Of a stretch of DNA of 64,000 bases, positions 1-64,000 are shown in pieces. How positions within the stretch are numbered: position 1 is the stretch's first letter; each line of letters begins with the position of its first letter. The notes under the pieces are model-generated. The model was given only the letters and a program-made list of their open reading frames with translations, ran no database searches and was not told the origin of the DNA. Made by a program: the position numbers and the translations under genes. Source of the stretch: Bacteroidales bacterium (lineage in GTDB: Bacteria; Bacteroidota; Bacteroidia; Bacteroidales; UBA3663); the NCBI GenBank assembly GCA_017519885.1, contig JAFWRO010000035.1, positions 31,427-95,426 on the forward strand, in the 5' to 3' direction.

Positions 1-687
1 ACGCTACGGAGCGCCTCTGCACAAGCTACAAGAAAATTTGTCTATTCCGACGTCGGTGGCGGTTACAAGACTACCGAGGTGAAGAAAGCACTGGAGCTGC
101 TTATCAAAGCAGGATTATTGATACCCGTGACGCATACCGCTGCCAATGGATTACCCCTGGGAAGCGATGCCGATCCGTCATTCCGGAAGATGTTGCTTCT
201 TGACACAGGTCTGATGCTTCGTCTGCTGAATATGACGACAGGCGATATCTCCGAACTTACCGAACAGATACTGACAAGTGAAGTGAGTGACCTTGTGAAC
301 AAGGGTCCAATGGCTGAAATGCTTGCAGGCCTTGAACTGTTGCACTATCGAACCCCAAACATACGTCATGAATTGTTCTATTGGCAGCGTCAGGCCAAAA
401 ACGCTCTGGCGGAGGTGGATTACATCACAAGTTATCGTCAGTCGGTATTGCCCATCGAAGTGAAAGCTGGGATACAAGGTGGGATGAAGAGCCTATGGAT
501 ACTGATGCGCGAAAAGAATCTCACCAATGCCGTTCGATGCTCATTGGAGAACTTCGGCGCATTTGACTTCGAGGACAAAGACGCTGGTAGTGCACAGCGC
601 CATGTCGAAGTATGCCCGCTATATGCGATTTCGCAACTCGATGCATTATTGCAGCGCACATTTCGAAGATTCGAAGCTACCCCATGA
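1..687 (+). CDS. AAA-family ATPase, DUF4143-like C-terminal part (5' end outside window)
   Basis: Frame 1 is open from base 1 with no stop before the M at 79. The tail ...YWQRQAKNALAEVDYI...LPIEVKAG... fits the DUF4143 ATPase pattern common in Bacteroidota. Confidence 0.7.
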   Translation, partial: TLRSASAQATRKFVYSDVGGGYKTTEVKKALELLIKAGLLIPVTHTAANGLPLGSDADPSFRKMLLLDTGLMLRLLNMTTGDISELTEQILTSEVSDLVNKGPMAEMLAGLELLHYRTPNIRHELFYWQRQAKNALAEVDYITSYRQSVLPIEVKAGIQGGMKSLWILMREKNLTNAVRCSLENFGAFDFEDKDAGSAQRHVEVCPLYAISQLDALLQRTFRRFEATP

Positions 688-734
688 AAAGAAAAGCCGT
701 TCTATGAGCTGAATCATTGATCTAAAAAGAAGCA

Positions 735-1110
735 AGCACTCTGTCGGCCGTCACGATGCTTTATCCTGTAGCAGATAGCACGCTGACGGCCGTCATGATG
801 CTTGCTCCCGCAGGATAGAGCACGCTGACGCGCGACACGATGCTTTATCACGCAGCAGATAGCACTCTGACGGCTGTCGTGATGCTTCATCCGTCAGCGG
901 AAGTACTCTGTCGGCCGTCACGATGCTTCATCACGCAGCAGATAGCACTCTGTCGCCCGTCATGATGCTCCATCACGCAGCAGACAGCACTCTGTCGGCC
1001 GACACGATGCTTCGTCCGACTGCAGAAGCACTCTGACACCCGTCACGATGCTTCATCGCGGAGCAGATAGCACTCTGTCGGCCGTCATGGTGCTCTATCA
1101 CGCAGCAGAT
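735..1110. repeat. Tandem array 1: about 9 units of 41-42 bp, consensus AGCACTCTGTCGGCCGTCACGATGCTTCATCACGCAGCAGAT
   Basis: Direct reading. GGCC or degenerate cores start at 746, 788, 830, 872, 913, 955, 997, 1038 and 1080. The array lies between convergent gene ends. Confidence 0.9.
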
Positions 1111-1156
1111 ATTTTATTGTGGCTTTTGATGGACTTATCCTTGTGGTTTTATTGTC

Positions 1157-1654
1157 TTAGCGATTCAATTTTGAAGCCACAACCTTGCCCAGATTGTATG
1201 TGATTTCCTCGCGGAAGTATGCTTCGTAGTCCTCGATGACGTTGTTGTTCTCATCCAGCGCCTCGTAGGTGTCCTGGTCGTAGTAACGCGGGAAGACTTC
1301 CTTGCGGGTGTGTTTGTCGATGAAGTAGAAGACGGGTTCGTTGTTGTCATCGACGTAAAGGGCAGTCTCGGCACTCTCGACCTCCAACAATGCAGCTTCG
1401 CGCTCGGGCTTGTAGCCCACATAGAGCAACAGGGCATCGTAACGAATGGGTACGGTGTTGCCGTTCTCGTCCTCGATAGCGTAGCCGTCATCGCCAAACA
1501 CGATATACTTGCGTTCGGTACTCGGCTTGATCTCACGTGTCTCCTGCTTCTTGGTTTCTGCGATAATCTCGTCGAAATACTGCTGCTTGATGATGAGGGT
1601 AAGCACTTTCTTACCGGATGCCACGTAGGCTTCCACTTGTTCCTTGAAGTTCAT
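1157..1654 (-). CDS. ASCH-like (PUA-fold) domain protein, 165 aa
   Basis: The N-terminal KVLTLIIKQQYFDEIIAETKKQETREIKP resembles the first strand-helix-strand of ASCH domains. The rest is acidic and unassigned. Confidence 0.5.
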   Translation of the reverse strand: MNFKEQVEAYVASGKKVLTLIIKQQYFDEIIAETKKQETREIKPSTERKYIVFGDDGYAIEDENGNTVPIRYDALLLYVGYKPEREAALLEVESAETALYVDDNNEPVFYFIDKHTRKEVFPRYYDQDTYEALDENNNVIEDYEAYFREEITYNLGKVVASKLNR

Positions 1655-1703
1655 AGTTTGTGCGTTTTAGTTGTTTTAAGCTTCTATATAACATCCTTGT
1701 TTT

Positions 1704-1819
1704 AGGGGTCGCTTCGCTCAAAATTATAAGAAAATCTAATATAAAAATTATCAAAAGGGCGGGGGCTTCTTATAATTTTAAAATTAATTTTTTTACAATT
1801 TTGAGCGTCAGCGACCCCT
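1704..1819. repeat. Palindromic leader element, copy 1 (MITE-like; terminal inverted repeats GGGGTCGC..GCTCAAAATTATAA)
   Basis: The left arm ggggtcgcttcgctcaaaattataa pairs with the right arm ttacaattttgagcgtcagcgacccc. A second copy lies at 6856-6997. Confidence 0.85.
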
Positions 1820-1863
1820 CATGTTATAATCCATTTTTGTTTTCGTTGTCGAAATGGACGCTG

Positions 1864-1871
1864 CAAAGGTA
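1864..1871 (-). promoter_or_regulatory. Bacteroidota -7 box TACCTTTG (minus strand) upstream of element copy 1 and the ASCH-like gene
   Basis: Plus-strand caaaggta matches TAnnTTTG on the minus strand. The same tgcaaaggta context recurs at 7018-7028. Confidence 0.5.
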
Positions 1872-1966
1872 AAGAGAAGGTGTGAAAAAGGGCTTCCCAC
1901 TTTTAGGTCAAAAAAAGTTGGCTATAAGATAATACCATTTTTGTCATTAATGATTTTCCTAAACCA

Positions 1967-2020
1967 CTACACTTTTGTGTAATTCTCCGATTAGAATGAC
2001 AGAATTACCCAAAAGTGTAG
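1967..2020. promoter_or_regulatory. 54-bp inverted repeat just upstream of the cassette promoter
   Basis: CTACACTTTTG-T-GTAATTCT [14-nt loop] AGAATTAC-C-CAAAAGTGTAG gives 19 paired positions. It ends about 23 bp before the -7 box at 2043. Confidence 0.6.
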
Positions 2021-2042
2021 TGCCATTGTGAAAGATTCCCCT

Positions 2043-2050
2043 TATCTTTG
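2043..2050 (+). promoter_or_regulatory. -7 box TATCTTTG for the membrane/GNAT-like/ThiF-like cassette
   Basis: cttATCTTTGcagcgg is an exact TAnnTTTG match followed by CA, as at many other genes in this window. Confidence 0.55.
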
Positions 2051-2087
2051 CAGCGGAAATAAACCTATATGGGTATTTCCAGGATAA

Positions 2088-2153
2088 ATGGACAATACAC
2101 GAATCTTGCTTAACAGCAAATTATACTGGACAGCTAATAATTTAATCGAATGA
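2088..2153 (+). CDS. Candidate 21-aa mini-ORF MDNTRILLNSKLYWTANNLIE
   Basis: It has an ATG start, and its TGA overlaps the ATG of the next gene (ATGA at 2150-2153). It is too short for the ORF track. An overlapping alternative 14-aa ORF sits at 2069-2113. There is no other support. Confidence 0.2.
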   Translation: MDNTRILLNSKLYWTANNLIE

Positions 2154-2668
2154 ATAAAAGCCTAAAGTGCTTGCTACCTATGGGCATATTGGGAGTTATC
2201 TTGCATACAACCATATATTTTACATTTTGTCAGAGCAACCGCACACAAGGTATAGGAATTGCCGTTATTTCTTTATTGTTGTTTACAACAACTTGCTTAT
2301 CTTATTTGATTAAGGCAAAAGATATCTTGTTGTTCGATAGCATTAAGACTCTTTATGTTATATTATTCAGTATGTTATCCTATACATTCTTATTTAATGC
2401 ATGGTGTATGATAATCTCCGAAGATAGTATATGGACAATTTCTCTATTACAAAGCATCCTATATCCCATCATATTGTCAGGGTTCATTGGGAAAGCTGCA
2501 AGTAAGAAGAGCTTCAAGGATTGTTCTGCCCTGATGTTTATTTTCGCAATCGCGAGTTGTAGCTTTAGATTTGATCCCAATAATCTAAATATACTTGCTA
2601 TTATCTCATATATTATTTGCATCGTCATCCCATCTATATTCGATTGGGGCCATAGTAAATATATTTGA
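2150..2668 (+). CDS. Polytopic membrane protein, 172 aa, no recognisable family
   Basis: There are five to six hydrophobic segments, the sequence is AT-rich, and it is first in an operon-like arrangement. Confidence 0.6.
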   Translation: MNKSLKCLLPMGILGVILHTTIYFTFCQSNRTQGIGIAVISLLLFTTTCLSYLIKAKDILLFDSIKTLYVILFSMLSYTFLFNAWCMIISEDSIWTISLLQSILYPIILSGFIGKAASKKSFKDCSALMFIFAIASCSFRFDPNNLNILAIISYIICIVIPSIFDWGHSKYI

Positions 2669-2835
2669 CTCAAATCAAGCAAGTGCATAATTTGATGGAT
2701 ATTAAAGACAATTATGGAAAGAATGTACCCTATGTCTCCAATCGGGTTAAGACAAAGGTATCGTCCCCGTAGTTCCTTTGATTCATCGACTTTTGCACTT
2801 GCCAAAGTCGATGAAATTATAAGTTTATATCCTAA

Positions 2836-3471
2836 ATGTTTAATAATATCGAATCAAACTATACAATCAGCCGATTGCAGACATCGGAGCTGCATGAACT
2901 TATTCATTTCGTTGTTGAGCAGAATTATTCTCATCATTCGCCCAAAACTGACAAAGGCACTATAGAAGAAGAAACATTGAGTCTGGTTGATGAAGAGCGA
3001 ATGATTTGCAGTGATAATTCACTTACTTACGTGGCACGGAGCCGATTGGGACAGATAATTGGCAGCATCCGCTCATGCCGTTGGGATAGAAAAGCTACGT
3101 TGCCTATGCTGAAAATCTTCAACATTAACCCAGCGGAAATAATTGAACCTTCTGAAGACGTTCAGTTTTGGCATGTCGGGCGATTTGCAGTAGATTCATG
3201 TTGCGGTATTTCCCCAATCATTCTATTCAAGCAATTGATGCATTTCGCCATCATCCCAATCGTAGAGGCAGGTAATGCCATTATGCTTGCCGAAGTGGAC
3301 AACCATCTGATGCGAGTCGTTAACCACCTGGGCATTAAAACTCATCCGTTGGGAAATTCCATCGTATATTTAGGCTCACTCACGACCCCTGTTTATTCAT
3401 TGGCAAGCGACCTGCATGATTATTACGACAGATATAAAACTTCATTTGCTGAACAAAAACTTTCAAAATAA
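2836..3471 (+). CDS. GNAT-superfamily, LuxI / N-acyl-amino-acid-synthase-like protein, 211 aa (tentative)
   Basis: The core ...VQFWHVGRFAVDS... resembles the WELSRFAI/V strand of autoinducer or N-acyl amino acid synthases. A TAA lies immediately upstream in frame. Confidence 0.5.
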   Translation: MFNNIESNYTISRLQTSELHELIHFVVEQNYSHHSPKTDKGTIEEETLSLVDEERMICSDNSLTYVARSRLGQIIGSIRSCRWDRKATLPMLKIFNINPAEIIEPSEDVQFWHVGRFAVDSCCGISPIILFKQLMHFAIIPIVEAGNAIMLAEVDNHLMRVVNHLGIKTHPLGNSIVYLGSLTTPVYSLASDLHDYYDRYKTSFAEQKLSK

Positions 3472-4223
3472 TGAAAGAAAGATACAGTAGAAACAGGCTG
3501 TATGTCCTGCCTGAGGAGCAGGACATCATCAGCCAAAAGCGCATCCTGTTGGGAGGTGCCGGCATAGGGAGCATCATTGCCGAATGTGCCATCCGCTTCG
3601 GCTTTGAGAAAATGACCATTGTCGATGGGGACGTGGTGGAGGAGAGCAATCTCAACCGCCAGAACTACTGCCAGTCTGACATCGGCAAATATAAGGCCGA
3701 AACCTTGGCAAAACGGCTTTTGGCAATCAATCCTCATGCACAAATTGCGTATCTTAACGAGATGATTACCCATGATAATCTGGTCGGCCTCATCGAAGGA
3801 CACGACATTGCCATCAATGCATTGGACTTCAATAGCGACATTCCATTTGCGCTCGACGAGGAATGCAGAAAGAGAGACATTCCAGTGCTGCATCCTTACA
3901 ATTTCGGATGGGCTGGATTTCTCACAATCGTCAGCCCGCATGGCGAACCGATAACAGTTTTGTCGAACAATCCATCAGGATTCGAACTGAAGATGGCAAA
4001 CTACGTCACCCAATATTGCGCATTCTGGCAGAATCCCAAGAATTGGCTTCAGAACATCATCGAACGATATGGAAAAGAAGTCGGGAATATGCCACCTCCA
4101 CAGCTGTCTGTCGGCTCATGGATTGCTGCAGGATATTGCGTGAATGCAATGTATCGGCTTTCGACCTCGAAAGAAGTGCATTTCTTCCCTAACTTCTATC
4201 TGTCAGCATCCGTGAACGAATAG
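3471..4223 (+). CDS. ThiF/MoeB/HesA-family E1-like adenylyltransferase, 250 aa
   Basis: It has the Rossmann loop LLGGAGIGS, the hallmark VDGDVVEESNLNRQ, and INALDF. Its start overlaps the previous stop by 1 nt (TAATG). Confidence 0.85.
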   Translation: MKERYSRNRLYVLPEEQDIISQKRILLGGAGIGSIIAECAIRFGFEKMTIVDGDVVEESNLNRQNYCQSDIGKYKAETLAKRLLAINPHAQIAYLNEMITHDNLVGLIEGHDIAINALDFNSDIPFALDEECRKRDIPVLHPYNFGWAGFLTIVSPHGEPITVLSNNPSGFELKMANYVTQYCAFWQNPKNWLQNIIERYGKEVGNMPPPQLSVGSWIAAGYCVNAMYRLSTSKEVHFFPNFYLSASVNE

Positions 4224-4225
4224 TG

Positions 4226-4984
4226 CTAAATCAGCCTGTAATTCGAGGCGAAAGAGAGCGCTTCGGTGATGTTCTTGACTCCAACTTTTTCGAACAGACG
4301 CCGCTTGTAGAATTTCACCGTATCGACCGACTTGAAGATACGATTGGCTATCTCCTCCATCTTCAGCCCTTGGGCCGAAAGGAGGAGAATGGCCTTTTCC
4401 TCTTCGCTCAGTGACACGCGCTCCCCTTGATGCCATCGGTGATCGTCCAACGAGTAGTGCCAGAAGATGTTCGTATTGTTCTTACTCACCACAATTTGCC
4501 CAGGCTTGCCCTGCGCGGAATACGAAACGACACATACAGCCAACCAGACCCTACCATCCGTGGCGAGCATGAGCGGAGTCAGCTGGTGGTTGATGAGACG
4601 CTTCTGCCTCTCGCTCAGCAGATGGAAGTCGTAGGAGATGCTGTAATCCAGTCGCTCCTCCTTCGGTATCTCATTGAAGAAGCGGAATCCCGCAGTATTG
4701 ATCTCCACCAGCATGTCGAGTTCATCGGCCGGGACATGCTGCATGTAGAAACCATAACCCATCTCCAACACCTCCTCACGGGTATGTCCGCACAGGAAAA
4801 GCGGATTGTCCGAAACGTAGAGGAAACCCTGCTTGAAATAGTCGATGATATATACGCTCTGGTAGATGGTTTGCGCAAGGGCCTCTGCAGTCCTTATCAA
4901 TGGTTCCACCTGGCTATAGTCCAAGCCCTCCGCCTCGCCAACGGCATTCTCCGGAATGAAAAAATGGGATACCTTTACCTCCAT
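4226..4984 (-). CDS. PAS-like sensor + LuxR/GerE-type HTH transcriptional regulator
   Basis: The C-terminus is LSEEEKAILLLSAQGLKMEEIANRIFKSVDTVKFYKRRLFEKVGVKN. I place the start at the ATG (MEVKV...), because the ORF-track TTG start at 5023 falls inside the -7 box. Confidence 0.85.
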   Translation of the reverse strand: MEVKVSHFFIPENAVGEAEGLDYSQVEPLIRTAEALAQTIYQSVYIIDYFKQGFLYVSDNPLFLCGHTREEVLEMGYGFYMQHVPADELDMLVEINTAGFRFFNEIPKEERLDYSISYDFHLLSERQKRLINHQLTPLMLATDGRVWLAVCVVSYSAQGKPGQIVVSKNNTNIFWHYSLDDHRWHQGERVSLSEEEKAILLLSAQGLKMEEIANRIFKSVDTVKFYKRRLFEKVGVKNITEALSFASNYRLI

Positions 4985-5020
4985 AAAATAAAATCCTGAT
5001 GAATTATAAAAAATGTTGTG

Positions 5021-5028
5021 CAAAGATA
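5021..5028 (-). promoter_or_regulatory. -7 box TATCTTTG (minus strand) for the LuxR-type regulator
   Basis: Plus-strand caaagata lies 37 nt upstream of the ATG at 4984. Confidence 0.5.
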
Positions 5029-5163
5029 TGGTTTTCCTCTGTTTTTGACAACTTTTCTTCTATTTATCTGGATATTATTTTTATTTTCTGTATTCTAATG
5101 ACATTCTTAGATGGCATTCCGATGACAAGATTCTATTATCATTTTCGTGGCATAACCAATCTT

Positions 5164-5600
5164 GGCCAAAACTGGTTATTCTTCGACAGAAGTATGGCCT
5201 TTCTTGGCCAAGATTGGTTATTCTTCGTTCGCTGCATACCCTTTCTTGGCCAAGATTAGTTATGCTGCGGTTGGATAGAGCACTCTGTCGGCCGTCGGAG
5301 TGCTTGCTCCGATTGAGGCATGACCTTTTTCGGCCAAGATTGGTTATTCTCCGTTCGCTGCATACTCTTTTTCGGCCAAGATTGGTTATTCTCCGTTCGC
5401 TGCATACCCTTTCTTGGCCAAGATTGGTTATTCTTCGTTCGCAGCATACCCTTTTTCGGCCAAGATTGGTTATTCTTCGTTCGCAGCATACCCTTTCTTG
5501 GCCAGGATTGGTTATTCTTCGTTCGCAGCATACCCTTTCTTGGCCAGGATTGGTCATGCCGCGATCGAATAAAGCACTCTGTCGAACAACAGAGTGCTTT
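5164..5600. repeat. Tandem array 2: exact 42-bp period, unit GGCCAAGATTGGTTATTCTTCGTTCGCWGCATACCCTTTCTT, closed by a perfect hairpin
   Basis: GGCC starts at 5164, 5206, 5248, 5290, 5332, 5374, 5416, 5458, 5500 and 5542. The terminal hairpin AAAGCACTCTGT-CGAACA-ACAGAGTGCTTT is at 5571-5600. Confidence 0.9.
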
Positions 5601-5615
5601 ATATGATGGTGAATA

Positions 5616-5771
5616 TCAATCCGTAGGATTCCACTGCATGAACCAGCGCTTCTGGTCCTCGTAGGGCATGTTGAAATAACGTGCCTCCTTGTCGAGAGCG
5701 CGCATCTGCTGCATCTCTTCGTTGCTCAGCTCGAAATCGAAGACCTCGATGTTCTCCTGGATGTGAGCGGG
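5616..5771 (-). pseudogene. Aldo/keto reductase C-terminal remnant (about 52 codons, no N-terminal body)
   Basis: The minus-strand translation is PAHIQENIEVFDFELSNEEMQQMRALDKEARYFNMPYEDQKRWFMQWNPTD*. ENI-VFDFELS-EEM is the typical AKR C-terminal motif. The remnant abuts the stop of the next gene. Confidence 0.55.
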
Positions 5772-5772
5772 A

Positions 5773-6237
5773 TTACATATCTTCGACAGTTGTGAACATG
5801 AAATTGGACTCGCGGTGCTTGATGAGCCACTTGCCGTCCTGCTTCACATAGGTGTCGTGATAACGTACGCCGCTCTGGTTTCGCTTGCCATTGCCGATGA
5901 GTGTCACGAAGCAGTAGGAGATGCCTGTGGCCGTATCGCCGTCAATCTCCACCGTCTGCTGACCGTTCAGGTGATAGACCACATCGAACTGAGCGAGATA
6001 ACTGGCGAATGCATTACCAATCTGCTCCTTTCCCTTCATCACCGAGACGTACTCGCCTACCTTTGAGTGCACTTCGGCATCGTCGGTGAACAAGTCCATC
6101 TGCGACTTGACATCCTTCACGTCAGCGAGGTTAGAAAACGTATCCACGAGTCTCTTGAGTGCCAGCTGGTCTTCGGTCTGTGCACTTGCCCATGTCGTGG
6201 TCATCAGGGCCAACAAGATAAACAGAATCTTTTTCAT
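5773..6237 (-). CDS. Secreted SnoaL-like / NTF2-fold protein, 154 aa
   Basis: It has a signal peptide (MKKILFILLALMTTTWASAQ). Its length and the pattern ...FTDDAEV...G.E.I...F...H...I.DG..A..... fit the nuclear transport factor 2-like fold. Confidence 0.65.
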   Translation of the reverse strand: MKKILFILLALMTTTWASAQTEDQLALKRLVDTFSNLADVKDVKSQMDLFTDDAEVHSKVGEYVSVMKGKEQIGNAFASYLAQFDVVYHLNGQQTVEIDGDTATGISYCFVTLIGNGKRNQSGVRYHDTYVKQDGKWLIKHRESNFMFTTVEDM

Positions 6238-6275
6238 AATTTTCTTTTTTTATCGTGATGTATTATTAGATGAAT

Positions 6276-6824
6276 TTAGATGTTCTTGATGAATTTGGCG
6301 GGATTGCCACCTACGATGGTGTTTGGAGCAACGTCCTTTGTGACAACGGCACCGGCAGCTACTACGGCATTCTCGCCGATGGTCACACCAGGCAGGATGA
6401 TGGCACCCACGCCGATCCAGGCATTGCGGCAGATGTGGACGGGCTTGCAGCGCAGCACCATGCGGTTCTGGAAGTCGTGGTTGTCGGTGACGATGCGCAC
6501 GTTGGGACCTATCATCACACCATCGTCGATGGTGATGCCGCCTGCGGCCATACAGGTGAGCGAATGGTTGACAAACACGCCTCTGCCGATCTTCATCTGA
6601 CAGGCGAAATCGATCTGCAACGGGGGCATCAGATAGCTGGTCTGGTCGAGGCTGCCATTGAAGAGCGTCTCTTCGAGCGGACGTATCTGCTCGGGCATGG
6701 GTGCCGTCGTGTTGATCTTGAAACAGATGTTTGCGCAGTCGGTCATGTGCTTGATTGCCTCTGCATATTCGGGTGTCGCCATGTTTACATCGGCACCGGA
6801 GCGAAGTTGTTCGAAAATGTTCAT
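6276..6824 (-). CDS. Sugar O-acetyltransferase (maltose/galactoside acetyltransferase-like, hexapeptide-repeat)
   Basis: It shows left-handed beta-helix repeats (IGRGVFVNH..., IDDGVMIGPNV, IGENAVVAAGAVV) and the C-terminal VGGNPAKFIK. Confidence 0.9.
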   Translation of the reverse strand: MNIFEQLRSGADVNMATPEYAEAIKHMTDCANICFKINTTAPMPEQIRPLEETLFNGSLDQTSYLMPPLQIDFACQMKIGRGVFVNHSLTCMAAGGITIDDGVMIGPNVRIVTDNHDFQNRMVLRCKPVHICRNAWIGVGAIILPGVTIGENAVVAAGAVVTKDVAPNTIVGGNPAKFIKNI

Positions 6825-6855
6825 ATTGATATAGTTTTTTATTGGTCTTGTATAT

Positions 6856-6997
6856 GGTCGCTTTGCTCAAAATTATAAGAAAATTAATTTTAAAATTATC
6901 AAAAGAATATGTCAAAAAAGAATGTCGTTATAAATCCCGACCCGTTTTTCTTATAATTTTTTGTTTTATTTTTTTATAATTTTGAGCTTTGCGACCC
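6856..6997. repeat. Palindromic leader element, copy 2
   Basis: ggtcgctttgctcaaaattataagaaaa ... ttttcttataatttt ... tataattttgagctttgcgaccc. About 45 of the first 50 nt are identical to copy 1. Confidence 0.85.
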
Positions 6998-7020
6998 TGT
7001 TCTTCTTTGTTTTGACGGTG

Positions 7021-7028
7021 CAAAGGTA
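7021..7028 (-). promoter_or_regulatory. -7 box TACCTTTG (minus strand) upstream of element copy 2 and the acetyltransferase
   Basis: Plus-strand caaaggta sits in the same gtgcaaaggta context as at 1861-1871. Confidence 0.5.
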
Positions 7029-7031
7029 CGA

Positions 7032-7064
7032 CAAAAAAGGCAATCCGCCGTTATCCGGATTGCC
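7032..7064 (-). terminator. Rho-independent terminator (minus strand)
   Basis: The stem GGCAATCCG/CGGATTGCC is 9 bp with an 8-nt loop, followed on the minus strand by TTTTTT. Confidence 0.75.
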
Positions 7065-7148
7065 TTGATAGTTTCATATTTTGCCGAAAGCGCTAAAAAT
7101 GCCCATTTAGCTGCTGCTTAGTGCAGCTAAAAGCGTGAGTAAGGACAT

Positions 7149-7655
7149 TTATAAAGATTCGATTTCCTCTATTGTCAGACCAGTAATCTCAGCAATATCT
7201 TCAACTGCAAAGCCCTTGGCCTTCATCTTGCGGGCATTTTCAATATTTGTTTTGAGCACAGCATCGGCCGTATCCTCAAAGTCATCGGCCTTGGACACCC
7301 ATTCGTTCCAATCGGTCTTGGCAAGATAAAGCTCCACCTGTTTCTTCAGCACTGGGATGTCGTTGATGGCTGTGTTATAAAGTTCTCTGTCGTCGATGGT
7401 AGCATAATCATGAACCAGAATGTGACGCATACCTTGTACAAATTTCCATGGTATAGCAGGATGTGCATTCTTGAAAGCTTTAGTCAGCATATAGGCCGCC
7501 TCACCCACTACCTCGATATTTTTCATAACAGAGAAATAGGTGCGCTTATCTTTGACGAGAGATTCGAAAGTGTATCCCTCAATAAGCATCATAACATTCG
7601 CGGAATATTCGACGATATCTTCTAACCGCCCTTTATCCCTCGCTCTTTCTCTCAT
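7149..7655 (-). CDS. hepT: HepT-like (DUF86) RNase toxin of a type VII TA pair, with a C-terminal extension
   Basis: The RX4HXY motif is present as RHILVHDY. It overlaps the MNT gene by 23 nt. The extra tail is ...ENARKMKAKGFAVEDIAEITGLTIEEIESL. Confidence 0.85.
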   Translation of the reverse strand: MRERARDKGRLEDIVEYSANVMMLIEGYTFESLVKDKRTYFSVMKNIEVVGEAAYMLTKAFKNAHPAIPWKFVQGMRHILVHDYATIDDRELYNTAINDIPVLKKQVELYLAKTDWNEWVSKADDFEDTADAVLKTNIENARKMKAKGFAVEDIAEITGLTIEEIESL

Positions 7656-7941
7656 AAATCAAAATTTTATCTCGGTTAGCACTTGCTGCTGCGTACGGGC
7701 GAAGCGTTCCTTCGACAACCAAATCTACTTCGCGACCTAACAGCTCCTGCAAGTCCATCAACATGCCTCCATGAGTGAAGAGCGTGAAAGGCTTGCCAGA
7801 ATAATCGGGAACAAAAAGGATATCAACGTCACTCTTCGGTGTCTCCTCGCCACGGGCAAAGGATCCAAACAGCCATGCCTTCAGGACAGGTTGTGTCTTG
7901 AAGTAGTCGGCTATAGTCTGTTGTATCAGTTGGTTGCTCAT
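7633..7941 (-). CDS. mntA: MNT-type nucleotidyltransferase antitoxin
   Basis: It carries the GSxxRGxxxxxSDxD motif as LFGSFARGEETPKSDVDIL, is 102 aa long, and lies upstream of and overlapping hepT. Confidence 0.9.
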   Translation of the reverse strand: MSNQLIQQTIADYFKTQPVLKAWLFGSFARGEETPKSDVDILFVPDYSGKPFTLFTHGGMLMDLQELLGREVDLVVEGTLRPYAAASANRDKILIYERKSEG

Positions 7942-7966
7942 AAGCGAATCCTTTTAGAATGTGGGG

Positions 7967-7974
7967 ACAAAAAT
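7967..7974 (-). promoter_or_regulatory. Candidate -7 box TATTTTTG (minus strand) for the TA operon
   Basis: Plus-strand caaaaata lies about 26 nt upstream of the MNT ATG. Confidence 0.4.
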
Positions 7975-8048
7975 ACGAAATTATTTTGAATAATGGCGCA
8001 TTTTTGGCACAAAAAATGCAAAAATGGGTTCAAATTTTGCCGAAAGCG

Positions 8049-8858
8049 TTATTTCTGCCGGTATTCCGAGGGCGATTTGCCCAAAACCCGCTTCGTGTAA
8101 CGCGAGAAATGCGAGATATTCTCGAAGTTCATGAGGTCCGAGACCTCGCCGAGCGTCTTGGTGGTGTCGTTGAGCAACGACACCAGTTCGAACGCCGCAT
8201 AGAACTGAATCCATTGCGAAGCAGGCAATCCCGTCATCGTGCGGCACACCTGCGAGAGATACTTCGGCGTGATGCAAAGACGGTCGGCATACCACGCCAC
8301 CTCGCGCTCGGTCAGCACGTTTTGCTGCACCAGGGTGAGGAACCGCAGGAAGAGGCTGGCCGTAAAGTCCGACGTCTCCATCTGTGACAGGCCGTGCTGG
8401 CACACCGTCCAGAGGTCGAAGAGGAAGATCTGCATCACACGCCCCAGCACTTCGCGCTTGAACGTCGATTCGGGTTGGGCCAATCGGCTGCGAAAGAGAG
8501 AGAAGTCGGCTTCCATCAGCCTCAATCCCTCGTCATCGAGGTGGATGGAGGGATTGATGCGGATGAAGATGAAGCCCTTCGAAGCCCAGATCATCTCGGG
8601 ATTGTATTGCTGGAGGAACGTGGGCGAAGCCAACAGGACTTCGCCCTCAAAATCGTCGGAATAGGTCACATCCTGAATTGAATTGGACATCTGCCAGATG
8701 GCCAAGTCGCCCTTTCGCGAACAGAAACCGTTCTTGCCATCGGAGAAGGTCATCGTGCCCTGCTTCACCAGGACATGTACATGATAGTCGGCGATGAAGT
8801 CGGAAGGCATCCGTCCATCGGCCGTGCTGATAAGATTGCATCCGTAAAGTAATTCCAT
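8049..8858 (-). CDS. AraC-family transcriptional regulator (cupin-like N-terminus + HTH)
   Basis: The C-terminus is ...LSQVCRTMTGLPASQWI....FENISHFSRYTKRVLGKSPSEYRQK. Confidence 0.9.
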   Translation of the reverse strand: MELLYGCNLISTADGRMPSDFIADYHVHVLVKQGTMTFSDGKNGFCSRKGDLAIWQMSNSIQDVTYSDDFEGEVLLASPTFLQQYNPEMIWASKGFIFIRINPSIHLDDEGLRLMEADFSLFRSRLAQPESTFKREVLGRVMQIFLFDLWTVCQHGLSQMETSDFTASLFLRFLTLVQQNVLTEREVAWYADRLCITPKYLSQVCRTMTGLPASQWIQFYAAFELVSLLNDTTKTLGEVSDLMNFENISHFSRYTKRVLGKSPSEYRQK

Positions 8859-8871
8859 GATCGTTGATGTT

Positions 8872-10134
8872 TTATTTGACCGAAGCGCAACGTGCCTCGT
8901 AGAAGCTGCGGAAGTCGCTCCAGCGGTAATAGGGATAATTTGTGGTGGGCACAGGCAGACTGGCTTCGCAACCGTTGAGCAGGCATTTCACGAGCACATC
9001 GTCCGCCCCACCTTTGCCACGATAGAAGATGAGCTGGATGTTCGAGGCCTTGCAGGTGTTCCAGTTCTGGTAGCAGTTCTTCACCTCGTAGGGATCCTCG
9101 GGATCGCGGTCGGCGCCATTGATGCCCATCAGGACGGTGAGGGGACCGATGCAGGTGTCGTGTCCGAAACGCAGGTCAGCCACGCGCTTCACGCGGCCCG
9201 AGATGACAGCGTCGGCCTTGGCGATGATGTCCTCGAGGATGGGGATCATCTCGTATTGCGGACCGAAGACCCACGAATAGGAGCCGAGGTTGGAAGCCTC
9301 CCATTCGCCGACCAACTCCTCGTCGCTGACGATGCCGTCCATCATACCCTCGTGACCGATGCTGGGCAGCGAGGTGTAGAGGTTGAGGAGTTCGCTGCCG
9401 ATGCGACCAGGATTGCCCTTGAGGCCCTCGGTGCTGGTGAAGACGCGGGCAGTGATGTCCTGACGCAAGGTGCTCTCGTGCTTGAACTGGTCGCGATGCT
9501 GTTCGAAGCGCGGACGCACTCTCGGGAACTCACGTCGGGCAGGATTCTGCCTGTCGGTGGGCACCACGCCATCGAGCGTGAAGCGCGATGACTGTTCGCG
9601 AATCTCGAGCTTCGGGTTGCACTGGACAAGCTCCTGGCAGAAGGCCGACATACTGATCACGCAACGTCCCGACAACGAGGAGATGGCGAGCACGTCACCA
9701 CCTTTTTTGAACACCTCGGGGAAACGGTTGTACATGGTGCGTGCAATGCCCTGGTGCTGCTGCCAGCCCACTTCGGTGAGTTCGCTCACACCCGTCATCA
9801 GTTCGTCCTTGACGGCCATGAAGCTGTCGCAGAACTTCTCGCCGCGAGGCGTGAGCTGATGCTGCTGGCGTGCCGTGGTGAGCAGGGTGTCGAGGTAATG
9901 GTAGAGATGGTCGCTCCAATAGTAGCGCGAGCCATGACGTGCGTAATGGCTGATGTAGAATGCCTTGTAGCCCTTGGGCGCCTTGGTGAGTCGGACGTCC
10001 TCCTGCCTGTAGGGATAGTCGTTGCCATACGCCTTGCGCGGATTGGCCTTGAGCTGGTCGAGGGCGGAAACACCCTGCGCCTCCATCGTGACGGCAAGGA
10101 GACTGAAAAGGAAAAGAATGAAGAACTTTTTCAT
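8872..10134 (-). CDS. Secreted histidine phosphatase family protein, branch 2 (histidine acid phosphatase / MINPP-like)
   Basis: It has a signal peptide, the catalytic motif RHGSRY, and a downstream FGHDT (HD motif). Confidence 0.8.
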   Translation of the reverse strand: MKKFFILFLFSLLAVTMEAQGVSALDQLKANPRKAYGNDYPYRQEDVRLTKAPKGYKAFYISHYARHGSRYYWSDHLYHYLDTLLTTARQQHQLTPRGEKFCDSFMAVKDELMTGVSELTEVGWQQHQGIARTMYNRFPEVFKKGGDVLAISSLSGRCVISMSAFCQELVQCNPKLEIREQSSRFTLDGVVPTDRQNPARREFPRVRPRFEQHRDQFKHESTLRQDITARVFTSTEGLKGNPGRIGSELLNLYTSLPSIGHEGMMDGIVSDEELVGEWEASNLGSYSWVFGPQYEMIPILEDIIAKADAVISGRVKRVADLRFGHDTCIGPLTVLMGINGADRDPEDPYEVKNCYQNWNTCKASNIQLIFYRGKGGADDVLVKCLLNGCEASLPVPTTNYPYYRWSDFRSFYEARCASVK

Positions 10135-10182
10135 GGAGGTAATATTTATAAAAGGAAAAATGACGGGGCGAAGCTCATTGCT

Positions 10183-11277
10183 TCACCCCACGATATACTT
10201 GCTGCCCGGAAGCAGCGAGATGAGCCAGGTTACCAGCGCACTGCATGCGTATGTGAGCATCGCGATGACCGGGATGGCAAGCCATACGGGAAGCGATGGA
10301 TTAGCCACGTCGCCAGCGATGATCCACTCCGAAATCGGGATGAGGAAGAAGATGTGCATCAGGTACATGCCGAAGGTCAGCTTGCTGATGCGCGTGATCC
10401 AGGCGGGAGCCTCCTGGATGCAGGAGAAGAGCAGGAACGCGCCGAACGTGGTGATGAGGACGTTGAGCGTACAGAACTCCCACGACCATTCCGCCATCGG
10501 GGTATCCAGCATCTGTCCGGGAACGCCTTTCCACCAGAAGCTCCATGCCGTGAACGCAGCACCGAAGAGGAAACACAGGCTACCCACCTTGATGCGCTTC
10601 GAGCGTGACCAGTCGAGGTGCACACGGATGTAATGCGCCAACACCAGGTAGCCCAGATAGCCCGAGCAGTACCACAGTGCGGAGAAGTTGTTCCAGAAGC
10701 ATTCGCCCCACAGTTCAGGCGACACGAAGCGATGGAGCCAGGGGATGAGCGTCGAGAAGGCAAAGATGCCGAGGAACGTCAGTTCGTCCTTCGCGCTGGC
10801 CTTTTCGAGCCAGGGCGACACCACGGGGATGATGAGGTAGATGCTGATGAGCGGATACATAAACCACAGATGGCCTGCGATGGGCGGGAAGTTGAAAGGC
10901 ACCATCTTCAGGTCGTGCAAGGCCTGTTCCTGCGTTGTGCCTCCCCAAGCCAAAGGCAGAACGGCATAGAGCAGCAGGAAGCACACAAAGGGTGGCAGGA
11001 TGCGCAGGAAGCGCCGGCGATAGAACTGCCCCATGGTCATACCTTCGCGCATCGGGACGAGCAGGAAGGCTGACACGATCATGAACAGCGGCACGGAGAT
11101 ACGCCCGAAGAAACCATCATAGATGGATACCCACAGGCGGTTGCTCTCGTTGGCCAGCATCGTATAGGCATCGTGGTCAACGTAGAAACATTCACTCGCG
11201 TGGACGACCATCACCAGAAGGCAGGCCACCACGCGAATGTAATCGACAAAGGCAATACGGGGAGAAGGAGTTTTCAA
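10183..11277 (-). CDS. Acyltransferase-3 family membrane O-acyltransferase
   Basis: It shows RIAFVDYIRVVACLLVMVVHASE and about 10 TM segments. The only possible start is a TTG that sits inside the heptamer repeat. Confidence 0.85.
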   Translation of the reverse strand: MKTPSPRIAFVDYIRVVACLLVMVVHASECFYVDHDAYTMLANESNRLWVSIYDGFFGRISVPLFMIVSAFLLVPMREGMTMGQFYRRRFLRILPPFVCFLLLYAVLPLAWGGTTQEQALHDLKMVPFNFPPIAGHLWFMYPLISIYLIIPVVSPWLEKASAKDELTFLGIFAFSTLIPWLHRFVSPELWGECFWNNFSALWYCSGYLGYLVLAHYIRVHLDWSRSKRIKVGSLCFLFGAAFTAWSFWWKGVPGQMLDTPMAEWSWEFCTLNVLITTFGAFLLFSCIQEAPAWITRISKLTFGMYLMHIFFLIPISEWIIAGDVANPSLPVWLAIPVIAMLTYACSALVTWLISLLPGSKYIVG

Positions 11278-11330
11278 TTAACAATTAACAATTAATAATT
11301 AACAATTATCAATTAACAATTAACAATTAA
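11275..11330. repeat. 8 x 7-bp tandem repeat CAATTAA (complement TTAATTG)
   Basis: caattaa caattaa caattaa taattaa caattat caattaa caattaa caattaa. It contains the upstream gene's TAA stop (11320-11322) and the downstream gene's TTG start (11275-11277). Confidence 0.9.
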
Positions 11331-12477
11331 GCAGGGCGTCGGCCAAGGCTTCGAGCTGCGGGATGTCAGCCTCCTTCATCGACGACTTGATGGTCACCAT
11401 AGGCTCAACGATCCTGACGTTCTTCATCGGTTCGAGCAGGGCCTTCATCGCCTTGCCTGCCGAGGGAGCCCAACTGCCGTTCTCCACGATGGCAACGGCG
11501 CGGTTCTGGTAGGCCTTCATCTGCAACTTCCAAAGGAAGAAGTGCATGGGTGGGAAGACGTCGGCATCATAGGACGAAGCACAAACCACCAGTTTGCCCA
11601 TACGGAAGGCATCCTCGATGGCCTCGGCCATATCGTCGCGGCAGAGGTCGGCGACAGCCACCTTGCCTGCACCCTTTGCCTCAAGGATCTCGGCAAGCTT
11701 CTCAGCCACCTTGGCGGTGTTGCCATGGATGCTGGCATGAGCCACCAGCACGCCCTTGGTCTCGACATCGTACTTGCTCCAGATATTGTAGAGACGCAGT
11801 GCCTCGGCCAGCTTCTCACCGGTGAGGATAGGGCCGTGCAATGGGCAGATGGTCTCAATGTCGAACTTGCCCGCCTTCTTGAGTGCGGTGCTGACAGGAG
11901 CACCATACTTGCCGCAGATGTTGAAGTAGTAGCGGCGAGCCTCGCATGCCCAGTCGTCGGGATCGGCATCCTTCACGCCGAACTTGCCGAATGCATCGGC
12001 CGAGAAGAAGACCTTCTCCTCGGGGCACCAGGTCATGATGACCTCGGACCAATGCACCATCGGAGCGGTGATGAACTGCAGGGTGGTCTGACCCAACGAA
12101 AGCACATCGCCTTCCTTCACGGCCTTGGTGCCAGCAGCGTTGAACTTCTCGTCGAACTGTGCAGCAAACTGCAGTGCCTTGGCCGAAGCCACGATGACAG
12201 CCTCGGGATAGCGGGCACGGAAAGCACCCACCGAACCACTGTGGTCGGGCTCGTAATGCTGTGCGATGAGGTAGTCGGGCTTGCGGCCATCGAGGGCCTT
12301 CTCGAGCTTGTCGAGCCACTCGTCGGTCTTGCGCTTATCGACGCTATCCATCACGGCAACCTTCTCGTCGAGGATAACGAAGCTGTTGTAACACATGCCT
12401 TCCGGCAAATCATACTGGCTCTCGAAGAGCTCCAATTCGGGATCGTCACACCCGATGTACTTGATCTTTTCTGTCAT
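11320..12477 (-). CDS. Flavodiiron protein (FprA-like; metallo-beta-lactamase-like + flavodoxin domains)
   Basis: It has the diiron motif HYEPDHSGS and a C-terminal flavodoxin-like half (VLVAHASIHGNTAKVAE...). Confidence 0.8.
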   Translation of the reverse strand: MTEKIKYIGCDDPELELFESQYDLPEGMCYNSFVILDEKVAVMDSVDKRKTDEWLDKLEKALDGRKPDYLIAQHYEPDHSGSVGAFRARYPEAVIVASAKALQFAAQFDEKFNAAGTKAVKEGDVLSLGQTTLQFITAPMVHWSEVIMTWCPEEKVFFSADAFGKFGVKDADPDDWACEARRYYFNICGKYGAPVSTALKKAGKFDIETICPLHGPILTGEKLAEALRLYNIWSKYDVETKGVLVAHASIHGNTAKVAEKLAEILEAKGAGKVAVADLCRDDMAEAIEDAFRMGKLVVCASSYDADVFPPMHFFLWKLQMKAYQNRAVAIVENGSWAPSAGKAMKALLEPMKNVRIVEPMVTIKSSMKEADIPQLEALADALLNC

Positions 12478-12494
12478 ATTTTTTTGGGTTTTTT

Positions 12495-12539
12495 AGTTAT
12501 CTGAGTTATCCGAGTACTCCGATTATTCCGAGTACTCCG
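12495..12539. repeat. 5 x 9-bp tandem repeat (AGTAYTCCG family)
   Basis: agttatctg agttatccg agtactccg attattccg agtactccg. The same family occurs at 46079-46130. Confidence 0.85.
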
Positions 12540-12550
12540 GAACCAATCTC

Positions 12551-13363
12551 TCATAGGCAAGGCAGCGCGCGGAGGTGTGCCTCGATGGTCTTGCCCAGGC
12601 GGATGTGGCCGGCATTGTTGGGGTGCAGGCGGTCGTAGCGCACGGTCTCGGGCTTGGGTTCGGGCTCGGCGAAGTACACGCCGTGCTCAGGCTCCATCGG
12701 GAAGAGGCCCGAGTCGCGATAGAGGTCGATGCAGGGCACAGCCCAATACTGGCAAGCCTGGCGCAGCACGTCCATATACTCCTCGATGTAGTGTCCCTGC
12801 ACGTTGGTGAAGTCCTCATCGGGCTGCACGTTGAACTTGCCCTTGGCGGGGTCGCTGAAGTTGGCATAGGCACGATGGATGGGCGTCATCACGATGATCT
12901 GCTTGGTCGGGTAGTTATGCTTGAGCCAGGAGAGGCACATGTTGATGCGGCCGCAGAAGGTCGTGTCGTTCATGCACCACTCGCGATGACGGGCAGCTAC
13001 CATCTTGCCGTTGCGGTTGCAGATGGTGTCGCGTTCGGTGAAGAAACGGCCGATGGGGATGCCGTGGTTATAGTCGTTGGTGCCAGCCCAGATGAAGATG
13101 GCATCGATGGTGGTGCTGTCGGTCTGCTGCATCAGCTTCGCCTTCTCCAGTATCTGGTGCCACTGGTGGCCGCTTCGGGCATAGACGCGCGGCTCGATGC
13201 CGAGCGAATCGCGCAGGTAGTCATAGTAGTGGTAATTGGCGGCACGATTGTTGGGGTCGGTCATCGAATCGCCCAGGAAGGCGCAACGCTTGCCTTGCCA
13301 CTGTGCCATGCAGGCAAATGCAGTAAAAAGGCAAAAGAGTAGGGTCAAAAGATTCCTTTTCAT
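12551..13363 (-). CDS. Secreted SGNH/GDSL hydrolase (esterase)
   Basis: It has a signal peptide, block I FLGDSMTD, block III WAGTNDY, and a C-terminal DRLHPN. Confidence 0.85.
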   Translation of the reverse strand: MKRNLLTLLFCLFTAFACMAQWQGKRCAFLGDSMTDPNNRAANYHYYDYLRDSLGIEPRVYARSGHQWHQILEKAKLMQQTDSTTIDAIFIWAGTNDYNHGIPIGRFFTERDTICNRNGKMVAARHREWCMNDTTFCGRINMCLSWLKHNYPTKQIIVMTPIHRAYANFSDPAKGKFNVQPDEDFTNVQGHYIEEYMDVLRQACQYWAVPCIDLYRDSGLFPMEPEHGVYFAEPEPKPETVRYDRLHPNNAGHIRLGKTIEAHLRALPCL

Positions 13364-13409
13364 GTCAATATTCTATCTTGTTACAAATGCTATTTGTCAA
13401 TAAGCGGTG

Positions 13410-13417
13410 CAAAGATA
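13410..13417 (-). promoter_or_regulatory. -7 box TATCTTTG (minus strand) upstream of the SGNH gene
   Basis: Plus-strand gtgcaaagataatc lies about 47 nt upstream of the ATG at 13363. Confidence 0.5.
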
Positions 13418-13515
13418 ATCATTTTGTTTGCTTGCTCCAAATTTTTCGGGGGAAAAATGAAAAATGAAAGGCGCGGCATCGTAGGATGTCGCGTCTTCAT
13501 TGAATTTTACTAATA

Positions 13516-15759
13516 TTATAAATGTATCAAAGCGCTTGGAAGGCCGTCACACCTGGCACCCACGACGCAGGGACCTGTAAGGCTGCGAAGACGAATGGTG
13601 GCTCGACCATTGGCAGCCTGGATGCGACGGGAGCCTGTGGTGGTGCCCTGGTTGACGAGCAATTCGCCATCGCCGGCAATCGAGAACTCAATCCAATCGC
13701 TGCTGTCGAGACAGCGGATGCCATTGGCGTCGTAGAGCTGGGCCTCGATCAGGTCGGGGGCAATCCGCGTGAGTCGCAGTTCGGCAGGCTTTCCCCAATG
13801 TTCGGTCTGATATTCGAAGGTAATCTCGTCGGACAAATCCTTGGCGACGGCCTTGATGGTGTTGGTGCCTCGTTGCAGGACGACGTTCCAATGGAAGCCC
13901 TGGGCGGGATAGTCCTCCATGTTACGCTTTCGTTTGCCTACCGACTGGCCATTGACGAAGAGCTCTACCTCGGGCTGATTGGAATAGACGAGGACCTCAC
14001 GGGGTTCGCCTTCCTCGCCCCAACGCACAGGCCAGGAATGTCCGTAGATGTGAAGCATCGGCTGGCTTGCCCAATAACTTTGGAACACGTAATAACTCTC
14101 CTTGGGCGTGCCATCGCGCTGCATGATGCCCTTCTGGTTGACGTAAGGAATAGGATTCGAGGGACGCAGCGGGGTGCAGAAATCCTTGAAGGTCCAGAAT
14201 GCCGATCCCGTCAGGTTGGGCATCCTGGCCTGTTCCTTCAGATGCCAATCGAAGAGACGGACAATGTAGCTCTCCGACCAGTCGCCTTTCTTGTCACCGA
14301 CCTCGATGTCGAAGCCCGACTCGGCATGTCGGCCCGCATGACTGTCGCCTCCCCATTCGGCATGCAGGAAATGGGGGAAGCGTGCGATGGCAGCCTCCTC
14401 CATCTCGCGATAATCGGTGAAGCGTCGGCTGTACCAACCTGCCCAAATCGACGGCGAATAGATATCGACGATGTCGGCACAGAAGTCGCAGCGACGAATG
14501 ACCGTCTTTCGCAGGGGGTCGAGCCGATGGGCGTGATCGTTGAGCGACGTCATCAGAGAACGGATACCCAGCGTATCGATGATGGTAGAGAAATCGCCTG
14601 GCCAGTCATTTTCGTTGCCGAGGCCCCAAAGGATGATGCTCGGATGATGACGATGCTGAGTGATCATGTTTTCGAGCATTCGATGAGCCTGCTGCTGATA
14701 CTCTTCTCCCCCTACTCCACCACGGCACCAGGGAATCTCTTCCCACACGAGGATGCCGAGCGAGTCGCAGAGGTCGAGCACGAGGTCGCGCTGCTGGTAA
14801 TGGCCCAAACGGATGAAGTTGGCACCCATGTCCTTGATCTGCTTCATCTCCTGTCGGATCTGCTCATCGGTCATAGCGGCACCCACTCCGGCATGGTCCT
14901 CATGGCGATGTGTACCCTTCAAGAGCAGACGGCGACCATTGAGGAAGAAGGGCCCATGCTCGCGGAACACATAACTGCGGAAGCCAAAGCGACGCTCGAT
15001 GACCTGTTGGCCAAAAGTGATACGAAGCGTATAGAGCGATGGCGAATCCACATCCCACAACGTAGGTTTCCTGATGCGGATAGGCAGACCGATGCCCCCT
15101 TCATAGACCGTCTTTCCATCGGGAGACACGATGCTGCAACTGACGTCCCCGATATCAGATGGCGAAGTTTTCACACTTACCTTGTCGCCCTCCACATCGA
15201 TGCGGACATCGCTGATGTAGCGCTCGGGCAGATACACCAGATGAACGGGGCGATAGAGTCCTCCATAGAGGCAGAAGTCGCTCATGTCGGAAGGAATCAT
15301 CTCCACATCACGACTGTTGTCGCAACGCACGGCAATGGGATGCCGGCCATTGCCGACTTCGGTGATATCGACCGTCCAACGGTCGTAACCGCCGACGTGC
15401 GAACCCATCAGACGGCCATCGACATAGACCTGCGTCTTCTGGCCTGCACCTTCGAACTCCAGCAAGGTATGTCCCCCAGCATAGGGATTTGCCACCTCGA
15501 TGGTGGTGCGATACCAGGCAGCACCCTGATAGTAGTTCACGTCGGGATCGACACCATCTTCGGCATTATAGCAATGGGGAAGCGTGACGTCCTGCCACAA
15601 CGGGACGCTTTCGGGTTTCCCTTCCTTCACGGGACGCTCCACCTCCCAGACGTTTGCCATGTCGGTGCGAACGAATTGCCATTGGGACAAATTGACCTGT
15701 GCACCAGCTGTCACAGCCAGCACACAGGTCGAAAAACAAAGCACACACAATCGTTTCAA
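13516..15759 (-). CDS. Glycoside hydrolase family 2 (beta-galactosidase/glucuronidase-like)
   Basis: Motifs are NFIRLGHYQQ, WGLGNENDW (acid/base) and HAEWGGDSH (nucleophile region). It has a signal peptide and a TTG start at 15757-15759. Confidence 0.9.
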   Translation of the reverse strand: MKRLCVLCFSTCVLAVTAGAQVNLSQWQFVRTDMANVWEVERPVKEGKPESVPLWQDVTLPHCYNAEDGVDPDVNYYQGAAWYRTTIEVANPYAGGHTLLEFEGAGQKTQVYVDGRLMGSHVGGYDRWTVDITEVGNGRHPIAVRCDNSRDVEMIPSDMSDFCLYGGLYRPVHLVYLPERYISDVRIDVEGDKVSVKTSPSDIGDVSCSIVSPDGKTVYEGGIGLPIRIRKPTLWDVDSPSLYTLRITFGQQVIERRFGFRSYVFREHGPFFLNGRRLLLKGTHRHEDHAGVGAAMTDEQIRQEMKQIKDMGANFIRLGHYQQRDLVLDLCDSLGILVWEEIPWCRGGVGGEEYQQQAHRMLENMITQHRHHPSIILWGLGNENDWPGDFSTIIDTLGIRSLMTSLNDHAHRLDPLRKTVIRRCDFCADIVDIYSPSIWAGWYSRRFTDYREMEEAAIARFPHFLHAEWGGDSHAGRHAESGFDIEVGDKKGDWSESYIVRLFDWHLKEQARMPNLTGSAFWTFKDFCTPLRPSNPIPYVNQKGIMQRDGTPKESYYVFQSYWASQPMLHIYGHSWPVRWGEEGEPREVLVYSNQPEVELFVNGQSVGKRKRNMEDYPAQGFHWNVVLQRGTNTIKAVAKDLSDEITFEYQTEHWGKPAELRLTRIAPDLIEAQLYDANGIRCLDSSDWIEFSIAGDGELLVNQGTTTGSRRIQAANGRATIRLRSLTGPCVVGARCDGLPSALIHL

Positions 15760-15873
15760 GGTTAAGAGGGGTTTGAAGGGTTCGAGGGGTTCGAGGGGTT
15801 CGAGAGGTTTGAGAGGTTAAGAGGGGCTAACAACCTTTCGAACCTTTCTTAACCTTTCGAACTTTTCAGAACC
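15760..15873. repeat. Intercistronic G-arm/C-arm tandem-repeat hairpin (9-bp units GGGTTCGAG / CCTTTCGAA)
   Basis: About 7 G-rich 9-mers (15760-15826) are followed by a short loop and about 4 complementary C-rich 9-mers (15834-15873). It fills the gap from one gene's stop to the next gene's start. Confidence 0.85.
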
Positions 15874-15874
15874 A

Positions 15875-18214
15875 TCATTTATTCAGCTTGTCTCTTCTAT
15901 GCAGCGCCTCGAGGTAATAGTAGTCGGCATAGTTGATGGGGACGTCGATCTCGTCGCCAGCGGGGTAGTTGCCCGTGGCGTGCAACAGGAGGAAGCCCTG
16001 TGCGGTGCCCGGCTCGGGCTGATAGCTGGTCTCCAATGAATGGAGAACGCGGTCGGCATAGCTGCGATAAGCGGCTGCGGTGTCGGCATCGACATAGGTA
16101 GCCAGTTCGTAGAGCGCGGAGGCGATGATGGCTGCTGCCGAAGCATCGCGTGGACATCCACCGTCCTGGGCAGGACCCACGCCGGTCTTGATGGCAGGGT
16201 CGCGCATGTCCCAGTAGGGAACCAGGTCGTCGGGCATATCGGGTTGTGACATCCAGAATGCGGCAATCTTCTGCGCCTGCTCCAAGTAGGCCTTGTCATG
16301 GGTATAACGATAGCACATCGTGAAGCCATAGAGACCCCAGCCCTGACCACGACTCCATACCGACTCGTCGAAGAGACCCTGGTGGGTGATGCGCTTGATG
16401 ACGCTGCCATCCTCGGGATTATAATCCACCACATGATAGGAGGAATAGTCCTCGCGGAAATGATTGCGCATGGTAGTGTTGGCATGCGAAACGGCAATGT
16501 TGTAGTAGCGCTTGTCACCCGTGATGCGTGATGCCTCGAAAAGCAGTTCGAGGTTCATCATATTGTCGATGATGACAGCGAACTTCCATCGGTCGGGTGT
16601 GCCCCAACTCCAACTGCGGATGCAACCCACACGGTCGTCGTAACGAGTGATGAGCGTCTTGGCTGCCTTCACGACAACGTCGCGATAGGACTGCTCGCCT
16701 GTCAGTTCCCACGCCTTGCCGAAGGTGTTATAGACCATGAAGCCCAGGTCGTGGCTTCCTCCATGGTTCTTCACCGGTTCGATGGGCCAGGTGTTGCTGA
16801 CCGCCTGCTGACGCCAGAAGGGATCGTGCGAATACTGGTACATGTGCCACAGTTCGCCACCGAAGAATCCACAGCACCAGTCGGGCTGACGCACCATACG
16901 CAAATCGCCGTTCTTCTCCACGCAACGTGGCATCAACGACCAGTCCTTGCGGTCCTTGCGTATCTTGTTCGCCTGGCTGAGCTGATGGCGCAACTGCACG
17001 TCAGCACGAGCAAAGGCATTGTCGGTGAGGTCGGGCGTATAGTAGAGCAGGAAGAAACGATCGGCAAAACGACGGATAACGTTGTCCTTGGCCAACTGCA
17101 GGTAGTCGGTGCGCTCGGGTTCTAGCAGGTAGAGACGATAGAAGTCCTTGGCCAGTTCGTTCTGCTTGTAGTCCCACTCGCTGATCTGCTGGTAGGGCCA
17201 CTCCTCCACCTTTCTGCCCATATACGGGGCAAGGAAGTCGGCGGCTTTCTCGAGCAGGTCCATGCCCTCGGGCTGATAGCCTGCCTGTCGTGCCAGCTGG
17301 AAGACGTCGATGATGTGCGTCATATTGTACTGCGAGTAACCGAAGGCCAACGTACGGCGCAACTCGTTGGGCTGTTTGCCATCGGGCTCGATCTGCGTCA
17401 GCATGCGCTTCTCGTAGAACTGTGACAGATATTCCTCCATCACCTTCTTGTCGCCCACAAATTTGGCGTAGGCGATGACCTGCACATCGTGGGCAGTGGC
17501 GTGGTTGTTGCGCTGGTTTCCTTCCTCGATGCCCTGTTCGCTGGTCAGGATCCAATGGAGGAACTCGGCGAACCATTTCCGAAGCGCCTTGGCATCCTTG
17601 GCGGTAAAGGCCTTTGAACCTTCGAGCAGTTGCACGGCATCGAGCATCTCGACAAACGAGTAGGCATCGATAACCCCGTAGCAGCGTCCCCTGCCGTTGA
17701 ACTTGCCAGGCACAATCTGGGCATGGTTCAGATTCGGATTCATCCTTGTGTCCTTGTCCAGGAACCATACTCTCAGCAGTTCGGCAGCCTTCCGGGCATA
17801 ACGCTCGTCGCCGCTGAAATACCAAGCCAGCGAGAGGGTGGTGACCCCGTTGGCCATCAGCGCCAGTTTCGGACGGTCGAGGAGTTCCAGTTCGGGATTC
17901 GACACACCGTCGCGAGCGATGTAGGGCAGTCCGTCGGGCTTGGTCGGATCGGGCCAGTAGTAGCGGCTCAGACTCAGGTAGTCGTGCTTGTCGCCACTGG
18001 CCGGCACCTTCTCCTTCATCATCACCGAAAGCGGCTGGCGCTGCAATTCGCTCTCGGCCTCGTCGAGAAGATGACGATAGGCTGTGGCGTAGGCCGGCTG
18101 TTCCAGCGAGGCTTTCACCCGGGCGAGGTGAGCGCCGTCCCAGATGGACTGCGCCCCCGCCGTCGATACGGGCAAAAGAAGGAGGAATAGACCAACTAAC
18201 TTATGAATCCTCAT
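15875..18214 (-). CDS. Fusion protein: alginate-lyase-like (alpha/alpha toroid) N-domain + GH88 unsaturated glucuronyl hydrolase-like C-domain
   Basis: The N-half has ...LSRYYWPDPTKPDGLPYIARDGVSNPE.... The C-half has ...GSHDLGFMVYN..., VIIDNMMNLELLF and WSRGQGWGLYGF, typical of GH88/GH105. Confidence 0.75.
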   Translation of the reverse strand: MRIHKLVGLFLLLLPVSTAGAQSIWDGAHLARVKASLEQPAYATAYRHLLDEAESELQRQPLSVMMKEKVPASGDKHDYLSLSRYYWPDPTKPDGLPYIARDGVSNPELELLDRPKLALMANGVTTLSLAWYFSGDERYARKAAELLRVWFLDKDTRMNPNLNHAQIVPGKFNGRGRCYGVIDAYSFVEMLDAVQLLEGSKAFTAKDAKALRKWFAEFLHWILTSEQGIEEGNQRNNHATAHDVQVIAYAKFVGDKKVMEEYLSQFYEKRMLTQIEPDGKQPNELRRTLAFGYSQYNMTHIIDVFQLARQAGYQPEGMDLLEKAADFLAPYMGRKVEEWPYQQISEWDYKQNELAKDFYRLYLLEPERTDYLQLAKDNVIRRFADRFFLLYYTPDLTDNAFARADVQLRHQLSQANKIRKDRKDWSLMPRCVEKNGDLRMVRQPDWCCGFFGGELWHMYQYSHDPFWRQQAVSNTWPIEPVKNHGGSHDLGFMVYNTFGKAWELTGEQSYRDVVVKAAKTLITRYDDRVGCIRSWSWGTPDRWKFAVIIDNMMNLELLFEASRITGDKRYYNIAVSHANTTMRNHFREDYSSYHVVDYNPEDGSVIKRITHQGLFDESVWSRGQGWGLYGFTMCYRYTHDKAYLEQAQKIAAFWMSQPDMPDDLVPYWDMRDPAIKTGVGPAQDGGCPRDASAAAIIASALYELATYVDADTAAAYRSYADRVLHSLETSYQPEPGTAQGFLLLHATGNYPAGDEIDVPINYADYYYLEALHRRDKLNK

Positions 18215-18225
18215 AAACCCTTAAG

Positions 18226-18837
18226 TTATTTGATGGTTACTTTAACCTTGTAGTTTACTGTGATGCAACGCACCTCGTACTCCGACGTCTTGTTGTTAGG
18301 CACATAGTACTCGGTATCGTCGTCTTTCGTTCCACCGTTCGAAATGCGCAGTTTGCCATCGGCATCCACATCCTTGGGGTCGAAGGTCATCAGCGTCACG
18401 TCGCCGGTGGCACCATTGAGCGCCTTTACGTAGATGTCCTGGACGCGATGGTTGTTGGTGTTATCGGGCGAACGGAGATCCCAGGTCAATACCCAGGCAC
18501 CGTTGCCATCCTGCTGAAGGACGTTGCCGCTGGCATCCGTCACCTGATAGTCGATACCGAGTGTCAGTTTGCTATCGGCATAGACGAAAGCCTGTGCATC
18601 GAAACTGCGCGTGCCTTCGCACCACAACTGTACGGGCACAACCTGCTGGCTGCCCTGGTTGACCGTGTAGGTCTTGTCGTTGTTGCTCTTGGGTCCCCAA
18701 TCGGCAAAGGCTACGATGAACACATTCTGATAGTCGGGATTGTCGTTGCCCCATTCGTCGTCCTCACAAGAGGTGAGCGTCGAAAGGCCCATCACCATGG
18801 CCATTGCCAGCGCGAACTTATTCATATAACGTTTCAT
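18226..18837 (-). CDS. PUL-associated surface lipoprotein, 203 aa, family unknown
   Basis: It has a lipoprotein signal ...GLSTLTSCEDDE and lies immediately downstream of the SusD homologue. Confidence 0.7.
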   Translation of the reverse strand: MKRYMNKFALAMAMVMGLSTLTSCEDDEWGNDNPDYQNVFIVAFADWGPKSNNDKTYTVNQGSQQVVPVQLWCEGTRSFDAQAFVYADSKLTLGIDYQVTDASGNVLQQDGNGAWVLTWDLRSPDNTNNHRVQDIYVKALNGATGDVTLMTFDPKDVDADGKLRISNGGTKDDDTEYYVPNNKTSEYEVRCITVNYKVKVTIK

Positions 18838-18860
18838 ATTTCGAAATATTGTTTTTATTT

Positions 18861-18916
18861 GGAGTAAAAGGGGAGTAAAAAAGGAGTAAAAGGGGAGTAA
18901 AAGGGTAGTAAAAAGG
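18861..18916. repeat. 5 x 10-12-bp tandem repeat GGAGTAAAAG(G)
   Basis: ggagtaaaag gggagtaaaaaa ggagtaaaag gggagtaaaag ggtagtaaaaag, in the SusD-lipoprotein gap. Confidence 0.85.
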
Positions 18917-18958
18917 ACGATACCTTCTACTGTAGGAATTTGTTCTGTTCAAACCAAC

Positions 18959-18986
18959 AATTGTTAATTGTTAATTATTAATTGTT
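18959..18986. repeat. 4 x 7-bp tandem repeat AATTGTT
   Basis: aattgtt aattgtt aattatt aattgtt. This is the same heptamer family as 11275-11330, 27041-27097 and 58670-58697. Confidence 0.8.
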
Positions 18987-18997
18987 ATTTGAACAGA

Positions 18998-20674
18998 TTA
19001 GTTCCATCCCGGGTTCTGCACCACGCTGCCTTCAGATGTGGCAATCTCGTAGGTAGGAATGGGATAATAGTAGTCCTTGGCGGGATTGAAGGTGCGGTTG
19101 GCAGCGTCCTCAATCACGTAGATACCACCCTGATCGGCCACCTTGCGACCATTGAACATACCGTTCTCATCGGTCAGACGGCTCTCGATGTTCTCACGCT
19201 GGGTGCTCAGGTTGTCGGCATCGTTGTACTTCAGTCCGAGCATAGTCTGTGGCAGCACCTTTTCGGCAATCTTCCAACGGATGATGTCGTTGTAGCGCAG
19301 GTTCTCGTCGATGAACTCCACAAGGCGTTCGCGACGGATCTCCTGGAGCATATCCAGGCCGTTGGCAGCACAGAAGGCGTTGGTCAGCAAAGCCTCGAAG
19401 CCTGAACGATGGCGCACCTTGTTGACGGTGGCATTCAGCTGGGCATCGGTGATCTGGCCGTTGTACTCATAGAGCGCCTCGGCGTAGGAGATGAGGATTT
19501 CGGCATAGCGGATGATCATCTTGTCGACGGTCTCCTTGTTGGTGGTGTTCCACTCTTCGAGCATAAATCCCTTCTTCAGTCCGTAGCCATTGCCGTGCTG
19601 GTTGCCGAAGGGGTTGTAGCCGGCCTTGTAGGCTTCCTCGTCCTTCTGGTAGAAGGTCATTGCCATACGTGGGTCGCGGTTGATGAACACATCGTTGTGG
19701 TGGGTTTCCTCAACCTTCAACGTGGTCTTCTCACGGGGCAGACCGTCGGTATAGAGTATCTGGTCGATGGTCTGACGAGTTACGCTGACAGCGTTCTCCA
19801 TACCACGCGAGTTGTTGTGGGTGATGACAGCACCGTCACCGTTGGGGCCATAGATCTTCACGAAGACGTTCTCCTTGTTCTGACGACCTTCGCCATCGAA
19901 GTAGAAGAGTTTCTGGAAGTCGGGATAGAGGTCGTGCTTGCCGCTCTGGATGAGACGCTCGGCAGCATCGATGCTCACCTTGAGGTGCGACTTGTAGTCA
20001 CCGCCCAGATTGTGATACTTCGAGAAGGTACCCTCGTAAAGTCCGATGCGTACCATCAAGCCAAGGGCTGCGCTCTTCGAGACACGTCCCCAGTCGGCAG
20101 CACTGCTCACCTGGTCGATTTCGGGCAGATATTCCTCAGCGAACTTCAGGTCGGCATAGCACTGCTGGATCACCTGTTCGCGGGGCGTGCGTCCCATCTT
20201 GATGTCGGGATCGCTGGTAGAATCGAATGCCTTCAGTATCAGGGGCACATCGCCGTATTTCTTCACAAGGTCGAAGAAATGGAAGGCACGGAAGAAGTAG
20301 GCTTCGGCCAGCCAGCGGTTCTTCTGGGCATCGGTGAGCGGAGCATTGCCGCCCTTCTCGATGATGTTGTTGCACACGAAGATCTTCTGGTAGGCGTTGG
20401 TCCAATCGCCTGAAGTGGCAGGGATGCTCCAGCTGCCGCTTGAGGTAGCATTTGCTGCGGTTCCGATGATGTCGTCGGCACGGGTGTCGTGCGAGAAGCC
20501 CGGAAGGTCGACATACAACTTGTTGCAGGCACCACGCAGGTCGGTCTCACTCTGCCAGAAGGTGTTGTCGGCGAGTGTGGTCTCGGGCAGTCGGTCCAGT
20601 TCGCAACTGGTGAGCGACATCATACCGCATACGATGCCGGCTGCATATATTGATTTGAATATATATCGTTTCAT
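18998..20674 (-). CDS. SusD/RagB-family nutrient-binding outer-membrane lipoprotein
   Basis: It has a lipoprotein signal MKRYIFKSIYAAGIVCGMMSLTSCELD, is about 558 aa, follows the SusC gene, and has the TPR-like SusD pattern. I moved the start to the internal ATG. Confidence 0.9.
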   Translation of the reverse strand: MKRYIFKSIYAAGIVCGMMSLTSCELDRLPETTLADNTFWQSETDLRGACNKLYVDLPGFSHDTRADDIIGTAANATSSGSWSIPATSGDWTNAYQKIFVCNNIIEKGGNAPLTDAQKNRWLAEAYFFRAFHFFDLVKKYGDVPLILKAFDSTSDPDIKMGRTPREQVIQQCYADLKFAEEYLPEIDQVSSAADWGRVSKSAALGLMVRIGLYEGTFSKYHNLGGDYKSHLKVSIDAAERLIQSGKHDLYPDFQKLFYFDGEGRQNKENVFVKIYGPNGDGAVITHNNSRGMENAVSVTRQTIDQILYTDGLPREKTTLKVEETHHNDVFINRDPRMAMTFYQKDEEAYKAGYNPFGNQHGNGYGLKKGFMLEEWNTTNKETVDKMIIRYAEILISYAEALYEYNGQITDAQLNATVNKVRHRSGFEALLTNAFCAANGLDMLQEIRRERLVEFIDENLRYNDIIRWKIAEKVLPQTMLGLKYNDADNLSTQRENIESRLTDENGMFNGRKVADQGGIYVIEDAANRTFNPAKDYYYPIPTYEIATSEGSVVQNPGWN

Positions 20675-20724
20675 AATATTTTCTAAAAAAGCTTGATTAC
20701 AACTCAAAACTTATGGCTCATGGC

Positions 20725-23700
20725 TTATAAAGTTACGTTCACACCGAACGACCAGGTACGGAAGAAGGGATAGTAGTTACGGCCTACATTGTTGCCCGAC
20801 TCGGGGTCGAATACCTTCAGGATATCCGACTTTTCCCATACGTCGTTACCGCTGACATAGATACGCAGCTTGTCGATGTAGCGCTTGGGAACGGGGATGG
20901 TATAGCCGACCGTGATGTTCTTCAGACGGAGATAGGAGGCATCCTGTACCCACTTGTCGGAGGGCTGGAAGTTGAACATATCGCCATTATAGTTGTAGAG
21001 ACGTGGCCAGTAGGCATCGGTGTTTTCGGGAGTCCAGTAGTCGCGATGGATGGTCCAAGGCATCTGGTGAGTACGTCCGAAGGGTGAGATGGCCTCGGTG
21101 TCGATGAGCAGTTTGCGCTTTGCAACACCCTGGAACATCACTGCAACGTCGAAGCCCTTCCACTTGGCAGAAAGGTTGATGCCATAGAGATAGCGTCCGT
21201 TGGTGTCGCCCAGATAAACGAGGTCGCCGTGGTTCTCCTTCGTGCCGTCGCCGGCACCTACCTGGTGGTTGATGGAGCCGTCCTTGTCGGGCAGCGTCAG
21301 GAACTTGACGTCACCAGCGCCGATCTTGCCATCGGAGAACGACTTGTAGCCTGGATGATCCTGCTTATACTGCTCGTACTCTTCCTTGCTCGACCAGTAG
21401 CCGTCGGTGGTGTAACCCCAGATGGTGTTGAGGGGATAGCCCTCGATCAGCTGGCGGGTACCGGCAGTGATCACGTCGGCTCCGTCGTATTCGACGAGTT
21501 CGTTCTTCGAGTCGGAGAGGTTGAATGCCACCTGATAGCTGAAGTCGCCGATGCGGTCGTTCCACTTGATCTCGAACTCCCATCCCCAGGTCTTCAGTTT
21601 GCCGATGTTGACGGCAGGCACACCGATACCGATGGTGTGAGGCAGCTGCAGGTTGGAGAGCATGTCGTTGTTATATTTCCAATAGTAGTCGAACGTAGCG
21701 TTCAGACGGCTGTTGAACAGGCCGAGATCGACACCGAGGTTCGTGGTCTCGATGGTCTCCCACGTCTTGTCCTTCGAAGCGAGCTGGCTCTGATAGTAGC
21801 TCTTTTCGGTGATGTAGGTGGTCGATTGCGAGATGGTAGCGATGTAGTCATACAAGCCGAGCACCGCGCCGTTACCAAGCTGACCCCATGATGCACGCAG
21901 TTTCAGGTTGCTTACCCAATCGAGCTTGAACCAAGGCTCCTGGTTCACACGCCAGGCTGCCGATACCGATGGGAAAGCCTTCCAGCGCTTCTCGGGTGCC
22001 AGACGTGACGAACCGTCGTAACGGATGTTGGCCTCAAGGAGATAACGCTCGGCAAAGTTGTAGTTGATACGTCCGAAATACGACATCATTGACCAAGGCT
22101 GGATCAGGTCACCCAGCGTGGTGTTCGAAGCCTCGGAAGCATCGTAATAGTTGAACGAATAGAAATCGTTGGAGTTCATATTGCGTGCAGTAGCATCGAA
22201 CTGGTCCTTGCGATAGTTCTCATAGCTCGTACCGGCAAGCACCTGGAAATTATGCTGACCTGCCTCCAATGCATAGTTTACGGTAGCCTCGAACTGATCG
22301 TGGTAGTCGTTGTTCTTCTGACGATAGAGCGAGTTGGGGTTGTTGGTCTGCTGACGGATGGTGGTGCCGTTCATGGCGTACCATGCCAGCCAGTGACGCT
22401 CGGAACGCTGGGTATAGTAACCAGCACGGCGGCTTGCACTCAGGTTCACGGTGAGACCCTTCACCAGGTTCTTGATGGTCAGTTCACCCTTGCCCAGGAA
22501 GGCTTCGTAGAGCGACTCGTTGGTGCCACCATTCTTAAGGATGTCGATAGGATTGACCTGAAGGTCGCCACTGTAGGGCTGTGCATCGTAGTTGGGAGTC
22601 TCTTCGGGCTGCCACAGCAACTGACGCGCACGTGCGCCGTACATTGTATTCAAGACACTGCCTGCACCACTCGATGGGGCGTTGTTCTTCTTCGACTGAT
22701 ACTGCACGTTGATGCCCAGGCTGAGATATTTGTTCAACTCGGCATGCAGCTTGGCATGCAGGTTCACGCGGGTATTGTTGTTCTTGGCATATTTCAGCAT
22801 ACCGTCCTTGAAGTAGTAGTTGCCGCTGATGAGGTAGTTGATGTTCTTCGAACCACCGCTCACCGAAATGGAGTGATTGGTCTGTCCGGCCCAGTCCTTG
22901 GTGCCTTCGTCCACCCAGTTGGTTGCGGTGAACTGCTCCCAACGTCCGTTGTTGTTGTTGGGGTAATAGTTGAAGTTGGGGTTTGCCACCCAGGTGGTCT
23001 TCTCCTTGTTCCATTCATAGGCACCGCCTGCATTGTATCGGCCAATATTGATCCACTGCTGCTCCTCCCATGCGGGCAGACGTTCTGGCATGTTGCCTGG
23101 CATATTGACAGCATAGTAGCCATTGTAGGAAACCTTCGGCTTGCCCTCGCTACCACTCTTGGTGGTGACGAGCACAACGCCCGATGCGGCACGTGCACCG
23201 TAGATGGCGCAGGCCGAAGCGTCCTTCAGTACCGAGATGCTCTCGATGTCGTCGGCATTGAGCAGGCCAAGGTCACCTTCAATACCATCGATCAGCACCA
23301 GGGCCGAAGTGGCATTCACCGATGAGAAACCGCGGATACGCATACCGCTGGTCTCGCTGCCTGGCTCACCGCTCGAACGGAGCACAGCCACACCTGGCAT
23401 TTCGCCCTGCATGGCGCTGAGCACATCGCTCGAAGGCTTGGCTGCGAGTTTGTCACCATCGACAGCACTCACGGCACCCGACAGGTTGACTTTCTTCTGA
23501 ACGCCATAACCGATGACTACGACTTCGTTCAAGGTCTTGTCGTCTTCCTCGAGAAGAACAGTATTGCCGATTCGTGTGGCAAGGATCTCCTGAGTAGAAT
23601 AGCCGACGTAGGAGAAAGTGATGGTTGCGCCCGACTTGACATTATGGATCACGAAGTTTCCGTCAACGTCGGTAACCACACCGTTCGTGGTGCCCTTCTC

Positions 23701-23862
23701 AAGCACACTCACTCCTATCAAAGGTTCGCGCGTAGAGGCATCGAGCACCTTGCCTCGGAAGGTCTGGGAACTTTGGGCAAAAAGGCCCACGTCCAGGAGG
23801 AACATGATACAACCGATAAGCATCAGTCGCATGCATTCCAATGATAATGTTTTTTGTTTCAT
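20725..23862 (-). CDS. SusC/RagA-family TonB-dependent outer-membrane transporter
   Basis: It has an N-terminal carboxypeptidase-regulatory-like domain (FRGKVLDASTREPLIGVSVLEKGT), a plug, a 22-strand barrel, and a terminal ...SFGVNVTL. Confidence 0.95.
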   Translation of the reverse strand: MKQKTLSLECMRLMLIGCIMFLLDVGLFAQSSQTFRGKVLDASTREPLIGVSVLEKGTTNGVVTDVDGNFVIHNVKSGATITFSYVGYSTQEILATRIGNTVLLEEDDKTLNEVVVIGYGVQKKVNLSGAVSAVDGDKLAAKPSSDVLSAMQGEMPGVAVLRSSGEPGSETSGMRIRGFSSVNATSALVLIDGIEGDLGLLNADDIESISVLKDASACAIYGARAASGVVLVTTKSGSEGKPKVSYNGYYAVNMPGNMPERLPAWEEQQWINIGRYNAGGAYEWNKEKTTWVANPNFNYYPNNNNGRWEQFTATNWVDEGTKDWAGQTNHSISVSGGSKNINYLISGNYYFKDGMLKYAKNNNTRVNLHAKLHAELNKYLSLGINVQYQSKKNNAPSSGAGSVLNTMYGARARQLLWQPEETPNYDAQPYSGDLQVNPIDILKNGGTNESLYEAFLGKGELTIKNLVKGLTVNLSASRRAGYYTQRSERHWLAWYAMNGTTIRQQTNNPNSLYRQKNNDYHDQFEATVNYALEAGQHNFQVLAGTSYENYRKDQFDATARNMNSNDFYSFNYYDASEASNTTLGDLIQPWSMMSYFGRINYNFAERYLLEANIRYDGSSRLAPEKRWKAFPSVSAAWRVNQEPWFKLDWVSNLKLRASWGQLGNGAVLGLYDYIATISQSTTYITEKSYYQSQLASKDKTWETIETTNLGVDLGLFNSRLNATFDYYWKYNNDMLSNLQLPHTIGIGVPAVNIGKLKTWGWEFEIKWNDRIGDFSYQVAFNLSDSKNELVEYDGADVITAGTRQLIEGYPLNTIWGYTTDGYWSSKEEYEQYKQDHPGYKSFSDGKIGAGDVKFLTLPDKDGSINHQVGAGDGTKENHGDLVYLGDTNGRYLYGINLSAKWKGFDVAVMFQGVAKRKLLIDTEAISPFGRTHQMPWTIHRDYWTPENTDAYWPRLYNYNGDMFNFQPSDKWVQDASYLRLKNITVGYTIPVPKRYIDKLRIYVSGNDVWEKSDILKVFDPESGNNVGRNYYPFFRTWSFGVNVTL

Positions 23863-23902
23863 AAATGTTAGTTATTGTAGATAAACATGAATGTTGATGG
23901 TG

Positions 23903-23910
23903 CAAAAGTA
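23903..23910 (-). promoter_or_regulatory. -7 box TACTTTTG (minus strand) for the susC/susD operon
   Basis: Plus-strand caaaagta lies about 41 nt upstream of the SusC ATG. Confidence 0.5.
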
Positions 23911-24081
23911 GGGGTTTCCGCCAAACTAAGCAAACATTTCACTACATCACAATTACTATACAACACAACATCGACTACATCACGACTTTCTCATCGGTTA
24001 CAAAACATACTGATTTTCAACGAATATTTGCATTTCGCACAAAAAAAACCACATAAATTTGTTTTCATGAAAAAATAGTAG

Positions 24082-24089
24082 TATCTTTG
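24082..24089 (+). promoter_or_regulatory. -7 box TATCTTTG for the sensor-regulator gene
   Basis: gtaTATCTTTGcaccgc. The ORF-track start (TTG at 24087) lies inside this box and is therefore rejected. Confidence 0.55.
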
Positions 24090-24131
24090 CACCGCAAAAC
24101 TTATCGTGTTTTATTAATTGTATTTTTTCAA

Positions 24132-27035
24132 TTGAAAAGGATCTTACTTCTAACGTACCTCCTGGCTCTGGCTTCGATGTCAGGCAGGGCTGAAAATCAC
24201 TGGCAACGCGTGGTGGTGAACTACACCCGTCAGCAATACCATTCAGGCAATCAGAACTGGCAGGCCTCCCAAAGCAAGGAGGGCTGGATGTACTTTGCCA
24301 ACAACAAGGGGCTGCTGGAATACGACGGCAACACCTGGCAGACCTATTCCCTGCCCGGCAATGTGAAGGTGAGAGCCGTCAGGACCAGCGGCGACACCAT
24401 CTATGTAGGTGCATTGGGGCAATTCGGGCTTTTTACGCGAAATCCGAAAGGCCAGCTCATCTACCGGCGACTGTCAGAAAGCGTCGATCGGGCAGGGCAG
24501 CTGAACATCTGGAACATCCACCAGATCGGGCACGACATCTACTACCAGAGCGACAATGCCCTCTACATCAACAATAGCGAAACGAAAATCGACAGCCCGC
24601 TTGGCATCAGTTACTCCACGGTGGTCTATAACCGACTCTATGCAGTCGGTTCGCAGGGAGTCTTTGTGCTAGTGGGCAATGCGTTCCAGCAACTGCAGGG
24701 TATCGACATCAGCCAAACCTCTCGCATCGTCAGCATCCTCCCCTATCCACAGGGGAAGCTGCTGCTCGTGAGCAGCGACCAGGGCCTCTTCCTCTATTCC
24801 GACAATCATATCGAACCGCTCCACACGGCTGCCGACGAACTGATTGCCCATCGCGGGCTGTCTTCGGCGGCTTGTTCTGGCGACATTCTTGCCCTGGGCA
24901 CGATGCAGGACGGCGTGATACTGCTCGACCTCAAACAGAACACGATCGAAAGGATGTCAATCAACCAGGGACTGCAGAACAAAACGGTGCTTTCGACCTT
25001 TTTCGACCGCGACCAGAACCTCTGGCTCGGGCTTGACAATGGCATCGACTGCATCCCCATGCGCTCACCCCTGCGTTTCATCAACAGCCGGCAGTCGCCC
25101 ATCGGAAGCGGCAATTGCAGCGTCGAATACCAGGGGCGCCTCTATCTCGGAACCAACCAGGGACTCTACGAGATGGCGGGTGGCGACATCCGCTTTGTGG
25201 AGGGAACCGACGGACAGGTGCTTTGCCTAGACACCATCGGAGGGCGCCTTTTCTGCGGCGGACGACAGTTCTTCCTCTCCATCGACGGCAATCGAATCAC
25301 ACGCTACAGGAACCGTGGTGTGTGGGGAGTACGACGCATCGGCAATCGCGACGATGTGCTGCTCACAGCCTCCTATTGGGGCCTGCGGCTGATGCGCCTC
25401 CAAGGACGCGACTGGGTGATGGCCGAAGATGTGAAGGGTGCCGACATCTCAGCCAAGACGTTCTACATCGAGGACGGACTGCCCGTCGTTTGGGTGGCCA
25501 ACAAGGAGAAGGGCATCTTCCGACTTACGCTCACCGACGACCTGACGGAAGTCAAGAGCCGGAAATGCTACAATTCCGAACTGCTGCCGAAGGGTGACAA
25601 CGTCTGCATCACACGCTTCGACGGAGAGACCGTCGTAGCCTCGCGCCAGGGATTGCTGCGCTACGATGCAGCGCACGACAGTCTGGTGCTTTTCACCGAA
25701 CTCGAAGACCGGCTGGAGGGGCACGTGCCTTACACCTACCTGCTGCAAAATGCCAGTGGAGACATCTGGTATGCTGCCGATGGCACGCTTCATCTGGTAA
25801 GGGGATCGCGCAATGATGGTTATCTGAACGACTGGCTGATGGAGGACTTCGAGAATGTCAGCCTCAACGGCGACCAGGCCATCATCGGCACCGAAGAGGG
25901 TTTCGCCATGCTGAGCCTTTCAGAACCCTCCTCCCCCTCTGATGAAGGATTTGAAGGAGGCTCTACCAATCCCCTCAAACCTCTAGAACCCCTCACCCCC
26001 TACATTCGCCGAGTCTATATCGGCAATGGTGCCGACACGCTCTATTACGGCTGCCAACCGCCTAGTGACATCCGTTGGCGCGACAACTCACTGCGCATTG
26101 AGTACAGCGTCAGCAATTATGACCCTGCCCAGTCGGTGCTCTACAGTTATTGGCTCGAAAAGCAGCGGAACGGCTTACTCTATGCTGGCAGGAGGTCAGC
26201 CGAAAGCGAATGGAGCCCTTATTCAAGGCGAAGCATCAAGGAATACACCAACCTCACTGAAGGCACTTACACGTTCCATCTGCGTGTCATATCAAACTAT
26301 AGCGAGAATCCCGTTCAAACCACGTTCCATTTCACGATTCTGCCACCCTGGTATCGCTCATGGTGGGCTTATCTGCTCTACACATTGCTGCTGGCTGCCC
26401 TCGGCTTCGAAGCATATCGGCGTCAGAAGCGGAAGCGCCAAAAGCTGATTGCCCAGAAGGACGAGCAGATTCACGAACGCGAGGAACAGATTCACGAGCA
26501 GGAAGAGCAGATCCTCGAACAGGAGGAGAAGATTGCCATTCTGCGAGAAGAGAAACTGGAAATCGAACTGCGCTCGAAGCAGGACGAACTGGTGCGTTCG
26601 AGGATGAACATCGTGCGCAAGAACGAGATGCTGCAGGAGATCAAGAAGACGGCGGTCAGCCTGAACAAGTCGCTCAGCGAAGAAAACCTGCCCGCTTCCA
26701 AACGTCGCATCATCCGTCTGATCGGGCAGATCGACACCAACATCAGCCATGATGATGACCTCGATGCCTTCCACGACTCGTTCGATGCCGTGCATCACAA
26801 GTTTCTGCAGACACTGAGCAAACGCTATCCTGACCTTTCGCACAAGGAAATGATGCTGTGTGCCTATATCCGCATGGGACTGCAGTCGAAAGAGATTGCC
26901 CCTCTCCAGAACATTTCGACGCGAGGCATCGAAATCAGCCGCTATCGAATCCGTCAGAAACTTGGGCTCGACAAGAGTGCTAGCCTCACTGAATTTCTGA
27001 TGCACCTCGATGTGCCCGACACAGACCAGCAATGA
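24132..27035 (+). CDS. Kinase-less sensor regulator: beta-propeller repeats + Y_Y_Y domain + TM + coiled coil + LuxR/GerE HTH
   Basis: The propeller-type repeats resemble hybrid two-component sensors. It has a TM segment WWAYLLYTLLLAALGF and a C-terminal HKEMMLCAYIRMGLQSKEIAPLQNISTRGIEISRYRIRQKLG. The start is uncertain (TTG 24132 or ATG 24177). Confidence 0.85.
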   Translation: MKRILLLTYLLALASMSGRAENHWQRVVVNYTRQQYHSGNQNWQASQSKEGWMYFANNKGLLEYDGNTWQTYSLPGNVKVRAVRTSGDTIYVGALGQFGLFTRNPKGQLIYRRLSESVDRAGQLNIWNIHQIGHDIYYQSDNALYINNSETKIDSPLGISYSTVVYNRLYAVGSQGVFVLVGNAFQQLQGIDISQTSRIVSILPYPQGKLLLVSSDQGLFLYSDNHIEPLHTAADELIAHRGLSSAACSGDILALGTMQDGVILLDLKQNTIERMSINQGLQNKTVLSTFFDRDQNLWLGLDNGIDCIPMRSPLRFINSRQSPIGSGNCSVEYQGRLYLGTNQGLYEMAGGDIRFVEGTDGQVLCLDTIGGRLFCGGRQFFLSIDGNRITRYRNRGVWGVRRIGNRDDVLLTASYWGLRLMRLQGRDWVMAEDVKGADISAKTFYIEDGLPVVWVANKEKGIFRLTLTDDLTEVKSRKCYNSELLPKGDNVCITRFDGETVVASRQGLLRYDAAHDSLVLFTELEDRLEGHVPYTYLLQNASGDIWYAADGTLHLVRGSRNDGYLNDWLMEDFENVSLNGDQAIIGTEEGFAMLSLSEPSSPSDEGFEGGSTNPLKPLEPLTPYIRRVYIGNGADTLYYGCQPPSDIRWRDNSLRIEYSVSNYDPAQSVLYSYWLEKQRNGLLYAGRRSAESEWSPYSRRSIKEYTNLTEGTYTFHLRVISNYSENPVQTTFHFTILPPWYRSWWAYLLYTLLLAALGFEAYRRQKRKRQKLIAQKDEQIHEREEQIHEQEEQILEQEEKIAILREEKLEIELRSKQDELVRSRMNIVRKNEMLQEIKKTAVSLNKSLSEENLPASKRRIIRLIGQIDTNISHDDDLDAFHDSFDAVHHKFLQTLSKRYPDLSHKEMMLCAYIRMGLQSKEIAPLQNISTRGIEISRYRIRQKLGLDKSASLTEFLMHLDVPDTDQQ

Positions 27036-27040
27036 CGCAA

Positions 27041-27097
27041 AATTGACAATTGTAATTTGTTAATCGTACCAAAATTGTTAATTATTATTTGTTAATT
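27041..27097. repeat. Degenerate 7-bp tandem repeat (AATTGTT family)
   Basis: aattgac aattgta atttgtt aatcgta .. aattgtt aattatt atttgtt aattttt, directly after the regulator stop. Confidence 0.6.
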
Positions 27098-27131
27098 TTT
27101 TATTCTTATACCATTATATTTAAATAATGTG

Positions 27132-27139
27132 TATCTTTG
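27132..27139 (+). promoter_or_regulatory. -7 box TATCTTTG only 4 nt before the helicase ATG
   Basis: The sequence gtgTATCTTTGcgccATG predicts a leaderless or near-leaderless transcript. Confidence 0.45.
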
Positions 27140-27143
27140 CGCC

Positions 27144-28457
27144 ATGAATTTTAGTGAATTAGGATTAGATCAGGGCGTGATGGATGCCCTGGAATATATG
27201 AAATATGGCCAATGTACTCCTGTGCAGGAGAAGGCCATCCCTCCCGTGCTCAATGGCGATGATGTGATTGCCGTGGCACAAACGGGCACCGGCAAGACCG
27301 CCGCCTACCTGCTGCCCATTCTTTCGAACCTGAACCGCTACCGCTACCCTTCCGACGCCATCAACTGCGTCATCATGGCCCCCACCCGCGAGCTGGCCCA
27401 ACAGATCGACCAGCAGATGCAGGGTTTCTCCTACTTCGTCGATGCCTCTTCTGTGGCTGTCTACGGCGGTGGCGAGGGTACTGATTTTGCCGCCCAGGAA
27501 CGCGGCCTTCGCCAAGGTGCCGATGTGGTGATAGCCACCCCGGGACGTCTGCTTTCGCACATCAATCTGGGATACGTCGATCTGTCACAAGTGTCATTCT
27601 TCGTACTCGATGAGGCCGATCGTATGCTCGATATGGGCTTCTACGACGACATTATGGCCATCAACAAGCTGCTGCCCGACGACTGCCAGAAGATTCTCTA
27701 CAGCGCCACGATGCCGCCCAAGATCCAGCAATTGGCCGAAAAGATACTTTGGAACCCCGTGATGGTGAAGATCGCCATCTCGAAGCCTGCCGAAAAGATT
27801 CACCAGCAATGCTGCATCTGCCACCAGGCCCAGAAGACGCCTATGCTCATCCGCTTCCTGAAGAAGTTCTTCGGCGGCAGGGAGGACGGCTACGTGAAGG
27901 ACGAACTGCTCCAAAACCCCGAGAAGCGCGTGGTGGTCTTCGTGAGCCGAAAGGCCGACGTGCGCGACGTGGTGCTGGGTCTGCGCAAGAAAGGTTTCCA
28001 GGTGGCTGCCATGCACTCCGACCTGGAGCAGAGGGACCGCGACGAGGTGATGAACGCCTTCCGTTCGGGCCGCACCAACGTGATTGTCGCCACCGACATC
28101 GTCTCGCGCGGCATCGACATCAGCGGCATCGCCCTGGTGATCAACTATGACATGCCGCACGATCTGGAAGACTACGTACACCGCATCGGACGTACTGCTC
28201 GTGCCGACCACGATGGCGAAAGCCTCACCCTGGTGAACTGCGATGACCGACGCGACATGCGTAAACTGACTGCCCTCGAAAAGTTCATCGACAAGAAAAT
28301 GGAACGAATCGCCGTGCCCGACGAACTGGGCGGCTGCGACTACAAGGAAACAAGCCCGCAGGAGGACAGGCCGAAAAGACAACGTGGCAACAGGTCGTCG
28401 AAGCGACCGGGCGACAAGCCGACAAGAAACCAAGGCAAGAAAAGAAACAATCAATAA
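27144..28457 (+). CDS. DEAD-box ATP-dependent RNA helicase with basic C-terminal tail
   Basis: Motifs are the Q motif, AQTGTGKT, PTRELA, VLDEADRMLDMGF, SAT and HRIGRTARA. I place the start at MNFSELGL. Confidence 0.95.
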   Translation: MNFSELGLDQGVMDALEYMKYGQCTPVQEKAIPPVLNGDDVIAVAQTGTGKTAAYLLPILSNLNRYRYPSDAINCVIMAPTRELAQQIDQQMQGFSYFVDASSVAVYGGGEGTDFAAQERGLRQGADVVIATPGRLLSHINLGYVDLSQVSFFVLDEADRMLDMGFYDDIMAINKLLPDDCQKILYSATMPPKIQQLAEKILWNPVMVKIAISKPAEKIHQQCCICHQAQKTPMLIRFLKKFFGGREDGYVKDELLQNPEKRVVVFVSRKADVRDVVLGLRKKGFQVAAMHSDLEQRDRDEVMNAFRSGRTNVIVATDIVSRGIDISGIALVINYDMPHDLEDYVHRIGRTARADHDGESLTLVNCDDRRDMRKLTALEKFIDKKMERIAVPDELGGCDYKETSPQEDRPKRQRGNRSSKRPGDKPTRNQGKKRNNQ

Positions 28458-28470
28458 ATCACATAACATC

Positions 28471-30357
28471 ATGACCTCAAAACCCAGAATACTCCTATCC
28501 GTCATCGCAGCCATGATCCTGCTGAGCACGATGCCGACACAGGCTGTGCCTGCCCGTCGCGGCCCCATCACCATGCTGCAGCCCGACGGCAAGACCATCA
28601 CCGTGCTCCTGCATGGCGACGAATGGTGCCACTGGACCACCGACCTCGACGGCAACCTGCTCGTCACCGACGAACGGGGCTTCCTCCACATCGCCAATGC
28701 CACCGAGCTTGCCGCTTGGGAAACCGAGAAGACCCAGCTGCTGCAGCATCGAGCCCAGGTGAATGCCGCACGCCATGAACGCCTACGCTACAACCGACGT
28801 GCCCAGGCCATGCGAGCCAGACTTGCCGATGGCAAGGATTATGACAGTATCCCCAATGACAGCATTCCTGCCGACAGCATCGCCAACGACTCGATCCCCG
28901 GCGACTCGATAGTCTATGATCCCGACTCACTGGTTTGCGACAGCACACTCGCCCCTCACTTCGGCTTCCCGACAAGAGGCAAGGTGCGCGGCCTCGTTGT
29001 GCTGGTGGAGTTCCAGGACGTGAGATTCACCATAGACAACCCTCATCAGGCATACGTCGATATGATGACAAAGGATGGCTACGACCGTCCACGCTACGAG
29101 GGCAGCAGATTCAAGCACATCGGTTCGGCCCACGACTTCTTCTATCAGAACTCGTGCGGCGAGTTTGACCCGCAGTTCGACGTCTTCGGCCCCATCCTGC
29201 TGAAGGACAGCCTCAAATACTACGGCAGGAACAACGACGCGAAAGCCTGGGAAATGATCACGGAGGCCTGCGACTACCTGAACGACAGCCTCGACGTCGA
29301 CTTCTCGGCCTATGACACCGACAGCAACGGCATCATCGACTTCGTCTTTGCCTTCTATGCCGGCAAGGGCGAAAACTACACCGGAATGAAGAGCGACATC
29401 TGGCCCCATGCATGGGACGTTTGGTCTGCCTCGGGCAAAATATACAGCTACGACGACCTCGCCCTGCACGACTACGCCTGCTCTAACGAACTGTATGGCG
29501 ACTACATGGACGGCGTTGGCACCTTCTGCCACGAGTTCACCCACGTCCTCGGCCTGCCCGACCTCTACAACACCGCCAGCGGTGCGCCAGCCACCTGCAC
29601 TCCCTGCGGCTTTGACCTGCTCGACGAGGGATGCTACAACTTCAACAGCTTTATTCCCGCCGGCATGAGTGCCTACGAGCGCTACGAACTGGGCTGGCTC
29701 ACACCCGTGGTCCTGTCGGAACAGAAGACCGACACGCTGATGGAGCTGAGCACCAGCAACCAGGCTTTCATCGTGCCCATCACCGAGGGTCTCGACGATC
29801 CACGCGAGGGCGAATACTACCTCTTCGAGAACCGTCAGCTCAACGGGTGGGACGCCTACATCCCCGGACACGGTATGCTGGCCTGGCACATCGACTACAA
29901 GTCAAGCCTCTGGACCTACAATACGCCCAACAACTGGCCTAACCACCAGTGCATCGACCTCGTAGAGGCTGGTGGAAAGAAAAAGTCGGGCGGCTACTAC
30001 GTGCAGGACGCTAGTGCTCCGTTCCCCGGCACGACGGGTGCCACCGCCTTCACCGATGACACCAAGCCAGCCTTCAGCGGATGGGCCAGACCAGGCTCCA
30101 ACAACTCCTCGCTGACCGTCAGGCTTGAGAAGCCAATCTCGAACATCCAGGAACTGGAATATGTTGATGAGACGGGCGCACAGTTAGGTCCCGACATCAT
30201 CACCTTCGACTTCCGCACGGCTCCACCAGCTGCCATCGAGACCATCGAAATGGACGTTGTGCCAACGGCTCCACGCACTGCCAAGACATACGTGAACGGC
30301 CAACTGCTCATCCAGACCGAGCACGGCACATTCGACGCGATGGGGCGACGCAAATAA
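28471..30357 (+). CDS. M6-family (immune inhibitor A-like) secreted metalloprotease with T9SS-type C-terminal tail
   Basis: It has HEFTHVLGLPDLY (HExxH), the N-terminal RRGPITMLQPDGKTITVLLHGDEWCHW typical of M6, and the tail ...YVNGQLLIQTEHGTFDAMGRRK. I moved the start to MTSKP. Confidence 0.85.
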   Translation: MTSKPRILLSVIAAMILLSTMPTQAVPARRGPITMLQPDGKTITVLLHGDEWCHWTTDLDGNLLVTDERGFLHIANATELAAWETEKTQLLQHRAQVNAARHERLRYNRRAQAMRARLADGKDYDSIPNDSIPADSIANDSIPGDSIVYDPDSLVCDSTLAPHFGFPTRGKVRGLVVLVEFQDVRFTIDNPHQAYVDMMTKDGYDRPRYEGSRFKHIGSAHDFFYQNSCGEFDPQFDVFGPILLKDSLKYYGRNNDAKAWEMITEACDYLNDSLDVDFSAYDTDSNGIIDFVFAFYAGKGENYTGMKSDIWPHAWDVWSASGKIYSYDDLALHDYACSNELYGDYMDGVGTFCHEFTHVLGLPDLYNTASGAPATCTPCGFDLLDEGCYNFNSFIPAGMSAYERYELGWLTPVVLSEQKTDTLMELSTSNQAFIVPITEGLDDPREGEYYLFENRQLNGWDAYIPGHGMLAWHIDYKSSLWTYNTPNNWPNHQCIDLVEAGGKKKSGGYYVQDASAPFPGTTGATAFTDDTKPAFSGWARPGSNNSSLTVRLEKPISNIQELEYVDETGAQLGPDIITFDFRTAPPAAIETIEMDVVPTAPRTAKTYVNGQLLIQTEHGTFDAMGRRK

Positions 30358-30378
30358 TCCACGCCTAACAACCAAATG

Positions 30379-30422
30379 AAAGTGGCTCAACAAGGTTTTT
30401 ATACCTGCTGAGCCACTTTTTG
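30379..30422 (+). terminator. Rho-independent terminator after the M6 protease gene
   Basis: The stem AAAGTGGCTCA/TGAGCCACTTT is followed by TTTT. Confidence 0.75.
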
Positions 30423-30438
30423 TCATTTGACAACCACA

Positions 30439-30600
30439 TCATTGTGGGACTGTCCCCTGCTCCAAAAGCGTGCTATCGGCGACACCCGGACCGTTGGGAA
30501 TATAGATGCAAGGATGGCAGGTCTGAAGGCAGAACGCTGTCACAAGCAATGCCACCAGCACACATAGGGCGACCACGAGTCGAGCTGCTTTCCTTTTCAT
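30439..30600 (-). CDS. Candidate 53-aa Cys-rich small membrane protein (not in ORF track)
   Basis: Translation is MKRKAARLVVALCVLVALLVTAFCLQTCHPCIYIPNGPGVADSTLLEQGTVPQ. Its ATG overlaps the PspC-like gene's TGA (ATGA). Confidence 0.35.
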   Translation of the reverse strand: MKRKAARLVVALCVLVALLVTAFCLQTCHPCIYIPNGPGVADSTLLEQGTVPQ

Positions 30601-30800
30601 CGGTTATATCCCCCCTTTTCGGGCATCACAAGTGCCATACAGAAGTAAAGTACCAACCCTGGAATGAGACCCGTGAAGATGGTCAAGGCCAAAATGCCAA
30701 CGCGAACCAAAGTGGGATCTACGTCAAAATACTCGGCTACGCCGCCGCATACGCCAAACAGTTTCTTGTCGTTGGCCGATCTTGTCAATTTCTTTTCCAT
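30597..30800 (-). CDS. PspC-domain protein, 67 aa
   Basis: It shows KLTRSANDKKLFGVCGGVAEYFDVDPTLVRVGILAL..., the canonical PspC N-terminal domain plus a TM segment. Confidence 0.85.
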   Translation of the reverse strand: MEKKLTRSANDKKLFGVCGGVAEYFDVDPTLVRVGILALTIFTGLIPGLVLYFCMALVMPEKGGYNR

Positions 30801-30836
30801 AATAATATAGTTTTAATTGTTCTTATTTTTCGATGC

Positions 30837-30844
30837 AAAGATAA
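30837..30844 (-). promoter_or_regulatory. -7 box TATCTTTG (minus strand) for the PspC-like gene
   Basis: Plus-strand gatgcaaagataatg lies about 37 nt upstream of the ATG at 30800. Confidence 0.5.
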
Positions 30845-30882
30845 TGCTTTTGTTCCAAACAACGTATTTTTTGACAACGTTG

Positions 30883-33012
30883 TCAATCGCGTCGCAGATG
30901 AATATCGAGCGGGATGTTCACCTTCAGGCAGATATTGCGGCCCATACCCGAGACACCCATTCGGCCTGTCACGGCATTGATGTCGGCATATTTCAGTCGG
31001 CTCAAATGCGACTGATAGACCTTGTCGAGCAGGTTCTGGCAGGTGAGCGACAACTCGATGCAGTTATGCCCCTTCAAGTGCAAATCCACACTGGCCGAAA
31101 GGCTCAGCAACGCATAGTCGGGCGTGGCAGTCTCAGTATCATCCACGCCATAGAAATGATCCTGCCGGAAATTATATTCCATACCGAAAGCGAGATAGGA
31201 ACGACGGAAGTGGCTGCGTCCGAAGTCCTTGAAATTGTAGCGCAAATCCATATTCCATCGTGGAGCCGGAATCATGGGCAGATACTTGCCCTCGTCGTGA
31301 CGATGCAGCTGACGTGCCTCGACAATGCTCAGCGAGTTCTCGAAGTGGAAGGCATTGACCGGATGCAGGTCGATGCTGACTTCGCCACCCACAAGCTGGG
31401 CATCACCCTGGCGATACTGATAGGTCTGATATCCTTCGGTCAGGACTCCCGCCAACTTCGAGAGGTAGATGTAGTTCTCGATGCGATTGGCGAAAAGGGC
31501 TGCCTGCAGGCTGACCCAATGCGTGGTGTAATCCATGCCAAGGTCGAGCTGCTGACTGACCTCTGCCTTGAGTCGGTCGTTACCAAGTTCATATTGGATA
31601 CTTCCCTCGTGCACACCATTTGCCGACAGTTCGCTGACTGTCGGTGCACGGAAGCCACGTGCCCAGTTAAGCCTGAGGTTGAGCGCGTCGTTGACATTCC
31701 ACACAGCGCCAAGGCTGCCGGTGACACCCGTGAAGCTCTTGTCGAGGGCCTCGAAAACCTGTTCGTCGTCTTCGCGAAGAGCTTCGGTCTTGAGCGAACG
31801 CCGATCCATACGCAAGCCGCCCGAAAGATGCCAATGTCCGAGCTGGCGATTGGCAGTCACAAAAGCGCCGATGTCGAACAGATGGTAATCGGGAATCAGG
31901 AACTCCTCCCCCTCGTTGACGTTTTTCTGCCACATGCCACCTACGCCTGTGGCCATCCTCCAGTCATGGGGGAGTTGAAGCTGGTATTTCACGTCGTAGT
32001 TCACAGTGAGGAGCTTCATGGCGAGTTCAGCCTCATCGAGCGACTCCTCGAACTCGCGACGAAAGTTGCGCTGATACCCCACGATGGCCTTCAGCTGGCC
32101 AGTCCCCAATTGCCAGGCATTATCGCTGACCACCTTTGTATGAAGTACGCGCTGTGAAGGCAGTTGCACGCCATAACCTTTAGCTGTATTGCCTTCTTCC
32201 CAGACCAGTTCACCAGTCTGCTCGTCACGCTCACCTTCGACGATGCCGGGGCGGAAGTCAACGTGAGTAAGACGGAGCCAACTGTGACCCCATTCCTTGC
32301 TGATGCCCAACATACCCTGAAGGTCGCGCTCCTTGAACCACGAACCGGGCACATAGCCATCGCAATCATTATGATAGGTATGGGCTGCCTTGTCGGTGTA
32401 ATGCCAGTTCCAAACAAAACCACGTACATTGCCTGCAAAGCCGATAACGTTTTCCCACAATCCCGGGTTCGACTGATACTCGCTGCCCACATGTACTTGC
32501 ATCACACCTTCGTCGAGCACGGGTTCGGGATGCAGTATCATCACTCCTGCGATGGCATCACTCCCATACATCAGCGAAGCGGGACCTTTGAGAATTTCGA
32601 CCGAATGGACCGCAGCGGAGGCTACTTCGAGACCATGCTCATCGCCCCACTGCTGTCCCTCCTGGCGTATTCCCTGGTCAACTACCACCACGCGATTGTA
32701 GCCCAAGCCACGAATTACGGGTTTTGAGATACCCGTGCCAGTGCTGATCTGCGAAAGACCCGGTTGGCGGCTGATGGCATCAATCAGGTTGCTACCCGTA
32801 CTGCGAAGCAGATCTTCGGGCGACACCACCATAAAGGGTGCTGAAGCATCACGCAGACGCTGAGTGCCCGTGATGCCTGTCACTACGATTTCGTTCAGTA
32901 TCGCCTCTTTCATTGGGTCGATACTGTCGTTCACGAACGCACTGTGTTCGTGTATATCTTGCGCTGCCGCCGTTATCGACAGCAGTAGCATCGGTATAAA
33001 TAAATGTTTCAT
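30883..33012 (-). CDS. TonB-dependent receptor (plug + barrel), non-SusC type
   Basis: It has a signal MKHLFIPMLLLSITAAAQD, a plug (IVVTGITGTQRLRDASAPFMVV; ILKGPASLMYGSDAIAGVM) and barrel repeats. I moved the start to the internal ATG. Confidence 0.9.
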   Translation of the reverse strand: MKHLFIPMLLLSITAAAQDIHEHSAFVNDSIDPMKEAILNEIVVTGITGTQRLRDASAPFMVVSPEDLLRSTGSNLIDAISRQPGLSQISTGTGISKPVIRGLGYNRVVVVDQGIRQEGQQWGDEHGLEVASAAVHSVEILKGPASLMYGSDAIAGVMILHPEPVLDEGVMQVHVGSEYQSNPGLWENVIGFAGNVRGFVWNWHYTDKAAHTYHNDCDGYVPGSWFKERDLQGMLGISKEWGHSWLRLTHVDFRPGIVEGERDEQTGELVWEEGNTAKGYGVQLPSQRVLHTKVVSDNAWQLGTGQLKAIVGYQRNFRREFEESLDEAELAMKLLTVNYDVKYQLQLPHDWRMATGVGGMWQKNVNEGEEFLIPDYHLFDIGAFVTANRQLGHWHLSGGLRMDRRSLKTEALREDDEQVFEALDKSFTGVTGSLGAVWNVNDALNLRLNWARGFRAPTVSELSANGVHEGSIQYELGNDRLKAEVSQQLDLGMDYTTHWVSLQAALFANRIENYIYLSKLAGVLTEGYQTYQYRQGDAQLVGGEVSIDLHPVNAFHFENSLSIVEARQLHRHDEGKYLPMIPAPRWNMDLRYNFKDFGRSHFRRSYLAFGMEYNFRQDHFYGVDDTETATPDYALLSLSASVDLHLKGHNCIELSLTCQNLLDKVYQSHLSRLKYADINAVTGRMGVSGMGRNICLKVNIPLDIHLRRD

Positions 33013-33090
33013 GCTTACTTTTCGGTGATTAATGAATGACCCAAGTTTCACAATTGTCAAACCTGGAGAATAAGATAAGAAAGAAATTAA

Positions 33091-33441
33091 TTACCGAAAA
33101 GCAGGTGGAGCTCGCAAGGAAATATACAGCACGACGCATGGATACCCTTCGGAAAGGGAGATACAGAATCGTACAATGTCGGAAGAAAAATAAGTTTTGT
33201 ATCCTGCTGTGTCTTCTCCCAGATATGGTACGGTAAGCCATTGGCACAGCATACACTCGCCACTGTTATCGTCGGCAGCGAGGAAATGCCCGCTATGAAA
33301 AACGTGGTGCTGGCAATCGGCACACTCGACAGTCGTCGGCACGATATAATGATGCACGTGGAGGACCTTCGTCCCCAACGACATCATCATGACGAGCAGC
33401 AAAACTACTGCGCTGAAAATCTGCCGGTGCCTGAGTTGCAT
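33091..33441 (-). CDS. Small membrane-anchored His/Cys-rich protein, about 116 aa
   Basis: Translation begins MQLRHRQIFSAVVLLLVMMMSLG.. followed by HVHHY, CADCQHHVFHSGH and CMLCQ. It has its own -7 box and lies directly upstream of the TonB-dependent receptor. Confidence 0.5.
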   Translation of the reverse strand: MQLRHRQIFSAVVLLLVMMMSLGTKVLHVHHYIVPTTVECADCQHHVFHSGHFLAADDNSGECMLCQWLTVPYLGEDTAGYKTYFSSDIVRFCISLSEGYPCVVLYISLRAPPAFR

Positions 33442-33462
33442 TCTTTGGGTTAATTTCGGGGC

Positions 33463-33470
33463 CAAAGATA
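33463..33470 (-). promoter_or_regulatory. -7 box TATCTTTG (minus strand) for the His/Cys-protein/TonB-receptor pair
   Basis: Plus-strand gccaaagatagac lies 22 nt upstream of the ATG at 33441. Confidence 0.5.
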
Positions 33471-33526
33471 GACATTTCCTGTCAATCATCCAAATATTTC
33501 AAGCAAAAAATGCAAATAGTCACCTT

Positions 33527-34765
33527 TCATCGCCAATCAATCCAACGGTTGACATCCACGCTGTCCTTGTAGAGCGGGGCTATGCTGATGTCACGCGTGT
33601 CGATGCTATCGTTGCCGAGCAGAAACTTCTCGATGAAGGCCTCCACTTCGGGGAACTGCGATTCGGGCAACTGGCAATGACCATGTCCATCAATGATAGA
33701 ATAGCCGATGCGGTCGGCGATGCCGAACTGCTCCCACACCTTACGTGCCGCATTGACCGAGACGTAGGCCGAAAGATCGGCGAGCCACTTGAAGTCGGGA
33801 TTGCCCAACATCAGGAAAGCACGCGGACAGATGAGGGCGCAGAGTTCGTGGTGATCGTAGGGCAGGTGATAGACACTGTCGCCATGGAAGTTCTCTCGAA
33901 GGCTTTCGAGGAACCAATGGTAGTCGGTGCGGTCGAGGTCCTCCACGCCCTCCATCTCATGCGAGACGCGCCAGGCGGCAGCACCCCCTCCACCGGGCTC
34001 CTGAGCGATGGTCAGCGCCACTCGCTCGTCGAAAGCGCCGCAGAAGAGCGCCATCTTGCCGGCATATGAGCAACCTGTCACGCCGATGTGCTGCGTGTCG
34101 ATCTTCGTTACTTCGGGCCCCAGCTGCTGCAGGCCATCGATCAGTCGGCTCAGGCCCCATGCCCATTCGCTATAGGCGCCATTATCGATCAATTCGGGAT
34201 AGAGGCGCGTGAAGCCGTACTTCGTGCGGTCCAGCTCGCCCCTGAACTGCGAGTAGCCGCACACCTGCCGCTCGTGGTAAGTCATCAGCGCAATAGGACG
34301 CTCGGCAAAGATGGAGCCGGGCAGCGAGATATGGCTTGTGCCGATCATGAGCGGATAGGGCGGCTGCCCCGACGTGGGATAGGTGATGAGCGAGCTCAAA
34401 GTGAGCGTCTCGTCGCCGACAGTGACATCGACGAAGAGCGTATCGCCCGCCATGCGCGCCTTGACCTGACCCGCCTCGACGCTGGGCTTGGTGCCGATCT
34501 CATAATGCTGTATCTCCTGGGCAATCTCGGCGCGGCGACGCGACCACGAGGCGAAGTCCTCAGCGCGTCCCGACCCGTCGCTCCATGCCAAAGGGTCGGT
34601 CAAACCCATGACGCGAGGCAATGCATCGCGTGCAGGCATCGTCGGTGCAGCAAATGCTGCTCCTGTGTTCTCAACGTCATAGACAAGGGGCACCTCCGTC
34701 TCTTTCGGAGCCGTACAGGCTGCAAGCGCCATCAGCGCAACAGCGACAAGAAAAGAATTTTTCAT
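33527..34765 (-). CDS. CE15-like glucuronoyl esterase (lipoprotein)
   Basis: It has the nucleophile motif GVTGCSYAGKMAL (family GCSRxGK), QEPGGGGAAAWR, and a catalytic His in DGHGHCQLP. Confidence 0.65.
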   Translation of the reverse strand: MKNSFLVAVALMALAACTAPKETEVPLVYDVENTGAAFAAPTMPARDALPRVMGLTDPLAWSDGSGRAEDFASWSRRRAEIAQEIQHYEIGTKPSVEAGQVKARMAGDTLFVDVTVGDETLTLSSLITYPTSGQPPYPLMIGTSHISLPGSIFAERPIALMTYHERQVCGYSQFRGELDRTKYGFTRLYPELIDNGAYSEWAWGLSRLIDGLQQLGPEVTKIDTQHIGVTGCSYAGKMALFCGAFDERVALTIAQEPGGGGAAAWRVSHEMEGVEDLDRTDYHWFLESLRENFHGDSVYHLPYDHHELCALICPRAFLMLGNPDFKWLADLSAYVSVNAARKVWEQFGIADRIGYSIIDGHGHCQLPESQFPEVEAFIEKFLLGNDSIDTRDISIAPLYKDSVDVNRWIDWR

Positions 34766-34812
34766 GCTGAAAAGACTTTATATTTATAAATATAGAAACG
34801 GTCAAATACGGA

Positions 34813-36093
34813 TTATTTTGACTCGGCATTGTTCAGGCTGGCAGCTTCCTTGCCGATTTTCAAGTACCGTCCGTACGTCAGCATACGCCACACCCACTCC
34901 AACAGGCCGTATTGGAACCAGCTTAACCACAGGCGGGCTACAATGGCTTCGAAGATATAGATGCCGAGGGCGATGAGCAGGACGTGGCCCAGACCGATGT
35001 AGGCGCCGAGGCCGAAGCCGATGCCATAGAACAGCAGCATACCGAGCAGGGTCTGGCCGATGTAGCACGAGAGGGCCATCCGTCCGGGAGCGGCGAAGAA
35101 GCGGGTGAGGCTCGTCTCGCCCCAACGGAGATAGGCAAGGGCGATGGCAGCGACATAGCCGAAAGCAAGCGGAAAGACGCTGAGCGTGTAGAGCAGCGTG
35201 TGGATGGTGAGTCCCCAGGGATGATGCTCCATGCAGCTGTGCGCATAGATGAAGCTAAGGGGCAGGCCCCACACGAGGCCCACCGTCAGCACGCGATGCA
35301 GCATGGGGCGGATCTCCTCAAGCCGCGCATACAGACGGTTTCGGCCCACATAGAAACCGAGCACAAACAGCCCCAGCACCTTGAAGTAGTGGTTGCCGTC
35401 GATAAACTCCGTCATCCGCTCGAAGGCTCCCTGCACGAGGAACTGCAGCACGCCCACGTACGACGTCTGTTCCTGCAGCCAGTAGGCATAGCGCTCCTCG
35501 CTGATGCCGAACACGCCACAATAATGCCACATCCGCTCGCCGAACCACGCCGAAGGATGCAGCCCAAAGCCTTCCACTACGTCATCGACCCCTACGGGCG
35601 CCAACAGCAACACCGCTGCCCACGCGAGCAGCGCTCGATTGGAGCAGCGACGGAACAGCGGCAGCAGCATCCCCATCAGGGCGTAGAGCGCCAGGATGTC
35701 GCCGCTCCACAGGAAAAGCAAGTGCACAAGGCCAATGAGCAGCAGCACCGTCATGCGGCGATAGAAGATGCGGAAGCCATCGGCACCACGCAGCGCGGCA
35801 TTGGCAATGATGATCGAAAAGCCCATGCCGAACAGGAGCGAGAACAGCGTGTAGAACTTGCCATCGACCAGCAGATAGAGCAGCCAGTGGCACCCTCGGT
35901 CGAGCGCGGCTGTCGGCAGGGCGGCCTGCGCCTCGTCGCTGAGGAACGTCCACAGCGAGAACTCGGGGAAGTTGGCAAGCACAATGCCCAACAGCGCAAA
36001 GCCTCGCAATGCATCGAGGATGATGTAGCGCTGCCTGACTGCGACAGGGGCACCCTGCAACGATGTGCCGTTAGTATGTTGTCCGTTGTCCAT
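34813..36093 (-). CDS. DUF418/YeiB-like polytopic membrane protein
   Basis: It shows RYIILDALRGFALLGIVLANF and about 10 TM segments. Confidence 0.8.
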   Translation of the reverse strand: MDNGQHTNGTSLQGAPVAVRQRYIILDALRGFALLGIVLANFPEFSLWTFLSDEAQAALPTAALDRGCHWLLYLLVDGKFYTLFSLLFGMGFSIIIANAALRGADGFRIFYRRMTVLLLIGLVHLLFLWSGDILALYALMGMLLPLFRRCSNRALLAWAAVLLLAPVGVDDVVEGFGLHPSAWFGERMWHYCGVFGISEERYAYWLQEQTSYVGVLQFLVQGAFERMTEFIDGNHYFKVLGLFVLGFYVGRNRLYARLEEIRPMLHRVLTVGLVWGLPLSFIYAHSCMEHHPWGLTIHTLLYTLSVFPLAFGYVAAIALAYLRWGETSLTRFFAAPGRMALSCYIGQTLLGMLLFYGIGFGLGAYIGLGHVLLIALGIYIFEAIVARLWLSWFQYGLLEWVWRMLTYGRYLKIGKEAASLNNAESK

Positions 36094-36139
36094 TTGCCTA
36101 CTTAAACATATTTAATATATGAATACTATAAATCGGGCA

Positions 36140-36147
36140 CAAAGATA
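36140..36147 (-). promoter_or_regulatory. -7 box TATCTTTG (minus strand) for the DUF418-like gene
   Basis: Plus-strand gcacaaagatagta. Confidence 0.45.
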
Positions 36148-36242
36148 GTACATTATTTGTCAAATACCAACTTTTTGGGGAGAAAACGAGCCATCTTCTC
36201 ATTTTTCGACCCTGATAATGACCGACATCTTGAAAAAAAGCG

Positions 36243-36250
36243 TATATTTG
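36243..36250 (+). promoter_or_regulatory. -7 box TATATTTG for ftsH
   Basis: gcgTATATTTGccgtg lies about 49 nt upstream of the ATG at 36299. Confidence 0.45.
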
Positions 36251-36298
36251 CCGTGCTTTTTTTGAAAGAATTGCTTCATCACCTTAAAACGTAAAACA

Positions 36299-38155
36299 AT
36301 GAAAAAGAATCAGAACGGAACCCCGCAGCAGAATCCGCCTTCATGGTTCAACTGGAAGACCATAGGCTGGATGATGCTTACGCTGACGCTATTCAACTGG
36401 CTGCTCTACCCCATCATCGGGCGCAACCAGATCACGAACACCGACTACACCTCGTTCGTCGCTAGTGTCGATAGTGCGCAAGTCAAGAGTGTGACCATCA
36501 AGGACGGCATCATCTACTACACCAAGCCCGACGCACAAGGCAAGGACCGATACTTCACGACGACCGAAGTCAACGACCCCGGTCTGGTCGATCGGCTGCT
36601 GCAGGCCAAGAGCCCCAGCGAAAGCGGCAAAGTCGAATTTTCACAGACACCACCCGAGAAAAATTCTCCGCTGCTCGATTTCTTCCTGTGGTGGATACTG
36701 CCGGGCTTCCTGTTCTACTGGATATGGCAAGGTGCCTCGCGACGCATGATGAAGGGCGGCGCTGGAGGCAACTTCCTGTCATTCGGGCAGAGCGGTGCCA
36801 AGCTCTATGCCGAGGATGACGTCAAGACGACGTTTGCCGACGTAGCCGGACAGGACGAGGCCAAGGCCACGCTGAAGGAGATTGTCGATTTCCTCCACAA
36901 TCCCGCCAAATACACCGAACTGGGTGCCAAGCTGCCCAAGGGAGCCCTGCTCGTAGGCCCTCCAGGCACAGGCAAGACCTTGATAGCACGTGCCGTGGCC
37001 GGCGAGGCCAAGGTGCCCTTCTTCTCCATCTCGGGTTCCGAGTTTGTGCAGATGTTTGTGGGCATGGGTGCCGCCAAGGTGCGCGACCTCTTCAAGCAGG
37101 CCGGCGAGAAGGCCCCGTGCATCATCTTCATCGACGAGATTGACGCCATCGGCAAGAGCCGCGACTCGAGCATGGGCAACGACGAGCGCGAACAGACGCT
37201 CAACCAGCTGCTCACCGAGATGGGCGGCTTCGACGGCAACAAGGGCCTGGTCATCCTCGCTGCCACTAACCGTCCCGAGACGCTCGACAAGGCGCTGCTC
37301 CGACCCGGCCGATTCGACCGCCGCGTCATCATGGAGCTGCCCGACCTCGAGGGACGCAAGGCCATCCTGGCCGTCCACCTCAAGAAGGTGAAGCATAGCG
37401 AAATCGACATGGATGTGGTAGGACGTGCCACAGCCGGCTCCAGTGGTGCCGACATCGCCAACATCGTCAACGAGGCTGCCCTGCATGCCGTGCGTCTGGG
37501 CAAGTCGCAGGTCGAGACGGCCGACCTTGAGGAGAGCGTCGAGACCGTCATCGCCGGCGAACAGAAGAAGGGTGCCGTCATCTCGCCCGACGAGAAACGC
37601 ATCATCGCCTATCACGAGATAGGCCACGCCATGGTGGCCGCCTGCCAGAGTCATTCGGCTCCCGTGCAGAAGATCACCATCATCCCGCGCACCAGCGGTG
37701 CCCTGGGCTACACCATGCAGGTCGATGAGGGCGAGAAGCACCTGATGAGCCGCGACGAACTGCTGAACCGCATCGCCACGCTCACGGGCGGACGTGTGGC
37801 CGAAGAGGTACTGTGTCACACCTGCACCACCGGCGCCAGCAACGACATCGAGAAGGCCACCCAGCTGGCCCGCGCCATGATCACCACCTACGGCATGAGC
37901 GACAAGTTCGGCATGATGCAGCTCGAACAGCAGACCAATCGCTACCTGGGCGGCAACTCGACGCTCACCTGCTCGCCCGAGACCGGCCGCGAGATCGACA
38001 ACGAGGTGCGCGACATCATCAGCCAAGCCTATCAGAAGGCCGTGCAGCTCATCACCGAGCATGAAGCCGAGATGCACGCTGCCGCCGAGATTCTGCTCCG
38101 CAAGGAGACCATCACCGGCGAGGAGTTCATGAAGGTACTTGACAAAAAGAACTAA
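36299..38155 (+). CDS. ftsH: ATP-dependent zinc metalloprotease FtsH
   Basis: It has two N-terminal TM segments, Walker [18 protein letters not shown], the [24 protein letters not shown], and the zinc site HEIGHAM. Confidence 0.95.
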
Positions 38156-38173
38156 TCATCGGCATTCATACAG

Positions 38174-38207
38174 CAATCCCCTGCCTTTCGAAACAGGCAG
38201 GGGATTG
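38174..38207. terminator. Bidirectional hairpin terminator between convergent ftsH and the dipeptidase gene
   Basis: The stem CAATCCCCTGCCT/AGGCAGGGGATTG is 13 bp with an 8-nt loop. Confidence 0.7.
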
Positions 38208-38227
38208 TGTCGTATATATAGCTTGGC

Positions 38228-39709
38228 TTATGCTCCGTGGAACAGATACTCGGTCTCGATGTCGGCCGTGAGGCGAGACATCAGTTCGATCTCCAGCCCG
38301 TCAGCCACGTCGAGGGCCCGTTTGAGCAGGCGGTCGGAGAAACGCTGCAGCATGTCGCGTGCCTCCATGGGGCGCTCCTTATAAATGCTAAGGTATTCGG
38401 CCTCCATCTCGCGCTGCCGCTGGTCGTTCTCGGTTTCGAGGCGGGCGTAGGCGGCCTTGACGATGGGCGCATAGGCATTGTAGTTCGTCATGGCGAGTGT
38501 CATCACACGGCGGAATCTCCAGTAGGCCGAACGAGTGTCGGCGCGTCCCACACTGCCCATCATATAGGGCTTCGGATAGCTCCTGACGCCCTGATAGAGG
38601 GGCAGAAATACGCTGAGGTCGGCCATGCCGAAGGCCACAAATGAGATGCAGCCGATGGCCTTGGGCAACCACGGACGATATTGCATAATATGGGTCTGCT
38701 GGGTGCGGAAGATGCTGACGGGACGATAAGGTTCCTTTCCGTTCGAATGGAGGTAGGGATCGTGCTCCGTGCCGTCGTAGTGGAAACGGAAAGCAGTGCG
38801 CATATCCTGCAGCGTAATCTTGCGCTTGGCCTCAGCAAAGACGGGGAAGGTATTCTTCGTCACATCCTGCACCATATCGGGAGTGAACAGCTGCTGCAAT
38901 CCCCAGACACGCGGATAGTTGTAGGTGGTGTCGAGTTTTTCATCGCGCTGATATACCTCGTGGAAATCAAACTTGCCCTTGCCGTCCCATAATCCGTTCT
39001 CCTTGGCAAACTCCATCAGACGAGGAGCAGCCATAAAGTTATCCTTGTCGTTGGGATCATAGTCGCGGTAACGACTTTGGTTGCCTGTCACAAAATACTT
39101 GTCCTTGGGGATACGGGTAGCGAGCCAGAGGTGACCGCAGCAGTTCTCGAGATACCAAGTCTCGTTCTCGTCAATGAAGCCGATGCCGAAGCCTTCAGCC
39201 GAACCGTAATATTCGATGAGCGAACCCAGTCGGGCCACACCTTCACGTGCAGTGTGAATATAAGGCAAAACGATGTTGAACGTGCAGTTTTCGGCAAGTC
39301 CGTCAGCCACATAGGGGTCTTTTGCCAAAGCCTTGTCGCTACTGAATATGGTCTCGGTGGAACTCATACCGACACCTGCCGAATTGAAACCACAGCTGCC
39401 CCATTCGCCTGGGAACTGGGTGTCGGGCATCGCCGTATAACCCAATGCCTTCTTCGGCAACGGGCAACGGAAAGCACTGTCCTTGGCCTCGAATTCCTCG
39501 GGACCGAAATCGGTATCTTCATGCACCTCGAAGTTGATTGAAGTCATCGATGTGAAGTCACTCGAACGGCCCATCAATCGGCTGCCGTCTGCACTCTGCT
39601 CTTCACCTACAATGATAGTCGTACACTCGGAAGTAAGTTTGTTCTCGCGCTTTGTTTCGTCTTTTTTCATATCGGTATTGTTTGGTTTATTATAACTATA
39701 ATAACGCAT
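38228..39709 (-). CDS. C69-family dipeptidase
   Basis: It has the N-terminal nucleophile context ...SECTTIIVGEEQSADGSRLMGRSSD, and its length and C-terminal helical region are typical. The start is ambiguous (39709 or 39670). Confidence 0.85.
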   Translation of the reverse strand: MRYYSYNKPNNTDMKKDETKRENKLTSECTTIIVGEEQSADGSRLMGRSSDFTSMTSINFEVHEDTDFGPEEFEAKDSAFRCPLPKKALGYTAMPDTQFPGEWGSCGFNSAGVGMSSTETIFSSDKALAKDPYVADGLAENCTFNIVLPYIHTAREGVARLGSLIEYYGSAEGFGIGFIDENETWYLENCCGHLWLATRIPKDKYFVTGNQSRYRDYDPNDKDNFMAAPRLMEFAKENGLWDGKGKFDFHEVYQRDEKLDTTYNYPRVWGLQQLFTPDMVQDVTKNTFPVFAEAKRKITLQDMRTAFRFHYDGTEHDPYLHSNGKEPYRPVSIFRTQQTHIMQYRPWLPKAIGCISFVAFGMADLSVFLPLYQGVRSYPKPYMMGSVGRADTRSAYWRFRRVMTLAMTNYNAYAPIVKAAYARLETENDQRQREMEAEYLSIYKERPMEARDMLQRFSDRLLKRALDVADGLEIELMSRLTADIETEYLFHGA

Positions 39710-39789
39710 TCTCGCGAAGATTATTGTCCAATTTAGCTATAAAGCGTAATTTTTTAGGAAAAACATACTGAATTCTAAAAAAAAATCAT

Positions 39790-39797
39790 TATCTTTG
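39790..39797 (+). promoter_or_regulatory. -7 box TATCTTTG
   Basis: catTATCTTTGcagcgc lies 14 nt upstream of the ATG at 39811. Confidence 0.5.
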
Positions 39798-39810
39798 CAG
39801 CGCACTCCAA

Positions 39811-40278
39811 ATGGCAAACAATATGAGAACCCGCACACTCCTCGTCATCCTACTGATGGCAATTTGTTTCATCGTCAAAGCCGCCGACGGCACAACGACC
39901 TACAACGGCACATTATCGAACATCCAAATGAATGACAAGACGTTTCCTGCCCTGCCCGACAAGACGTTCACCCTCACTTTGTCATCTGCCGACAAGGGAG
40001 TCATTGACGGCGAAGTGGGAAGAATCGGCAAGATGCCGGGCACACTGCATTTCACCATTCCCGTGACCCTGGCTCCCGACGGCACGCTGAAGGCGGCTAA
40101 AGGTATCGAAGCCGGCAAGATGACAATGAACATCGGCCTCACCCGCAAACTCGTGACCGAAGACTTCACGGGAAGTGTGCGCGACGGACAACTGCATTTC
40201 GTCCTCCATATCACCAGTTCGATGCTTGGCATCACTATGGCAGATGCCACGCTGACGTTCGATGGCGAATCGAAATGA
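39811..40278 (+). CDS. Secreted beta-rich protein, 155 aa, family unknown (lipocalin/calycin-like guess)
   Basis: It has a signal peptide and alternating beta-strand pattern, and sits at the head of the TonB-receptor locus. Confidence 0.55.
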   Translation: MANNMRTRTLLVILLMAICFIVKAADGTTTYNGTLSNIQMNDKTFPALPDKTFTLTLSSADKGVIDGEVGRIGKMPGTLHFTIPVTLAPDGTLKAAKGIEAGKMTMNIGLTRKLVTEDFTGSVRDGQLHFVLHITSSMLGITMADATLTFDGESK

Positions 40279-40356
40279 GTACCTAAAAACAGGTATTTTC
40301 ATCCGCCCGTTGCTCTTTTTTGCACCTTCGGAATGCGACTGTAAAGAAAAATCGAT

Positions 40357-40364
40357 TAACTTTG
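40357..40364 (+). promoter_or_regulatory. -7 box TAACTTTG
   Basis: gatTAACTTTGcagccc lies 44 nt upstream of the ATG at 40408. Confidence 0.45.
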
Positions 40365-40407
40365 CAGCCCATATCGCACAATAGTATTCATACAAATTGC
40401 ATACAGA

Positions 40408-43203
40408 ATGAAGAACAGATTCCGCTCTTCGGCCAAATACCTCTTGCCCGTCTTCACCTTGTTACTGTCTGTTGCCATTGCGCCACTTGCAAATGCACAG
40501 GATCACCACGAGCGTCGTGAAGTGAAACGCATTGCTGCCCGCAAGGGTGGCAAGACAATTACTCTGACCCTTATTGACAACAACGACCGTGGGCCCCTCA
40601 TCATGGCCAATTGCCAGTTGAAGCCCTTGGGCGCTTACGCTGCCACCAACCTTGATGGCGTGGCCATTTTCGAGAACATACCCAAAGGCGAATGGACCCT
40701 CGAAGTGACCTACGTAGGCTATGAGACGCTGACCCACAACATCGTCATGGCTGGTGACGACGTGCGTCTCACCCTCGGCATGAAACCACAGACGCTGTCA
40801 CTCCACGACGTGGAAGTTGTGGCGAAGCAGAGTGCGGCAGGCGAAGCAACAGCCTCGGTCATCGGTCGTCAGGCCATCGACCACCTGCAGGCTTTCAGTC
40901 TCGATGACATCATGCAACTCGTACCGGGTGCCGACATGAAGGTCACCAACCTCACCTCTCAGTCGAACGTGCAGATCCGCTCGCTTGTCAATGACAACAC
41001 CAATGCCTTCGGTGCAAGCATCGTCATGGACGGTGTGCCCATGTCAAACAATGGTGCGATGACGCAGGGCGGTTTCAGTAGCACGGCTTTTGTGGGCACC
41101 GACACCCGACAGATCAGTGCCGATGACATCGAATCGGTCGAAGTGGTGCGTGGCATTCCTTCCGCCGAATACGGCGACCTCACCAGCGGTCTCGTTGTGG
41201 TTCACTCCAAGGTGGGTGTCACTCCCTGGCAGGTCAAGGCGAAGATCAATCCTTCGGGACAGAACTATTCGGTGGGCAAAGGCTTCCACACGGGCCGATG
41301 GGGAACCGTCAACTTCAACCTCGACTACGCACAGGCTTGGGGTGACCCGCGACAGAAGACCAAGTCGTTCGACCGCTATTCAGGCTCTGTAGGATGGAGC
41401 ATCGACCCTACACGTCGCTTCAACATGACCACAAAGGTACGCTTCAACCTTGGCAAGGACTGGAACGGCAACGACCCCGATGCCATAGATGACGGCACCT
41501 TCAGCAGCGCCAAGAACCAGACAATTTCGCTGACTCATAACGGCAAGTGGTCGCTCAACAAGCCCTTCTCGCGCTCACTGTTCTACACTATCGGCTTGAG
41601 CCTTAACCGCATGAAGTCGCGTCAAAGCGCCATCGTGCCCAATCCTTCGGGACTTCTTCCCATCCTCACCGCTCGCGAAACGGGATACTTTGCAATACCC
41701 TGGATGACTTCGTCGTATGCAGCCAGCGGCGGTACCACAAGCACTCCAGGCAACATCTTCCTGAAGGTGGGCAACGACTTCTTCATCAAGGCAGGACCTA
41801 CAAGACAACGCTTCAAGTTGGGCGTCGATTACCATTTCGACTGGAACAACGGCATCGGCTATTACAACGACGACGAGCGCCAACCTCTTCGTCCCAACAG
41901 CAGCGGACGTCCACGTTCGTTCAAGGAAATCCCGGGTGTTCATCAGTTCAATGCATTTGCCGAAGACAACTTCACGTGGCAGATTAACAAGGTGAACAAA
42001 CTGAAGGTGCAGGCAGGTTTGCGCTTCACCAGTTTCCAGATGTTCAAGGATGAAGCCACCTACGCGCTTTCACCCCGTTTCAACACGTCGTTCACCGTCG
42101 CCCGATGGCTCGATATCCGTGCTGGCTTTGGTCTCAACTCCAAAACGCCAGGCATGGACTACCTCTATCCCGACAAGAAGTACACCGATCGCGTGGCTGC
42201 CAACTATCTACCCCAGGACAATCCTGCCGGCCAACTCCTCGTCTATCACACCAACGTTTATGAAGTGGCACGCACCGAAGGACTCAAGAACGCCACCAAC
42301 TACAAGACTGAGGTCGGCATCGACATCAAATTGCCCGGCGACCGTCGGATGAGCATCCTCGCCTACTACGACAAGACGCCCACCGGCTTCAGCGCTGCCA
42401 CCGAATACACCACCTACACGGCCAATTTCTACGATCTTTCTGCCGGATTGACCCCAGTCAGTGGAGCTGCCACCATCATCGACTATGGTAATCCCGCACG
42501 CATCGACACCGTTTTCGCCACCACAGGCAAGGTGGGTAACTTCAACGTCTCGGTCAACAAGGGCATCGAACTCGACTGGGACCTCGGCAAGATCAAGCCC
42601 CTCCAGACCAGCGTCTATCTGACAGGCGCCTACATGGAGTCAAAACGCTGGTCGAAAGACATGAATTCGTCCAACCCCACCAGTTATCCTGCCTACTATT
42701 CACAAGCCAACACCGTGCCTTTCAAAGTCGTCTATCCTTCGGAGATGAACACTTCCACCTATCGCAAGTTCAGCACCATGCTTCGTCTGGTGACCCATAT
42801 CCCTGCGCTCAAGATGGTGGCATCACTCTCCGGACAGGCTATCTTCTACAACTATTCCCACAGCGAAGTGCCTGCCATGGATCCCATCGGCTGGATTGAC
42901 ACCGATCTCTCCTATCACGAGATTACCCCAGCCATGCTCGCTGACGATAATTATACCATCCGTGGCGTTTCGCTCCAGAAGCAACGCCGCAACGGCACCG
43001 AAAACGAGCCCACCAAGTCGCCCGTCACCTGGCTTGTGTCGGGTCGTCTCACCAAAGAACTTGGTCGAATAGGCGGCTTCTCGTTCTATGCCAACAACCT
43101 TCTCTACCACGAGCCCTGGAAATCCACGTCCCGTTCCAACACCCTCACCCAGCAGAACGCAGGGTCTTTCAGTTTCGGCGTCGAGCTCTACTTTAATTTA
43201 TAA
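40408..43203 (+). CDS. TonB-dependent receptor with N-terminal carboxypeptidase-regulatory-like domain
   Basis: It shows ...NLDGVAIFENIPKGEWTLEVTYVGYETL..., a plug (VEVVRGIPSAEYGDLTSGLVVV), and a terminal ...FGVELYFNL. Confidence 0.9.
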   Translation: MKNRFRSSAKYLLPVFTLLLSVAIAPLANAQDHHERREVKRIAARKGGKTITLTLIDNNDRGPLIMANCQLKPLGAYAATNLDGVAIFENIPKGEWTLEVTYVGYETLTHNIVMAGDDVRLTLGMKPQTLSLHDVEVVAKQSAAGEATASVIGRQAIDHLQAFSLDDIMQLVPGADMKVTNLTSQSNVQIRSLVNDNTNAFGASIVMDGVPMSNNGAMTQGGFSSTAFVGTDTRQISADDIESVEVVRGIPSAEYGDLTSGLVVVHSKVGVTPWQVKAKINPSGQNYSVGKGFHTGRWGTVNFNLDYAQAWGDPRQKTKSFDRYSGSVGWSIDPTRRFNMTTKVRFNLGKDWNGNDPDAIDDGTFSSAKNQTISLTHNGKWSLNKPFSRSLFYTIGLSLNRMKSRQSAIVPNPSGLLPILTARETGYFAIPWMTSSYAASGGTTSTPGNIFLKVGNDFFIKAGPTRQRFKLGVDYHFDWNNGIGYYNDDERQPLRPNSSGRPRSFKEIPGVHQFNAFAEDNFTWQINKVNKLKVQAGLRFTSFQMFKDEATYALSPRFNTSFTVARWLDIRAGFGLNSKTPGMDYLYPDKKYTDRVAANYLPQDNPAGQLLVYHTNVYEVARTEGLKNATNYKTEVGIDIKLPGDRRMSILAYYDKTPTGFSAATEYTTYTANFYDLSAGLTPVSGAATIIDYGNPARIDTVFATTGKVGNFNVSVNKGIELDWDLGKIKPLQTSVYLTGAYMESKRWSKDMNSSNPTSYPAYYSQANTVPFKVVYPSEMNTSTYRKFSTMLRLVTHIPALKMVASLSGQAIFYNYSHSEVPAMDPIGWIDTDLSYHEITPAMLADDNYTIRGVSLQKQRRNGTENEPTKSPVTWLVSGRLTKELGRIGGFSFYANNLLYHEPWKSTSRSNTLTQQNAGSFSFGVELYFNL

Positions 43204-43208
43204 CAACT

Positions 43209-44414
43209 ATGAGATCATTCCTGACCACCTCACTGGCCTTCATATCCGCCATTGGCCTCTCCAGTTGCCTGTCGAGCGATGACCAGACACAGCCCATTAC
43301 CATCTATGTCAACGTCGAGAACCCATCGGGGCTCTCAGGTTTGACAGGATGGCAAACTGTTTCCCTGATCAGCAGCACAGGTTACAACTATATGGCCCAA
43401 ACCGATGCCGACGGCACGGCCACTTTCACCAATGTCATTCCCGACATCTACAACGTCAGCGCCTCCTGGAGCATCACCTCCGACCAATATATGGACGCAA
43501 CAGGCGAAACGGTGCAGCACGGCACCTACGTCCTCTCGGGCGCTTTGGCCAACCAAGTACTCATCGACGATGCCACACGTCTTACCCTCAGTACCAACTG
43601 CGCACGCAAGCAGTCAGTACTCATCAGCAAGGTATATTATGCTGGGTGCAAGGACAACAACAACAAGAACTACCTTGCTGGACGTTTCGTAGAACTTTAC
43701 AACAACAGTGACGAAGCCGTCGATGTAGCAGGCATGTACCTCTGCCTGATGGAGAGCGGTTCGACACCCGCCTATATAATTTCGACACAGACCGACTATA
43801 TCTACATAAAGCAAGTATTTCAATTTCCCGATGAAGGACATCATATTCTTCAACCTGGCGAACACATTCTTGTCACCAATAGTGCTGTGGATCACACCGA
43901 AAATGCTGCAGCCGACTACGACGAAAGCAATGCCGATTTCGAATGCAAATCGAATGTGAACAATGCTCCTGCCAACAACCCAGCCACACCTGCCATGAAG
44001 CTCATTTGGACTGCCTTTGCCACCATCCCTAATATGAATCTCGTGCAAGGTGGCCCTTGCGGCATAGCGCTCATCGAGACAGAAGAGGATCCTGCCCAAT
44101 GGGAACCTGTATATGCAGACGGCAAGTCTTCAGGCATCCAGCAACTCAAGGCTCCTGCCAAATACGTGGTCGATGGAGTGGACATCCTGAAATACCGATC
44201 AGATGGCACGGTTGATGTCAGTACCAAGCGATTCTACGACTATATCGATGCAGGCTATACCAATATCAATGCCGTCAATGGCTATAACGGCGAAGTGGTC
44301 TATCGTGTCGTCGAATCCTGGACCGATGACGGACGTGCCCTGCTCAAGGACACCAATTACAGCCTCGATGACTGGGCTTGCTCCACTGGCATCAACATTG
44401 GCGAATACAAATAA
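43209..44414 (+). CDS. Lipoprotein, DUF4876-like with a lamin-tail-domain-like segment (family name from memory, unverified)
   Basis: It has a lipobox ...GLSSCLSS and the segment VLISKVYYAGCKDNNNKNYLAGRFVELYNNSDEAVDVAGMYL. It is about 400 aa and lies directly after a TonB-dependent receptor. Confidence 0.6.
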   Translation: MRSFLTTSLAFISAIGLSSCLSSDDQTQPITIYVNVENPSGLSGLTGWQTVSLISSTGYNYMAQTDADGTATFTNVIPDIYNVSASWSITSDQYMDATGETVQHGTYVLSGALANQVLIDDATRLTLSTNCARKQSVLISKVYYAGCKDNNNKNYLAGRFVELYNNSDEAVDVAGMYLCLMESGSTPAYIISTQTDYIYIKQVFQFPDEGHHILQPGEHILVTNSAVDHTENAAADYDESNADFECKSNVNNAPANNPATPAMKLIWTAFATIPNMNLVQGGPCGIALIETEEDPAQWEPVYADGKSSGIQQLKAPAKYVVDGVDILKYRSDGTVDVSTKRFYDYIDAGYTNINAVNGYNGEVVYRVVESWTDDGRALLKDTNYSLDDWACSTGINIGEYK

Positions 44415-44479
44415 CCCCTATCCCCAAAATAGTCCCTTATGTTGCTTTCCCATAGCAACTCCCATCACCTCATAACCTC

Positions 44480-46072
44480 ATGACCTCAATATTCATAACC
44501 AGCCCATCCCACTCCTTACGCAAGGCAATCAGAGGGAGTCTTCTCCTTTTGCTTGTCACAGTATGTGCTCCAACACAGGCGCAGGGAGACAATACTTCCA
44601 AAGGCACTTATCTTTACCAGGATGCCCAAGAGGTGTGGCGTAATACCAGCAATGCAGCAGGCCTGGGCCTTGACTCGCTCACCAGTCGCGGCGTCACCTT
44701 CTTCGAACTGTCGCAGCTCAATACCGATCACTACCTCGTGCAGAAAGGCAATAAGCAGAACACCATTCACTTCTTGTCGGAGCGCTACCAGCGCATTGGC
44801 AAGTACCTCGTAGGTTTCGGACGCTTTGAGTTCAACACGGGGCGCGACTTTGGCCGCTCCTGGTGTGACATGCTTCGCAACGAGCACAGCAATCCTTACA
44901 TTTCGGGCAGCGACAAACCCGGCAAGTACGAGCGACAACTCATCGACCTCACAGCCCAACTCTCCACCGTGCAGATGGGCGCTTTCACCTACGGCTTCCG
45001 CCTCGACTACAAGGTGGGCGACTACTCCCGCCTAAAGGATCCTCGTTCACGCGTAATGATGGCTCAGTATCGCGTGGTTCCCTCCATCACCTACTCCATG
45101 GGGCATCACGCCTTGGGACTGGCTGCCCACTACCAGCGCTACAAGGAAAAACTGACCGGCCTCACCACCGTACAGACCGACGCCACACTGATGTATTATC
45201 AGGCCACAGGTCTAGAACACGTCATTGGCACAGTGGGCGGTTACAATGCTTTCAGTCGCGAATTTGCCAACCATGAATTCGGCATCGAATTCGACTACAA
45301 CTTCCAGGCAGAAGCCTTCCAAAGCCTCAACTCCTTCGGCTTCGAGCATGCCCGCGAATATATGTACGAACAATACAAGGCTGAGCCTGGAGCCTGGCGA
45401 AATCAGGAGTGGCGTTTCGTGTCGCAGAATCGTATCTATCACGAAACCAAACTGCATCAACTGGATTTGACCTTGAAATATCTGCCAGCCTTGGGTGACG
45501 AGTATCGTCAGCAGAAAGTCATCGAACTCAACTCCGAGACAGGTTCTTCGACCACCTATTACCAGACACTCATCACCTATAAGAATCGCTATGAGGTGTA
45601 CGAATATCAGGCCGACCTCCACTATCGTCTATCGTGGCTCGAAGGCATAAAGACAAAGGCATACGCTAGTGCACGTGCCACTTATCAGTATGACAAGGAG
45701 CAGTACAACCTGCCTGTCTCATTTAGAAAAGTAGGTTATCTCGATGCTGTACTTGAAGGTGGCAGTGCCCTCTTCGATCGAAGCGAGCGTTCGTTCTGGG
45801 TTGAAGCCAAGGCAGGCTATCATGTCTCCACGACCTCTGAGCTCAGCCTTAACGACGCTTCCGGCATCTATGCAACCAGCGTGCTCCTCCCCGATATGGA
45901 CTATTATGGAGCAAACTTCTTCCATGGCCAGCTCGAACTGACTTATCTGATGCCCGTCACGTTCAAGAAGTACCGCAACATCTGGTTTGCCAAAATCGGC
46001 GGCTCCTACCTCAAGACTGACAACCACACGGATGGATATTATGCAGCCGCCTCGATAGGCATATATTATTAA
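44480..46072 (+). CDS. Outer-membrane beta-barrel protein (DUF6850-like, unverified)
   Basis: It has a signal peptide, alternating amphipathic strands, and an aromatic C-terminus ...ASIGIYY. Confidence 0.6.
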   Translation: MTSIFITSPSHSLRKAIRGSLLLLLVTVCAPTQAQGDNTSKGTYLYQDAQEVWRNTSNAAGLGLDSLTSRGVTFFELSQLNTDHYLVQKGNKQNTIHFLSERYQRIGKYLVGFGRFEFNTGRDFGRSWCDMLRNEHSNPYISGSDKPGKYERQLIDLTAQLSTVQMGAFTYGFRLDYKVGDYSRLKDPRSRVMMAQYRVVPSITYSMGHHALGLAAHYQRYKEKLTGLTTVQTDATLMYYQATGLEHVIGTVGGYNAFSREFANHEFGIEFDYNFQAEAFQSLNSFGFEHAREYMYEQYKAEPGAWRNQEWRFVSQNRIYHETKLHQLDLTLKYLPALGDEYRQQKVIELNSETGSSTTYYQTLITYKNRYEVYEYQADLHYRLSWLEGIKTKAYASARATYQYDKEQYNLPVSFRKVGYLDAVLEGGSALFDRSERSFWVEAKAGYHVSTTSELSLNDASGIYATSVLLPDMDYYGANFFHGQLELTYLMPVTFKKYRNIWFAKIGGSYLKTDNHTDGYYAAASIGIYY

Positions 46073-46078
46073 TTTCCG

Positions 46079-46130
46079 AGTATTCCGAGTGCTCCGAGTA
46101 TTCTGAGTATTCCGATTACTCCGATAATCC
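46079..46130. repeat. About 6 x 9-bp tandem repeat AGTAYTCCG
   Basis: agtattccg agtgctccg agtattctg agtattccg attactccg ataatcc. It fills the stop-to-start gap. Confidence 0.85.
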
Positions 46131-46136
46131 CTCCCC

Positions 46137-47891
46137 ATGCGCCCAGTCACCACCCTGCTCATACTCCTGTTGCAATTCCTGGCTCTCCACGCCCAACAGT
46201 TGACCGAAGTGCCCGAAGACCTTTTGGGCCGAGACTTCGCTGTGGCAGCCCGAGTCGAGAAGGTAAGTCGCGACTGGTGGATGGGCAAGAAACACATCTG
46301 TCCTGGGGTGCGAATGTATGATCCACAACTCGTCCGTTTCTCAGTGCGTAACGACAGTCTGGTCATTACCACCTTCGACAAAGTATTCAAACCCGAACCT
46401 ATTACCCTTCCTATTGCCTCGAAGCAAGGAGATAGTTATCTTGTTGACCTTGCACCTTTCTTCCTGCAAATCCAAAAGGGGCTCGACATCCTTTCAGGCA
46501 AAAGCCAGCCCGGCACCCTCACCGAAAGCAAAATCGACATGATGCGCGGCGACATCCGCCACCTTGAAGTTCGCATTAACCAAACCTACTCAGAACCCAG
46601 ACCCACTCAGAACCCAGACTCGACAAGCAGTCCTTCCCCTAAGCAATGGGACCAAGAGGGTCTCTTCTCCAACCCCTACTTCCTCTCCCTCCGCAAATCC
46701 CTGCTCCTCCTTCCCGAGCCTCCGATGCAGCGTCGTCCCGCCGACCCGCGTATAAATTACAAGGATAACGAGCACACTTACATCAACCGCTTCCGACTCG
46801 ACAAGGACACCGACATCCTTTTCCACATTGACGATGCCTTCCCCAAACTCTGGCAAGATGCCATCCGACAAGGCATCGAGGACTGGAACATTGCCTTCCA
46901 AACCATCGGTCACCCCAACCTCCTCAAGGCCATTACCTTCAGCGAGAGCGATAGCGACTTTGACCCCTTTGACATTACCAGCAACACCTTTTTCCGCGTT
47001 GAGAGTCAGCAGGCAAATGCCGAAGGTCGTCATTGGATTGATCCGCGCTCAGGCGAAATACTTCAAGCCGATGTGCTCTTCTACTCCAATGTCATCACGA
47101 AACTCAAGTCTTGGCTCTTCCTTCAGACAGCTGCCTACAATCCCGTGGTGCGCAACGAGATTTCCGACACACTCGTGTTCCACCTCATCCGCTATGCCGC
47201 AGCCCACGAGATAGGACATTGCCTAGGCCTCGAACACAACTTCCGCGCCTCGCATGCTTATCGTACCGAAGACTTGCGCGACCCCGCATTCTGCGAAGCC
47301 TTCGGCACTACGGCCAGCATCATGGACTACGCCCGCTTCAACTATGTGGCTCAGCCGGGTGATGGAGTGACCTATGACTTTCCTCCCATCCTCGGTCCCT
47401 ACGACATCTATGCCATCCAGGCAGGTTACTCCGACTTTCCCGACGATGCGGCTTATCGTGCGTTCATCGATCAACACCAGTCCAATCCATGTTATCTCTA
47501 TCGCAAGGCCAGTCGCAGTGTCCTGCCTAACGATCCCGAAGTACAGGCATCCGACCTCGGTGATGATGCGCTGGCCTCCACACGCTATGGCATCGCCAAC
47601 CTGCAGTACATTGTCGCACATATCCACGAATGGTGTCAGCCTGATGATTCCCAAGAGAGTCTTCTTGGCAAGGCCGACCCCTTCGAGGACAAGCCAGCCT
47701 CCCGCCTCGACCTCCAACATTACTATTTCGACCTGTTGGAGCACCTCTTACCCCTCCGACACGACCCCGAAGTGCGTTCCTTCCTCGACCTCCAGCTCAG
47801 CCAAGGCTATCTCTTCCTCAAACATCCCGACACCGATGCCGAGCTCGAAAAAATGAGGGACAACTTCATTGCTCGTCTTAATCATAAATAG
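46137..47891 (+). CDS. Secreted zinc metalloprotease (metzincin-type HExxHxxGxxH)
   Basis: It has a signal peptide and the motif AAHEIGHCLGLEHNF. Confidence 0.8.
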   Translation: MRPVTTLLILLLQFLALHAQQLTEVPEDLLGRDFAVAARVEKVSRDWWMGKKHICPGVRMYDPQLVRFSVRNDSLVITTFDKVFKPEPITLPIASKQGDSYLVDLAPFFLQIQKGLDILSGKSQPGTLTESKIDMMRGDIRHLEVRINQTYSEPRPTQNPDSTSSPSPKQWDQEGLFSNPYFLSLRKSLLLLPEPPMQRRPADPRINYKDNEHTYINRFRLDKDTDILFHIDDAFPKLWQDAIRQGIEDWNIAFQTIGHPNLLKAITFSESDSDFDPFDITSNTFFRVESQQANAEGRHWIDPRSGEILQADVLFYSNVITKLKSWLFLQTAAYNPVVRNEISDTLVFHLIRYAAAHEIGHCLGLEHNFRASHAYRTEDLRDPAFCEAFGTTASIMDYARFNYVAQPGDGVTYDFPPILGPYDIYAIQAGYSDFPDDAAYRAFIDQHQSNPCYLYRKASRSVLPNDPEVQASDLGDDALASTRYGIANLQYIVAHIHEWCQPDDSQESLLGKADPFEDKPASRLDLQHYYFDLLEHLLPLRHDPEVRSFLDLQLSQGYLFLKHPDTDAELEKMRDNFIARLNHK

Positions 47892-47892
47892 C

Positions 47893-47937
47893 CTATAGTC
47901 ACTATAGCTAATATAGTCACTATAATTACTATAGTCA
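47893..47937. repeat. 5 x 9-bp tandem repeat CTATAGTCA
   Basis: ctatagtca ctatagcta atatagtca ctataatta ctatagtca. It fills the stop-to-start gap. Confidence 0.85.
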
Positions 47938-47951
47938 ACCACCCCAAAATT

Positions 47952-49976
47952 ATGAAAGCCTCATCATTCACACTTCTATTCCTTCTCCTCGCCTCCACCC
48001 TCTCGGCGCAAGTCTCCTCAGGCATGTGGTTCCCCCATCAGGCTGTGTCAGACGAGGTCTATCAACTTCTGCGCAAAGACGGCATCAAGCTGAACCGTGA
48101 ACAGATCTATACTCCCGATGGTACCTGCCTCTCCACCGCCATCCTTTCGCTGAGCCAGGACGGTGGACTCGCCTCACCCTTTGCCACCGCATCGTTCATC
48201 TCTGATGAAGGCCTCATCATCACCAACTACCACTGCGTGAGTCGTTACATCAAGGATATCTCCACCGAAGAAAATGACTACGTCAAGTATGGGTGTTGGG
48301 CAGAAAACCGTGAACAGGAAGCGCCCCTTCGCAACCTGCAGGTCAATCAGTTGCTTTCTTGCGACGACATCACTGACCAACTCTCCGAAGGCCTCGATGG
48401 TCTGTCTGCCAAGGTTAGAGCCGACTCGTTGGCCGAAAGAGCTTCCCGCCTCGCCAAGGCAGCCAAAAACACAGGGAACGAAGGTACACGCGTCTATGCC
48501 ATGATGGGCGGTCAGCAATATGTCATGGCTCACTACAAGATTTTCCACGACGTACGCATCGTAGCCAGTCCCCCTGCCTCACTCGCCCTGGAAAGCGATG
48601 ACAGCAACTGGCAATGGCCTCGCTATGCCTGCGACTTCGCCATACTCCGCATCTATGCTAACAAGGCCGGTCTTTCGACATCTTACAAAAAGACCAACAT
48701 CCCCTACCGCCCTATCTCCTATCTCAAGATTGCCAAGAAAGTGCCACGAAAAGGCGACTTCATTATGGTAGCAGGCTTCCCCTCACAGACACGCAAGCAC
48801 ATACCCTGGTTTGCCATCGACAAGATTGTCAACAACGACACCCGCTTCCGCATGGAGGTCACTAAGGCCAAGATGGACTACCTGAAAGCGTGTCAGGCAA
48901 AAGCAACAGGAGAAAAACGTTCGGCCTATGGCGTGCGCATCAGTAGCATCAACAACACCTACACCCGTGCACGCGGTGAAATCAACGGCACACGTGAAGA
49001 CAACGTTGTTCAATTGCGCAAACAGGATGACGATGCCCTTCAAGCCTGGATCAATGCCTCTCCCGTGCGCCAACAGGAATATGGTGCTACCCTCATCGAG
49101 GATATGCACGAAAACTACAAGCAGTTGACTCGCTACAACCATGCCGAAGAAGTCTTCAGCCAAGTGGTCAGCAGTGGCGCCACCATTCTGCCCTTCGCAG
49201 GCAAATTCGAGAAACTTCTCAACATCGACCGTGCCCATCGTCAGAATCGCAACAAGGCCATGCAGAACGAAATGAAGGAGATTCGTCGCATCGCTGACGA
49301 CTTCTTCCGCCAGTTCGACCGCGATGAAGATTGCGGTATGATGAAGACCCTCCTTCCATATTATATTAAGGAGATGGACCCCGAATATCTCGAAGACATC
49401 TTCCGTCAGCCCTACGACATGGACCGTCTCTATGCCCAATCCCTACTCACCGATTCTGCCAAAGTCAGCACCTTCCTCGACAACGCCATAGAACAAGGCA
49501 CCGAAGCCCTGCAGCGCGACACACTCTACAACCTCTGTCTTGCCTTCTATCGCAACCGTGTGGCACGCATCAGCAAAGACAAGACTCCTTATGCCCGCCG
49601 CCAAACTGAACTCTACAGCACCTATATGCGCGCTTACAGTGATATGCTTCGCGACAAGGTCAAGGAGTACGATGCCAACAAGACTATGCGCCTTGCGCCC
49701 GGCAAGGTCAAGGACTTCAGCAGCAAGAAGGGCATCCCCGTGCATTGCTGTCTGTTGGCCAATGCCGAAACCGTCTCCGGCAACTCGGGTAGCCCCGTTG
49801 TCAATGCCAAGGGCGAACTCATCGGCCTCAACTTCGACCGACAGGAAGCGGGTCTCTCTTCTATCTACCGCAAGAATCCTGCCGCTATGCGCAACATTAT
49901 GGTTGATATCCAATATGTGCTCTGGGTTCTTCGCAACAAATCTCACTCGCAATATGTGCTCGAAGAATTGAAATAA
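47952..49976 (+). CDS. S46-family dipeptidyl-peptidase (DPP7/DPP11-like)
   Basis: The catalytic His is in GLIITNYHC and the catalytic Ser in SGNSGSPVVNAKGELIGLNFD. It has a signal peptide. Confidence 0.9.
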   Translation: MKASSFTLLFLLLASTLSAQVSSGMWFPHQAVSDEVYQLLRKDGIKLNREQIYTPDGTCLSTAILSLSQDGGLASPFATASFISDEGLIITNYHCVSRYIKDISTEENDYVKYGCWAENREQEAPLRNLQVNQLLSCDDITDQLSEGLDGLSAKVRADSLAERASRLAKAAKNTGNEGTRVYAMMGGQQYVMAHYKIFHDVRIVASPPASLALESDDSNWQWPRYACDFAILRIYANKAGLSTSYKKTNIPYRPISYLKIAKKVPRKGDFIMVAGFPSQTRKHIPWFAIDKIVNNDTRFRMEVTKAKMDYLKACQAKATGEKRSAYGVRISSINNTYTRARGEINGTREDNVVQLRKQDDDALQAWINASPVRQQEYGATLIEDMHENYKQLTRYNHAEEVFSQVVSSGATILPFAGKFEKLLNIDRAHRQNRNKAMQNEMKEIRRIADDFFRQFDRDEDCGMMKTLLPYYIKEMDPEYLEDIFRQPYDMDRLYAQSLLTDSAKVSTFLDNAIEQGTEALQRDTLYNLCLAFYRNRVARISKDKTPYARRQTELYSTYMRAYSDMLRDKVKEYDANKTMRLAPGKVKDFSSKKGIPVHCCLLANAETVSGNSGSPVVNAKGELIGLNFDRQEAGLSSIYRKNPAAMRNIMVDIQYVLWVLRNKSHSQYVLEELK

Positions 49977-49995
49977 AAACTAAAACCAAAACAAT

Positions 49996-51543
49996 ATGAA
50001 AATCTCTACCCCAATATTCCTTGCAGCAGCTTTCTTGGCAAGCGTTTGCCAAATTTCGTTTGCTGAAACCCTCACAGTGACCACCACCGAGGCCGGTACG
50101 CTCGCCAACCTTATCGACGCCACAGCCAAAGCCACGACCACTTCATTGAAGGTCAATGGTCCGCTCAACGGCGCCGACATCCTCTTCCTGCGCCAGATGA
50201 TGACAGCAGGTCTCAAGTCGAACGAGACATACGAAGGAGTCCTCGCCGAACTCGACCTCTCCGACGCCACTATTGTAGCCAGCGATGACCACTACTACGA
50301 AACCAGCAAGGAAGGCTACAATACGACCGACAACGAAGTGGGCGACTACATGTTCAACAAGTGTGTCACCCTCACCAGCATCAAGTTGCCTCGCACAGCC
50401 ACCCGCATCGGACAAAATGCTTTCCTCCGACTCGAAAACCTCACCTCCATCGTGCTGCCTGAGGCACTCGTAACCATCGACAAGAGTGCATTCGCTTACA
50501 GCAATGCATTCACCGAACTGGCCTTCCCTGCCACCCTCGACAGTATCATGACCTACGCCTTCCAAAGTGCCACAGCATTGAAGACAATCAGTTTTGCCGA
50601 AGGTGCCTCCCTGCGATATGTGAGCGAAAGTGCATTCAACTACTGCACCGCGCTCGAAAGCGCCGAACTGCCCGCTACGGTGGAATACATCGGAGCCAGC
50701 GCATTTAGCGGTGATACAACGCTCACCAGTTTCACCTTCCCTGCCTCATTGAAGGAAGTGGGCAACAACGCCTTCCAAGGATGCTCCCATCTCTCACAGG
50801 TTTCTGAGATACCTGCAGGCGTGACCAGCTTCGGCTATGGTGTGTTCCAAAGTGCTCCACTGTCCGAAATCAAGGTGAACTCAGCCAATACCAACTATGT
50901 GGTCGAAAACAACGTGCTCTTCAATGCTGGCAAGACCGCTCTGATATACATGCCAATGAATTGTGGCAAGACCTCATACCACGTGCCTTCCACTGTGACC
51001 GAGATCCTTAATTTCGCTTTCTATAAAGTCTCCACCCTCAAGGAACTCATTCTCAACGACGGCCTTACCACCATCCAAAACACCGCATTCTCGCAGACAG
51101 GACTCGAGACTATTGTCATCCCCAGCAGCGTCACTACCATCAGCTCTTATATGCTCGAAGGTTGCCCGTCGCTCACTGGTGTGACCATCCTTGGCACCAT
51201 CAGCGACGTTCCAGCCAATGCCTTCCGCGAATCGGCCAACATGACAAGCATCGCCTTTGCCCAAGCCACTCCACCCACCTTCGTCCGCAACTCATTCTAT
51301 GGCAATCCCGAGACCATCTACGTCTATGTTCCCGCGGAATCCATCCCAGCCTACGAGACAGCAATGGCCCCGGCCAACCGCTCATCCTACATCTTCTGCG
51401 ACATCAACACTAGCGACATCCAATTGCCAAAAGCAGAAAGCCAAATGCCGAAAGCCGACCTCTACGACCTCCTCGGACGTCCCATCCAAAGCCGCGCCAA
51501 AGGTATCATCATCGATGCTGGTCGTCCCGTAATCAATAAATAA
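49996..51543 (+). CDS. BspA-like leucine-rich-repeat surface protein with T9SS C-terminal sorting domain
   Basis: It has repeated ...I.LP..V..IG..AF..C..L.. units and the tail ADLYDLLGRPIQSRAKGIIIDAGRPVINK. Confidence 0.85.
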   Translation: MKISTPIFLAAAFLASVCQISFAETLTVTTTEAGTLANLIDATAKATTTSLKVNGPLNGADILFLRQMMTAGLKSNETYEGVLAELDLSDATIVASDDHYYETSKEGYNTTDNEVGDYMFNKCVTLTSIKLPRTATRIGQNAFLRLENLTSIVLPEALVTIDKSAFAYSNAFTELAFPATLDSIMTYAFQSATALKTISFAEGASLRYVSESAFNYCTALESAELPATVEYIGASAFSGDTTLTSFTFPASLKEVGNNAFQGCSHLSQVSEIPAGVTSFGYGVFQSAPLSEIKVNSANTNYVVENNVLFNAGKTALIYMPMNCGKTSYHVPSTVTEILNFAFYKVSTLKELILNDGLTTIQNTAFSQTGLETIVIPSSVTTISSYMLEGCPSLTGVTILGTISDVPANAFRESANMTSIAFAQATPPTFVRNSFYGNPETIYVYVPAESIPAYETAMAPANRSSYIFCDINTSDIQLPKAESQMPKADLYDLLGRPIQSRAKGIIIDAGRPVINK

Positions 51544-51587
51544 CAGCAAAAGGCTAATTCCAAGACATAATACGCTACTAATAATAG

Positions 51588-51998
51588 AGCAAGCATTCTG
51601 ACGGCCGACAGGATGCTTGCTTCTATATGATAAGGTACTCTGTCGGCCGTCTGAGTGTTTCCGCAAAAGGAGGAAGCATTTTGTCGGCCGTCAGGATACT
51701 ATTTCCCGCAAGAGAATGTACTCTGTCGGCCGTCAGAGTGTTATTTCCCGTAGGAGCAAGTACTCTGTCGGCCGTCTGAGTGTTATTTCTCGTAGGAGCA
51801 AGTACTCTGTCGGCCGTCACGATGCTATTTCTCGCAGGAACAAGTACTCTGTCGGCCGTCACGATGCTATTTCCCATAGATGCAAGTACTCTGTCGGCCG
51901 TCAGAGTGTTATTTCTCGCAGGAGCAAGTACTCTGTCGGCCGTCAGAGTACTGTCGCAAAAAGAGGAAGCATCCTGTCGGCCGTCAGAATGCTTCCTC
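51588..51998. repeat. Tandem array 3: about 10 units of 41-42 bp, consensus GTACTCTGTCGGCCGTCAGAGTGTTATTTCTCGTAGGAGCAA
   Basis: GGCC starts at 51603, 51645, 51686, 51728, 51770, 51812, 51854, 51896, 51938 and 51979. The first and last units are strong hairpins. It is the same family as array 1. Confidence 0.9.
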
Positions 51999-52020
51999 TA
52001 AAACATAATTAGTTTTTTCG

Positions 52021-55000
52021 CTATTTTGCCATTAAATTGGTAATTTCGAAGCAAGGCTGCTGGCCACGAGCATCCTGTGTTTTCCAGGAAACGTGAATAG
52101 TCTTGGACTCGCCAGGCATCAGGGTGATGTAGTTGTCGCTATAGACGACAGGAAGTATCTGCTCTCCATCGGCACCCTTCAGGTTCAGACGCAAGAAGAC
52201 AGCAGGCGAACGGCCCTTGTTGCGAAGTATGACATCAGCCTGTTGTGTTTCGCCAGTTTGAGTAAGGTTGACACGTTGTTCAACCTCGGGCTGGGGCAAG
52301 GTGGCCAAGGCCTGATAGTTACCCTCTTCGCTGCCCAAGATATAAAGGTTCTCGGAGATTACTTTGCCCTTTTCGACCAGTTCGAGGCGGAGGAAAGAGA
52401 CAGGAGCAAGAGGTTGTGAAGCTTGAGCAATAGGCAAGGTGCTGTCCTCGGTGCTGCTGACACGCACCTTCTGCTGACTGACTTTTCGACCATTGAGGTT
52501 GAAGACGGTGACGATGGCGGTTAATGCTGAATGTGCTCCTGCCGAATGGTTGACAACTTCTATGCTGTCGGTGAGGGCATTGTACTGGATATGCAGAGGT
52601 TCGCATGCCTTCTTGCAACCAAAGTATGCAGCCGTGGGATCGAAGTAATAGTCGTAGGTCTGCCAAACCATCGATGGCCAGCAGGGATGGCTCATCCAAA
52701 GGAGCAAGCCGGCACGGGCACGACTTGTGGACTCAAACATGCCTCGATAACCATTGTAGTTGATGAGTTGTGCCCAACGGGTGAACTCCTCGACATCGCG
52801 AGCCTCGCCGAACCCTTTACCAACAAACTGATTGAAGATGGCAGCACGCTGTGCACCCTGCAAAGTAAAGTCGTGCTGCCCCCACTGGGTATTCTGTGGC
52901 CAAAGGTCAACGGGACTGAACGTGCAACGCATGCTTTCGATATTCATTACGTTGGGCATACCACGTTCGGAATGTATCTTGCCGCTCTGACGAGTGAAAT
53001 AGTCACGCATAGTCAACGTCCAATAAGGGCCTCCTCCACTGACTCCTTCGGCTGAGGAGTGAGAGATATATTCCATGCCTGGAACGAGAGTGTGGACATA
53101 CAGGCGCAGACCGCGGTCGATGGCTTCGGGTGGGAAACCTTCGTTGCGTCCACAATAGAGGCCGATGCTGGCATGACTACGCATGCGGCGCAGGTAGTCG
53201 CGGGCATTGTTGAGGAACATCACATCGTCGTAGGGGTCAGGACCATCAGCTGGGTTTGCAAGCCAGAAGTCCTGCCAGATCATGATACCATGACGATCAC
53301 ACGCCTCGTAGAACGATTCGTCGCCTACTTGTCCCACCCAGTTGCGTATCATCGTAAAATTCATGTCGCGATGATAGCCGACAGCAATGTCATATTCACG
53401 TGAGCGATAAAGCAGGTTGTGTTCGTCAAAGCCCCAATTGCCACCCAACGGGATGAAGCGACGGCCATTGATAAAAATCTGCAAACTGTCACGAAGACCC
53501 GTGTATCGCATTTCGCGCAGACCTGCCTTATAGTTGATAGAAGACGATGCACCAGTCTCAGGAGTAAACGTGAAGCCTGCCTCGTAGAGATAGGGCTCAC
53601 CATAGCCATTAGGCCACCAAAGTTTGAAGTCGTTGCCTGTGAGCTGTGCGAATTGCGAGGGTTTGAAACAGATTTCCTGCTCGGCTTGTGCCGGCAAGGT
53701 AAGGGTCTGCTCGAAGCGCACATCACCAATAAAACCACTCAGCACACCAGTGACGGGACGAGGGTCATTATTTTGGACAAATACCGAAGGAGTAATGCTG
53801 ACAGACGGACCATCGGCCGAAAGTTCGGTTTGAACATAGGGATCACTTACTGATACCATACCCGAGGTTGAGAGATAAACCTCGTTCCAGATGCCAGCCT
53901 CACGGCCACGGACAGTGGTAATCCAGTCCCAGCCGACCGAAGCGTGGAAAGTGGGATTGTCGGCACCGACAATGCCGCCATTGAACTGTGTGGAGTTGGC
54001 ATCCTTCTCCTTGATAGCTGCGAAATGATCATTGCAAATGATTTCGACGGCCAAATGATTGTCTTTTTCGCGAAGCAAACCAGTGACATTGAACCTCCCA
54101 CGCTGGAAAGCGCCCTCAATGCTGCCTAAGCGCTGACCATTGAGGAAGACATTAGCTTTCCAGTTAATGCCATCGAAATTGAGCCACTGTTGGGTCCCCA
54201 GCATCTCCTGAGGCACATCGAATACATCCCTGTACCAGAAGTTGGAGCGGAAGAACGACTCAGAGATCTGATCGACATTGTCCGCATAGTTGGGATCAGG
54301 CACTGCACCTATATTTATATAGGAAGCGAGCACTGTACCCGGCACGGTAGCAGGAATCCAATCCGCACCATCGAACCCAGCCGCAGCAATCGCCTCGCCA
54401 CTTACATTCACCTCCGAGGCTCGCTGCAACGACCAATTGCCACCACTCAGATAATAACGTCCCTCACGCAGTCCGGCCTCTCTATGGGGCATATATTCCT
54501 GAGCGAAATCAGAGAGGACCTCCATCTCCCTTAGTGCATAGTAGCCTGCCTGACCCGCCTTGGTCATCGAGACGCGCACATAACGGGCCTTCAGATTTGG
54601 GTCGTCGATGGAGACAGCTGAACGGCCAGGAGAAGCATTCTCAGGCAAGTCGGCAACTGGTCTCCAAGATATGGCATCGTCGGAGACCTCGATTCTTCCT
54701 TGCCTCGGTGCTTGATACCAATCGAAATTCACTTGACAGATGTGCAAGGATTCGCCCAAATCGGTGTAGAGCCACTGTTCTCCACCCCCTTCGCTGATCC
54801 ACATACTGCTAAAACACGTGGAAGGCAGGACATCGACGGGATATAGGTTGGTGTCGAGGAACTGCACCTCACGGATATCCCAATGAGCAGCGCCTTCCAT
54901 CTCGAGCTGCAAGCGAACGTGCTGCGTTTGAACGGGCACCTGGAGGGAAATCCTTTCGTCGAGAATGCGAGCGGGCAGATAGTTCTGCGCCTCCTGTTTG

Positions 55001-55617
55001 TTGGGGTCGGAATGGAGCTTGTAGTGAAGCAGCGTACCAGGGAAGCCGGTTCCCGTCCTCTCACCTACCGTCTGCCATTGCTCGCCATCATCGGAGGTCT
55101 GTACGCGGAGAGCATAACCACGAGTCGCAACCTTATCGTCATAGGCCACCATACCCTGCAGGCGGACATTGGCCGCCATAACCTGCAAGGCACCACTCCA
55201 ATCGTACTGCAACCATATGGAACTGCCCATTATGACGTTACGTGAGAAGGGACCACCATCGATAGTCCATTCAGCTTCGCGACGCGGCAAGGTGCCTACA
55301 GGGGTAGATACGGTGAGTAATGCCGGTTCTTCATCGCCAATACATCCATCGGTCACCAAATGCGCTGTGTGGTTATAGTCGCGTGTCGATGATGCCCAAG
55401 CCGCACGATGAAGGGCAATATTTCTAAAAATACGAGAATCGGAATAATGTAACCAATTAAGCGAAGGAGCAAAATACTCGTCTTGAGAGCCAGGATATTG
55501 ACCGATTCCCCTTGTTTCGGTTACAGTCTGAGCCAATACCTGAGATACTGTGAGAGATATGACAATACACACCATCGCATGAACGCTATGGCGAAGGTTT
55601 GCTTTGAGGGTTTTCAT
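52021..55617 (-). CDS. Large GH2-family glycosidase (beta-mannosidase / exo-glucosaminidase-like) with N-terminal discoidin-like domains
   Basis: It shows NFTMIRNWVGQ, HGIMIWQDFWLAN and LYCGRNEG, has a signal peptide, and is 1198 aa. Confidence 0.8.
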   Translation of the reverse strand: MKTLKANLRHSVHAMVCIVISLTVSQVLAQTVTETRGIGQYPGSQDEYFAPSLNWLHYSDSRIFRNIALHRAAWASSTRDYNHTAHLVTDGCIGDEEPALLTVSTPVGTLPRREAEWTIDGGPFSRNVIMGSSIWLQYDWSGALQVMAANVRLQGMVAYDDKVATRGYALRVQTSDDGEQWQTVGERTGTGFPGTLLHYKLHSDPNKQEAQNYLPARILDERISLQVPVQTQHVRLQLEMEGAAHWDIREVQFLDTNLYPVDVLPSTCFSSMWISEGGGEQWLYTDLGESLHICQVNFDWYQAPRQGRIEVSDDAISWRPVADLPENASPGRSAVSIDDPNLKARYVRVSMTKAGQAGYYALREMEVLSDFAQEYMPHREAGLREGRYYLSGGNWSLQRASEVNVSGEAIAAAGFDGADWIPATVPGTVLASYINIGAVPDPNYADNVDQISESFFRSNFWYRDVFDVPQEMLGTQQWLNFDGINWKANVFLNGQRLGSIEGAFQRGRFNVTGLLREKDNHLAVEIICNDHFAAIKEKDANSTQFNGGIVGADNPTFHASVGWDWITTVRGREAGIWNEVYLSTSGMVSVSDPYVQTELSADGPSVSITPSVFVQNNDPRPVTGVLSGFIGDVRFEQTLTLPAQAEQEICFKPSQFAQLTGNDFKLWWPNGYGEPYLYEAGFTFTPETGASSSINYKAGLREMRYTGLRDSLQIFINGRRFIPLGGNWGFDEHNLLYRSREYDIAVGYHRDMNFTMIRNWVGQVGDESFYEACDRHGIMIWQDFWLANPADGPDPYDDVMFLNNARDYLRRMRSHASIGLYCGRNEGFPPEAIDRGLRLYVHTLVPGMEYISHSSAEGVSGGGPYWTLTMRDYFTRQSGKIHSERGMPNVMNIESMRCTFSPVDLWPQNTQWGQHDFTLQGAQRAAIFNQFVGKGFGEARDVEEFTRWAQLINYNGYRGMFESTSRARAGLLLWMSHPCWPSMVWQTYDYYFDPTAAYFGCKKACEPLHIQYNALTDSIEVVNHSAGAHSALTAIVTVFNLNGRKVSQQKVRVSSTEDSTLPIAQASQPLAPVSFLRLELVEKGKVISENLYILGSEEGNYQALATLPQPEVEQRVNLTQTGETQQADVILRNKGRSPAVFLRLNLKGADGEQILPVVYSDNYITLMPGESKTIHVSWKTQDARGQQPCFEITNLMAK

Positions 55618-55665
55618 GATTGCTAAAGAGATTAGAAGTAAAGATACATCCGATGACGAGTGTAA

Positions 55666-55851
55666 TCACTGGTATTTCGTGAAATGGTACTTTTCACGCA
55701 GTTCGGCCTTCTCCTCATCGGAGCGCGAGGTGAAATAGGCTTTCCAACCCGGACAGAAGTTGATATGCCAACGCCAGAAGCGGCCAAGCAAAGAATTGGG
55801 TTTTGCGTCGTAGTGGGCGCGGAATTTGCAGTGTTCGCAGTTATGTGCCAT
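55666..55851 (-). CDS. Small Cys/His-containing protein, 61 aa
   Basis: Translation is MAHNCEHCKFRAHYDAKPNSLLGRFWRWHINFCPGWKAYFTSRSDEEKAELREKYHFTKYQ. The longer 181-aa ORF-track version overlaps the PPIase gene and is rejected. Confidence 0.5.
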   Translation of the reverse strand: MAHNCEHCKFRAHYDAKPNSLLGRFWRWHINFCPGWKAYFTSRSDEEKAELREKYHFTKYQ

Positions 55852-55856
55852 AATTT

Positions 55857-55891
55857 TGGGGTTAAGAGGGGTTAAGAAAAGTTCGAAGGGT
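55857..55891. repeat. About 10-bp tandem repeat GGGGTTAAGA / GGGTTCAAAG (same family as 15760-15826)
   Basis: ggggttaaga ggggttaaga aaagttcgaa gggtt.... The stretch ggttaagaggggtt is identical to 15760-15773. Confidence 0.8.
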
Positions 55892-56590
55892 TCAAAGGGT
55901 AACGAAAGCCTTGAGAATACGGATGTCGTCGAGGGGACGATCGTTCTCGTCGGTAGGACTGCACTGAATGGAATCGACCACATCGAGTCCCGAGATGACC
56001 TGACCGAAGATGGTGTAACTGCCGTCGAGATGCGGGGAGCCGGGATGTTCGCGATAGTAGGCACGTGCCACGGAATCCATATGATGACGACCATGGGTCC
56101 ATTCGAACATTGTGGAATCAATCTTATTGAGCAACGAGTCATTGTATGTCTTGCCCCACACGATGTAGAACTGTGCAGCCGAACTGGACTGATCGGGATT
56201 GACATCATCACTCGTTCGGGCAGCTGCTAGCATACCTCGCTTGTGGAAGATGTCGGGATAGCGGAATTCAGCAGGCACCATGGCGACGTCGGACTCGTCG
56301 GCGATGAGTTCATCGGGTGCAGCATGACGGCTAGTGCTGTCGCCCGACTGAATCATAAAGTCGGCAATGACACGATGGAAGAGCAGCGAGTCGTAATAAC
56401 CCGACTGGACATGCTGGAGGAAATTGTCACGATGAAGGGGCGTTTCGTTGAAGAGTTGTACGACGATATCGCCTTTGGTGGTCTGCAAGGTGACTTCGCG
56501 CCGCACATCCTCTGTCTTATTGGTTCCACACGAAATGACAAGTATCGCTAAGACGACTGGAAGAAGCAATCGGAGTCGGGAGTTTTTCAT
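55892..56590 (-). CDS. Cyclophilin-type peptidyl-prolyl cis-trans isomerase (lipoprotein)
   Basis: It shows TTKGDIVVQLFNETPLHRDNFLQHVQSGYYDSLLFHRVIADFMIQSGD. I moved the start to MKNSRL at 56590. Confidence 0.9.
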   Translation of the reverse strand: MKNSRLRLLLPVVLAILVISCGTNKTEDVRREVTLQTTKGDIVVQLFNETPLHRDNFLQHVQSGYYDSLLFHRVIADFMIQSGDSTSRHAAPDELIADESDVAMVPAEFRYPDIFHKRGMLAAARTSDDVNPDQSSSAAQFYIVWGKTYNDSLLNKIDSTMFEWTHGRHHMDSVARAYYREHPGSPHLDGSYTIFGQVISGLDVVDSIQCSPTDENDRPLDDIRILKAFVTL

Positions 56591-56622
56591 TCTTCTATAT
56601 ATTAACATTGAAAAGTTCGCTG

Positions 56623-56630
56623 CAAAGATA
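56623..56630 (-). promoter_or_regulatory. -7 box TATCTTTG (minus strand) for the PPIase gene
   Basis: Plus-strand gctgcaaagatatg lies about 33 nt upstream of the ATG at 56590. Confidence 0.5.
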
Positions 56631-56715
56631 TGTATTATTTTTGAAATAACCTTGCAATATCCATAATTTTCGCATTTTTTTGGGCAATGATAGAACAATA
56701 TATAAAAAAAAATTA

Positions 56716-56723
56716 TATCTTTG
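56716..56723 (+). promoter_or_regulatory. -7 box TATCTTTG for the partner-switching operon
   Basis: ttaTATCTTTGcacccg lies about 41 nt upstream of the ATG at 56764. Confidence 0.5.
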
Positions 56724-56763
56724 CACCCGTAAACGGCATGAAATGGGTACCTCGTAAGATTCC

Positions 56764-58671
56764 ATGGAAATGAAGACCACAAAACTAACAACCAGGCTGA
56801 GCAGTATAGCGGTGCTGATAGTGGCGGCCTTGCTGCTGGAACTGACTACCGCCATGCAATACTTCTCGACACGAACAGGCATCACTCGCCAAATGGTCGA
56901 GATGGCTCATCGCGACCTGAGCGAATCAGATCGCACGGCTGAACTGAAACGCGAGGTGGAGCTCACCGTTGCGCAGATGCTGCCTACCTTGGGGCGACTC
57001 ACTTCACAGCTTGCCTCCGACTCTTTGCACCTCTACATCGACGAGATTCTGGGGCAACAAGATGAGATTGTAGGCTTTGACTTTTGCCTCGTGAAGGGTA
57101 AGAATGGCAAGCCCGACGGCATCTACATCTACAAGGATGACAAGACAGGGGCGCCTACCGAACACCACATTGACTTCGACTTCACGAAACGCTCATGGTA
57201 CCAAGAAGGCATCAAATGTGATGGTTTCTGGAGCGAACCCTATATGAGCAACTATAAGGTGATACTGATGTGCACCTATTCACGGCCTGTGCGCGATGCA
57301 GAGGGACAGATTGTGGCCATACTTGGTGCTGACGTCCCTATGCGTGACGTATCGGCCCTTGCTTCACAACTTTTCGAAGACCAACAACGCTCCCTCTTGC
57401 CCATCGTATTATTGCACGGCCTCGGGCTTCTGCTTCTTGCCTTCATCATCGTTCGCAGTGTCAGAAGCATCAGGCGTCTGCAAGTGGTCGGTGCCGAGAA
57501 GGAACGAATCGCCAACGAACTGTCTATTGCAAGTCGCATCCAACAGGCGATGTTGCCCAAGGCCGCCCCCCTGCCTGAGCATGGTAACGTGGAACTCTCC
57601 GCAGCACTCACCCCGGCGCGCGAAGTTGGCGGCGACTTCTACGACTTTGTCGTGCGAGACGAAAAACTATTCTTCTGCATAGGTGATGTCTCGGGCAAGG
57701 GAGTCCCTGCGGCGCTTGTGATGGCTATGGCGATTTCGGCCTTCCGTATGATGTCGGAACATGAATCGGCTCCAGAGCGCATCATTGCCCAGATAAACAA
57801 CTCGATGGCTCGCGACAACGACTACAACATGTTCATCACCCTCTTCATTGGCGTGCTTGACCTCAAGACAGGGAAGTTACTCTATTCGAATGCCGGACAC
57901 AAGCCTCCGATGATTGACAAACAGCCACTCCCAGTGACACCTAATCTTCCCGTCGGCATACTCCCGGAATTCGACTTCGCCCTGCAAGAGACAACAATAA
58001 AGAAGGGTTCCACCCTCTTCCTCTACACCGACGGACTGACAGAGGCTGAGAACGAAACCCATGAGCAGTTTGGCCTAGAACGGATGCAAGCAATCATCGA
58101 CAGTGCCGTGCAAGAAGAAGTTTCGCCAGAGGTATTCATTGATCGAATGACCGAGGCAGTACACGACTTCGTGGGCGAAACCGAACAAAGCGACGACCTG
58201 ACGATGCTAGCCTTACGCTATCAATCAAAGCAGGACTGCACAGCAGACATCGAACTTCAGCATCACCTCACCCTGCCCTGTGACGTAGCCCAAACGACAC
58301 GCCTGGGAGAATGGATAGAAGGGATTTGCGAGACTGCCAGTCTGAGCGCATCGGCTACTATGCAAATCAATCTCGCCATTGAAGAGGCAGTGGTTAATGT
58401 GATGAAATATGCCTATCCTGACAATTCGAACGGCGAGGTGCAGATTGATGCGTCGATTGACCACGAGTGGTTGAAGTTCATCATTACCGATGCTGGTCGG
58501 CCCTTTGACCCCACAACTTCGGATGACGTAGACACCTCACTTTCGGCTGAAGAACGCAACATCGGCGGACTGGGAATCCACCTTATGCGCAAAATGATGG
58601 ACAGCATCAACTATGAACGTATTGATGGACACAATGTACTTACGATGGGGAAAAAGATTGTAAAAGGATAA
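56764..58671 (+). CDS. Membrane sensor fused to a SpoIIE/PP2C-type phosphatase and an RsbW/SpoIIAB-like GHKL kinase domain
   Basis: Two TM segments flank an extracytoplasmic domain. The PP2C part has GGDFYDF, GDVSGKGVPAALVMA and YTDGLTEA. The GHKL part has NLAIEEAVVNVMKYAY and GGLGIHLMRKMMD. Confidence 0.85.
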   Translation: MEMKTTKLTTRLSSIAVLIVAALLLELTTAMQYFSTRTGITRQMVEMAHRDLSESDRTAELKREVELTVAQMLPTLGRLTSQLASDSLHLYIDEILGQQDEIVGFDFCLVKGKNGKPDGIYIYKDDKTGAPTEHHIDFDFTKRSWYQEGIKCDGFWSEPYMSNYKVILMCTYSRPVRDAEGQIVAILGADVPMRDVSALASQLFEDQQRSLLPIVLLHGLGLLLLAFIIVRSVRSIRRLQVVGAEKERIANELSIASRIQQAMLPKAAPLPEHGNVELSAALTPAREVGGDFYDFVVRDEKLFFCIGDVSGKGVPAALVMAMAISAFRMMSEHESAPERIIAQINNSMARDNDYNMFITLFIGVLDLKTGKLLYSNAGHKPPMIDKQPLPVTPNLPVGILPEFDFALQETTIKKGSTLFLYTDGLTEAENETHEQFGLERMQAIIDSAVQEEVSPEVFIDRMTEAVHDFVGETEQSDDLTMLALRYQSKQDCTADIELQHHLTLPCDVAQTTRLGEWIEGICETASLSASATMQINLAIEEAVVNVMKYAYPDNSNGEVQIDASIDHEWLKFIITDAGRPFDPTTSDDVDTSLSAEERNIGGLGIHLMRKMMDSINYERIDGHNVLTMGKKIVKG

Positions 58672-58697
58672 TTGTTAATTATTAATTGTAATTTTAA
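58670..58697. repeat. 4 x 7-bp tandem repeat AATTGTT family
   Basis: aattgtt aattatt aattgta attttaa. It begins inside the TAA stop of the preceding gene. Confidence 0.75.
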
Positions 58698-58703
58698 AAT
58701 ATT

Positions 58704-59009
58704 ATGATGAAAACCACATTCAAAGAAGAGAAAGAACATCTGGTAATGGCCTTCGATGGCCGACTAGACACCGCCGCCTCATCGCAGACCGAGGAGGATA
58801 TGCGCGTACTTTATGACTGCGAGGGTCGTGACATCATCCTTGACTGCACAAACCTGCAATACATCTCGAGTAGCGGATTGCGCCTCTTCCTGGGCCTGAT
58901 CAAGAAAGCTCGTCCCAAAGGAAGCCACGTCTATCTCACAGGCGTAAGCGATGACCTGCGCCAAGTATTCGACGAAACTGGATTCACCGCCCTTTTTGAA
59001 ATGCTATGA
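58704..59009 (+). CDS. STAS-domain anti-sigma-factor-antagonist-like protein (RsbV/SpoIIAA family)
   Basis: It is 101 aa, and DCTNLQYISSSGLRLFL holds the conserved phosphorylatable Ser context. Confidence 0.85.
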   Translation: MMKTTFKEEKEHLVMAFDGRLDTAASSQTEEDMRVLYDCEGRDIILDCTNLQYISSSGLRLFLGLIKKARPKGSHVYLTGVSDDLRQVFDETGFTALFEML

Positions 59010-59566
59010 CAAACGAAGAAATCGAACGTCTGAAGGCAGAGAACGCATCGCTGCGTCAAGAACTCGAACGGTTGAAAAATGAAATCATCCGTCTGGTGAG
59101 TCGTAACCTCGATATCTCTGAACGACTGGAGGAGGATGTGGAACTTCGCCGTCGCGCCGAGGTAGCACGAGAACTATTCGAAGGCAACCTTGAGCGCCAA
59201 CGCAATGCCGACCTGCAGGACGACGCCCAACTTATGGGCCTCATTGAGCTGCGCGTCGAAGCTGAACGTCCGCACCTGAAAGCAGACTTCAGTTCCGCCG
59301 ACCTTGCCCATCTGCTCGGCGTGAGCCAGGAACGTCTCAATCGTCTTTTCCGCCACCAGTCTATCCACCGCACGCCCGAAGCCTACATCGACAACCTGCG
59401 CGTGCTGGCAGCTCTGCGTATGCTTCGCGAAAAGCCTCAGTGGACCATAGCTGCAATCGCAGAGGAGTGCGGACTTGGGAATATACGTACGTTGCAACGC
59501 CGCGTCCAGGAGGTGATTGGCATGACTCCTGCACAATATAGGCAGATGTTTGTCCCTGAAGAGTAA
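59006..59566 (+). CDS. Coiled-coil + AraC-type HTH domain protein
   Basis: The N-terminal heptads run EIERLKAENASLRQELERLKNEIIRL. The C-terminus is LAHLLGVSQERLNRLF...IAAIAEECGLGNIRTLQRRVQEVIGMTPAQYRQ. Its ATG overlaps the STAS stop (ATGA). Confidence 0.75.
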   Translation: MTNEEIERLKAENASLRQELERLKNEIIRLVSRNLDISERLEEDVELRRRAEVARELFEGNLERQRNADLQDDAQLMGLIELRVEAERPHLKADFSSADLAHLLGVSQERLNRLFRHQSIHRTPEAYIDNLRVLAALRMLREKPQWTIAAIAEECGLGNIRTLQRRVQEVIGMTPAQYRQMFVPEE

Positions 59567-59590
59567 CTTTTCACACACTTTTTACATAAT

Positions 59591-59655
59591 ACACGCCCCC
59601 AAAGCGACAGATTCAGAAGCTTGTCCATCTGGTTGTCGCTATATTGGGGGCGTGT
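59591..59655. other. Long interrupted hairpin after the HTH gene
   Basis: ACACGCCCCCAA-AGCGACA [24-nt loop] TGTCGCT-ata-TTGGGGGCGTGT gives 19 paired bases. Confidence 0.6.
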
Positions 59656-59711
59656 CGTCATATACGAAGCAAAATACAAGATAAATATTTGGAGAATGAA
59701 GAAATAGACCC

Positions 59712-59719
59712 TACCTTTG
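59712..59719 (+). promoter_or_regulatory. -7 box TACCTTTG
   Basis: cccTACCTTTGcaccag lies 50 nt upstream of the ATG at 59769. Confidence 0.45.
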
Positions 59720-59768
59720 CACCAGAGAAAACAAAAATCCTATTATTAACAAATAACAAAACAACAAT

Positions 59769-60197
59769 ATGAAAAAGTCTATTTTCTTCCTCTTCGCCCT
59801 CGTACTGACAAGTTGCCTTCCTCTTCAGGCCGACAACGACCAAGTAATCACCTTCGACCGTCTGCCCGCTACCGCCCAGGCAATGTTGAATCAAAACTTT
59901 GCCGACAAAGTTCCCCTGATAATCACTGCTGACTGGGACGACTACAAGGTGATGTACGCAAATGGCGAAAAAGTAGAGTTCGACAAAAGAGGCAACTGGA
60001 GGGATATCGAATGCAAGGCAAGCCAAGTGCCCACTGATCTGATTCCCGCACAGATTACAGCCAATGTGAACGCCACATTTCCTGGCTCGTCAATCACCGA
60101 AATTGATCGTGACCACTCAGGCTACAGCGTACAACTCAGCAACGGCTTGGAACTGGAATACAACAGACGTTTCCAAGTGATTGAGGTCGATGACTAA
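59769..60197 (+). CDS. PepSY-like (beta-lactamase-inhibitor-like fold) secreted protein
   Basis: It has a lipoprotein-like signal and a duplicated pattern: LPATAQAMLNQNF...VEFDKRGNWRDIEC / IPAQITANVNATFPG...LELEYN. Confidence 0.7.
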   Translation: MKKSIFFLFALVLTSCLPLQADNDQVITFDRLPATAQAMLNQNFADKVPLIITADWDDYKVMYANGEKVEFDKRGNWRDIECKASQVPTDLIPAQITANVNATFPGSSITEIDRDHSGYSVQLSNGLELEYNRRFQVIEVDD

Positions 60198-60240
60198 GCA
60201 TCATTGATACCAACTCCACTATAACCATAATACAGACAAT

Positions 60241-60270
60241 CCCCCCTTCGGCACAAATCCGGAGGGGGAA
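60241..60270 (+). terminator. Hairpin terminator after the PepSY-like gene
   Basis: The stem CCCCCTTCGG/CCGGAGGGGG has a 7-nt loop and is followed by a T-rich run. Confidence 0.6.
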
Positions 60271-60283
60271 TTGATTTTAAACA

Positions 60284-60314
60284 ACAAAAAAACACCCAGC
60301 AGAAAGCCGGGTGT
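60284..60314 (-). terminator. Rho-independent terminator of rplS (minus strand)
   Basis: On the minus strand, ACACCCGGC-tttct-GCTGGGTGT is followed by TTTTTTTG. Confidence 0.75.
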
Positions 60315-60343
60315 CACGTTGTGTTGTCTGTTCAGCGGTTTGT

Positions 60344-60706
60344 TTATTTTGCCACAGGAGCCTTGCGATCGCGAATGCGAGCAGCCTTACCCTGAAGGTT
60401 GCGGAGATAATAAAGCTTGGCGCGACGAACACGACCATACTTGTTGATCTCAACCTTCTCAATGAAAGGTGACTCCATTGGGAAAATACGCTCTACACCT
60501 ACGCCGTCAGAAATCTTGCGTACGGTAAAACGCTTCTTGGTACCATGACCCGAAATGCGGATCACAACGCCTCGGTACTGCTGGATACGCTCCTTGTTAC
60601 CCTCACGGATCTTGTAGGATACAGTAATCGTATCACCGCTCTGGAATGCTGGAAGCTCGTTGCCAGTGGCAAATGCCTCTTCAGCAATCTTCATCAAATC
60701 TGCCAT
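60344..60706 (-). CDS. rplS: 50S ribosomal protein L19
   Basis: The full-length match includes ...[29 protein letters not shown]...[18 protein letters not shown]...RRAKLYYLR. Confidence 0.97.
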
Positions 60707-60849
60707 AATGACTGAATTTAATTTAGTGGTTTATAATAAGAATTAATGGACCATCAGGCATAACTGGTAGCGTTCCCAGACATAGGCCTTGCATCCTGCC
60801 TCGCCCGGCATTCGTCGAAGAAGCCGCTAAAACTGGCCGAAAGCGGGTG

Positions 60850-60857
60850 CAAAGATA
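60850..60857 (-). promoter_or_regulatory. -7 box TATCTTTG (minus strand) about 145 nt upstream of rplS
   Basis: Plus-strand ggtgcaaagataca implies a long 5' leader. Confidence 0.4.
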
Positions 60858-60910
60858 CATCTTTTATCTCAAACAACGAAAATAATTGATGAAAAACTTT
60901 TGCACGGATT

Positions 60911-60949
60911 AAAAAATAATGTCGAAGCAGCAGATTTTGCCACTTCGAC
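60911..60949 (-). terminator. Rho-independent terminator of ackA (minus strand)
   Basis: The stem GTCGAAG/CTTCGAC is followed on the minus strand by ATTATTTTTT. Confidence 0.65.
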
Positions 60950-60999
60950 ATTGTTTTTATTTAAGTTATTCAGCCGCTGTAAGCTAGCGACAGACGCGT

Positions 61000-62196
61000 T
61001 TAGAGCGCGCTTACGATCTCCTCAGTATCGGTAGCAATCATCAGTTCCTCGTCAGTAGGAACGACAGCCACAGTGACCTTGGAGTCGGGGGTAGAGATGA
61101 TAGCCTCTTCGCCACGTACCTTGTTGTTCTTCTCGGCATCAAGCTTGATGCCCAGGAACTCCATATCCTCAAGCACACCAGCACGGAACAACTTATCGTT
61201 CTCGCCTACACCACCGGTGAAAGCAATAGCATCGACACCACCCATGGCAGCAGCGTATGCGCCGACGTACTTCTTTACACGATAGTAGTAAACCTGGAGG
61301 GCGCGCTTTGCATCCTCATCGCCATCGAGAGCCTTGAGGGTAGCATCACGCATGTCGCTTGAACCACAGAGGCCAAGCATACCCGACTTCTTGTTGAGGA
61401 AGGTGTCCATCTGAGCAGGAGAAAGTCCCTCCTTGTCCATGATGAAGGTAACAGCAGCAGCGTCGATATCGCCCGAGCGGGTGCCCATCACGAGTCCCTC
61501 AAGAGGGGTGAGACCCATCGAGGTATCAACACACTTGCCATTAACAACAGCCGACATAGAAGCACCGTTACCAATGTGGGCAACAATAATCTTCGAGTTG
61601 TTGGGGTCGAGACCCAGGTACTCGATGGTACGCTTGCTTACGAAGCGGTGTGAAGTGCCGTGGAAACCGTAACGACGTACGCTCCACTTCTTGTAGATGC
61701 TGAGCGGAATGGCATACATGAAAGCCTTCTCGGGCATAGTCTGATGGAATGCAGTATCGAAGACGGCTACTTGTGGAACTGTTGGAAGAAGTTCCTTCAC
61801 AGCCATGATGCCCTTGAGGTTAGCGGGATTGTGGAGAGGACCGAGGACTGCACATTCCTTGATGACATCGACAACCTCATCGGTAATCAAGCAGGACTTG
61901 GTGACCTTCATGCCGCCATGCAGCACACGGTGACCCACAGCCTGAATCTCTTCAGCCGACTTCAACACGCCATACTTCGGGTTAAGCAGATGCTCCTTGA
62001 AGACGAATTCAACGGCAGCAGTATGCTCGAGCATGAAGTTCTCAACGATGACCTTCGATCCATCGGGAGCCGTAAGCTTGAGGAACGAATCGGGCAGACC
62101 AATCTTTTCAACGCCACCTTGGGCAATGACGTTCTTGTTGTCGAATACCTTATACTTGAGGGAAGAGGAACCGCAGTTCAGTACGAGAATTTTCAT
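61000..62196 (-). CDS. ackA: Acetate kinase
   Basis: It shows MKILVLNCGSSSLKYKVF, GHRVLHGG, FDTAFHQTMP, RRYGFHGTSH and the rest of the family pattern. Confidence 0.97.
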   Translation of the reverse strand: MKILVLNCGSSSLKYKVFDNKNVIAQGGVEKIGLPDSFLKLTAPDGSKVIVENFMLEHTAAVEFVFKEHLLNPKYGVLKSAEEIQAVGHRVLHGGMKVTKSCLITDEVVDVIKECAVLGPLHNPANLKGIMAVKELLPTVPQVAVFDTAFHQTMPEKAFMYAIPLSIYKKWSVRRYGFHGTSHRFVSKRTIEYLGLDPNNSKIIVAHIGNGASMSAVVNGKCVDTSMGLTPLEGLVMGTRSGDIDAAAVTFIMDKEGLSPAQMDTFLNKKSGMLGLCGSSDMRDATLKALDGDEDAKRALQVYYYRVKKYVGAYAAAMGGVDAIAFTGGVGENDKLFRAGVLEDMEFLGIKLDAEKNNKVRGEEAIISTPDSKVTVAVVPTDEELMIATDTEEIVSAL

Positions 62197-62242
62197 TAAT
62201 TTACCTAGTTAATTTTTAATAGTTATTGTTTAAAAGTTAATG

Positions 62243-63277
62243 TTATTTGGCAGCAGCACGCTCCTTTGCGCCGATAGCCTGGTTGCAGGTAACGACGATG
62301 GTCTGATAAACCTCATCGACATTGCAGCCGCGAGAAAGATCGTTGACAGGAGCAGCAATACCCTGGAGGATTGGACCTACAGCGGTGCCGCCGGTGAAAC
62401 GCTGAACAAGCTTGTAGCAGATATTGCCTGCCTCAAGGCTTGGGAATACGAGGGTGTTGCAATGGCCAGCGATGGTGCTGCCCTTGGCCTTGCTGGCGCC
62501 AACACTAGGAACGATAGCGGCATCGGCCTGGAGTTCGCCATCAATCTGGAGATTGGGATCGAGTTCCTTAGCTACAGCGGTAGCTTCGACTACCTTATCC
62601 ACCATCTCGTGCTTGGCAGAACCCTTGGTCGAGAACGAAAGCATACCGACAACGGGAGTCTCGATGCCTGCGATGTCGTGAGCGGTCTGAGCCGAGCAAA
62701 CGGCGATCTGACCCAGCTGCTTGGCATCAGGACAGGGTGTAACAGCACAGTCGGCGAAGACGAGGATACCCTCCTTGCCGTAAGCCTTGGCAGCCTCATT
62801 CTCCATAATCATGATGAATGCGCCCGATACGCAAGAGATGCCAGGAGCTGTCTTGATGATCTGGAGTGCAGGACGAAGGACATCGCCAGTAGTGTTGCGT
62901 GCACCAGCCACCTGTCCGTCAGCTTCACCCGACTTGATAATCAGGGTGCCGAGATAGAGAGGATCCTTCACGAGTTCGGCAGCCTTCTCAGGGGTCATAC
63001 CCTTCTTCTCGCGGAGCTTGAAGAGGAGATCAGCATACTGCTGTGCCTTGGGATTATTAAGAGGCTCAACGATGGTAGCCTTATCGATGTTCTTGAGGCC
63101 ATACTCCTTAACAAGGGCTTCAATCTCAGCCTTTGCACCAATAAGGATGATGTCTGCAACGCCGTCACCAAGAATACGGTCAGCGGCCTGGATAGTACGT
63201 GGTTCGGTGCCCTCTGCGAGGACGATTCGCTGCTTATTGCCCTGGGCTTTGGCAACGAGTTGATCCATTAATGCCAT
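62243..63277 (-). CDS. pta: Phosphate acetyltransferase (short form)
   Basis: It shows ...KQRIVLAEGTEPRTIQAA..., ...SGADGQVAGA... and ...RGCNVDEVY.... It is adjacent to and co-oriented with ackA. The start is 63277 or 63268. Confidence 0.95.
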   Translation of the reverse strand: MALMDQLVAKAQGNKQRIVLAEGTEPRTIQAADRILGDGVADIILIGAKAEIEALVKEYGLKNIDKATIVEPLNNPKAQQYADLLFKLREKKGMTPEKAAELVKDPLYLGTLIIKSGEADGQVAGARNTTGDVLRPALQIIKTAPGISCVSGAFIMIMENEAAKAYGKEGILVFADCAVTPCPDAKQLGQIAVCSAQTAHDIAGIETPVVGMLSFSTKGSAKHEMVDKVVEATAVAKELDPNLQIDGELQADAAIVPSVGASKAKGSTIAGHCNTLVFPSLEAGNICYKLVQRFTGGTAVGPILQGIAAPVNDLSRGCNVDEVYQTIVVTCNQAIGAKERAAAK

Positions 63278-63362
63278 AGTGAAAATTTGTTAGATTTATT
63301 AGTTAGTGAAAAATGTTATAAGTTAATTGGCTATTCGAAAATAATAAGTCTGCATTCATGTG

Positions 63363-63370
63363 CAAAGATA
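63363..63370 (-). promoter_or_regulatory. -7 box TATCTTTG (minus strand) for pta-ackA
   Basis: Plus-strand gtgcaaagataata. Confidence 0.45.
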
Positions 63371-63486
63371 ATAATCTTTGAGCACATAACCAAGAGTTGG
63401 GACAACTTTTTAAAAAATTTGTCCGTTTTTATGAACAAAATCGGTTTTTCGGGGGAAAAACGGAATATAAATAAATCAAAATAAGG

Positions 63487-63527
63487 CAAAAAAGAATATC
63501 CCCTCCGAAAATAATCTGGAGAGGATA
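63487..63527 (-). terminator. Rho-independent terminator of the pseudouridine synthase gene (minus strand)
   Basis: On the minus strand, TATCCTCTCC-loop-GGAGGGGATA is followed by TTCTTTTTT. Confidence 0.7.
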
Positions 63528-63533
63528 AGTGTC

Positions 63534-64000
63534 TTAAGCCAACTGTGCGGCAAGCGCCTTCCATAGCGTGTCGTCGGGGACAGGAGCCACGATGACAACC
63601 TCCTGCTTGGAAACGGGATGGACGAACTGTGCCTGACGCGAATGCAAGGAGATGCCACCATCGGGATTAGACCGCGGAGCGCCATACTTCAGGTCTCCCT
63701 TGATGGGAAGACCAATGTTGGCGAGCTGACAACGTATCTGATGATGACGGCCCGTAAATAGTTGAACCTCAAGCAGCACATAACGCTCGGTGGAGGCTAT
63801 CACACGGTAATGCAGACGCGCCTCCTTGGCCCCCTGACGAGGTTCGCTGTAAGCGTAGGAACGGTTCTGCTTCTCGTTGCGGACCAAATAGTCGGTCAGG
63901 TCTTGTTCCTTGGGAGGCAAATCTGCGGTCGCTTCGGCAGCATTTTCACCAGCGCCCCATACATTTTCAACGATGCACCAATAGGTCTTGTGAACCTCGC
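63534..64000 (-). CDS. RluA-family RNA pseudouridine synthase, C-terminal part (5' end outside window)
   Basis: It shows ...LFTGRHHQIRCQLANIGLPIKGDLKYG.... The reading frame is open to the window edge. Confidence 0.85.
   Translation of the reverse strand, partial: EVHKTYWCIVENVWGAGENAAEATADLPPKEQDLTDYLVRNEKQNRSYAYSEPRQGAKEARLHYRVIASTERYVLLEVQLFTGRHHQIRCQLANIGLPIKGDLKYGAPRSNPDGGISLHSRQAQFVHPVSKQEVVIVAPVPDDTLWKALAAQLA

Follow-up and report, generated by a model that had tools for sequence, protein, structure and literature searches.

The two long palindromes that lie in the 5' leaders of two genes within a 64,000-nucleotide stretch of Bacteroidales DNA (hereafter, the window) are copies of an element, here termed H, which in our judgement is likely to be the gene-less miniature of a selfish GxxExxY nuclease cassette residing in rumen Prevotellaceae and other Bacteroidales. 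This reading follows from two observations, namely that the same arms bracket a nuclease gene elsewhere and that intermediates of an internal deletion exist. No description of H, or of a hairpin-bounded GxxExxY cassette, was found in the searchable literature.

The features of both copies are collected in Table 1. The initial annotation had described two related long hairpins, each preceded on the minus strand by a -7 box and followed by a start codon. The box is of the Bacteroidetes type, and sequence, fold and layout all agree with that description, as do the coordinates that it assigned to copy B, to the two boxes and to the two start codons. Its bounds for copy A (1704-1819) located the element correctly with one base too many on each side, and its view of the copies as near-identical was overstated, since their arms are about 85-90% identical and their centres differ by an indel of about 33 nt. 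The 20-nt arm core GCTCAAAATTATAAGAAAAT has four matches in the window at up to three mismatches, against none expected from 100 shuffles; two further fuzzy matches to the arm (34490 and 39079) were dismissed as chance hits. The orientation of such near-palindromic copies was judged from differences in nhmmer score, which for copy A is 107.6 on one strand against 55.0 on the opposite strand. The two leaders share AAAACAAA, the elements end 50 nt (copy A) and 31 nt (copy B) before the ATG, and the RNA folds of the leaders have energies of -59.2 and -37.8 kcal/mol, with z-scores against shuffled sequences of -8.1 and -5.6, respectively. A search of the 64 kb against Rfam returned nothing at the gathering threshold, and the only sub-threshold matches are to long hairpins of a generic kind (WsnRNA46, 29 bits where the threshold is 65, and a miRNA precursor).

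Table 1. Position of H copies, their arms, promoter motifs, leader modules and downstream host genes in the window
Feature	Position	Strand	Description
H copy A	1705..1818	-	114-nt gene-less hairpin element, short size class; GGGGTCGC...GCGACCCC, centre GCCCCCGCCC
H copy B	6856..6997	-	142-nt gene-less hairpin element, long size class; GGTCGC...GCGACCC
Gene-proximal ('right') arm, copy A	1705..1756	-	...TTTTGATAATTTTTATATTAGATTTTCTTATAATTTTGAGCGAAGCGACCCC; best-conserved part of the family (alignment of 50 copies)
Promoter-distal ('left') arm, copy A	1767..1818	-	GGGGTCGCTGACGCTCAAAATTGTAAAAAAATTAATTTTAAAATTATAAGAA
TAATTTTG in proximal arm, copy A	1719..1726	-	fits Bacteroidetes -7 consensus TAnnTTTG, points to gene, 64 nt from ATG
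TAATTTTG in proximal arm, copy B	6868..6875	-	fits TAnnTTTG; 43 nt from ATG
Upstream -7 box, copy A	1864..1871	-	TACCTTTG; 209 nt from ATG
Upstream -7 box, copy B	7021..7028	-	TACCTTTG; 196 nt from ATG
Leader module X	1819..1863	-	CAGCGTCC-ATTTCGACAACGAAAACAAAAATGGATTATAACATGA; small hairpin TTTCG-ACAA-CGAAA at 1841-1854
Leader module Y	1680..1704	-	TAAAACAAGGATGTTATATAGAAGC
Host gene 3' of copy A	1157..1654	-	start codon 1654; 165-aa protein
Host gene 3' of copy B	6276..6824	-	start codon 6824; 182-aa hexapeptide-repeat acetyltransferase

Genes were called by codon-usage score. The acetyltransferase downstream of copy B is confirmed, and the ASCH-like label given to the 165-aa protein downstream of copy A is unsupported: it has no match in Pfam or NCBIfam, and its sole match is phrog_625, of unknown function. 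No GxxExxY gene was found in the 64 kb of the window, in which both copies are devoid of an ORF, and we thus infer that they are non-autonomous or relic copies of the cassette.

Scanning genome contigs for the arm 20-mer yielded more than 113 matching stretches, and a profile search of 113 loci taken from the genomes of rumen Bacteroidales returned 110 matches, 56 of them full length, with two size classes. H spans 105-145 nt and consists of a left arm followed by a right arm. Among the matches listed, genuine copies occur only in Bacteroidales loci, and a single genome (Reindeer_1_mag_244) carries at least 25 full and at least 11 partial copies with unrelated flanks. Phage and plasmid collections gave no match to H; one short copy was seen in a viral contig. 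Like the two window copies, the 56 full copies all lie near protein-coding genes, with 52 being intergenic and four overlapping a gene call. Genes flanking the full copies are co-directional in 31 cases (21 with H in the orientation seen in the window and 10 with H flipped), divergent in seven and convergent in three. For several copies the distance to a stop codon is 10-20 nt, and nesting of one copy within another also occurs. Hence, the preference for 5' leaders put forward earlier does not hold, and tabulating position and orientation for the terminal repeat, as had been suggested, leaves instead a modest orientation bias between co-directional genes. The right flank of H is A-rich, and copies are usually followed by a (T)AAAACA stretch; such A-rich stretches are taken to be typical of Bacteroidetes leaders.

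The lack of an evident target-site duplication, already remarked upon for the window copies, extends to all 52 distinct insertion sites of H, and a nested insertion that can be traced by comparing two loci (L129 against L128) leaves a direct repeat of 0 or 1 nt. At both ends of the element, the arm tips form local hairpins with a GNA loop, which read outward as TTTTGAG-[C..GNA..G]-CGACC, and their pairing is kept by compensatory changes: loops are GAA (124), GCA (41), GTA (17) or GGA (7), and six stem variants preserve the pairing (GC/GC, GCC/GGC, GCCC/GGGC, GGCC/GGCC, GGTC/GACC and GGAC/GTCC). The 18 consensus pairs of the long stem, on the other hand, are all invariant across 50 copies, which says nothing either way about RNA or DNA structure and lends no support to the former notion of a structured leader under selection.

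The H arms, each of about 50 nt and inverted with respect to each other, bracket an ORF of 141-142 aa in five of the loci (L078, L016, L059, L081 and L043), and a complete H lies on either side of the ORF in two more (L023, on contig NZ_FNRE01000004.1 of the cultured Prevotella sp. tc2-28, and L049). They also bracket the ORF in 20 of 20 loci fetched for proteins identical to two family members (P0085 and P0032) and in an additional locus (L145), so that the same two arms surround a 141-aa gene for a GxxExxY/PDDEXK_3 nuclease in at least 27 loci. The geometry of these cassettes is tight, with a gap of 3-18 nt between the left arm and the ATG, and with the right arm overlapping or directly following the stop codon. 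The ORF product matches TIGR04256 (GxxExxY; E 4e-34, 117.5 bits against a cut-off of 35) and PF13366 (PDDEXK_3; E 1e-31, 109.7 bits against a cut-off of 22); the G-x-x-E-x-x-Y and D...E-L-K residues are invariant among the GxxExxY proteins of cassettes in related loci, and the PD-(D/E)XK motif is intact. Its AlphaFold2 model (pLDDT 92.5) has Cas4, restriction-endonuclease-like proteins, lambda exonuclease and Hjc as nearest folds, all of them weak matches, and a sequence comparison with solved structures gave no match. An origin of the ORF in a defence system or a phage was also considered and set aside, PADLOC and PHROGs giving only weak Cas4-like similarity and the fold matches being weak.

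Two further loci (L037 and L001) present both arms and mere fragments of the ORF, as expected of deletion intermediates. When arm pairs separated by 0.3-3 kb were sought in all loci, the search recovered only GxxExxY cassettes, forms of these with deletions, and a tandem array unrelated to them (L096), with no transposase, and no ORF other than GxxExxY was found between H arms in two sets of 113 and 111 loci. Among the matches listed, the loci sampled from the genome richest in H contain no GxxExxY ORF. The gene-bearing copies look stably inherited rather than mobile, because all 20 cassettes encoding the identical proteins occupy one conserved locus, with a DUF6261 gene on one side and a hypervariable gene on the other. 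In these 20 loci the cassette is co-stranded with both neighbouring genes, and no -7 motif was seen ahead of the cassette ORF; hence, the cassette probably relies on host transcription.

The association of GxxExxY genes with inverted repeats was quantified by comparing the 150 nt upstream of each gene with the reverse complement of the 150 nt downstream, taking z>4 as the threshold. This value is exceeded by 47 of 74 GxxExxY genes (median z 6.8), which span 37-82% identity and many biomes, and about a third of the sampled genes present no flanking inverted repeat within 150 nt. The corresponding figure for control genes is 17 of 404, eight of these being themselves GxxExxY genes and three lying between two H copies; with GxxExxY genes excluded, it falls to nine of 396. 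The two strongest of the remaining controls match PF05635, the family of the 23S rRNA-intervening-sequence protein (L045, E 2.9e-32; L070, E 5.9e-6, which falls short of the curated cut-off). The z threshold is exceeded by none of the 43 window genes. The sequence of the arms differs by GxxExxY protein lineage, across many phyla, and inverted-repeat bracketing is a trait of the family as a whole.

Comparison of related strains indicates that H varies in presence. Copy A was found in each of the 24 contigs read that encode the identical 165-aa protein, among which there is no clean empty site. Copy B is present in three of the strains compared (L120, L121 and L123) and absent from a fourth (L122), and only its last 8 nt (AGCGACCA) are retained in a fifth (L124). 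The H-less allele of L122, in which the distance from the same -7 box to the ATG is 50 nt, has a 14-nt tandem repeat in place of H, and is thus neither a clean empty site nor a precise excision. Some cassettes that are otherwise orthologous also differ by extra H copies nested within one of their arms, left or right.

The first alternative to be weighed is that the segment running from the -7 box through H to GTTATATAGAAGC constitutes a portable promoter with a structured leader, that is, a cis-regulatory RNA module co-regulating several genes. The surroundings of copy A provide grounds for it. Copy A forms part of a larger repeated unit (1680-1867) that starts within the -7 box and recurs in another genome, upstream of an unrelated gene, with 94% identity over 191 nt (L099, 5781-5971). 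Module X directly follows a -7 box in 17 of 17 places found in related genomes, with or without H, and its small hairpin undergoes a compensatory change in L028 (TTTCGA..TCGAAA to TTTCGG..CCGAAA). Since ATGTTATA in module Y pairs with TATAACAT in module X, H occupies the loop of an X-Y hairpin, and this hairpin also exists without H (L028, 4398-4470). Nonetheless, the portable unit put forward in the initial annotation stands only in so far as 1680-1867 recurs, given that the -7 box lies outside H and that the leader of copy B lacks the extra modules of copy A, with X reduced to the AAAACAAA remnant and Y missing. Most H copies are likewise devoid of X or Y, H may adopt either orientation relative to X (L009 and L012), and it is also found at the 3' end of genes and between convergent genes. 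Moreover, a common function was looked for among the genes 3' of module X and none was found, the long stem shows no covariation, no Rfam family matches, and the strain without H retains the same promoter and gene. We therefore regard this alternative as unlikely.

If H were a REPIN whose mobility depended on a RAYT (an IS200-like tyrosine transposase) encoded once elsewhere in the genome and acting in trans, GxxExxY would be a mere passenger or a preferred landing site. The pairing of two inverted units, each with a small hairpin, the high copy number, the intergenic location and the missing target-site duplication are all in keeping with such an origin, which we nevertheless deem improbable: GxxExxY is the only ORF seen between H arms in the 113 and 111 loci, the arms abut its ATG and stop codon and, across many phyla, differ according to its lineage, and the arm tips are devoid of the GTAG or CGTC tags of known REP superfamilies. 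An ordinary MITE, understood as derived by deletion from an insertion sequence that encodes a DDE transposase and has the same terminal inverted repeats (GGGTCGC...CTCAAAATT ends), and with a preference for 5' leaders, would account for small, ORF-less, strain-variable, intergenic and numerous copies with terminal inverted repeats. The classical MITE considered initially is nonetheless very hard to sustain, and we grant it a marginal chance only, for the 52 distinct insertion sites show no target-site duplication, no locus has a transposase ORF between the arms, the longer forms carry the 141-aa nuclease gene instead, the entire element rather than its ends makes up the hairpin, and H is missing from phage and plasmid collections.

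Three other candidates were discarded. The ends (GGGTCGC/GCGACCC) and flanks (ATAACAT/ATGTTAT) of H do not fit the RYYYAAC/GTTRRRY core sites of an integron attC site, no recombinase gene that could serve an invertible promoter was found among the Pfam-annotated window genes around both copies, and the hairpin is not followed by a U-tract on either strand, as an intrinsic terminator would be.

Taking H as the relic of a nuclease cassette, internal deletion of the gene would leave the left and right arms joined as H, and the location of H between promoter and start codon would stem from the dependence of the cassette on host transcription. A host mRNA starting at the upstream -7 box would thereby gain in its leader a stem of about 50 bp, which would probably be cleaved by RNase III if it behaves like the intervening sequences of 23S rRNA. 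Among window genes, the TAnnTTTG motif closest to the start codon lies at a median distance of 43 nt, with 15 of 19 located at 15-90 nt, and the TAnnTTTG of the H arm falls at this canonical distance in both window copies. Judging from its sequence and position, this motif in the gene-proximal arm may be able to restore expression of the host gene. As for the spread of H, our best guess is that it would proceed through nuclease-assisted copying (homing or gene conversion) acting on the folded arms, much as RAYT transposases act on REPINs.

A broader proposal, which we put forward tentatively and consider possible rather than probable, is that GxxExxY and, in parallel, the S23p/intervening-sequence proteins might be encoded by a single class of selfish cassettes bounded by hairpins, widespread and so far undescribed, of which the rRNA intervening sequences would be the sole members noticed to date. 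The nuclease would recognise its own folded arms, drive their copying and multiply gene-less doublets, in REPIN-like fashion and with a PD-(D/E)XK enzyme instead of RAYT, and these doublets would reshape 5' leaders through promoter-like boxes and RNase III sites. 

GxxExxY (TIGR04256/PF13366) is a very large family, with at least 8000 candidates, which was listed as 'Unknown' in a 2012 survey of the superfamily (PMC3424549). No function is given for it in the full-text literature that mentions the name, and genome annotations use the name only. Many of its homologues are found on contigs shorter than 2 kb. The frequent bracketing by inverted repeats, the parallel with the intervening-sequence protein, the dozens of gene-less copies per genome and the REP-like tips combine to suggest, at the level of sequence, a concrete candidate role for GxxExxY as the gene of a selfish cassette. 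Such a role would offer an origin outside rRNA for intervening sequences. It would also account for a type of long hairpin that, when met in the 5' leaders of Bacteroidales genes, might wrongly be taken for a riboswitch-like regulator. In rumen and gut Prevotella, H-type elements may also alter gene expression and break metagenome assemblies.

Several known systems resemble H in part. The MITEs of Bacteroidetes, such as those of Porphyromonas gingivalis, which include BrickBuilt (PMC4596501), are likewise small, non-coding, intergenic repeats with inverted ends that may lie next to promoters. H differs from them in being a single hairpin from end to end, and in lacking a target-site duplication as well as any related insertion sequence or transposase. 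Pneumococcal BOX elements are modular mosaics in which the order of modules varies between genes and for which folding in the transcript is predicted. The surroundings of H are BOX-like in this respect, with X, H, Y and several short-repeat arrays that appear in varying order at different genes and have predicted folds at the transcript level, although BOX sequences are unrelated to H and, to our knowledge, there is no gene-bearing form of BOX.

A closer likeness is that to REPINs or BIMEs and their RAYT (Bertels and Rainey 2011, PMC3116915; Quentin et al. 2018, PMC6006769), which, like H, are doublets of inverted units that form a hairpin, with the small palindrome of each unit kept by compensatory changes, tens of intergenic copies per genome and no target-site duplication. 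In both cases the repeats flank a protein gene and, on sequence grounds, appear to change along with the protein. That gene is a single-copy HUH tyrosine transposase in REPINs and a multi-copy GxxExxY nuclease in H, and the tips of H (GAG-C-GNA-G-CGACC, ending in ...GAGCGAAGCGACC) lack the GTAG or CGTC tags of REP sequences.

The inverted repeats of 23S rRNA intervening sequences form a stem that is cut by RNase III, and some of these sequences carry a small ORF (PMC4990558). As found in Salmonella, Leptospira, Coxiella and others, they share with H and its cassette inverted repeats that pair to give a long stem, a loop that may hold a small ORF (about 120-140 aa), and the existence of ORF-less and decaying forms. 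Both also sit inside the loop of an existing hairpin, which is the X-Y leader hairpin for H and helix 25 or 45 for intervening sequences. The latter are, however, located in rRNA, whereas H and its cassettes occur in mRNA leaders or between genes and the window contains no rRNA match, and their ORF encodes a four-helix-bundle protein instead of a PD-(D/E)XK nuclease. Within the Bacteroidales loci studied here, genes matching S23p/PF05635 have inverted repeats on both sides, in the manner of GxxExxY genes.

Sequence and folding both bear out the presence of a long hairpin element (H) in the leaders of two genes, copy A before the gene of a 165-aa protein and copy B before that of a 182-aa hexapeptide acetyltransferase. 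They also support the minus-strand order proposed for both sites by the initial annotation: a TACCTTTG box, AAAACAAA, H, 50 nt (copy A) or 31 nt (copy B) and the ATG. Four matches to the 20-nt arm core lie in the window and none in 100 shuffles, and the folded leaders form long hairpins of -59.2 kcal/mol (z -8.1) for copy A and -37.8 kcal/mol (z -5.6) for copy B. The copies, described initially as near-identical, are related only, with arms ~85-90% identical and centres that differ by a ~33-nt indel. The acetyltransferase assignment stands, and the ASCH-like label of the 165-aa protein has to be dropped, since neither ASCH nor any other Pfam or NCBIfam model matches it.

Features of the window and of related loci (L numbers: loci fetched from related genomes and contigs)
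Feature	Position	Strand	Description
H copy A	window 1705-1818	minus	GGGGTCGC...GCGACCCC
H copy B	window 6856-6997	minus	GGTCGC...GCGACCC
Module X	window 1819-1863		pairs with Y into a hairpin holding copy A in its loop
Module Y	window 1680-1704		pairs with X into the same hairpin
TTTCGA-N4-TCGAAA hairpin	window 1841-1854; L028 4398-4445; L044 6232-6258; L090 4454-4502; L080 1463-1492		compensatory change to TTTCGG..CCGAAA in L028
42-nt tandem arrays	window 735-1111; 5160-5554; 51635-51949		125/126-nt super-period; two of the three share palindromic unit AGCACTCTGTCGGCCGTCACGATGCT
~42-nt tandem array	L096 4900-5300		GGAGCGTCAACGTCCGTACGCGTTCC..., between two solitary H arms
Inverted repeat	window 1965-2022		22 nt, 95% complementary (CACTACACTTTTGTGTAATTCT / AGAATTACCCAAAAGTGTAGTG), between two divergent promoters
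FeeM/ThiF/GerE island	window 2856-4989 and 1965-2093		genes 2836-3471, 3471-4223, 4226-5023
Toxin-antitoxin pair	window 7149-7941		HepT-like / nucleotidyltransferase (MNT), just upstream of copy B
CAATTAA / 14-nt AT-rich tandem repeat	window 11275-11330; L122 ~2950-3000		window copy precedes gene 10183-11211
Gene-less hairpin	window 15753-15876		between two co-directional genes; 9-nt repeat arrays (GAGGGGTTC... facing AACCTTTCGAACC...)
DUF6261 loci	L125-L144, ~1290-5400		conserved DUF6261 gene, cassette, then sample-variable 416-710-aa gene without Pfam match
PF05635-matching genes	L070 1122-1712; L045 1336-1824		outside rRNA genes; bracketing z 27.9 and 14.5; inverted short-repeat arrays (CCTTAAGGG units; CGTATTCCTGTATTC facing AAGAAGACAAGA)

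Scanning one genome per species with a degenerate arm 20-mer returned more than 113 stretches among the matches listed, most of them from rumen Prevotella and Bacteroidales metagenome-assembled genomes; those in other phyla are chance occurrences of the 20-mer, without an H element. A profile built from both window copies and run on the listed loci yielded 110 hits, 56 of them full length and falling into two size classes (~105-115 nt and ~143 nt), and a single genome, Reindeer_1_mag_244, has no fewer than 25 full copies and 11 partial ones, set in flanks that are unrelated. With genes called by codon-usage score and the window's minus strand as reference orientation, 52 of the 56 full copies are intergenic. 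Of all 56, 21 lie between co-directional genes in the window orientation, 10 between such genes but flipped, 7 between divergent and 3 between convergent genes, the rest being at a contig end or overlapping a gene call. Several have a stop codon only 10-20 nt away. These stop-adjacent and mixed-orientation copies indicate that H is an intergenic element with a moderate lean towards the position just upstream of a co-oriented gene, and not a leader-specific device. The absence of a target-site duplication, already noted, holds at 52 distinct insertion sites, the right flank usually reading (CC)(T)AAAACA. In some otherwise orthologous loci of the nuclease gene cassette described below, an additional full H sits within the left arm or directly 3' of the stop codon, as a presence/absence polymorphism with a duplication of 0-1 nt. 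H is hence multi-copy, strain-variable and self-nesting, and lacks a target-site duplication.

The source of H emerged when the loci were searched for arm pairs spaced further apart. In five loci (L078, L016, L059, L081, L043) H arms flank an ORF of 141-142 aa, and in two others (L023, L049) a complete H lies on either side of it. The ORF encodes a GxxExxY protein, with matches to PF13366 (PDDEXK_3, E 1e-31) and TIGR04256 (E 4e-34) far over the curated cut-offs and with the GxxExxY and D...ELK motifs invariant. The layout of this cassette is fixed, the left arm ending 3-18 nt ahead of the ATG and the stop, TTATAA, running into the right arm. L037 and L001, which keep both arms but only pieces of the ORF, are direct intermediates from cassette to H. 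In all 20 contigs fetched for two widespread identical proteins of this family (P0085 and P0032), the cassette has H-type arms and shares its strand with the DUF6261 gene and the hypervariable gene that flank it. The window itself contains no GxxExxY gene, and H is the gene-less form of the GxxExxY cassette. An AlphaFold2 model of the cassette protein (pLDDT 92.5) finds its best PDB matches in Cas4 SSO0001, a restriction-endonuclease-like protein, lambda exonuclease, a splicing endonuclease and Hjc, all at E 3e-3 or worse; the predicted fold is consistent with a PD-(D/E)XK nuclease lacking a close characterised relative.

Bracketing by inverted repeats extends well beyond these loci. Scanning metagenomes with an alignment built from six GxxExxY proteins gave 80 loci from many environments (37-82% identity), and each ORF was scored by aligning its 150 nt upstream to the reverse complement of its 150 nt downstream, as z against shuffles. 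Among 74 GxxExxY genes, 47 exceed z 4 and 40 exceed z 6 (median 6.8), against 17 and 14 of 404 control genes from the window and the first loci (median 0.1) and none of the 43 window genes alone. Eight of the 17 high-scoring controls are themselves GxxExxY genes and three sit between two H copies; the top two of the others match PF05635 ("23S rRNA-intervening sequence protein"), L045 at E 2.9e-32 and L070 at E 5.9e-6, the latter under the curated cut-off. H-type arms were seen only around proteins sharing at least ~70% identity with the Prevotella clade, and the arms of distant members are short direct-repeat arrays of octamers (e.g. CGCAAAGN, CACAGAGN, CACGGAGN) 0-60 nt from the ATG and stop codon, so that arms change with the protein lineage. 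The bracketed architecture is therefore a trait of the whole GxxExxY family, common to genes of the IVS (23S rRNA intervening sequence) protein family. The further gene-less hairpin of the window has arrays in the style of the arms of distant GxxExxY and S23p genes.

Each H end reads, outward, TTTTGAG-[stem-loop]-CGACC. In a survey of 310 tips the loops are mostly G-N-A (GAA 124, GCA 41, GTA 17, GGA 7) on variant stems (GC/GC, GCC/GGC, GCCC/GGGC, GGCC/GGCC, GGTC/GACC, GGAC/GTCC), and the commonest form is GCGAAGC, which we take to be the classic, very stable DNA mini-hairpin. Left and right tips may differ within one element (L004, L078, L102), and conservation there falls on the local hairpin and not on long-range pairing. 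The covariance check initially suggested, run on 50 copies, found no variation at any of the 18 consensus pairs in the long stem, a result neutral on selected structure.

Among contigs encoding an identical acetyltransferase, L120, L121 and L123 carry copy B, whereas L122 lacks H, and the same TACCTTTG box leads there through AAAACAAA and a 14-nt tandem repeat to the ATG. With 50 nt from box to start in L122, the upstream box is the ordinary promoter of the gene and H an addition to a leader of normal length. L124 retains no more of H than its final 8 nt, beside a different upstream region, so that H marks a rearrangement breakpoint. The repeat that takes the place of H in L122 is of the kind seen ahead of gene 10183-11211, and the toxin-antitoxin pair is missing in the otherwise syntenic L123.

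Every one of the 24 contigs read has copy A. The X-H-Y unit recurs behind a -7 box before unrelated genes, one copy being 94% identical across 191 nt and flanked by unrelated sequence. X-Y also occurs without H (L028), X by itself or combined with other repeat modules, and H in both orientations relative to X (L009, L012), all of which identifies H as having inserted independently into a leader hairpin that already existed. In related genomes the TTTCGA-N4-TCGAAA hairpin lies directly 3' of the -7 box at many promoters that are themselves unrelated; it might serve as a 5'-end stabiliser or an operator, or be a further repeat module. Two of the 42-nt arrays (735-1111 and 5160-5554), partly inverted to each other, bracket a 4-kb stretch with copy A; akin arrays occur in L056, L004 and L099, and that of L096 is another repeat family travelling with H. 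The island of FeeM-like, ThiF-like and GerE/LuxR-type genes, 82-86% identical to L056 (Reindeer_1_mag_244) with different gene order and atypical codon usage, has the appearance of a block that was transferred or rearranged; the 22-nt inverted repeat is conserved at 80% identity in L056.

A census of TAnnTTTG on both strands of the window gave 42 motifs, the nearest to a start codon lying at a median of 43 nt. For both H-bearing genes the nearest is TAATTTTG in the gene-proximal arm, at 64 nt (copy A) and 43 nt (copy B), the boxes proposed initially being 209 and 196 nt away. This outward TAATTTTG may serve as a promoter, offsetting the insertion. No -7 motif was seen ahead of the cassette ORF, and the cassette shares its strand with both neighbours in 20 DUF6261 loci, which suggests that it relies on host transcription; such dependence would explain why both window copies are host-gene-oriented and lie between promoter and ATG. 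In a transcript from the upstream box, the ~50-bp stem would be a substrate for RNase III, which acts on IVS stems (PMC4990558). Spread might be driven by nuclease action on the folded arms.

The initial reading of H as a MITE or a portable promoter-plus-leader module was partly right. The recurrence of X-H-Y before unrelated genes agrees with a portable module, but H is independent of X-Y; a classical MITE is contradicted by the 52 sites without duplication and by the lack of a transposase partner in the loci examined. No Rfam family matches H, and no link between Prevotella and REP-like hairpins was found in the full-text literature searched, beyond which unsearchable literature or database notes may hold a description. 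The name GxxExxY occurs in three papers of that literature. A survey listing PDDEXK_3 gives its function as unknown (PMC3424549), and this very large GxxExxY family now gains a testable role. In population behaviour H is closest to REPIN/RAYT systems, and the local-hairpin conservation of its tips follows the logic of REP units; however, it carries neither a GTAG nor a CGTC tag, and the loci examined showed no RAYT. In architecture the closest known system is the IVS, likewise a stem of inverted repeats that may enclose a small ORF, which sits in rRNA-helix loops as copy A sits in the loop of a leader hairpin, but differs in location and ORF family. H is better described as a REPIN-like relic, now gene-less, of a nuclease cassette that resembles an IVS.

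What the first reader, a model, noticed from the sequence alone, without database searches (positions are those of the whole stretch)
5164..5600. Array 2: GGCC recurs exactly every 42 bp ten times, through a switch of unit type; 42 bp is four helical turns
The first G of GGCC falls at 5164, 5206, 5248, 5290, 5332, 5374, 5416, 5458, 5500 and 5542. The closing perfect hairpin AAAGCACTCTGT-CGAACA-ACAGAGTGCTTT is centred one further 42-bp step on, at 5584, with GAAC instead of GGCC. Most units are GGCCAAGATTGGTTATTCTTCGTTCGCWGCATACCCTTTCTT, and several carry the 12-bp perfect palindrome TCTTGGCCAAGA. The unit at 5290 is instead an array-1-type hairpin (AGCACTCTGTCGGCCGTCGGAGTGCT), and three units have hybrid cores (TTCGGCCAAGA). 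The phase never slips. Two different unit sequences therefore share a period and a GGCC-centred dyad. That implies selection on spacing rather than on sequence alone. At 10.5 bp per turn, a 42-bp period puts every dyad on the same face of the helix. Known centromere-like sites have this design; F-plasmid sopC is twelve 43-bp repeats, each with an inverted repeat bound by SopB. A protein-binding or nucleoid-organising array is one hypothesis. Amplified terminator hairpins acting on RNA is the alternative. The array sits about 130 bp upstream of the LuxR-type gene promoter and just downstream of the aldo/keto reductase (AKR) remnant.
Basis: partly seen in the sequence, partly recalled or inferred. 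Interest (0 to 1): 0.65.

Follow-up and report, generated by a model that had tools for sequence, protein, structure and literature searches.

The report
Dispersed ten-unit 42-bp palindrome arrays
The 42-bp GGCC periodicity is real, but it is one ordinary copy of an apparently undescribed family of intergenic repeat arrays in rumen Bacteroidales, each made of about ten 42-bp palindrome-plus-linker modules, and in this family spacing and unit number are conserved much better than sequence.

Summary
Confirmed: GGCC starts at 5164 and recurs at exact 42-bp steps ten times. An A-type unit (5279-5304) and the closing hairpin (5573-5598) are in the same phase.

This is not a local oddity. The window holds three such arrays, and a covariance model finds units nowhere else. 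The same family occurs in rumen Bacteroidales/Prevotellaceae MAGs and metagenomes.

- **Module:** a 26-bp imperfect palindrome plus a 16-bp weakly dyad-symmetric linker. At least three palindrome types (A, B, C) share one frame.
- **Spacing:** of 831 centre-to-centre steps, 93% are 42 bp and 6% are 41 bp.
- **Unit number:** of 40 distinct complete loci, 25 have 10 units and 37 have 9-11.
- **Stability:** copy number did not vary within the species.
- **Turnover:** orthologous loci in relatives carry a different unit type with the same unit number (A/B at array 1, A/C at array 3).
- **Position:** arrays sit a median 63 bp after stop codons, beside unrelated genes.
- **Strand signal:** I found none (G.U equals A.C; orientation is random relative to transcription).

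Best reading: a REP/BIME-like structural repeat family acting at the DNA level through geometry. It is not a sopC-type centromere. Function is inferred, not shown. I found no description of it in Rfam or the searchable literature.

The parts
5153..5598 (+). Array 2: eleven 42-bp modules. The 26-bp palindromes lie at 5153-5178, 5195-5220, 5237-5262, 5279-5304, 5321-5346, 5363-5388, 5405-5430, 5447-5472, 5489-5514, 5531-5556 and 5573-5598, each followed by a 16-nt linker. Arm types read Pp Qp Qp Aa Qp Qp Qp Qp Qp Qp Aa. A linker-like half-unit lies at 5137-5152.
   Evidence: All ten centre-to-centre steps are 42 bp.
5279..5304 (+). The single internal A-type palindrome (AGCACTCTGTCGG|CCGTCGGAGTGCT) inside a B-type array. 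It is in phase with its neighbours.
   Evidence: A units interspersed among B units are normal for the family.
5572..5601 (.). Terminal cap: a perfect 12-bp-stem hairpin, an A-type unit with core CGAACA. It starts 15 nt after the stop codon (5616-5618) of the AKR remnant on the minus strand and is probably that gene's terminator. Relative L220 has GGCC at this position.
   Evidence: It is retained in L120 with only one truncated B unit after it.
735..1110 (+). Array 1: nine A-type modules (mostly AGCACTCTGTCGG|CCGTCACGATGCT) with steps of 42 and 41 bp. It lies between convergent genes (DUF4143 ATPase ending at 687; 165-aa gene at 1157-1654 on the minus strand).
   Evidence: The ortholog L156 has nine B-type units instead.
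51592..51993 (+). Array 3: ten A-type modules with strong capping hairpins at both ends. It lies between convergent genes (BspA-type LRR gene 49996-51543 on the plus strand; GH2 gene 52021-55617 on the minus strand).
   Evidence: L113 (92.6% identical) has the same ten units with no indels. L256 has ten C-type units at the LRR 3' end.
5619..5762 (-). Remnant of the C-terminal 48 residues of an aldo-keto reductase (stop at 5616-5618), downstream of the SnoaL-like gene at 5773-6237 on the minus strand.
   Evidence: all 60 hits shown are AKR-type reductases, best E 6e-4, aligning to residues about 270-300 of 324; no Pfam hit. SnoaL_4.
4226..4984 (-). LuxR/GerE-family regulator gene. Its start codon is 168 bp from the array edge. 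It is the first gene of a 4.7-kb segment (with ThiF 3471-4223, FeeM-like 2836-3471 and a 172-aa gene 2150-2668) that is absent in relative L120.

Best explanation
What it is (high confidence). Array 2 is an ordinary member of a lineage-specific family of dispersed intergenic repeat arrays in rumen Bacteroidales/Prevotellaceae.
- Each array is a head-to-tail string of about ten 42-bp modules.
- A module is a 26-bp imperfect palindrome (core usually GGCC; also GCGC, GTAC or ACGT-type) plus a 16-bp linker with the weakly dyad-symmetric skeleton TnCTnC-N4-GnAGnA. Dyads therefore fall every 21 bp.
- At least three palindrome types (A, B, C) are same-length homologous modules with a shared linker.
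- The phase never slips at a type switch because types are exchanged in register, by conversion or replacement between arrays. Slippage is rare. This is a family trait and not special to this locus.

How it works (inferred, low confidence). It behaves most like REP/BIME clusters: structure-prone, dyad-symmetric DNA parked just after stop codons. No strand-specific signal exists, and geometry (period, unit number, total length of about 420 bp) is conserved while sequence turns over. I therefore infer a DNA-level, geometry-dependent role: a protein-loaded or cruciform-prone spacer or insulator at the ends of transcription units. Any RNA hairpin effect on 3' ends would be secondary. It is not a partition centromere.
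For: Family and anatomy:
- Three period-42 arrays lie in the window. A covariance model built from 148 diverse units finds 56 hits, all inside those three arrays.
- The same arrays occur in 8 rumen MAGs and in 86 arrays from 120 metagenome loci.

Spacing and number:
- Centres detected independently give 772 steps of 42 bp, 50 of 41 bp and 6 of 43 bp, out of 831.
- Among 40 distinct complete loci, 25 have 10 units, 9 have 9 and 3 have 11. One locus each has 2, 13 and 14.

Dyad maintained across types:
- The major stem is 77.6% paired, and all 11 pairs show double changes. Overall pairing is 70.9%, against 36-44% when the partner is slid and 60.3% when shuffled.

In-register turnover:
- Array 3 and L113 have 10 units each, no indels, and differ by swaps of 3'-arm variants.
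- Array 1 (9 A units) matches L156 (9 B units) between flanking genes about 90-95% identical.
- The LRR 3' end has 10 A units in the window and 10 C units in L256.
- One AraC-type gene is followed by 10-11-unit arrays whose A/B order differs.

Stability: intergenic gaps are identical in every place shown from two 24-contig look-ups and in L119 and L121.

Position:
- 41 of 62 gene ends facing an array are 3' ends (p = 0.015), at a median 63 bp. The 5' ends lie at a median 203 bp.
- The neighbouring genes are unrelated to one another.

No strand signal:
- G.U versus A.C is 164:174 on the sense strand. Oriented by B polarity it is 41:41 for A units and 165:145 for B units.
- Polarity relative to transcription is 8 sense to 5 antisense.

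Conserved asymmetry: Qq units number 3 observed against 36 expected, so maximal hairpin stability is not what is kept.
Against: - No protein partner, transcript or topological data exist. The DNA-level role rests on negative evidence (absence of strand asymmetry) and on analogy with BIME-2.
- Mismatch symmetry could simply mean that mismatches are young and neutral.
- Arrays running at 41 bp show the helical phase is not strictly required.
- Position just after stop codons means the arrays are probably transcribed, so an RNA role is not excluded.
- Unit number near 10 could be a frozen ancestral state of a mobile element rather than a selected length.
- My gene calls are a crude codon-usage caller.
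Confidence: 0.4

Rival explanations
1. Selfish or neutral mobile minisatellite. The whole ~420-bp array is a MITE/REPIN-like non-autonomous element, possibly mobilised by a Bacteroidetes RAYT-type Y1 transposase that recognises hairpins. It lands in harmless sites after stop codons and is homogenised by conversion. It has no host function, and ten units is a frozen ancestral state.
For: - Arrays have a MITE-like defined size.
- They lie in safe intergenic sites beside unrelated genes, in either orientation.
- Presence varies at variable-region borders: L118 has no array, L120 has a truncated one and L037 has 2 units.
- The same site holds different types in relatives.
- Left-end units tend to read Pp Qp.
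- RAYT subclass 2.6 is mostly Bacteroidetes and is flanked by 'atypical secondary structures' with copies elsewhere in the genome (PMC6006769).
- BrickBuilt is a precedent for a Bacteroidales MITE with an internal minisatellite (PMC4596501).
Against: - No conserved leader, tail or terminal inverted repeats occur outside the units.
- Positional homology between non-orthologous arrays is essentially absent (diagonal 0.48 against off-diagonal 0.47).
- No solo units occur in the window.
- No RAYT motif was found in 1.79 Mb of held sequence, though this is a weak test.
- Arrays persist at orthologous loci across 82-93% protein or DNA identity without decay or copy-number drift. That is unexpected for neutral DNA under bacterial deletion bias.
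Confidence: 0.25
2. RNA-level element. Arrays are transcribed as 3' UTRs and fold into a stack of about ten stem-loops. These terminate or insulate transcription bidirectionally and protect mRNA 3' ends from exonucleases, as REP stem-loops do.
For: - Arrays start a median 63 bp after stop codons, and 30 of 36 loci have at least one 3'-facing gene.
- Convergent gene pairs are over-represented (10 of 24 against 6 expected).
- Terminal caps look like real terminators (5572-5601; 51962-51999 followed by TTTTTG on the minus strand).
- The stems show compensatory changes.
- The whole array folds far better than shuffles (z = -14 and -12).
Against: - There is no G.U over A.C excess on the sense strand (164:174).
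- There is no orientation bias (8:5).
- Internal units are weak hairpins, about -6.5 kcal/mol, and lack U-tracts. The scan finds 0 terminator-like sites in 4900-5800.
- Mismatched Qp/Pq and a/a' units are conserved, while perfectly pairing Qq units are avoided.
- Orthologous units switch between paired and mismatched 3' arms without compensation.
- An RNA role gives no reason for a fixed 42-nt period or ten units.
- Array 2 is antisense to both of its neighbours.
Confidence: 0.2
3. Centromere-like partition site (sopC/parS type): an array of identical binding sites for one sequence-specific ParB/SopB-like protein.
For: The form resembles F sopC, which by my own recollection is twelve 43-bp repeats each with an inverted repeat. 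Here there are about ten 42-bp repeats each with a dyad.
Against: - There are three arrays in 64 kb and dozens of chromosomal loci.
- No ParA/ParB-type genes are adjacent.
- The palindrome sequence is interchangeable between A, B and C, even at one locus.
- No match to the two array patterns scanned was found in IMG/VR viral contigs.
Confidence: 0.03
4. Coding repeat, or small-RNA array of the type III antitoxin (ToxI) or CRISPR kind.
For: - 42 bp equals 14 codons.
- Gene callers predict ORFs through arrays 2 and 3 (158 aa and 84 aa).
- Tandem ~40-nt repeats recall ToxI-type antitoxins.
Against: - Array 1 has no ORF of 60 aa or more.
- 41-bp steps break any reading frame.
- Arrays lie between convergent genes that have their own stop codons.
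- No ToxN/AbiQ or cas neighbours are present.
- There are no unique spacers.
- Rfam finds nothing.
Confidence: 0.02

Closest known systems
REP/BIME clusters of Enterobacteria and Pseudomonas, especially BIME-2 (alternating Y/Z2 palindromic units; gyrase-binding). Comparison rests on my own knowledge plus PMC3733652.
   Same: - Short imperfect palindromes of 20-40 bp.
- Extragenic, concentrated after gene 3' ends and between convergent genes.
- Many dispersed copies.
- Two unit types alternating within clusters.
- Conserved asymmetry within the palindrome.
- Lineage-specific sequence.
   Different: - Units here are strictly head-to-tail, not alternately inverted.
- The period is fixed at 42 bp.
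- Units occur only in arrays of about ten, with no singletons or REPIN doublets in the window.
- There is no terminal GTAG or CGTC tag.
- No cognate RAYT has been identified.
- Gyrase or IHF binding is untested.
BrickBuilt MITE with internal minisatellite, Porphyromonas gingivalis (PMC4596501)
   Same: - A Bacteroidales host.
- A dispersed, strictly intergenic tandem repeat without spacers.
- About 0.4% of the genome.
- Annotation pipelines call spurious ORFs through it.
   Different: - BrickBuilt has 23-nt units.
- Its copy number runs from 1 to 22.8.
- It has conserved leader and tail segments with terminal inverted repeats.
- The family here has 42-bp palindromic modules, 9-11 units and no leader or tail.
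F-plasmid sopC centromere
   Same: About a dozen tandem ~43-bp units, each containing an inverted repeat.
   Different: - sopC is a single plasmid locus next to sopAB, with one conserved binding sequence.
- Here there are many chromosomal loci, no partition genes and interchangeable palindromes.
MIRU/VNTR minisatellites of mycobacteria (my own knowledge)
   Same: Intergenic tandem repeats of 40-100 bp dispersed around the chromosome.
   Different: - MIRU copy number varies between strains.
- Here copy number was invariant in all conspecific contigs examined.
- Units here are palindromic.
ToxI-type (type III) antitoxin RNA repeats (my own knowledge)
   Same: Tandem repeats of about 36-45 nt ending at a hairpin.
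   Different: - There is no adjacent toxin endoribonuclease gene.
- There are dozens of loci.
- Orientation is not tied to a downstream gene.

Membership tests
REP/BIME | Imperfect palindromic unit of 20-40 bp able to form a stem-loop | tested here: met
   The palindromes are 26 bp. The major stem is 77.6% paired with compensatory changes at all 11 pairs.
REP/BIME | Extragenic, preferentially at 3' ends of transcription units | tested here: met
   41 of 62 facing gene ends are 3' ends, at a median 63 bp. Contexts are 10 convergent, 10 tandem and 4 divergent.
REP/BIME | High copy number dispersed over the chromosome | tested here: inconclusive
   There are 3 arrays in 64 kb and several contigs per MAG. 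No complete genome was available for a count.
REP/BIME | Units occur as singletons and inverted pairs (REPINs); adjacent units in BIMEs alternate in orientation | tested here: not met
   All 56 model hits in the window lie inside the three arrays. Units are head-to-tail with consistent polarity.
REP/BIME | Conserved GTAG or CGTC tetranucleotide at one end of the palindrome (PMC3733652) | tested here: not met
   Arms begin AGCA, TAAC, TGAC or TGTC. CGTC occurs only next to the core in some A units.
REP/BIME | Cognate single-copy RAYT (TnpA-REP) gene flanked by the repeats | tested here: inconclusive
   No HuH...Y[IV]xxNP motif ORF was found in 1.79 Mb of held sequence. A single-copy gene could easily be missed, and whole genomes were not searchable.
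sopC/parS-type centromere | One locus (or a few) per replicon, adjacent to parAB/sopAB | tested here: not met
   There are three arrays in 64 kb. The neighbours are a LuxR regulator, a SnoaL-like gene, a DUF4143 ATPase, an LRR protein, GH2 and others.
sopC/parS-type centromere | Conserved binding sequence in every unit | tested here: not met
   A, B and C palindromes are interchangeable within arrays and at orthologous loci.
BrickBuilt-type MITE with minisatellite | Conserved leader and tail with terminal inverted repeats flanking the tandem repeat | tested here: not met
   BLAST of 150-bp flanks from 33 arrays gave only orthology-type hits.
BrickBuilt-type MITE with minisatellite | Widely variable repeat number between copies (1 to about 23) | tested here: not met
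   37 of 40 loci have 9-11 units.
VNTR/MIRU minisatellite | Copy number polymorphic between strains | tested here: not met
   Gaps are identical (478 bp and 470 bp) in all places shown from two 24-contig look-ups. L119 and L121 have the same array 2.
Type III toxin-antitoxin (ToxI-like repeats) | Repeat array immediately upstream of a ToxN/AbiQ-family endoribonuclease gene | tested here: not met
   The downstream gene of array 2 is a GerE/LuxR regulator. Other arrays flank unrelated genes.
CRISPR | Repeats separated by unique spacers; cas genes | tested here: not met
   The 16-nt linkers are themselves repeated within an array. No cas-type neighbours were seen.
Any Rfam RNA family | Match at gathering score | tested here: not met
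   There are 0 matches in the whole window. Only sub-threshold chance hits occur in 4900-5800.

The most novel reading that the evidence does not exclude
These arrays are a new class of bacterial chromosomal architecture element. They would be phase- and length-quantised platforms (about 10 x 42 bp, dyads every 21 bp) kept for geometry rather than sequence. An oligomeric or filament-forming protein, or a topoisomerase, would load on them at the ends of transcription units to insulate neighbouring units or buffer supercoiling. Their sequence would be continually overwritten by inter-array conversion.
Probability: 0.2. Interest if true: 0.85.

Novelty: new variant of a known kind. Interest (0 to 1): 0.6.

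Why it matters
Dispersed palindromic repeats (REP/BIME) have been known for about 40 years, yet their function is still debated. Most of that work comes from Proteobacteria.

This family offers a cleaner natural experiment:
- Sequence is swapped between unrelated palindromes, even at the same locus.
- Period (42 bp), unit number (about 10) and position after stop codons are held constant.

If geometry is what selection sees, it points to a structural or insulator role that can be tested directly by ChIP, Hi-C or array-resizing experiments in dominant rumen Bacteroidales.

There are two practical points:
- The arrays generate spurious ORF calls (158-aa and 84-aa 'proteins').
- Three held contigs (L034, L045, L060) end inside an array.

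Tried and rejected
- **Rfam**, at gathering threshold and at E up to 10: nothing real.
- **Whole-array RNA folds**: uninformative, because palindromic tandem units pair with each other over long range.
- **Polarity from the TGTC...GTCA mismatch of A units**: unreliable, since L068 contradicts it. I replaced it with the B-arm (Q/P) asymmetry.
- **Apparent G.T excess on one strand** in some arrays (array 3 16:4, L062 24:1): it vanished family-wide, both by B polarity and by sense strand. It reflects homogenised unit variants.
- **Linker mini-hairpin**: it looked compensatory by eye (CTCC-GATT-GGAG and similar), but only 58% of cells pair and there is little covariation.
- **Whole-array positional homology**: no diagonal signal (0.48 against 0.47), though register errors weaken the test.
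- **Leader/tail search**: negative.
- **RAYT motif scan**: negative but weak.
- **Viral contigs**: no arrays.
- **The 15-mer genome scan**: it returned mostly chance hits in unrelated phyla.
- **First unit counts**: arrays counted as 6-7 units were stepping artefacts. The counts were redone.
- **Literature**: five searches, including searches for the sequence strings themselves, found no description of the family.
- **Coding hypothesis**: rejected.

Full report
**Observation**

The sequence is as described. GGCC begins at 5164 and then at nine further positions exactly 42 bp apart. One extra, out-of-phase GGCC lies at 5196. TRF reports a period-42 array at 5160-5554 with 9.4 copies and 79% matches.

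Dyad centres found independently lie at 5165/5166 and then every 42 bp up to 5585/5586. This series includes the A-type unit at 5279-5304 and the closing hairpin at 5572-5601. The hybrid cores and the TCTTGGCCAAGA palindromes are present in three units each.

The neighbours are:
- a GerE/LuxR gene at 4226-4984 on the minus strand;
- a 48-residue C-terminal remnant of an aldo-keto reductase at 5619-5762 on the minus strand;
- a SnoaL-like gene at 5773-6237 on the minus strand.

**A family, not a local oddity**

The window has three period-42 arrays: 735-1110, 5153-5598 and 51592-51993. A covariance model built from 148 diverse units was run over the whole window with filters off. It gave 56 hits, and every one lies inside these three arrays. 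Units therefore do not occur singly in the window.

A 15-mer scan of one genome per species returned mostly chance hits. It also found true arrays in eight rumen Bacteroidales/Prevotellaceae MAGs. A two-unit pattern scan of metagenome contigs gave 120 loci holding 86 arrays. No match to the two array patterns scanned turned up in IMG/VR. Rfam has nothing. Five literature searches, including searches for the sequence strings, found no description of the family.

**Anatomy**

Each 42-bp module has two parts.
- **A 26-bp imperfect palindrome.** Type A is AGCACTCTGTCGG|CCGACAGAGTGCT. Type B is TGACCAATCTTGG|CCAAGATTGGTCA, with a frequent asymmetric arm TACCCTTTCTTGG. Type C is TGTCCCCCAACGT|ACGTTGGGGGACA.
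- **A 16-nt linker.** Its skeleton, TnCTnC-N4-GnAGnA, is shared by all three types.

The dyad centres of palindrome and linker are 21 bp apart. A and B alternate with an 84-bp super-period in many arrays, and 126-bp patterns are also common. The 'switch of unit type' in array 2 is therefore a family trait. Further unit types with 41, 42 and 84-bp periods exist in a more distant relative (L258).

**Spacing and number**

Unit centres were detected independently, with no step assumption. Of 831 neighbour distances below 70 bp, 772 are 42 bp (92.9%), 50 are 41 bp and 6 are 43 bp. Whole arrays can run at 41 bp, with a 15-nt linker. Examples are L016, L034, L060 and 8 metagenome arrays.

After merging orthologous loci by flank BLAST, 40 distinct complete loci remain. 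Their unit numbers are:

| Units per array | Loci |
|---|---|
| 10 | 25 |
| 9 | 9 |
| 11 | 3 |
| 2, 13, 14 | 1 each |

This holds whatever the composition: all-A, all-B, ABAB or mixed. Short arrays would have been detectable. Very long ones might fail to assemble, but the drop from 10 to 11 to 12 units is sharp.

**Stability and turnover**

Within the species, copy number did not vary.
- The LRR-to-GH2 gap is 478 bp, and the gap between the 165-aa gene and the AAA_14 gene is 470 bp, in every place shown from two 24-contig look-ups.
- L119 (99.98% identical) and L121 (99.1%) have the same array 2.

At 92.6% identity, L113 has array 3 with the same ten units and no indels. The differences are mainly swaps of two 3'-arm variants, GTCAGAGTGTT and GTCACGATGCT. 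These change the pairing without any compensation.

At greater distance the sequence is replaced but the form is kept.
- Array 1 has nine A units. Its ortholog L156 lies between genes about 90-95% identical and has nine B units in an intergenic segment of the same length.
- The LRR 3' end carries ten A units in the window and ten C units in L256.
- L254 has a degenerate array of about ten units in which GGCC every 42-43 bp outlasts the arms.

Arrays also border variable DNA.
- L120 keeps only the cap plus one truncated B unit. It lacks the rest of the array and the 4.7-kb LuxR-ThiF segment.
- L118 has no array at that site.

**Position**

The arrays flank unrelated genes: GH2, GH28, a rhamnosidase, Asd, RecN-like, GGDEF, CotH and AraC-type regulators. 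Of 62 gene ends facing an array, 41 are 3' ends (p = 0.015), at a median distance of 63 bp. The 5' ends lie at a median 203 bp. The resolved contexts are 10 convergent, 10 tandem and 4 divergent. These figures rest on a crude codon-usage gene caller.

**DNA or RNA?**

Dyad symmetry is maintained through compensatory changes. The major stem is 77.6% paired, and all 11 pairs show double changes. Overall pairing is 70.9%, against 36-44% when the partner is slid and 60.3% when shuffled. The linker stem is weak, at 58% paired with little covariation.

I found no strand-specific signature.
- Oriented by the sense strand of the single upstream gene, G.U versus A.C is 164:174.
- Oriented by B-unit polarity, the ratio is 41:41 for A units and 165:145 for B units.
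- Array polarity relative to transcription is 8 sense to 5 antisense. Array 2 itself is antisense to both neighbours.

Several points argue against selection for RNA hairpin strength.
- Internal units are weak hairpins, about -6.5 kcal/mol, without U-tracts. The scan finds no terminator-like site in 4900-5800.
- Asymmetric Qp and Pq units are common, while perfectly pairing Qq units are nearly absent (3 observed, 36 expected, p = 2e-13).

Maximal hairpin stability is therefore not what is preserved. Only the terminal caps look like genuine terminators.

**Interpretation**

What the array is seems secure: a member of a REP/BIME-like but distinct family of decameric 42-bp module arrays. How it works is inferred.

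Three observations favour a DNA-level, geometry-dependent role at the ends of transcription units, such as a protein-loaded or cruciform-prone spacer or insulator, by analogy with gyrase-binding BIME-2:
- the lack of any strand signal;
- the conservation of period, number and length while sequence turns over;
- the conserved asymmetric units.

My rough weights are:

| Reading | Weight |
|---|---|
| DNA-level, geometry-dependent role | 0.4 |
| Selfish or neutral mobile minisatellite | 0.25 |
| RNA 3'-UTR stem-loop stack | 0.2 |
| sopC-type centromere | about 0.03 |

The centromere reading is excluded in practice by copy number, by the neighbouring genes and by sequence interchangeability. The 'same helical face' arithmetic is correct for 42 bp and for the 21-bp half-period. 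It is not strictly required, because 41-bp arrays exist.

**Limits**

- All assemblies are short-read.
- No complete genome, transcriptome or protein-binding data were available.
- The RAYT test was weak.

Noticed in passing
window 15753-15873; also 55858-55900, 46074-46124, 12495-12539, 47893-47937, 18861-18913, 11275-11330, 18959-18991: Many short tandem repeats of 7-11 bp lie in intergenic DNA. At 15753-15873, two blocks of 9-mers (GGGGTTCGA-like and AACCTTTCG-like) are inverted relative to each other and would form a long hairpin between genes. Similar 'GGAGTT/GGTTCGAAAGG' repeats occur in L033 4571-4649, in L258 6992-7338 and in L118 after the AKR remnant. This may be a second family of repeat-built hairpins in the same lineage.
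   Followed up: partly
window 2150-5600 compared with L120, L118 and L121: A 4.7-kb segment (LuxR/GerE, ThiF-like E1, FeeM-like N-acyl synthase, a 172-aa ORF and, in L121, a 347-aa ORF) is present or absent between relatives about 95% identical. In L120 the deletion junction lies inside the first B unit after the cap hairpin. Arrays thus mark borders of variable DNA.
   Followed up: partly
window 7149-7941 (-): A HepT-like RNase gene, with a nucleotidyltransferase partner annotated in L119 (a HepT/MNT toxin-antitoxin pair), is present in the window and L119 but absent at the same place in L118, L120 and L121.
   Followed up: no
window 5619-5762 (-): An orphan C-terminal fragment (48 aa) of an aldo-keto reductase lies directly after the stop codon of the SnoaL-like gene. 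It is conserved in all relatives examined. The cap hairpin of array 2 sits 15 nt after its stop codon.
   Followed up: yes
L256 7704-8123; L254 6185-6565: At the GH2/LRR locus, an 82% relative has ten C-type units. An 83% relative has a degenerate array of about ten units in which GGCC every 42-43 bp survives although the units are too diverged for TRF to detect.
   Followed up: partly
L258 8047-8246 and 8320-8533: A more distant relative (GH2 72% identical) carries arrays of period 41 and 42/84 bp with yet other unit sequences. One unit keeps the TGTCC...GGACA outer stem of type C. The 42-bp frame therefore extends beyond types A, B and C.
   Followed up: no
window 5081-5557 (-), 51617-52012 (+); L119 6681-7157; L246 3373-3627: Public gene calls place hypothetical proteins (158 aa, 84 aa) through the arrays. 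The A and B consensus units read by eye are stop-codon-poor: 5 of 6 frames are open in the B unit and 4 of 6 in the A unit. These ORFs are almost certainly artefacts.
   Followed up: partly
L016 1-118 with 214-569; L086 455-814 with 912-1444; L215 159-566 with 660-1064; L219 8438-8758 with 8851-9049: Two arrays of different type (A or A/B next to C) often lie side by side, about 100 bp apart, in the same intergenic region. Their relative orientation is not fixed.
   Followed up: no

Follow-up and report, generated by a model that had tools for sequence, protein, structure and literature searches.

Borg extrachromosomal elements carry tandem repeats which create amino-acid tandem repeats, and their repeat regions were described as independently arisen (PMC9879509). 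Rickettsia palindromic elements (RPEs) are about 100-150 bp long, palindromic, and encode a conserved peptide per family, according to the account of Ogata et al. (2000, 2002) given in PMC10969869. As portrayed in PMC4679880, the TAACTGA heptamer arrays of Beggiatoaceae, Cyanobacteria and some Bacteroidetes are short intergenic repeats located by start codons; their phylogenetic distribution is patchy and their mechanism of spreading is given as unknown. The literature on Prevotella or PULs yielded no specific description of the 9-bp repeat family reported here.

This family was analyzed in a window, i.e. a contiguous stretch of 64,000 nucleotides from a Bacteroidales bacterium. Its members in the window and the gene carrying one of them are located as follows.

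15760 to 15873, no strand assigned: intercistronic hairpin of the same unit family (sequence, TRF and inverted-repeat search)
55858 to 55900, minus strand: one-armed intergenic array, reading GGGGTTAAGAGGGGTTAAGAAAAGTTCGAAGGGTTCAAAGGG on the plus strand, with the minus strand as its C-rich strand
24087 to 27035, plus strand: sensor-regulator gene (Pfam, AF2 model and Foldseek)
25920 to 26000, plus strand: lineage-specific linker insert SEPSSPSDEGFEGGSTNPLKPLEPLTP, amino acids 612-638 of the regulator (orthologue alignment and AF2 model)
25920 to 25967, plus strand: 5' part of the insert, confined to the closest relatives of the window, L001-L004 (Smith-Waterman and blastn-short)
25971 to 25997, plus strand: three head-to-tail 9-bp units, CCCCTCAAA, CCTCTAGAA and CCCCTCACC, encoding P-L-K, P-L-E and P-L-T (pattern scan)

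As in Borgs, short tandem repeats occur here both between genes and in frame in ORFs, and they evolve fast, with copy numbers varying among close relatives; Borg repeats likewise add disordered segments, often in extracellular or membrane proteins (PMC9879509). Unlike the Borg repeats, a single 9-bp family occupies many loci, is read in three frames and forms intergenic hairpins with complementary arms; its host is a bacterial chromosome, whereas Borgs are archaeal extrachromosomal elements. Common to the regulator tract and to RPEs and MITEs, in the way PMC10969869 presents them, is an otherwise intergenic family inside ORFs, with the frame intact, at surface or linker positions that tolerate it. 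The TAACTGA arrays resemble the family in having a short head-to-tail unit that recurs at many loci, upstream of start codons and within a few nucleotides of them; following PMC4679880, they are overwhelmingly intergenic and their 7-nt unit is not divisible by three, whereas the unit here comprises 9 bp and is also translated.

The regulator gene is divergent from a PUL containing SusC, SusD, alginate-lyase/GH88 and GH2 genes. Its ORF is open over 982 codons; translation probably starts at codon 16 (24132), and a related protein from the same cluster (P0121), which bears on the choice of the start codon, begins with MKRILLL. The protein comprises a signal anchor, two beta-propellers, a Y_Y_Y Ig-like domain, a TM helix, a coiled coil and a LuxR/GerE HTH, in this order. 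Pfam located Y_Y_Y at amino acids 677-752 and GerE at 917-967; Y_Y_Y scored above its cut-off and Reg_prop slightly under it. Foldseek matched the AF2 model (mean pLDDT 80) to the periplasmic domains of BT4673 (3OTT), BT4663 (4A2L/4A2M) and BT3049 (3V9F) with E-values of about 1e-32 and target-normalised TM-scores of up to 0.69. Both Foldseek and Pfam thus gave an HTCS-type periplasmic fold (propeller-propeller-Y_Y_Y), and the regulator shares with these sensors the two beta-propellers, Y_Y_Y, the TM helix and a neighboring PUL. In contrast to Bacteroides hybrid two-component sensors, its cytoplasmic part consists of a coiled coil and a LuxR/GerE HTH, and a 27-aa insert is present at the propeller-to-Y_Y_Y junction. 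Pfam detected no histidine kinase, receiver or AraC domain in the C-terminal part, only GerE/LuxR. The regulator is of the one-component transmembrane type and not a full HTCS; it belongs to the PUL-associated, sugar-sensing transmembrane regulators of LuxR type. A second in-frame tandem repeat, unrelated to the 9-bp family, is found in the same gene and is kept in the cluster members examined.

26458 to 26534, plus strand: EEQIHEQ-type heptad repeat with a period of 21 nt, directly after the TM helix (TRF and translation)

The insert consists of 81 nt (27 codons) between ...EEGFAMLSL and YIRRVYIGNG, and the domains on either side are intact. A first-pass annotation had described this segment and its translation, both of which are real; its coordinates were off by one, the segment spanning 25920-26000 and a 21-mer within it 25974-25994 instead of 25975-25995. 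The roughly 27 amino acids, which that annotation proposed to check for being an indel, are one in the orthologue alignment, in which the basal linker has about 10 amino acids. The proposed location was likewise confirmed, as the insert connects the second of the two propellers to Y_Y_Y. In the AF2 model, residues 611-637 form a coil between strand 605-610, the last of the propeller, and strand 638-645, the first Ig-like one; with pLDDT values <50 at 615-629, the insert is predicted to be disordered. In the reading preferred below, the product is a disordered spacer, rich in Pro, whose length varies. A PDB sequence search with the linker region returned the Y_Y_Y domain of 4A2L as the sole match, with no residue-level alignment of the junction.

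Significant similarity to the repeat family was confined to 25968-26000, i.e. 33 of the 81 nt in the 3' third. Its local alignment score of 41 against the intergenic family was reached by none of 300 shuffles. The sense strand of the array is the C-rich strand, and the unit consensus in the regulator is CCN-YTC-RAA, encoding Pro-Leu-Glu/Lys, with a TTCGAA/CTCRAA core. As claimed earlier, the 21-mer agrees with the reverse complement of 15793-15813 at 20 of 21 positions; none of 100 dinucleotide shuffles matched at ≤3 mismatches. The close relatives L001, L002 and L004 have CTC where the window has CTA; hence, the ancestral match is 21/21. Codons of the arrays are homogeneous (Leu CTC 14/15, Lys AAA 5/5, Glu GAA 9/9), compared with 32% CTC, 32% AAA and 60% GAA in the regulator gene itself. 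Judged by unit sequence and head-to-tail 9-bp period, 25968-26000 is assigned to the intergenic family (GGTTYGARG / CCYYTCRAA). The idea that a repeat family of the intergenic hairpins also lies in frame inside the regulator was therefore borne out for this tract; as to common descent versus convergent growth, three units are of limited informative value, the set of units being low in diversity. With a unit of 9 bp, the arrays leave the reading frame open.

Different results were obtained for the 5' part. Smith-Waterman alignment of 25921-25967 with five intergenic arrays was not significant, its score being reached by 27 of 300 shuffles (29 of 300 for an upstream control segment), and blastn-short, run on about 2 Mb of downloaded sequence, gave nothing over shuffle level; this part was therefore rejected as a member of the family. 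It is absent in L005, L006, L013, L008 and L061. The string tttcagaacc, shared with intergenic 15864-15873, is indeed present at 25918-25927, but ggatttgaagg, formerly likened to a G-arm unit, is a window-specific state, relatives having TTA or GTA at that codon. Compared with shuffles, the insert showed no excess folding stability (z = -0.35 on the plus and -0.87 on the minus strand) and thus not the complementary-arm hairpin of the intergenic family. The C-arm/G-arm/C-arm, RPE-like make-up assigned to the insert is not supported, since its 5' part is without significant family similarity and the insert folds no better than shuffles. Among versions of the 5' part, only that of L002 formed a modest hairpin (z = -3.5); lineage-specific pieces beside the array did so in L005 (z = -3.3) and L061 (z = -4.7; all relative to mononucleotide shuffles). 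Because these hairpins accompany the array in three sublineages, a hairpin-type contribution to the linker is possible. An inverted repeat in the linker of L062 (P0018) was rejected (z = -1.0).

Between genes, the 15760-15873 hairpin fills the spacer of two minus-strand genes, from the stop of alginate-lyase/GH88 to the start of GH2 (gene identities from Pfam). Its arms are G-rich (GGTTYGARG)n at 15760-15826 and T-rich, complementary (AACCTTTCG)n at 15832-15873; folding of 15755-15880 gave z = -7.3 for the plus and -5.2 for the minus strand, the antisense version being the more stable one. Neither an intrinsic terminator nor a promoter was found at 15600-16000, which argues against a simple terminator, and Rfam searches of the whole window at the gathering threshold gave 0 hits. 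The 55858-55900 array lies directly upstream of an ATG at 55851, so that start codons adjoin both arrays of the window. Further one-armed intergenic members were found in L117, L173 and L078. At a syntenic intergenic site, hairpins of differing unit families replace each other among relatives whose regulators are 96-98% identical, and the loop of the hairpin in L002/L119 contains a small nested hairpin flanked by two copies of TAACAACCTTTC.

Among orthologues of the regulator, units are limited to one monophyletic group (the window, L001-L006, L008, L013 and L061) with 83-98% identity; outgroup regulators at ≤72% identity have unrelated linkers, and linker length varies also in many lineages without 9-bp units. 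The number of units ranges from about 1 to 6 and changes in 9-bp steps: 5-6 in L013, 4 in L005, 3-4 in L006, 3 in the window, 1 in L003 and P0130, where 18 nt were lost, and 4 in P0132. Within the cluster of ≥90% identity 1, 3 and 4 units were present, and 3, 4 and 5 in the neighboring cluster. The head-to-tail arrangement is clearest in L013, L005 and L006, which have tandem C-strand units only and no complementary arm. L061 reads the array DNA in another frame as PSSLSKP; the shifted frame gives EPFSPFEPL. No terminal repeats, defined ends or target-site duplications were visible in the orthologue alignment, which included no closely related empty site. Multiple-of-three units, copy differences of whole units and location in a disordered linker segment are the features of a coding minisatellite (aaTR, VNTR-like).

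As the annotation had anticipated, units lie in frame in other genes too, on related rumen-type contigs. Arrays were found in GH78, GH2 and DUF6261 proteins, one of them forming an insertion of roughly 33 amino acids relative to PDB 6I60; copy numbers of these arrays differ among orthologues sharing 87-93% identity with the query, and the DNA unit is read in its NPS/NLS and TSQ frames. The contigs are linked to the lineage of the window by L119, 96% identical to window positions 14397-17269, and by a 42-nt repeat family of the window common to L090, L133 and L084. A metagenome scan with a degenerate pattern yielded at least 120 loci; 39 of the 120 listed came from samples with rumen-type prefixes, and the matches included many unrelated environments. 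One 9-bp unit family is thus dispersed over many loci and genomes. The EPSP synthase of L176 was discarded as an example, its array replacing about 22 aligned residues without a clean insertion; the contig has a GC content of 0.64, which makes its relatedness doubtful.

A palindromic intergenic element (C-arm, G-arm, C-arm), transposed in frame into the regulator and since decayed, would resemble RPEs or MITEs, and palindromic elements inserted in frame are known from Rickettsia in the account of PMC10969869. The spread of the family across many loci and genomes, the hairpins replacing one another beside 96-98% identical regulators, the nested hairpin between the repeated flanks in L002/L119 and the modest folding of linker pieces in L002, L005 and L061 all point in this direction. 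We nevertheless regard such an origin as unlikely. The window insert does not fold above shuffles, its 5' "arms" have no significant family similarity, the "G-arm" match depends on a window-specific TTA-to-TTT change, the complementary arm is absent from L013, L006 and L005, and lengths change by whole 9-bp units. The analogy to RPEs drawn in the first-pass annotation applies to the position in frame within an intact ORF; otherwise it fails, the tract being a one-armed tandem array of 27-54 nt without a palindrome, in a frame that differs between genes. Family sequence makes up 33 nt of the 81-nt insert, and in place of one conserved peptide the unit encodes PLE/PLK, NPS/NLS, TSQ or, in L061, PSSLSK. 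What is evident is a unit family dispersed over many loci; as for the proposed mobility, neither ends nor terminal repeats nor a target duplication were seen for the coding tract in the orthologue alignment, and its peptide is not conserved.

Selection for a P-x-x spacer could also have produced a P-L-E repeat that looks like intergenic DNA by chance, through the codons it happens to use. Domains are commonly joined by Pro-rich spacers, length-variable linkers without units exist in many lineages, and few unit variants exist, so that a three-unit match is only moderately informative. This explanation appears very improbable in view of a match of 20-21 of 21 nt found in no shuffle, a codon choice strongly unlike that of the gene, units retained by L061 in another frame, and a DNA unit which elsewhere encodes NPS, NLS and TSQ repeats and fills untranslated spacers. 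Alternatively, the array might be retained for the fast length changes it allows in the linker, by which the geometry or sensitivity of the sensor would be altered, like a contingency locus whose frame is never broken. The polymorphism of 1, 3 and 4 units even at ≥90% identity and the position at the hinge of ligand-binding propellers and membrane-proximal domain in an HTCS-type sensor would fit; the peptide, however, is not conserved, L061 has a frame-shifted version, and similar arrays occupy loops of unrelated enzymes, for which tolerance is a better explanation than a role specific to the regulator. Adaptive tuning of this kind is thus also held to be highly unlikely.

Probably, the tract is a coding minisatellite derived from a lineage-wide 9-bp repeat family and tolerated in the linker of the regulator. 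The family would be widespread in one clade of Prevotellaceae, uncultured bacteria of the rumen. Its intergenic copies would fill intercistronic spacers, often with two complementary arrays that pair into a hairpin, and its copies inside genes would be single arrays whose C-rich strand is the sense strand. The ancestor of the orthologue group with 83-98% identity may have acquired the array in a propeller/Y_Y_Y linker that was already variable. Whole units would have been gained and lost afterwards, presumably by replication slippage or unequal recombination; slippage fits the length changes in 9-bp steps. Other short lineage-specific pieces, including the 5' part of the window insert, may have joined the array later. 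A disordered spacer can be tolerated because two independently folded domains flank it, and the tract would be a near-neutral passenger, at most tuning linker length. The frame shift in L061, the NPS/NLS and TSQ frames of other genes and the homogeneous array codons suggest that the DNA unit is conserved and not the peptide. Microhomology-guided copying of existing arrays, and not transposition, may give rise to new ones.

If this coding minisatellite reading is true, one short family shapes the untranslated spacers of PUL operons as well as linkers and loops in the proteins encoded there, in an abundant uncultured rumen lineage, and would be the counterpart, on a bacterial chromosome, of Borg tandem repeats and RPEs. 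The arrays would mark insertion-tolerant sites in Bacteroidales sensors and CAZymes, of use in protein engineering, and strain typing from metagenomes could use the tracts as fast-evolving length markers. As to the regulator, it would mean a propeller-to-Y_Y_Y junction without the need for a fixed length. It is conceivable, albeit doubtful, that the TTCGAA-core family is actively being spread to further sites across the genomes of this clade, as intercistronic hairpins and as disordered inserts, in any of the three frames, in dozens of proteins, among them regulators, GH78 and GH2. Such propagation would imply a sequence-specific repeat-seeding mechanism, e.g. microhomology-driven template switching or templated addition, by which new linkers and loops would be generated throughout the chromosome.

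The regulator gene of this uncultured rumen Prevotellaceae or Bacteroidales bacterium encodes a protein 98% identical to a protein of the MAG RUG11585 and 97% identical to one of RUG465. It is divergent from a minus-strand polysaccharide-utilisation locus (PUL):

24087..27035, + strand, transmembrane one-component regulator (Pfam, AlphaFold model, Foldseek)
20725..23862, − strand, SusC-like PUL gene
18998..20707, − strand, SusD-like PUL gene
15875..18214, − strand, alginate-lyase/GH88 PUL gene
13516..15759, − strand, GH2 PUL gene

Pfam analysis identified Y_Y_Y (aa 677-752) and GerE/LuxR (aa 917-967) domains and a Reg_prop match slightly under the cut-off. An AlphaFold model (46 homologues as input, mean pLDDT 80) predicted two β-propellers, an Ig-like domain, a long TM/coiled-coil helix and an HTH, in this order; Foldseek matched it to the periplasmic domains of Bacteroides BT4673, BT4663 and BT3049 (E about 1e-32). 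The listed ORF begins at TTG (window 24087-24132 region), and starts annotated among cluster members give 982, 967 or 952 aa; of these, the signal-anchor start seems to be that of the 967-aa form (MKRILLL..., window codon 16). The regulator gene has a further in-frame tandem repeat (window 26458-26534, period 21 nt), which encodes EEQIHEQ-like heptads of the cytoplasmic coiled coil; it was of equal length in 16 cluster members examined, and the search pattern had no match in the remaining members. Opposite the GH2 gene lies an open frame of the same length (13522-15765, + strand, 747 aa), which had no Pfam match and is probably a shadow ORF.

The first-pass annotation had given the 27-codon linker segment of the regulator the C-arm/G-arm/C-arm make-up of the intercistronic hairpin family. 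Sequence and translation were as reported; coordinates were off by one, the 81-nt span being 25920-26000 and its 21-mer 25974-25994. This 21-mer is identical to the reverse complement of 15793-15813 at 20 of 21 positions, and 0/100 dinucleotide shuffles of the window gave any 21-mer match at up to three mismatches. Since the closest relatives have CTC at the mismatching codon, the ancestral match was 21/21. Insert parts were locally aligned with five intergenic arrays using 300 shuffles. Segment 25968-26000 scored 41 (reached by 0/300 shuffles); segment 25921-25967 scored 19, which was reached by 27/300 shuffles, an outcome like that of an upstream control segment. Additionally, matches of this 5′ part within about 2 Mb of retrieved sequence did not exceed those of shuffles. 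Hence, the family match extends to the final 33 nt only. The supposed G-arm likeness of ggatttgaagg hangs on a TTT codon, which is TTA or GTA in the related contigs L001-L004. The insert showed no excess folding stability over shuffles, with z = −0.35 and −0.87 against −7.3 (+ strand) and −5.2 (− strand) for intergenic element 15755-15880. The insert lacks palindromy, and the suggested three-arm make-up finds no support. The model has coil at residues 611-637 (pLDDT <50 at 615-629), between the last propeller strand (605-610, FAMLSL) and the first Ig-like strand (638-645, PYIRRVYI), which argues for a disordered interdomain linker, as had been suspected.

The family part of the insert consists of head-to-tail 9-bp units (CCN-YTC-RAA):

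25971-25979, + strand, unit 1, CCCCTCAAA
25980-25988, + strand, unit 2, CCTCTAGAA
25989-25997, + strand, unit 3, CCCCTCACC

This structure was far plainer in orthologues than in the window's regulator (WIN). The array of contig L013 reads CCC TTT GAA / CCT CTC AAA / CCC CTC GAA / CCA TTC GAA / CCT ATC GAA / CCC CTC ACC (translation NPFEPLKPLEPFEPIEPLTP); there are four units in L005, three to four in L006 and one each in L003 and L008. In a neighbour-joining tree of regulators, with the linker taken out beforehand, all unit-bearing regulators formed a single clade, ((WIN, L001-L004), L008), (L061, (L006, (L013, L005))); the outgroups L007, L017, L009 and L010 (≤72% identity) had unrelated linkers of 10-31 aa. 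The tandem arrays of close relatives differ in length by whole units: members of the ≥90% identity cluster of WIN have one (protein P0130), three (most) or four units (P0132, NPLKPFEPFEPLTP), and a neighbouring cluster comprises alleles with 3, 4 and 5. The short L003 allele is a two-unit loss (18 nt) nested within the 3-unit group.

The unit is independent of reading frame, and three results show that it is the DNA unit, not the encoded peptide, that is conserved. The linker DNA of the 83% orthologue L061 (AACCTTTCAGCCCCTTCGAGCCTCTCCAAACCT...) keeps the units in a different frame (PSSLSKP); translation in the shifted frame yields EPFSPFEPL, so compensating ±1 indels are implied. Array codons are uniform when set against the gene's own usage (Leu CTC 14/15 vs 32%, Lys AAA 5/5 vs 32%, Glu GAA 9/9 vs 60%). 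Furthermore, the 9-bp unit occurs in spacers that are not translated, and other genes read it in other frames.

Public metagenome contigs, scanned for three units in a row, yielded at least 120 loci. Among the matches listed, eight sample/assembly prefixes account for 39 loci and include contigs closely related to the window. Window 14397-17269 has a 96% identical counterpart in L119, and a 42-nt repeat family of the window also occurs in L090, L133 and L084. This 42-nt family is separate and lineage-specific, with three arrays in the window (735-1111, 5160-5554, 51635-51949; 7-9 copies, about 80% matches, internally palindromic); array 51586-51991 matches L090, and 5152-5567 matches L133 and L084. 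The free unit position was C or T in 187/195 units of the 39-locus subset vs 243/326 elsewhere, and about half of the subset's arrays lay within long ORFs, both among the matches listed. The sense strand of these ORFs is mostly the C-rich one, with frames NPS/NLS, PLK and TSQ. Pfam domains flank the array on both sides in GH78 rhamnosidases (L136, L096, L133), GH2 (L114, L129) and DUF6261 (L081), confirming these ORFs as real genes. Compared with the solved GH78 structure 6I60, L136 has an insertion of roughly 33 aa that includes the array; at two array sites, unit number differs between homologues sharing 87-93% identity with the L136 query, and homologues ≤70% identical have short unrelated loops at both. 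In this GH78 clade (L136 299-3853, homologues P0150-P0156), NPSN/NLSN arrays occupy two separate sites, and the proteins are ~200 aa longer than distant orthologues because of many lineage-specific loop insertions. Variable loops and linkers of the lineage gain arrays of one 9-bp family, and the regulator is therefore one instance of a wider pattern.

Intergenic copies in the window sequence were:

15760-15873, between PUL genes, intercistronic hairpin of the family
55858-55900, one-armed family array adjoining an ATG

The + strand, antisense to the genes on either side, forms a far more stable hairpin at 15755-15880 (−57.8 kcal/mol) than the − strand does (−36.6 kcal/mol), because mismatches are G·U on one strand and A·C on the other; a terminator-like tail is absent from both strands. 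Each relative has a hairpin made of repeats at the position syntenic to 15760, with differing units:

L002, GGTTAAGAGG
L006, GGGGTTTGA
L001, L003 and L008, GGGATATTAAG
L013, GGAGTRDTC

The sites compared with window 15740-15900 were L001 1690-1890, L002 1620-1830, L003 1690-1900 and L008 1575-1845; adjacent coding DNA is 89-96% identical, lowest in L002 and L008. Hairpin unit types group WIN with L002, and L001 with L003 and L008. This is discordant with the regulator tree and suggests that the whole spacer was replaced or recombined. Syntenic to window 15760-15873, in L002 (about 1700-1760) and L119, the loop of the big hairpin contains a small hairpin CGCTCCGAGCTCTGCTCGCGTGGAGCG flanked by two TAACAACCTTTC copies, which resemble a target-site duplication.

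In the minus-strand PUL operon, most of the longer spacers between cistrons (11275-11330, 12495-12539, 15753-15873, 18861-18991) consist of short tandem repeats from several unit families: CAATTAA x8; AGTTATCCG/TCCGAGTAC; GGTTYGARG; GGAGTAAAAGG then AATTGTT. A module with a conserved non-repeat core GGACGATACCTTCGCC between a (GGAGTAAAAGG)n-type and a (CAATTGTTAATT)n array was located at:

18905-18990, window
about 1680-1775, L008
around 2457-2503, minus strand, L085

Its recurrence at different loci of different genomes and its nesting inside another hairpin in L008 make it look like a dispersed element.

The regulator array may grow and shrink by replication slippage or unequal recombination, and would be tolerated because the two flanking domains fold independently of each other. 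L008 and L003 have ATC/CTC GAA/GAG CCC TAY at the site; such TCGAACCC-like microhomology beside the conserved Pro-Tyr may have permitted duplication in place or a template switch to a pre-existing array. Next to the array, lineage-specific pieces that differ in three sublineages fold modestly better than mononucleotide shuffles (z = −3.5 for L002, −3.3 for L005, −4.7 for L061); inverted-duplication events may have had a minor role. The linker of the 61% orthologue P0018 (L062 1079-3934) contains an imperfect inverted repeat, CCACCCCCTCTCCCTCCCAGTGGGAGAAGGCCGAGGTGGGG (HPLSLPVGEGRGG), which lacks significance in comparison with shuffles (z = −1.0).

The suggested analogy with Rickettsia palindromic elements holds only for an in-frame, tolerated sequence; the tract does not share their size, palindromy or conserved peptide (PMC10969869). 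Nearest in behaviour are Borg tandem repeats, which are intergenic as well as in-frame, evolve fast and give disordered regions; unlike in Borgs, one unit family recurs here at many loci (PMC9879509). The intergenic copies resemble TAACTGA heptamer arrays, short units adjoining start codons in Beggiatoaceae, Cyanobacteria and some Bacteroidetes (PMC4679880). No published description of this 9-bp family was found, which speaks only weakly for its novelty, as literature coverage was incomplete. The tract exists and is not a product of chance, yet it is narrower than first described and of another kind: a minisatellite, in frame within a sensor linker predicted to be disordered, whose 9-bp units belong to a lineage-wide repeat family. 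Of greater interest is whatever process carries a single unit family to this many sites, intergenic and coding alike.
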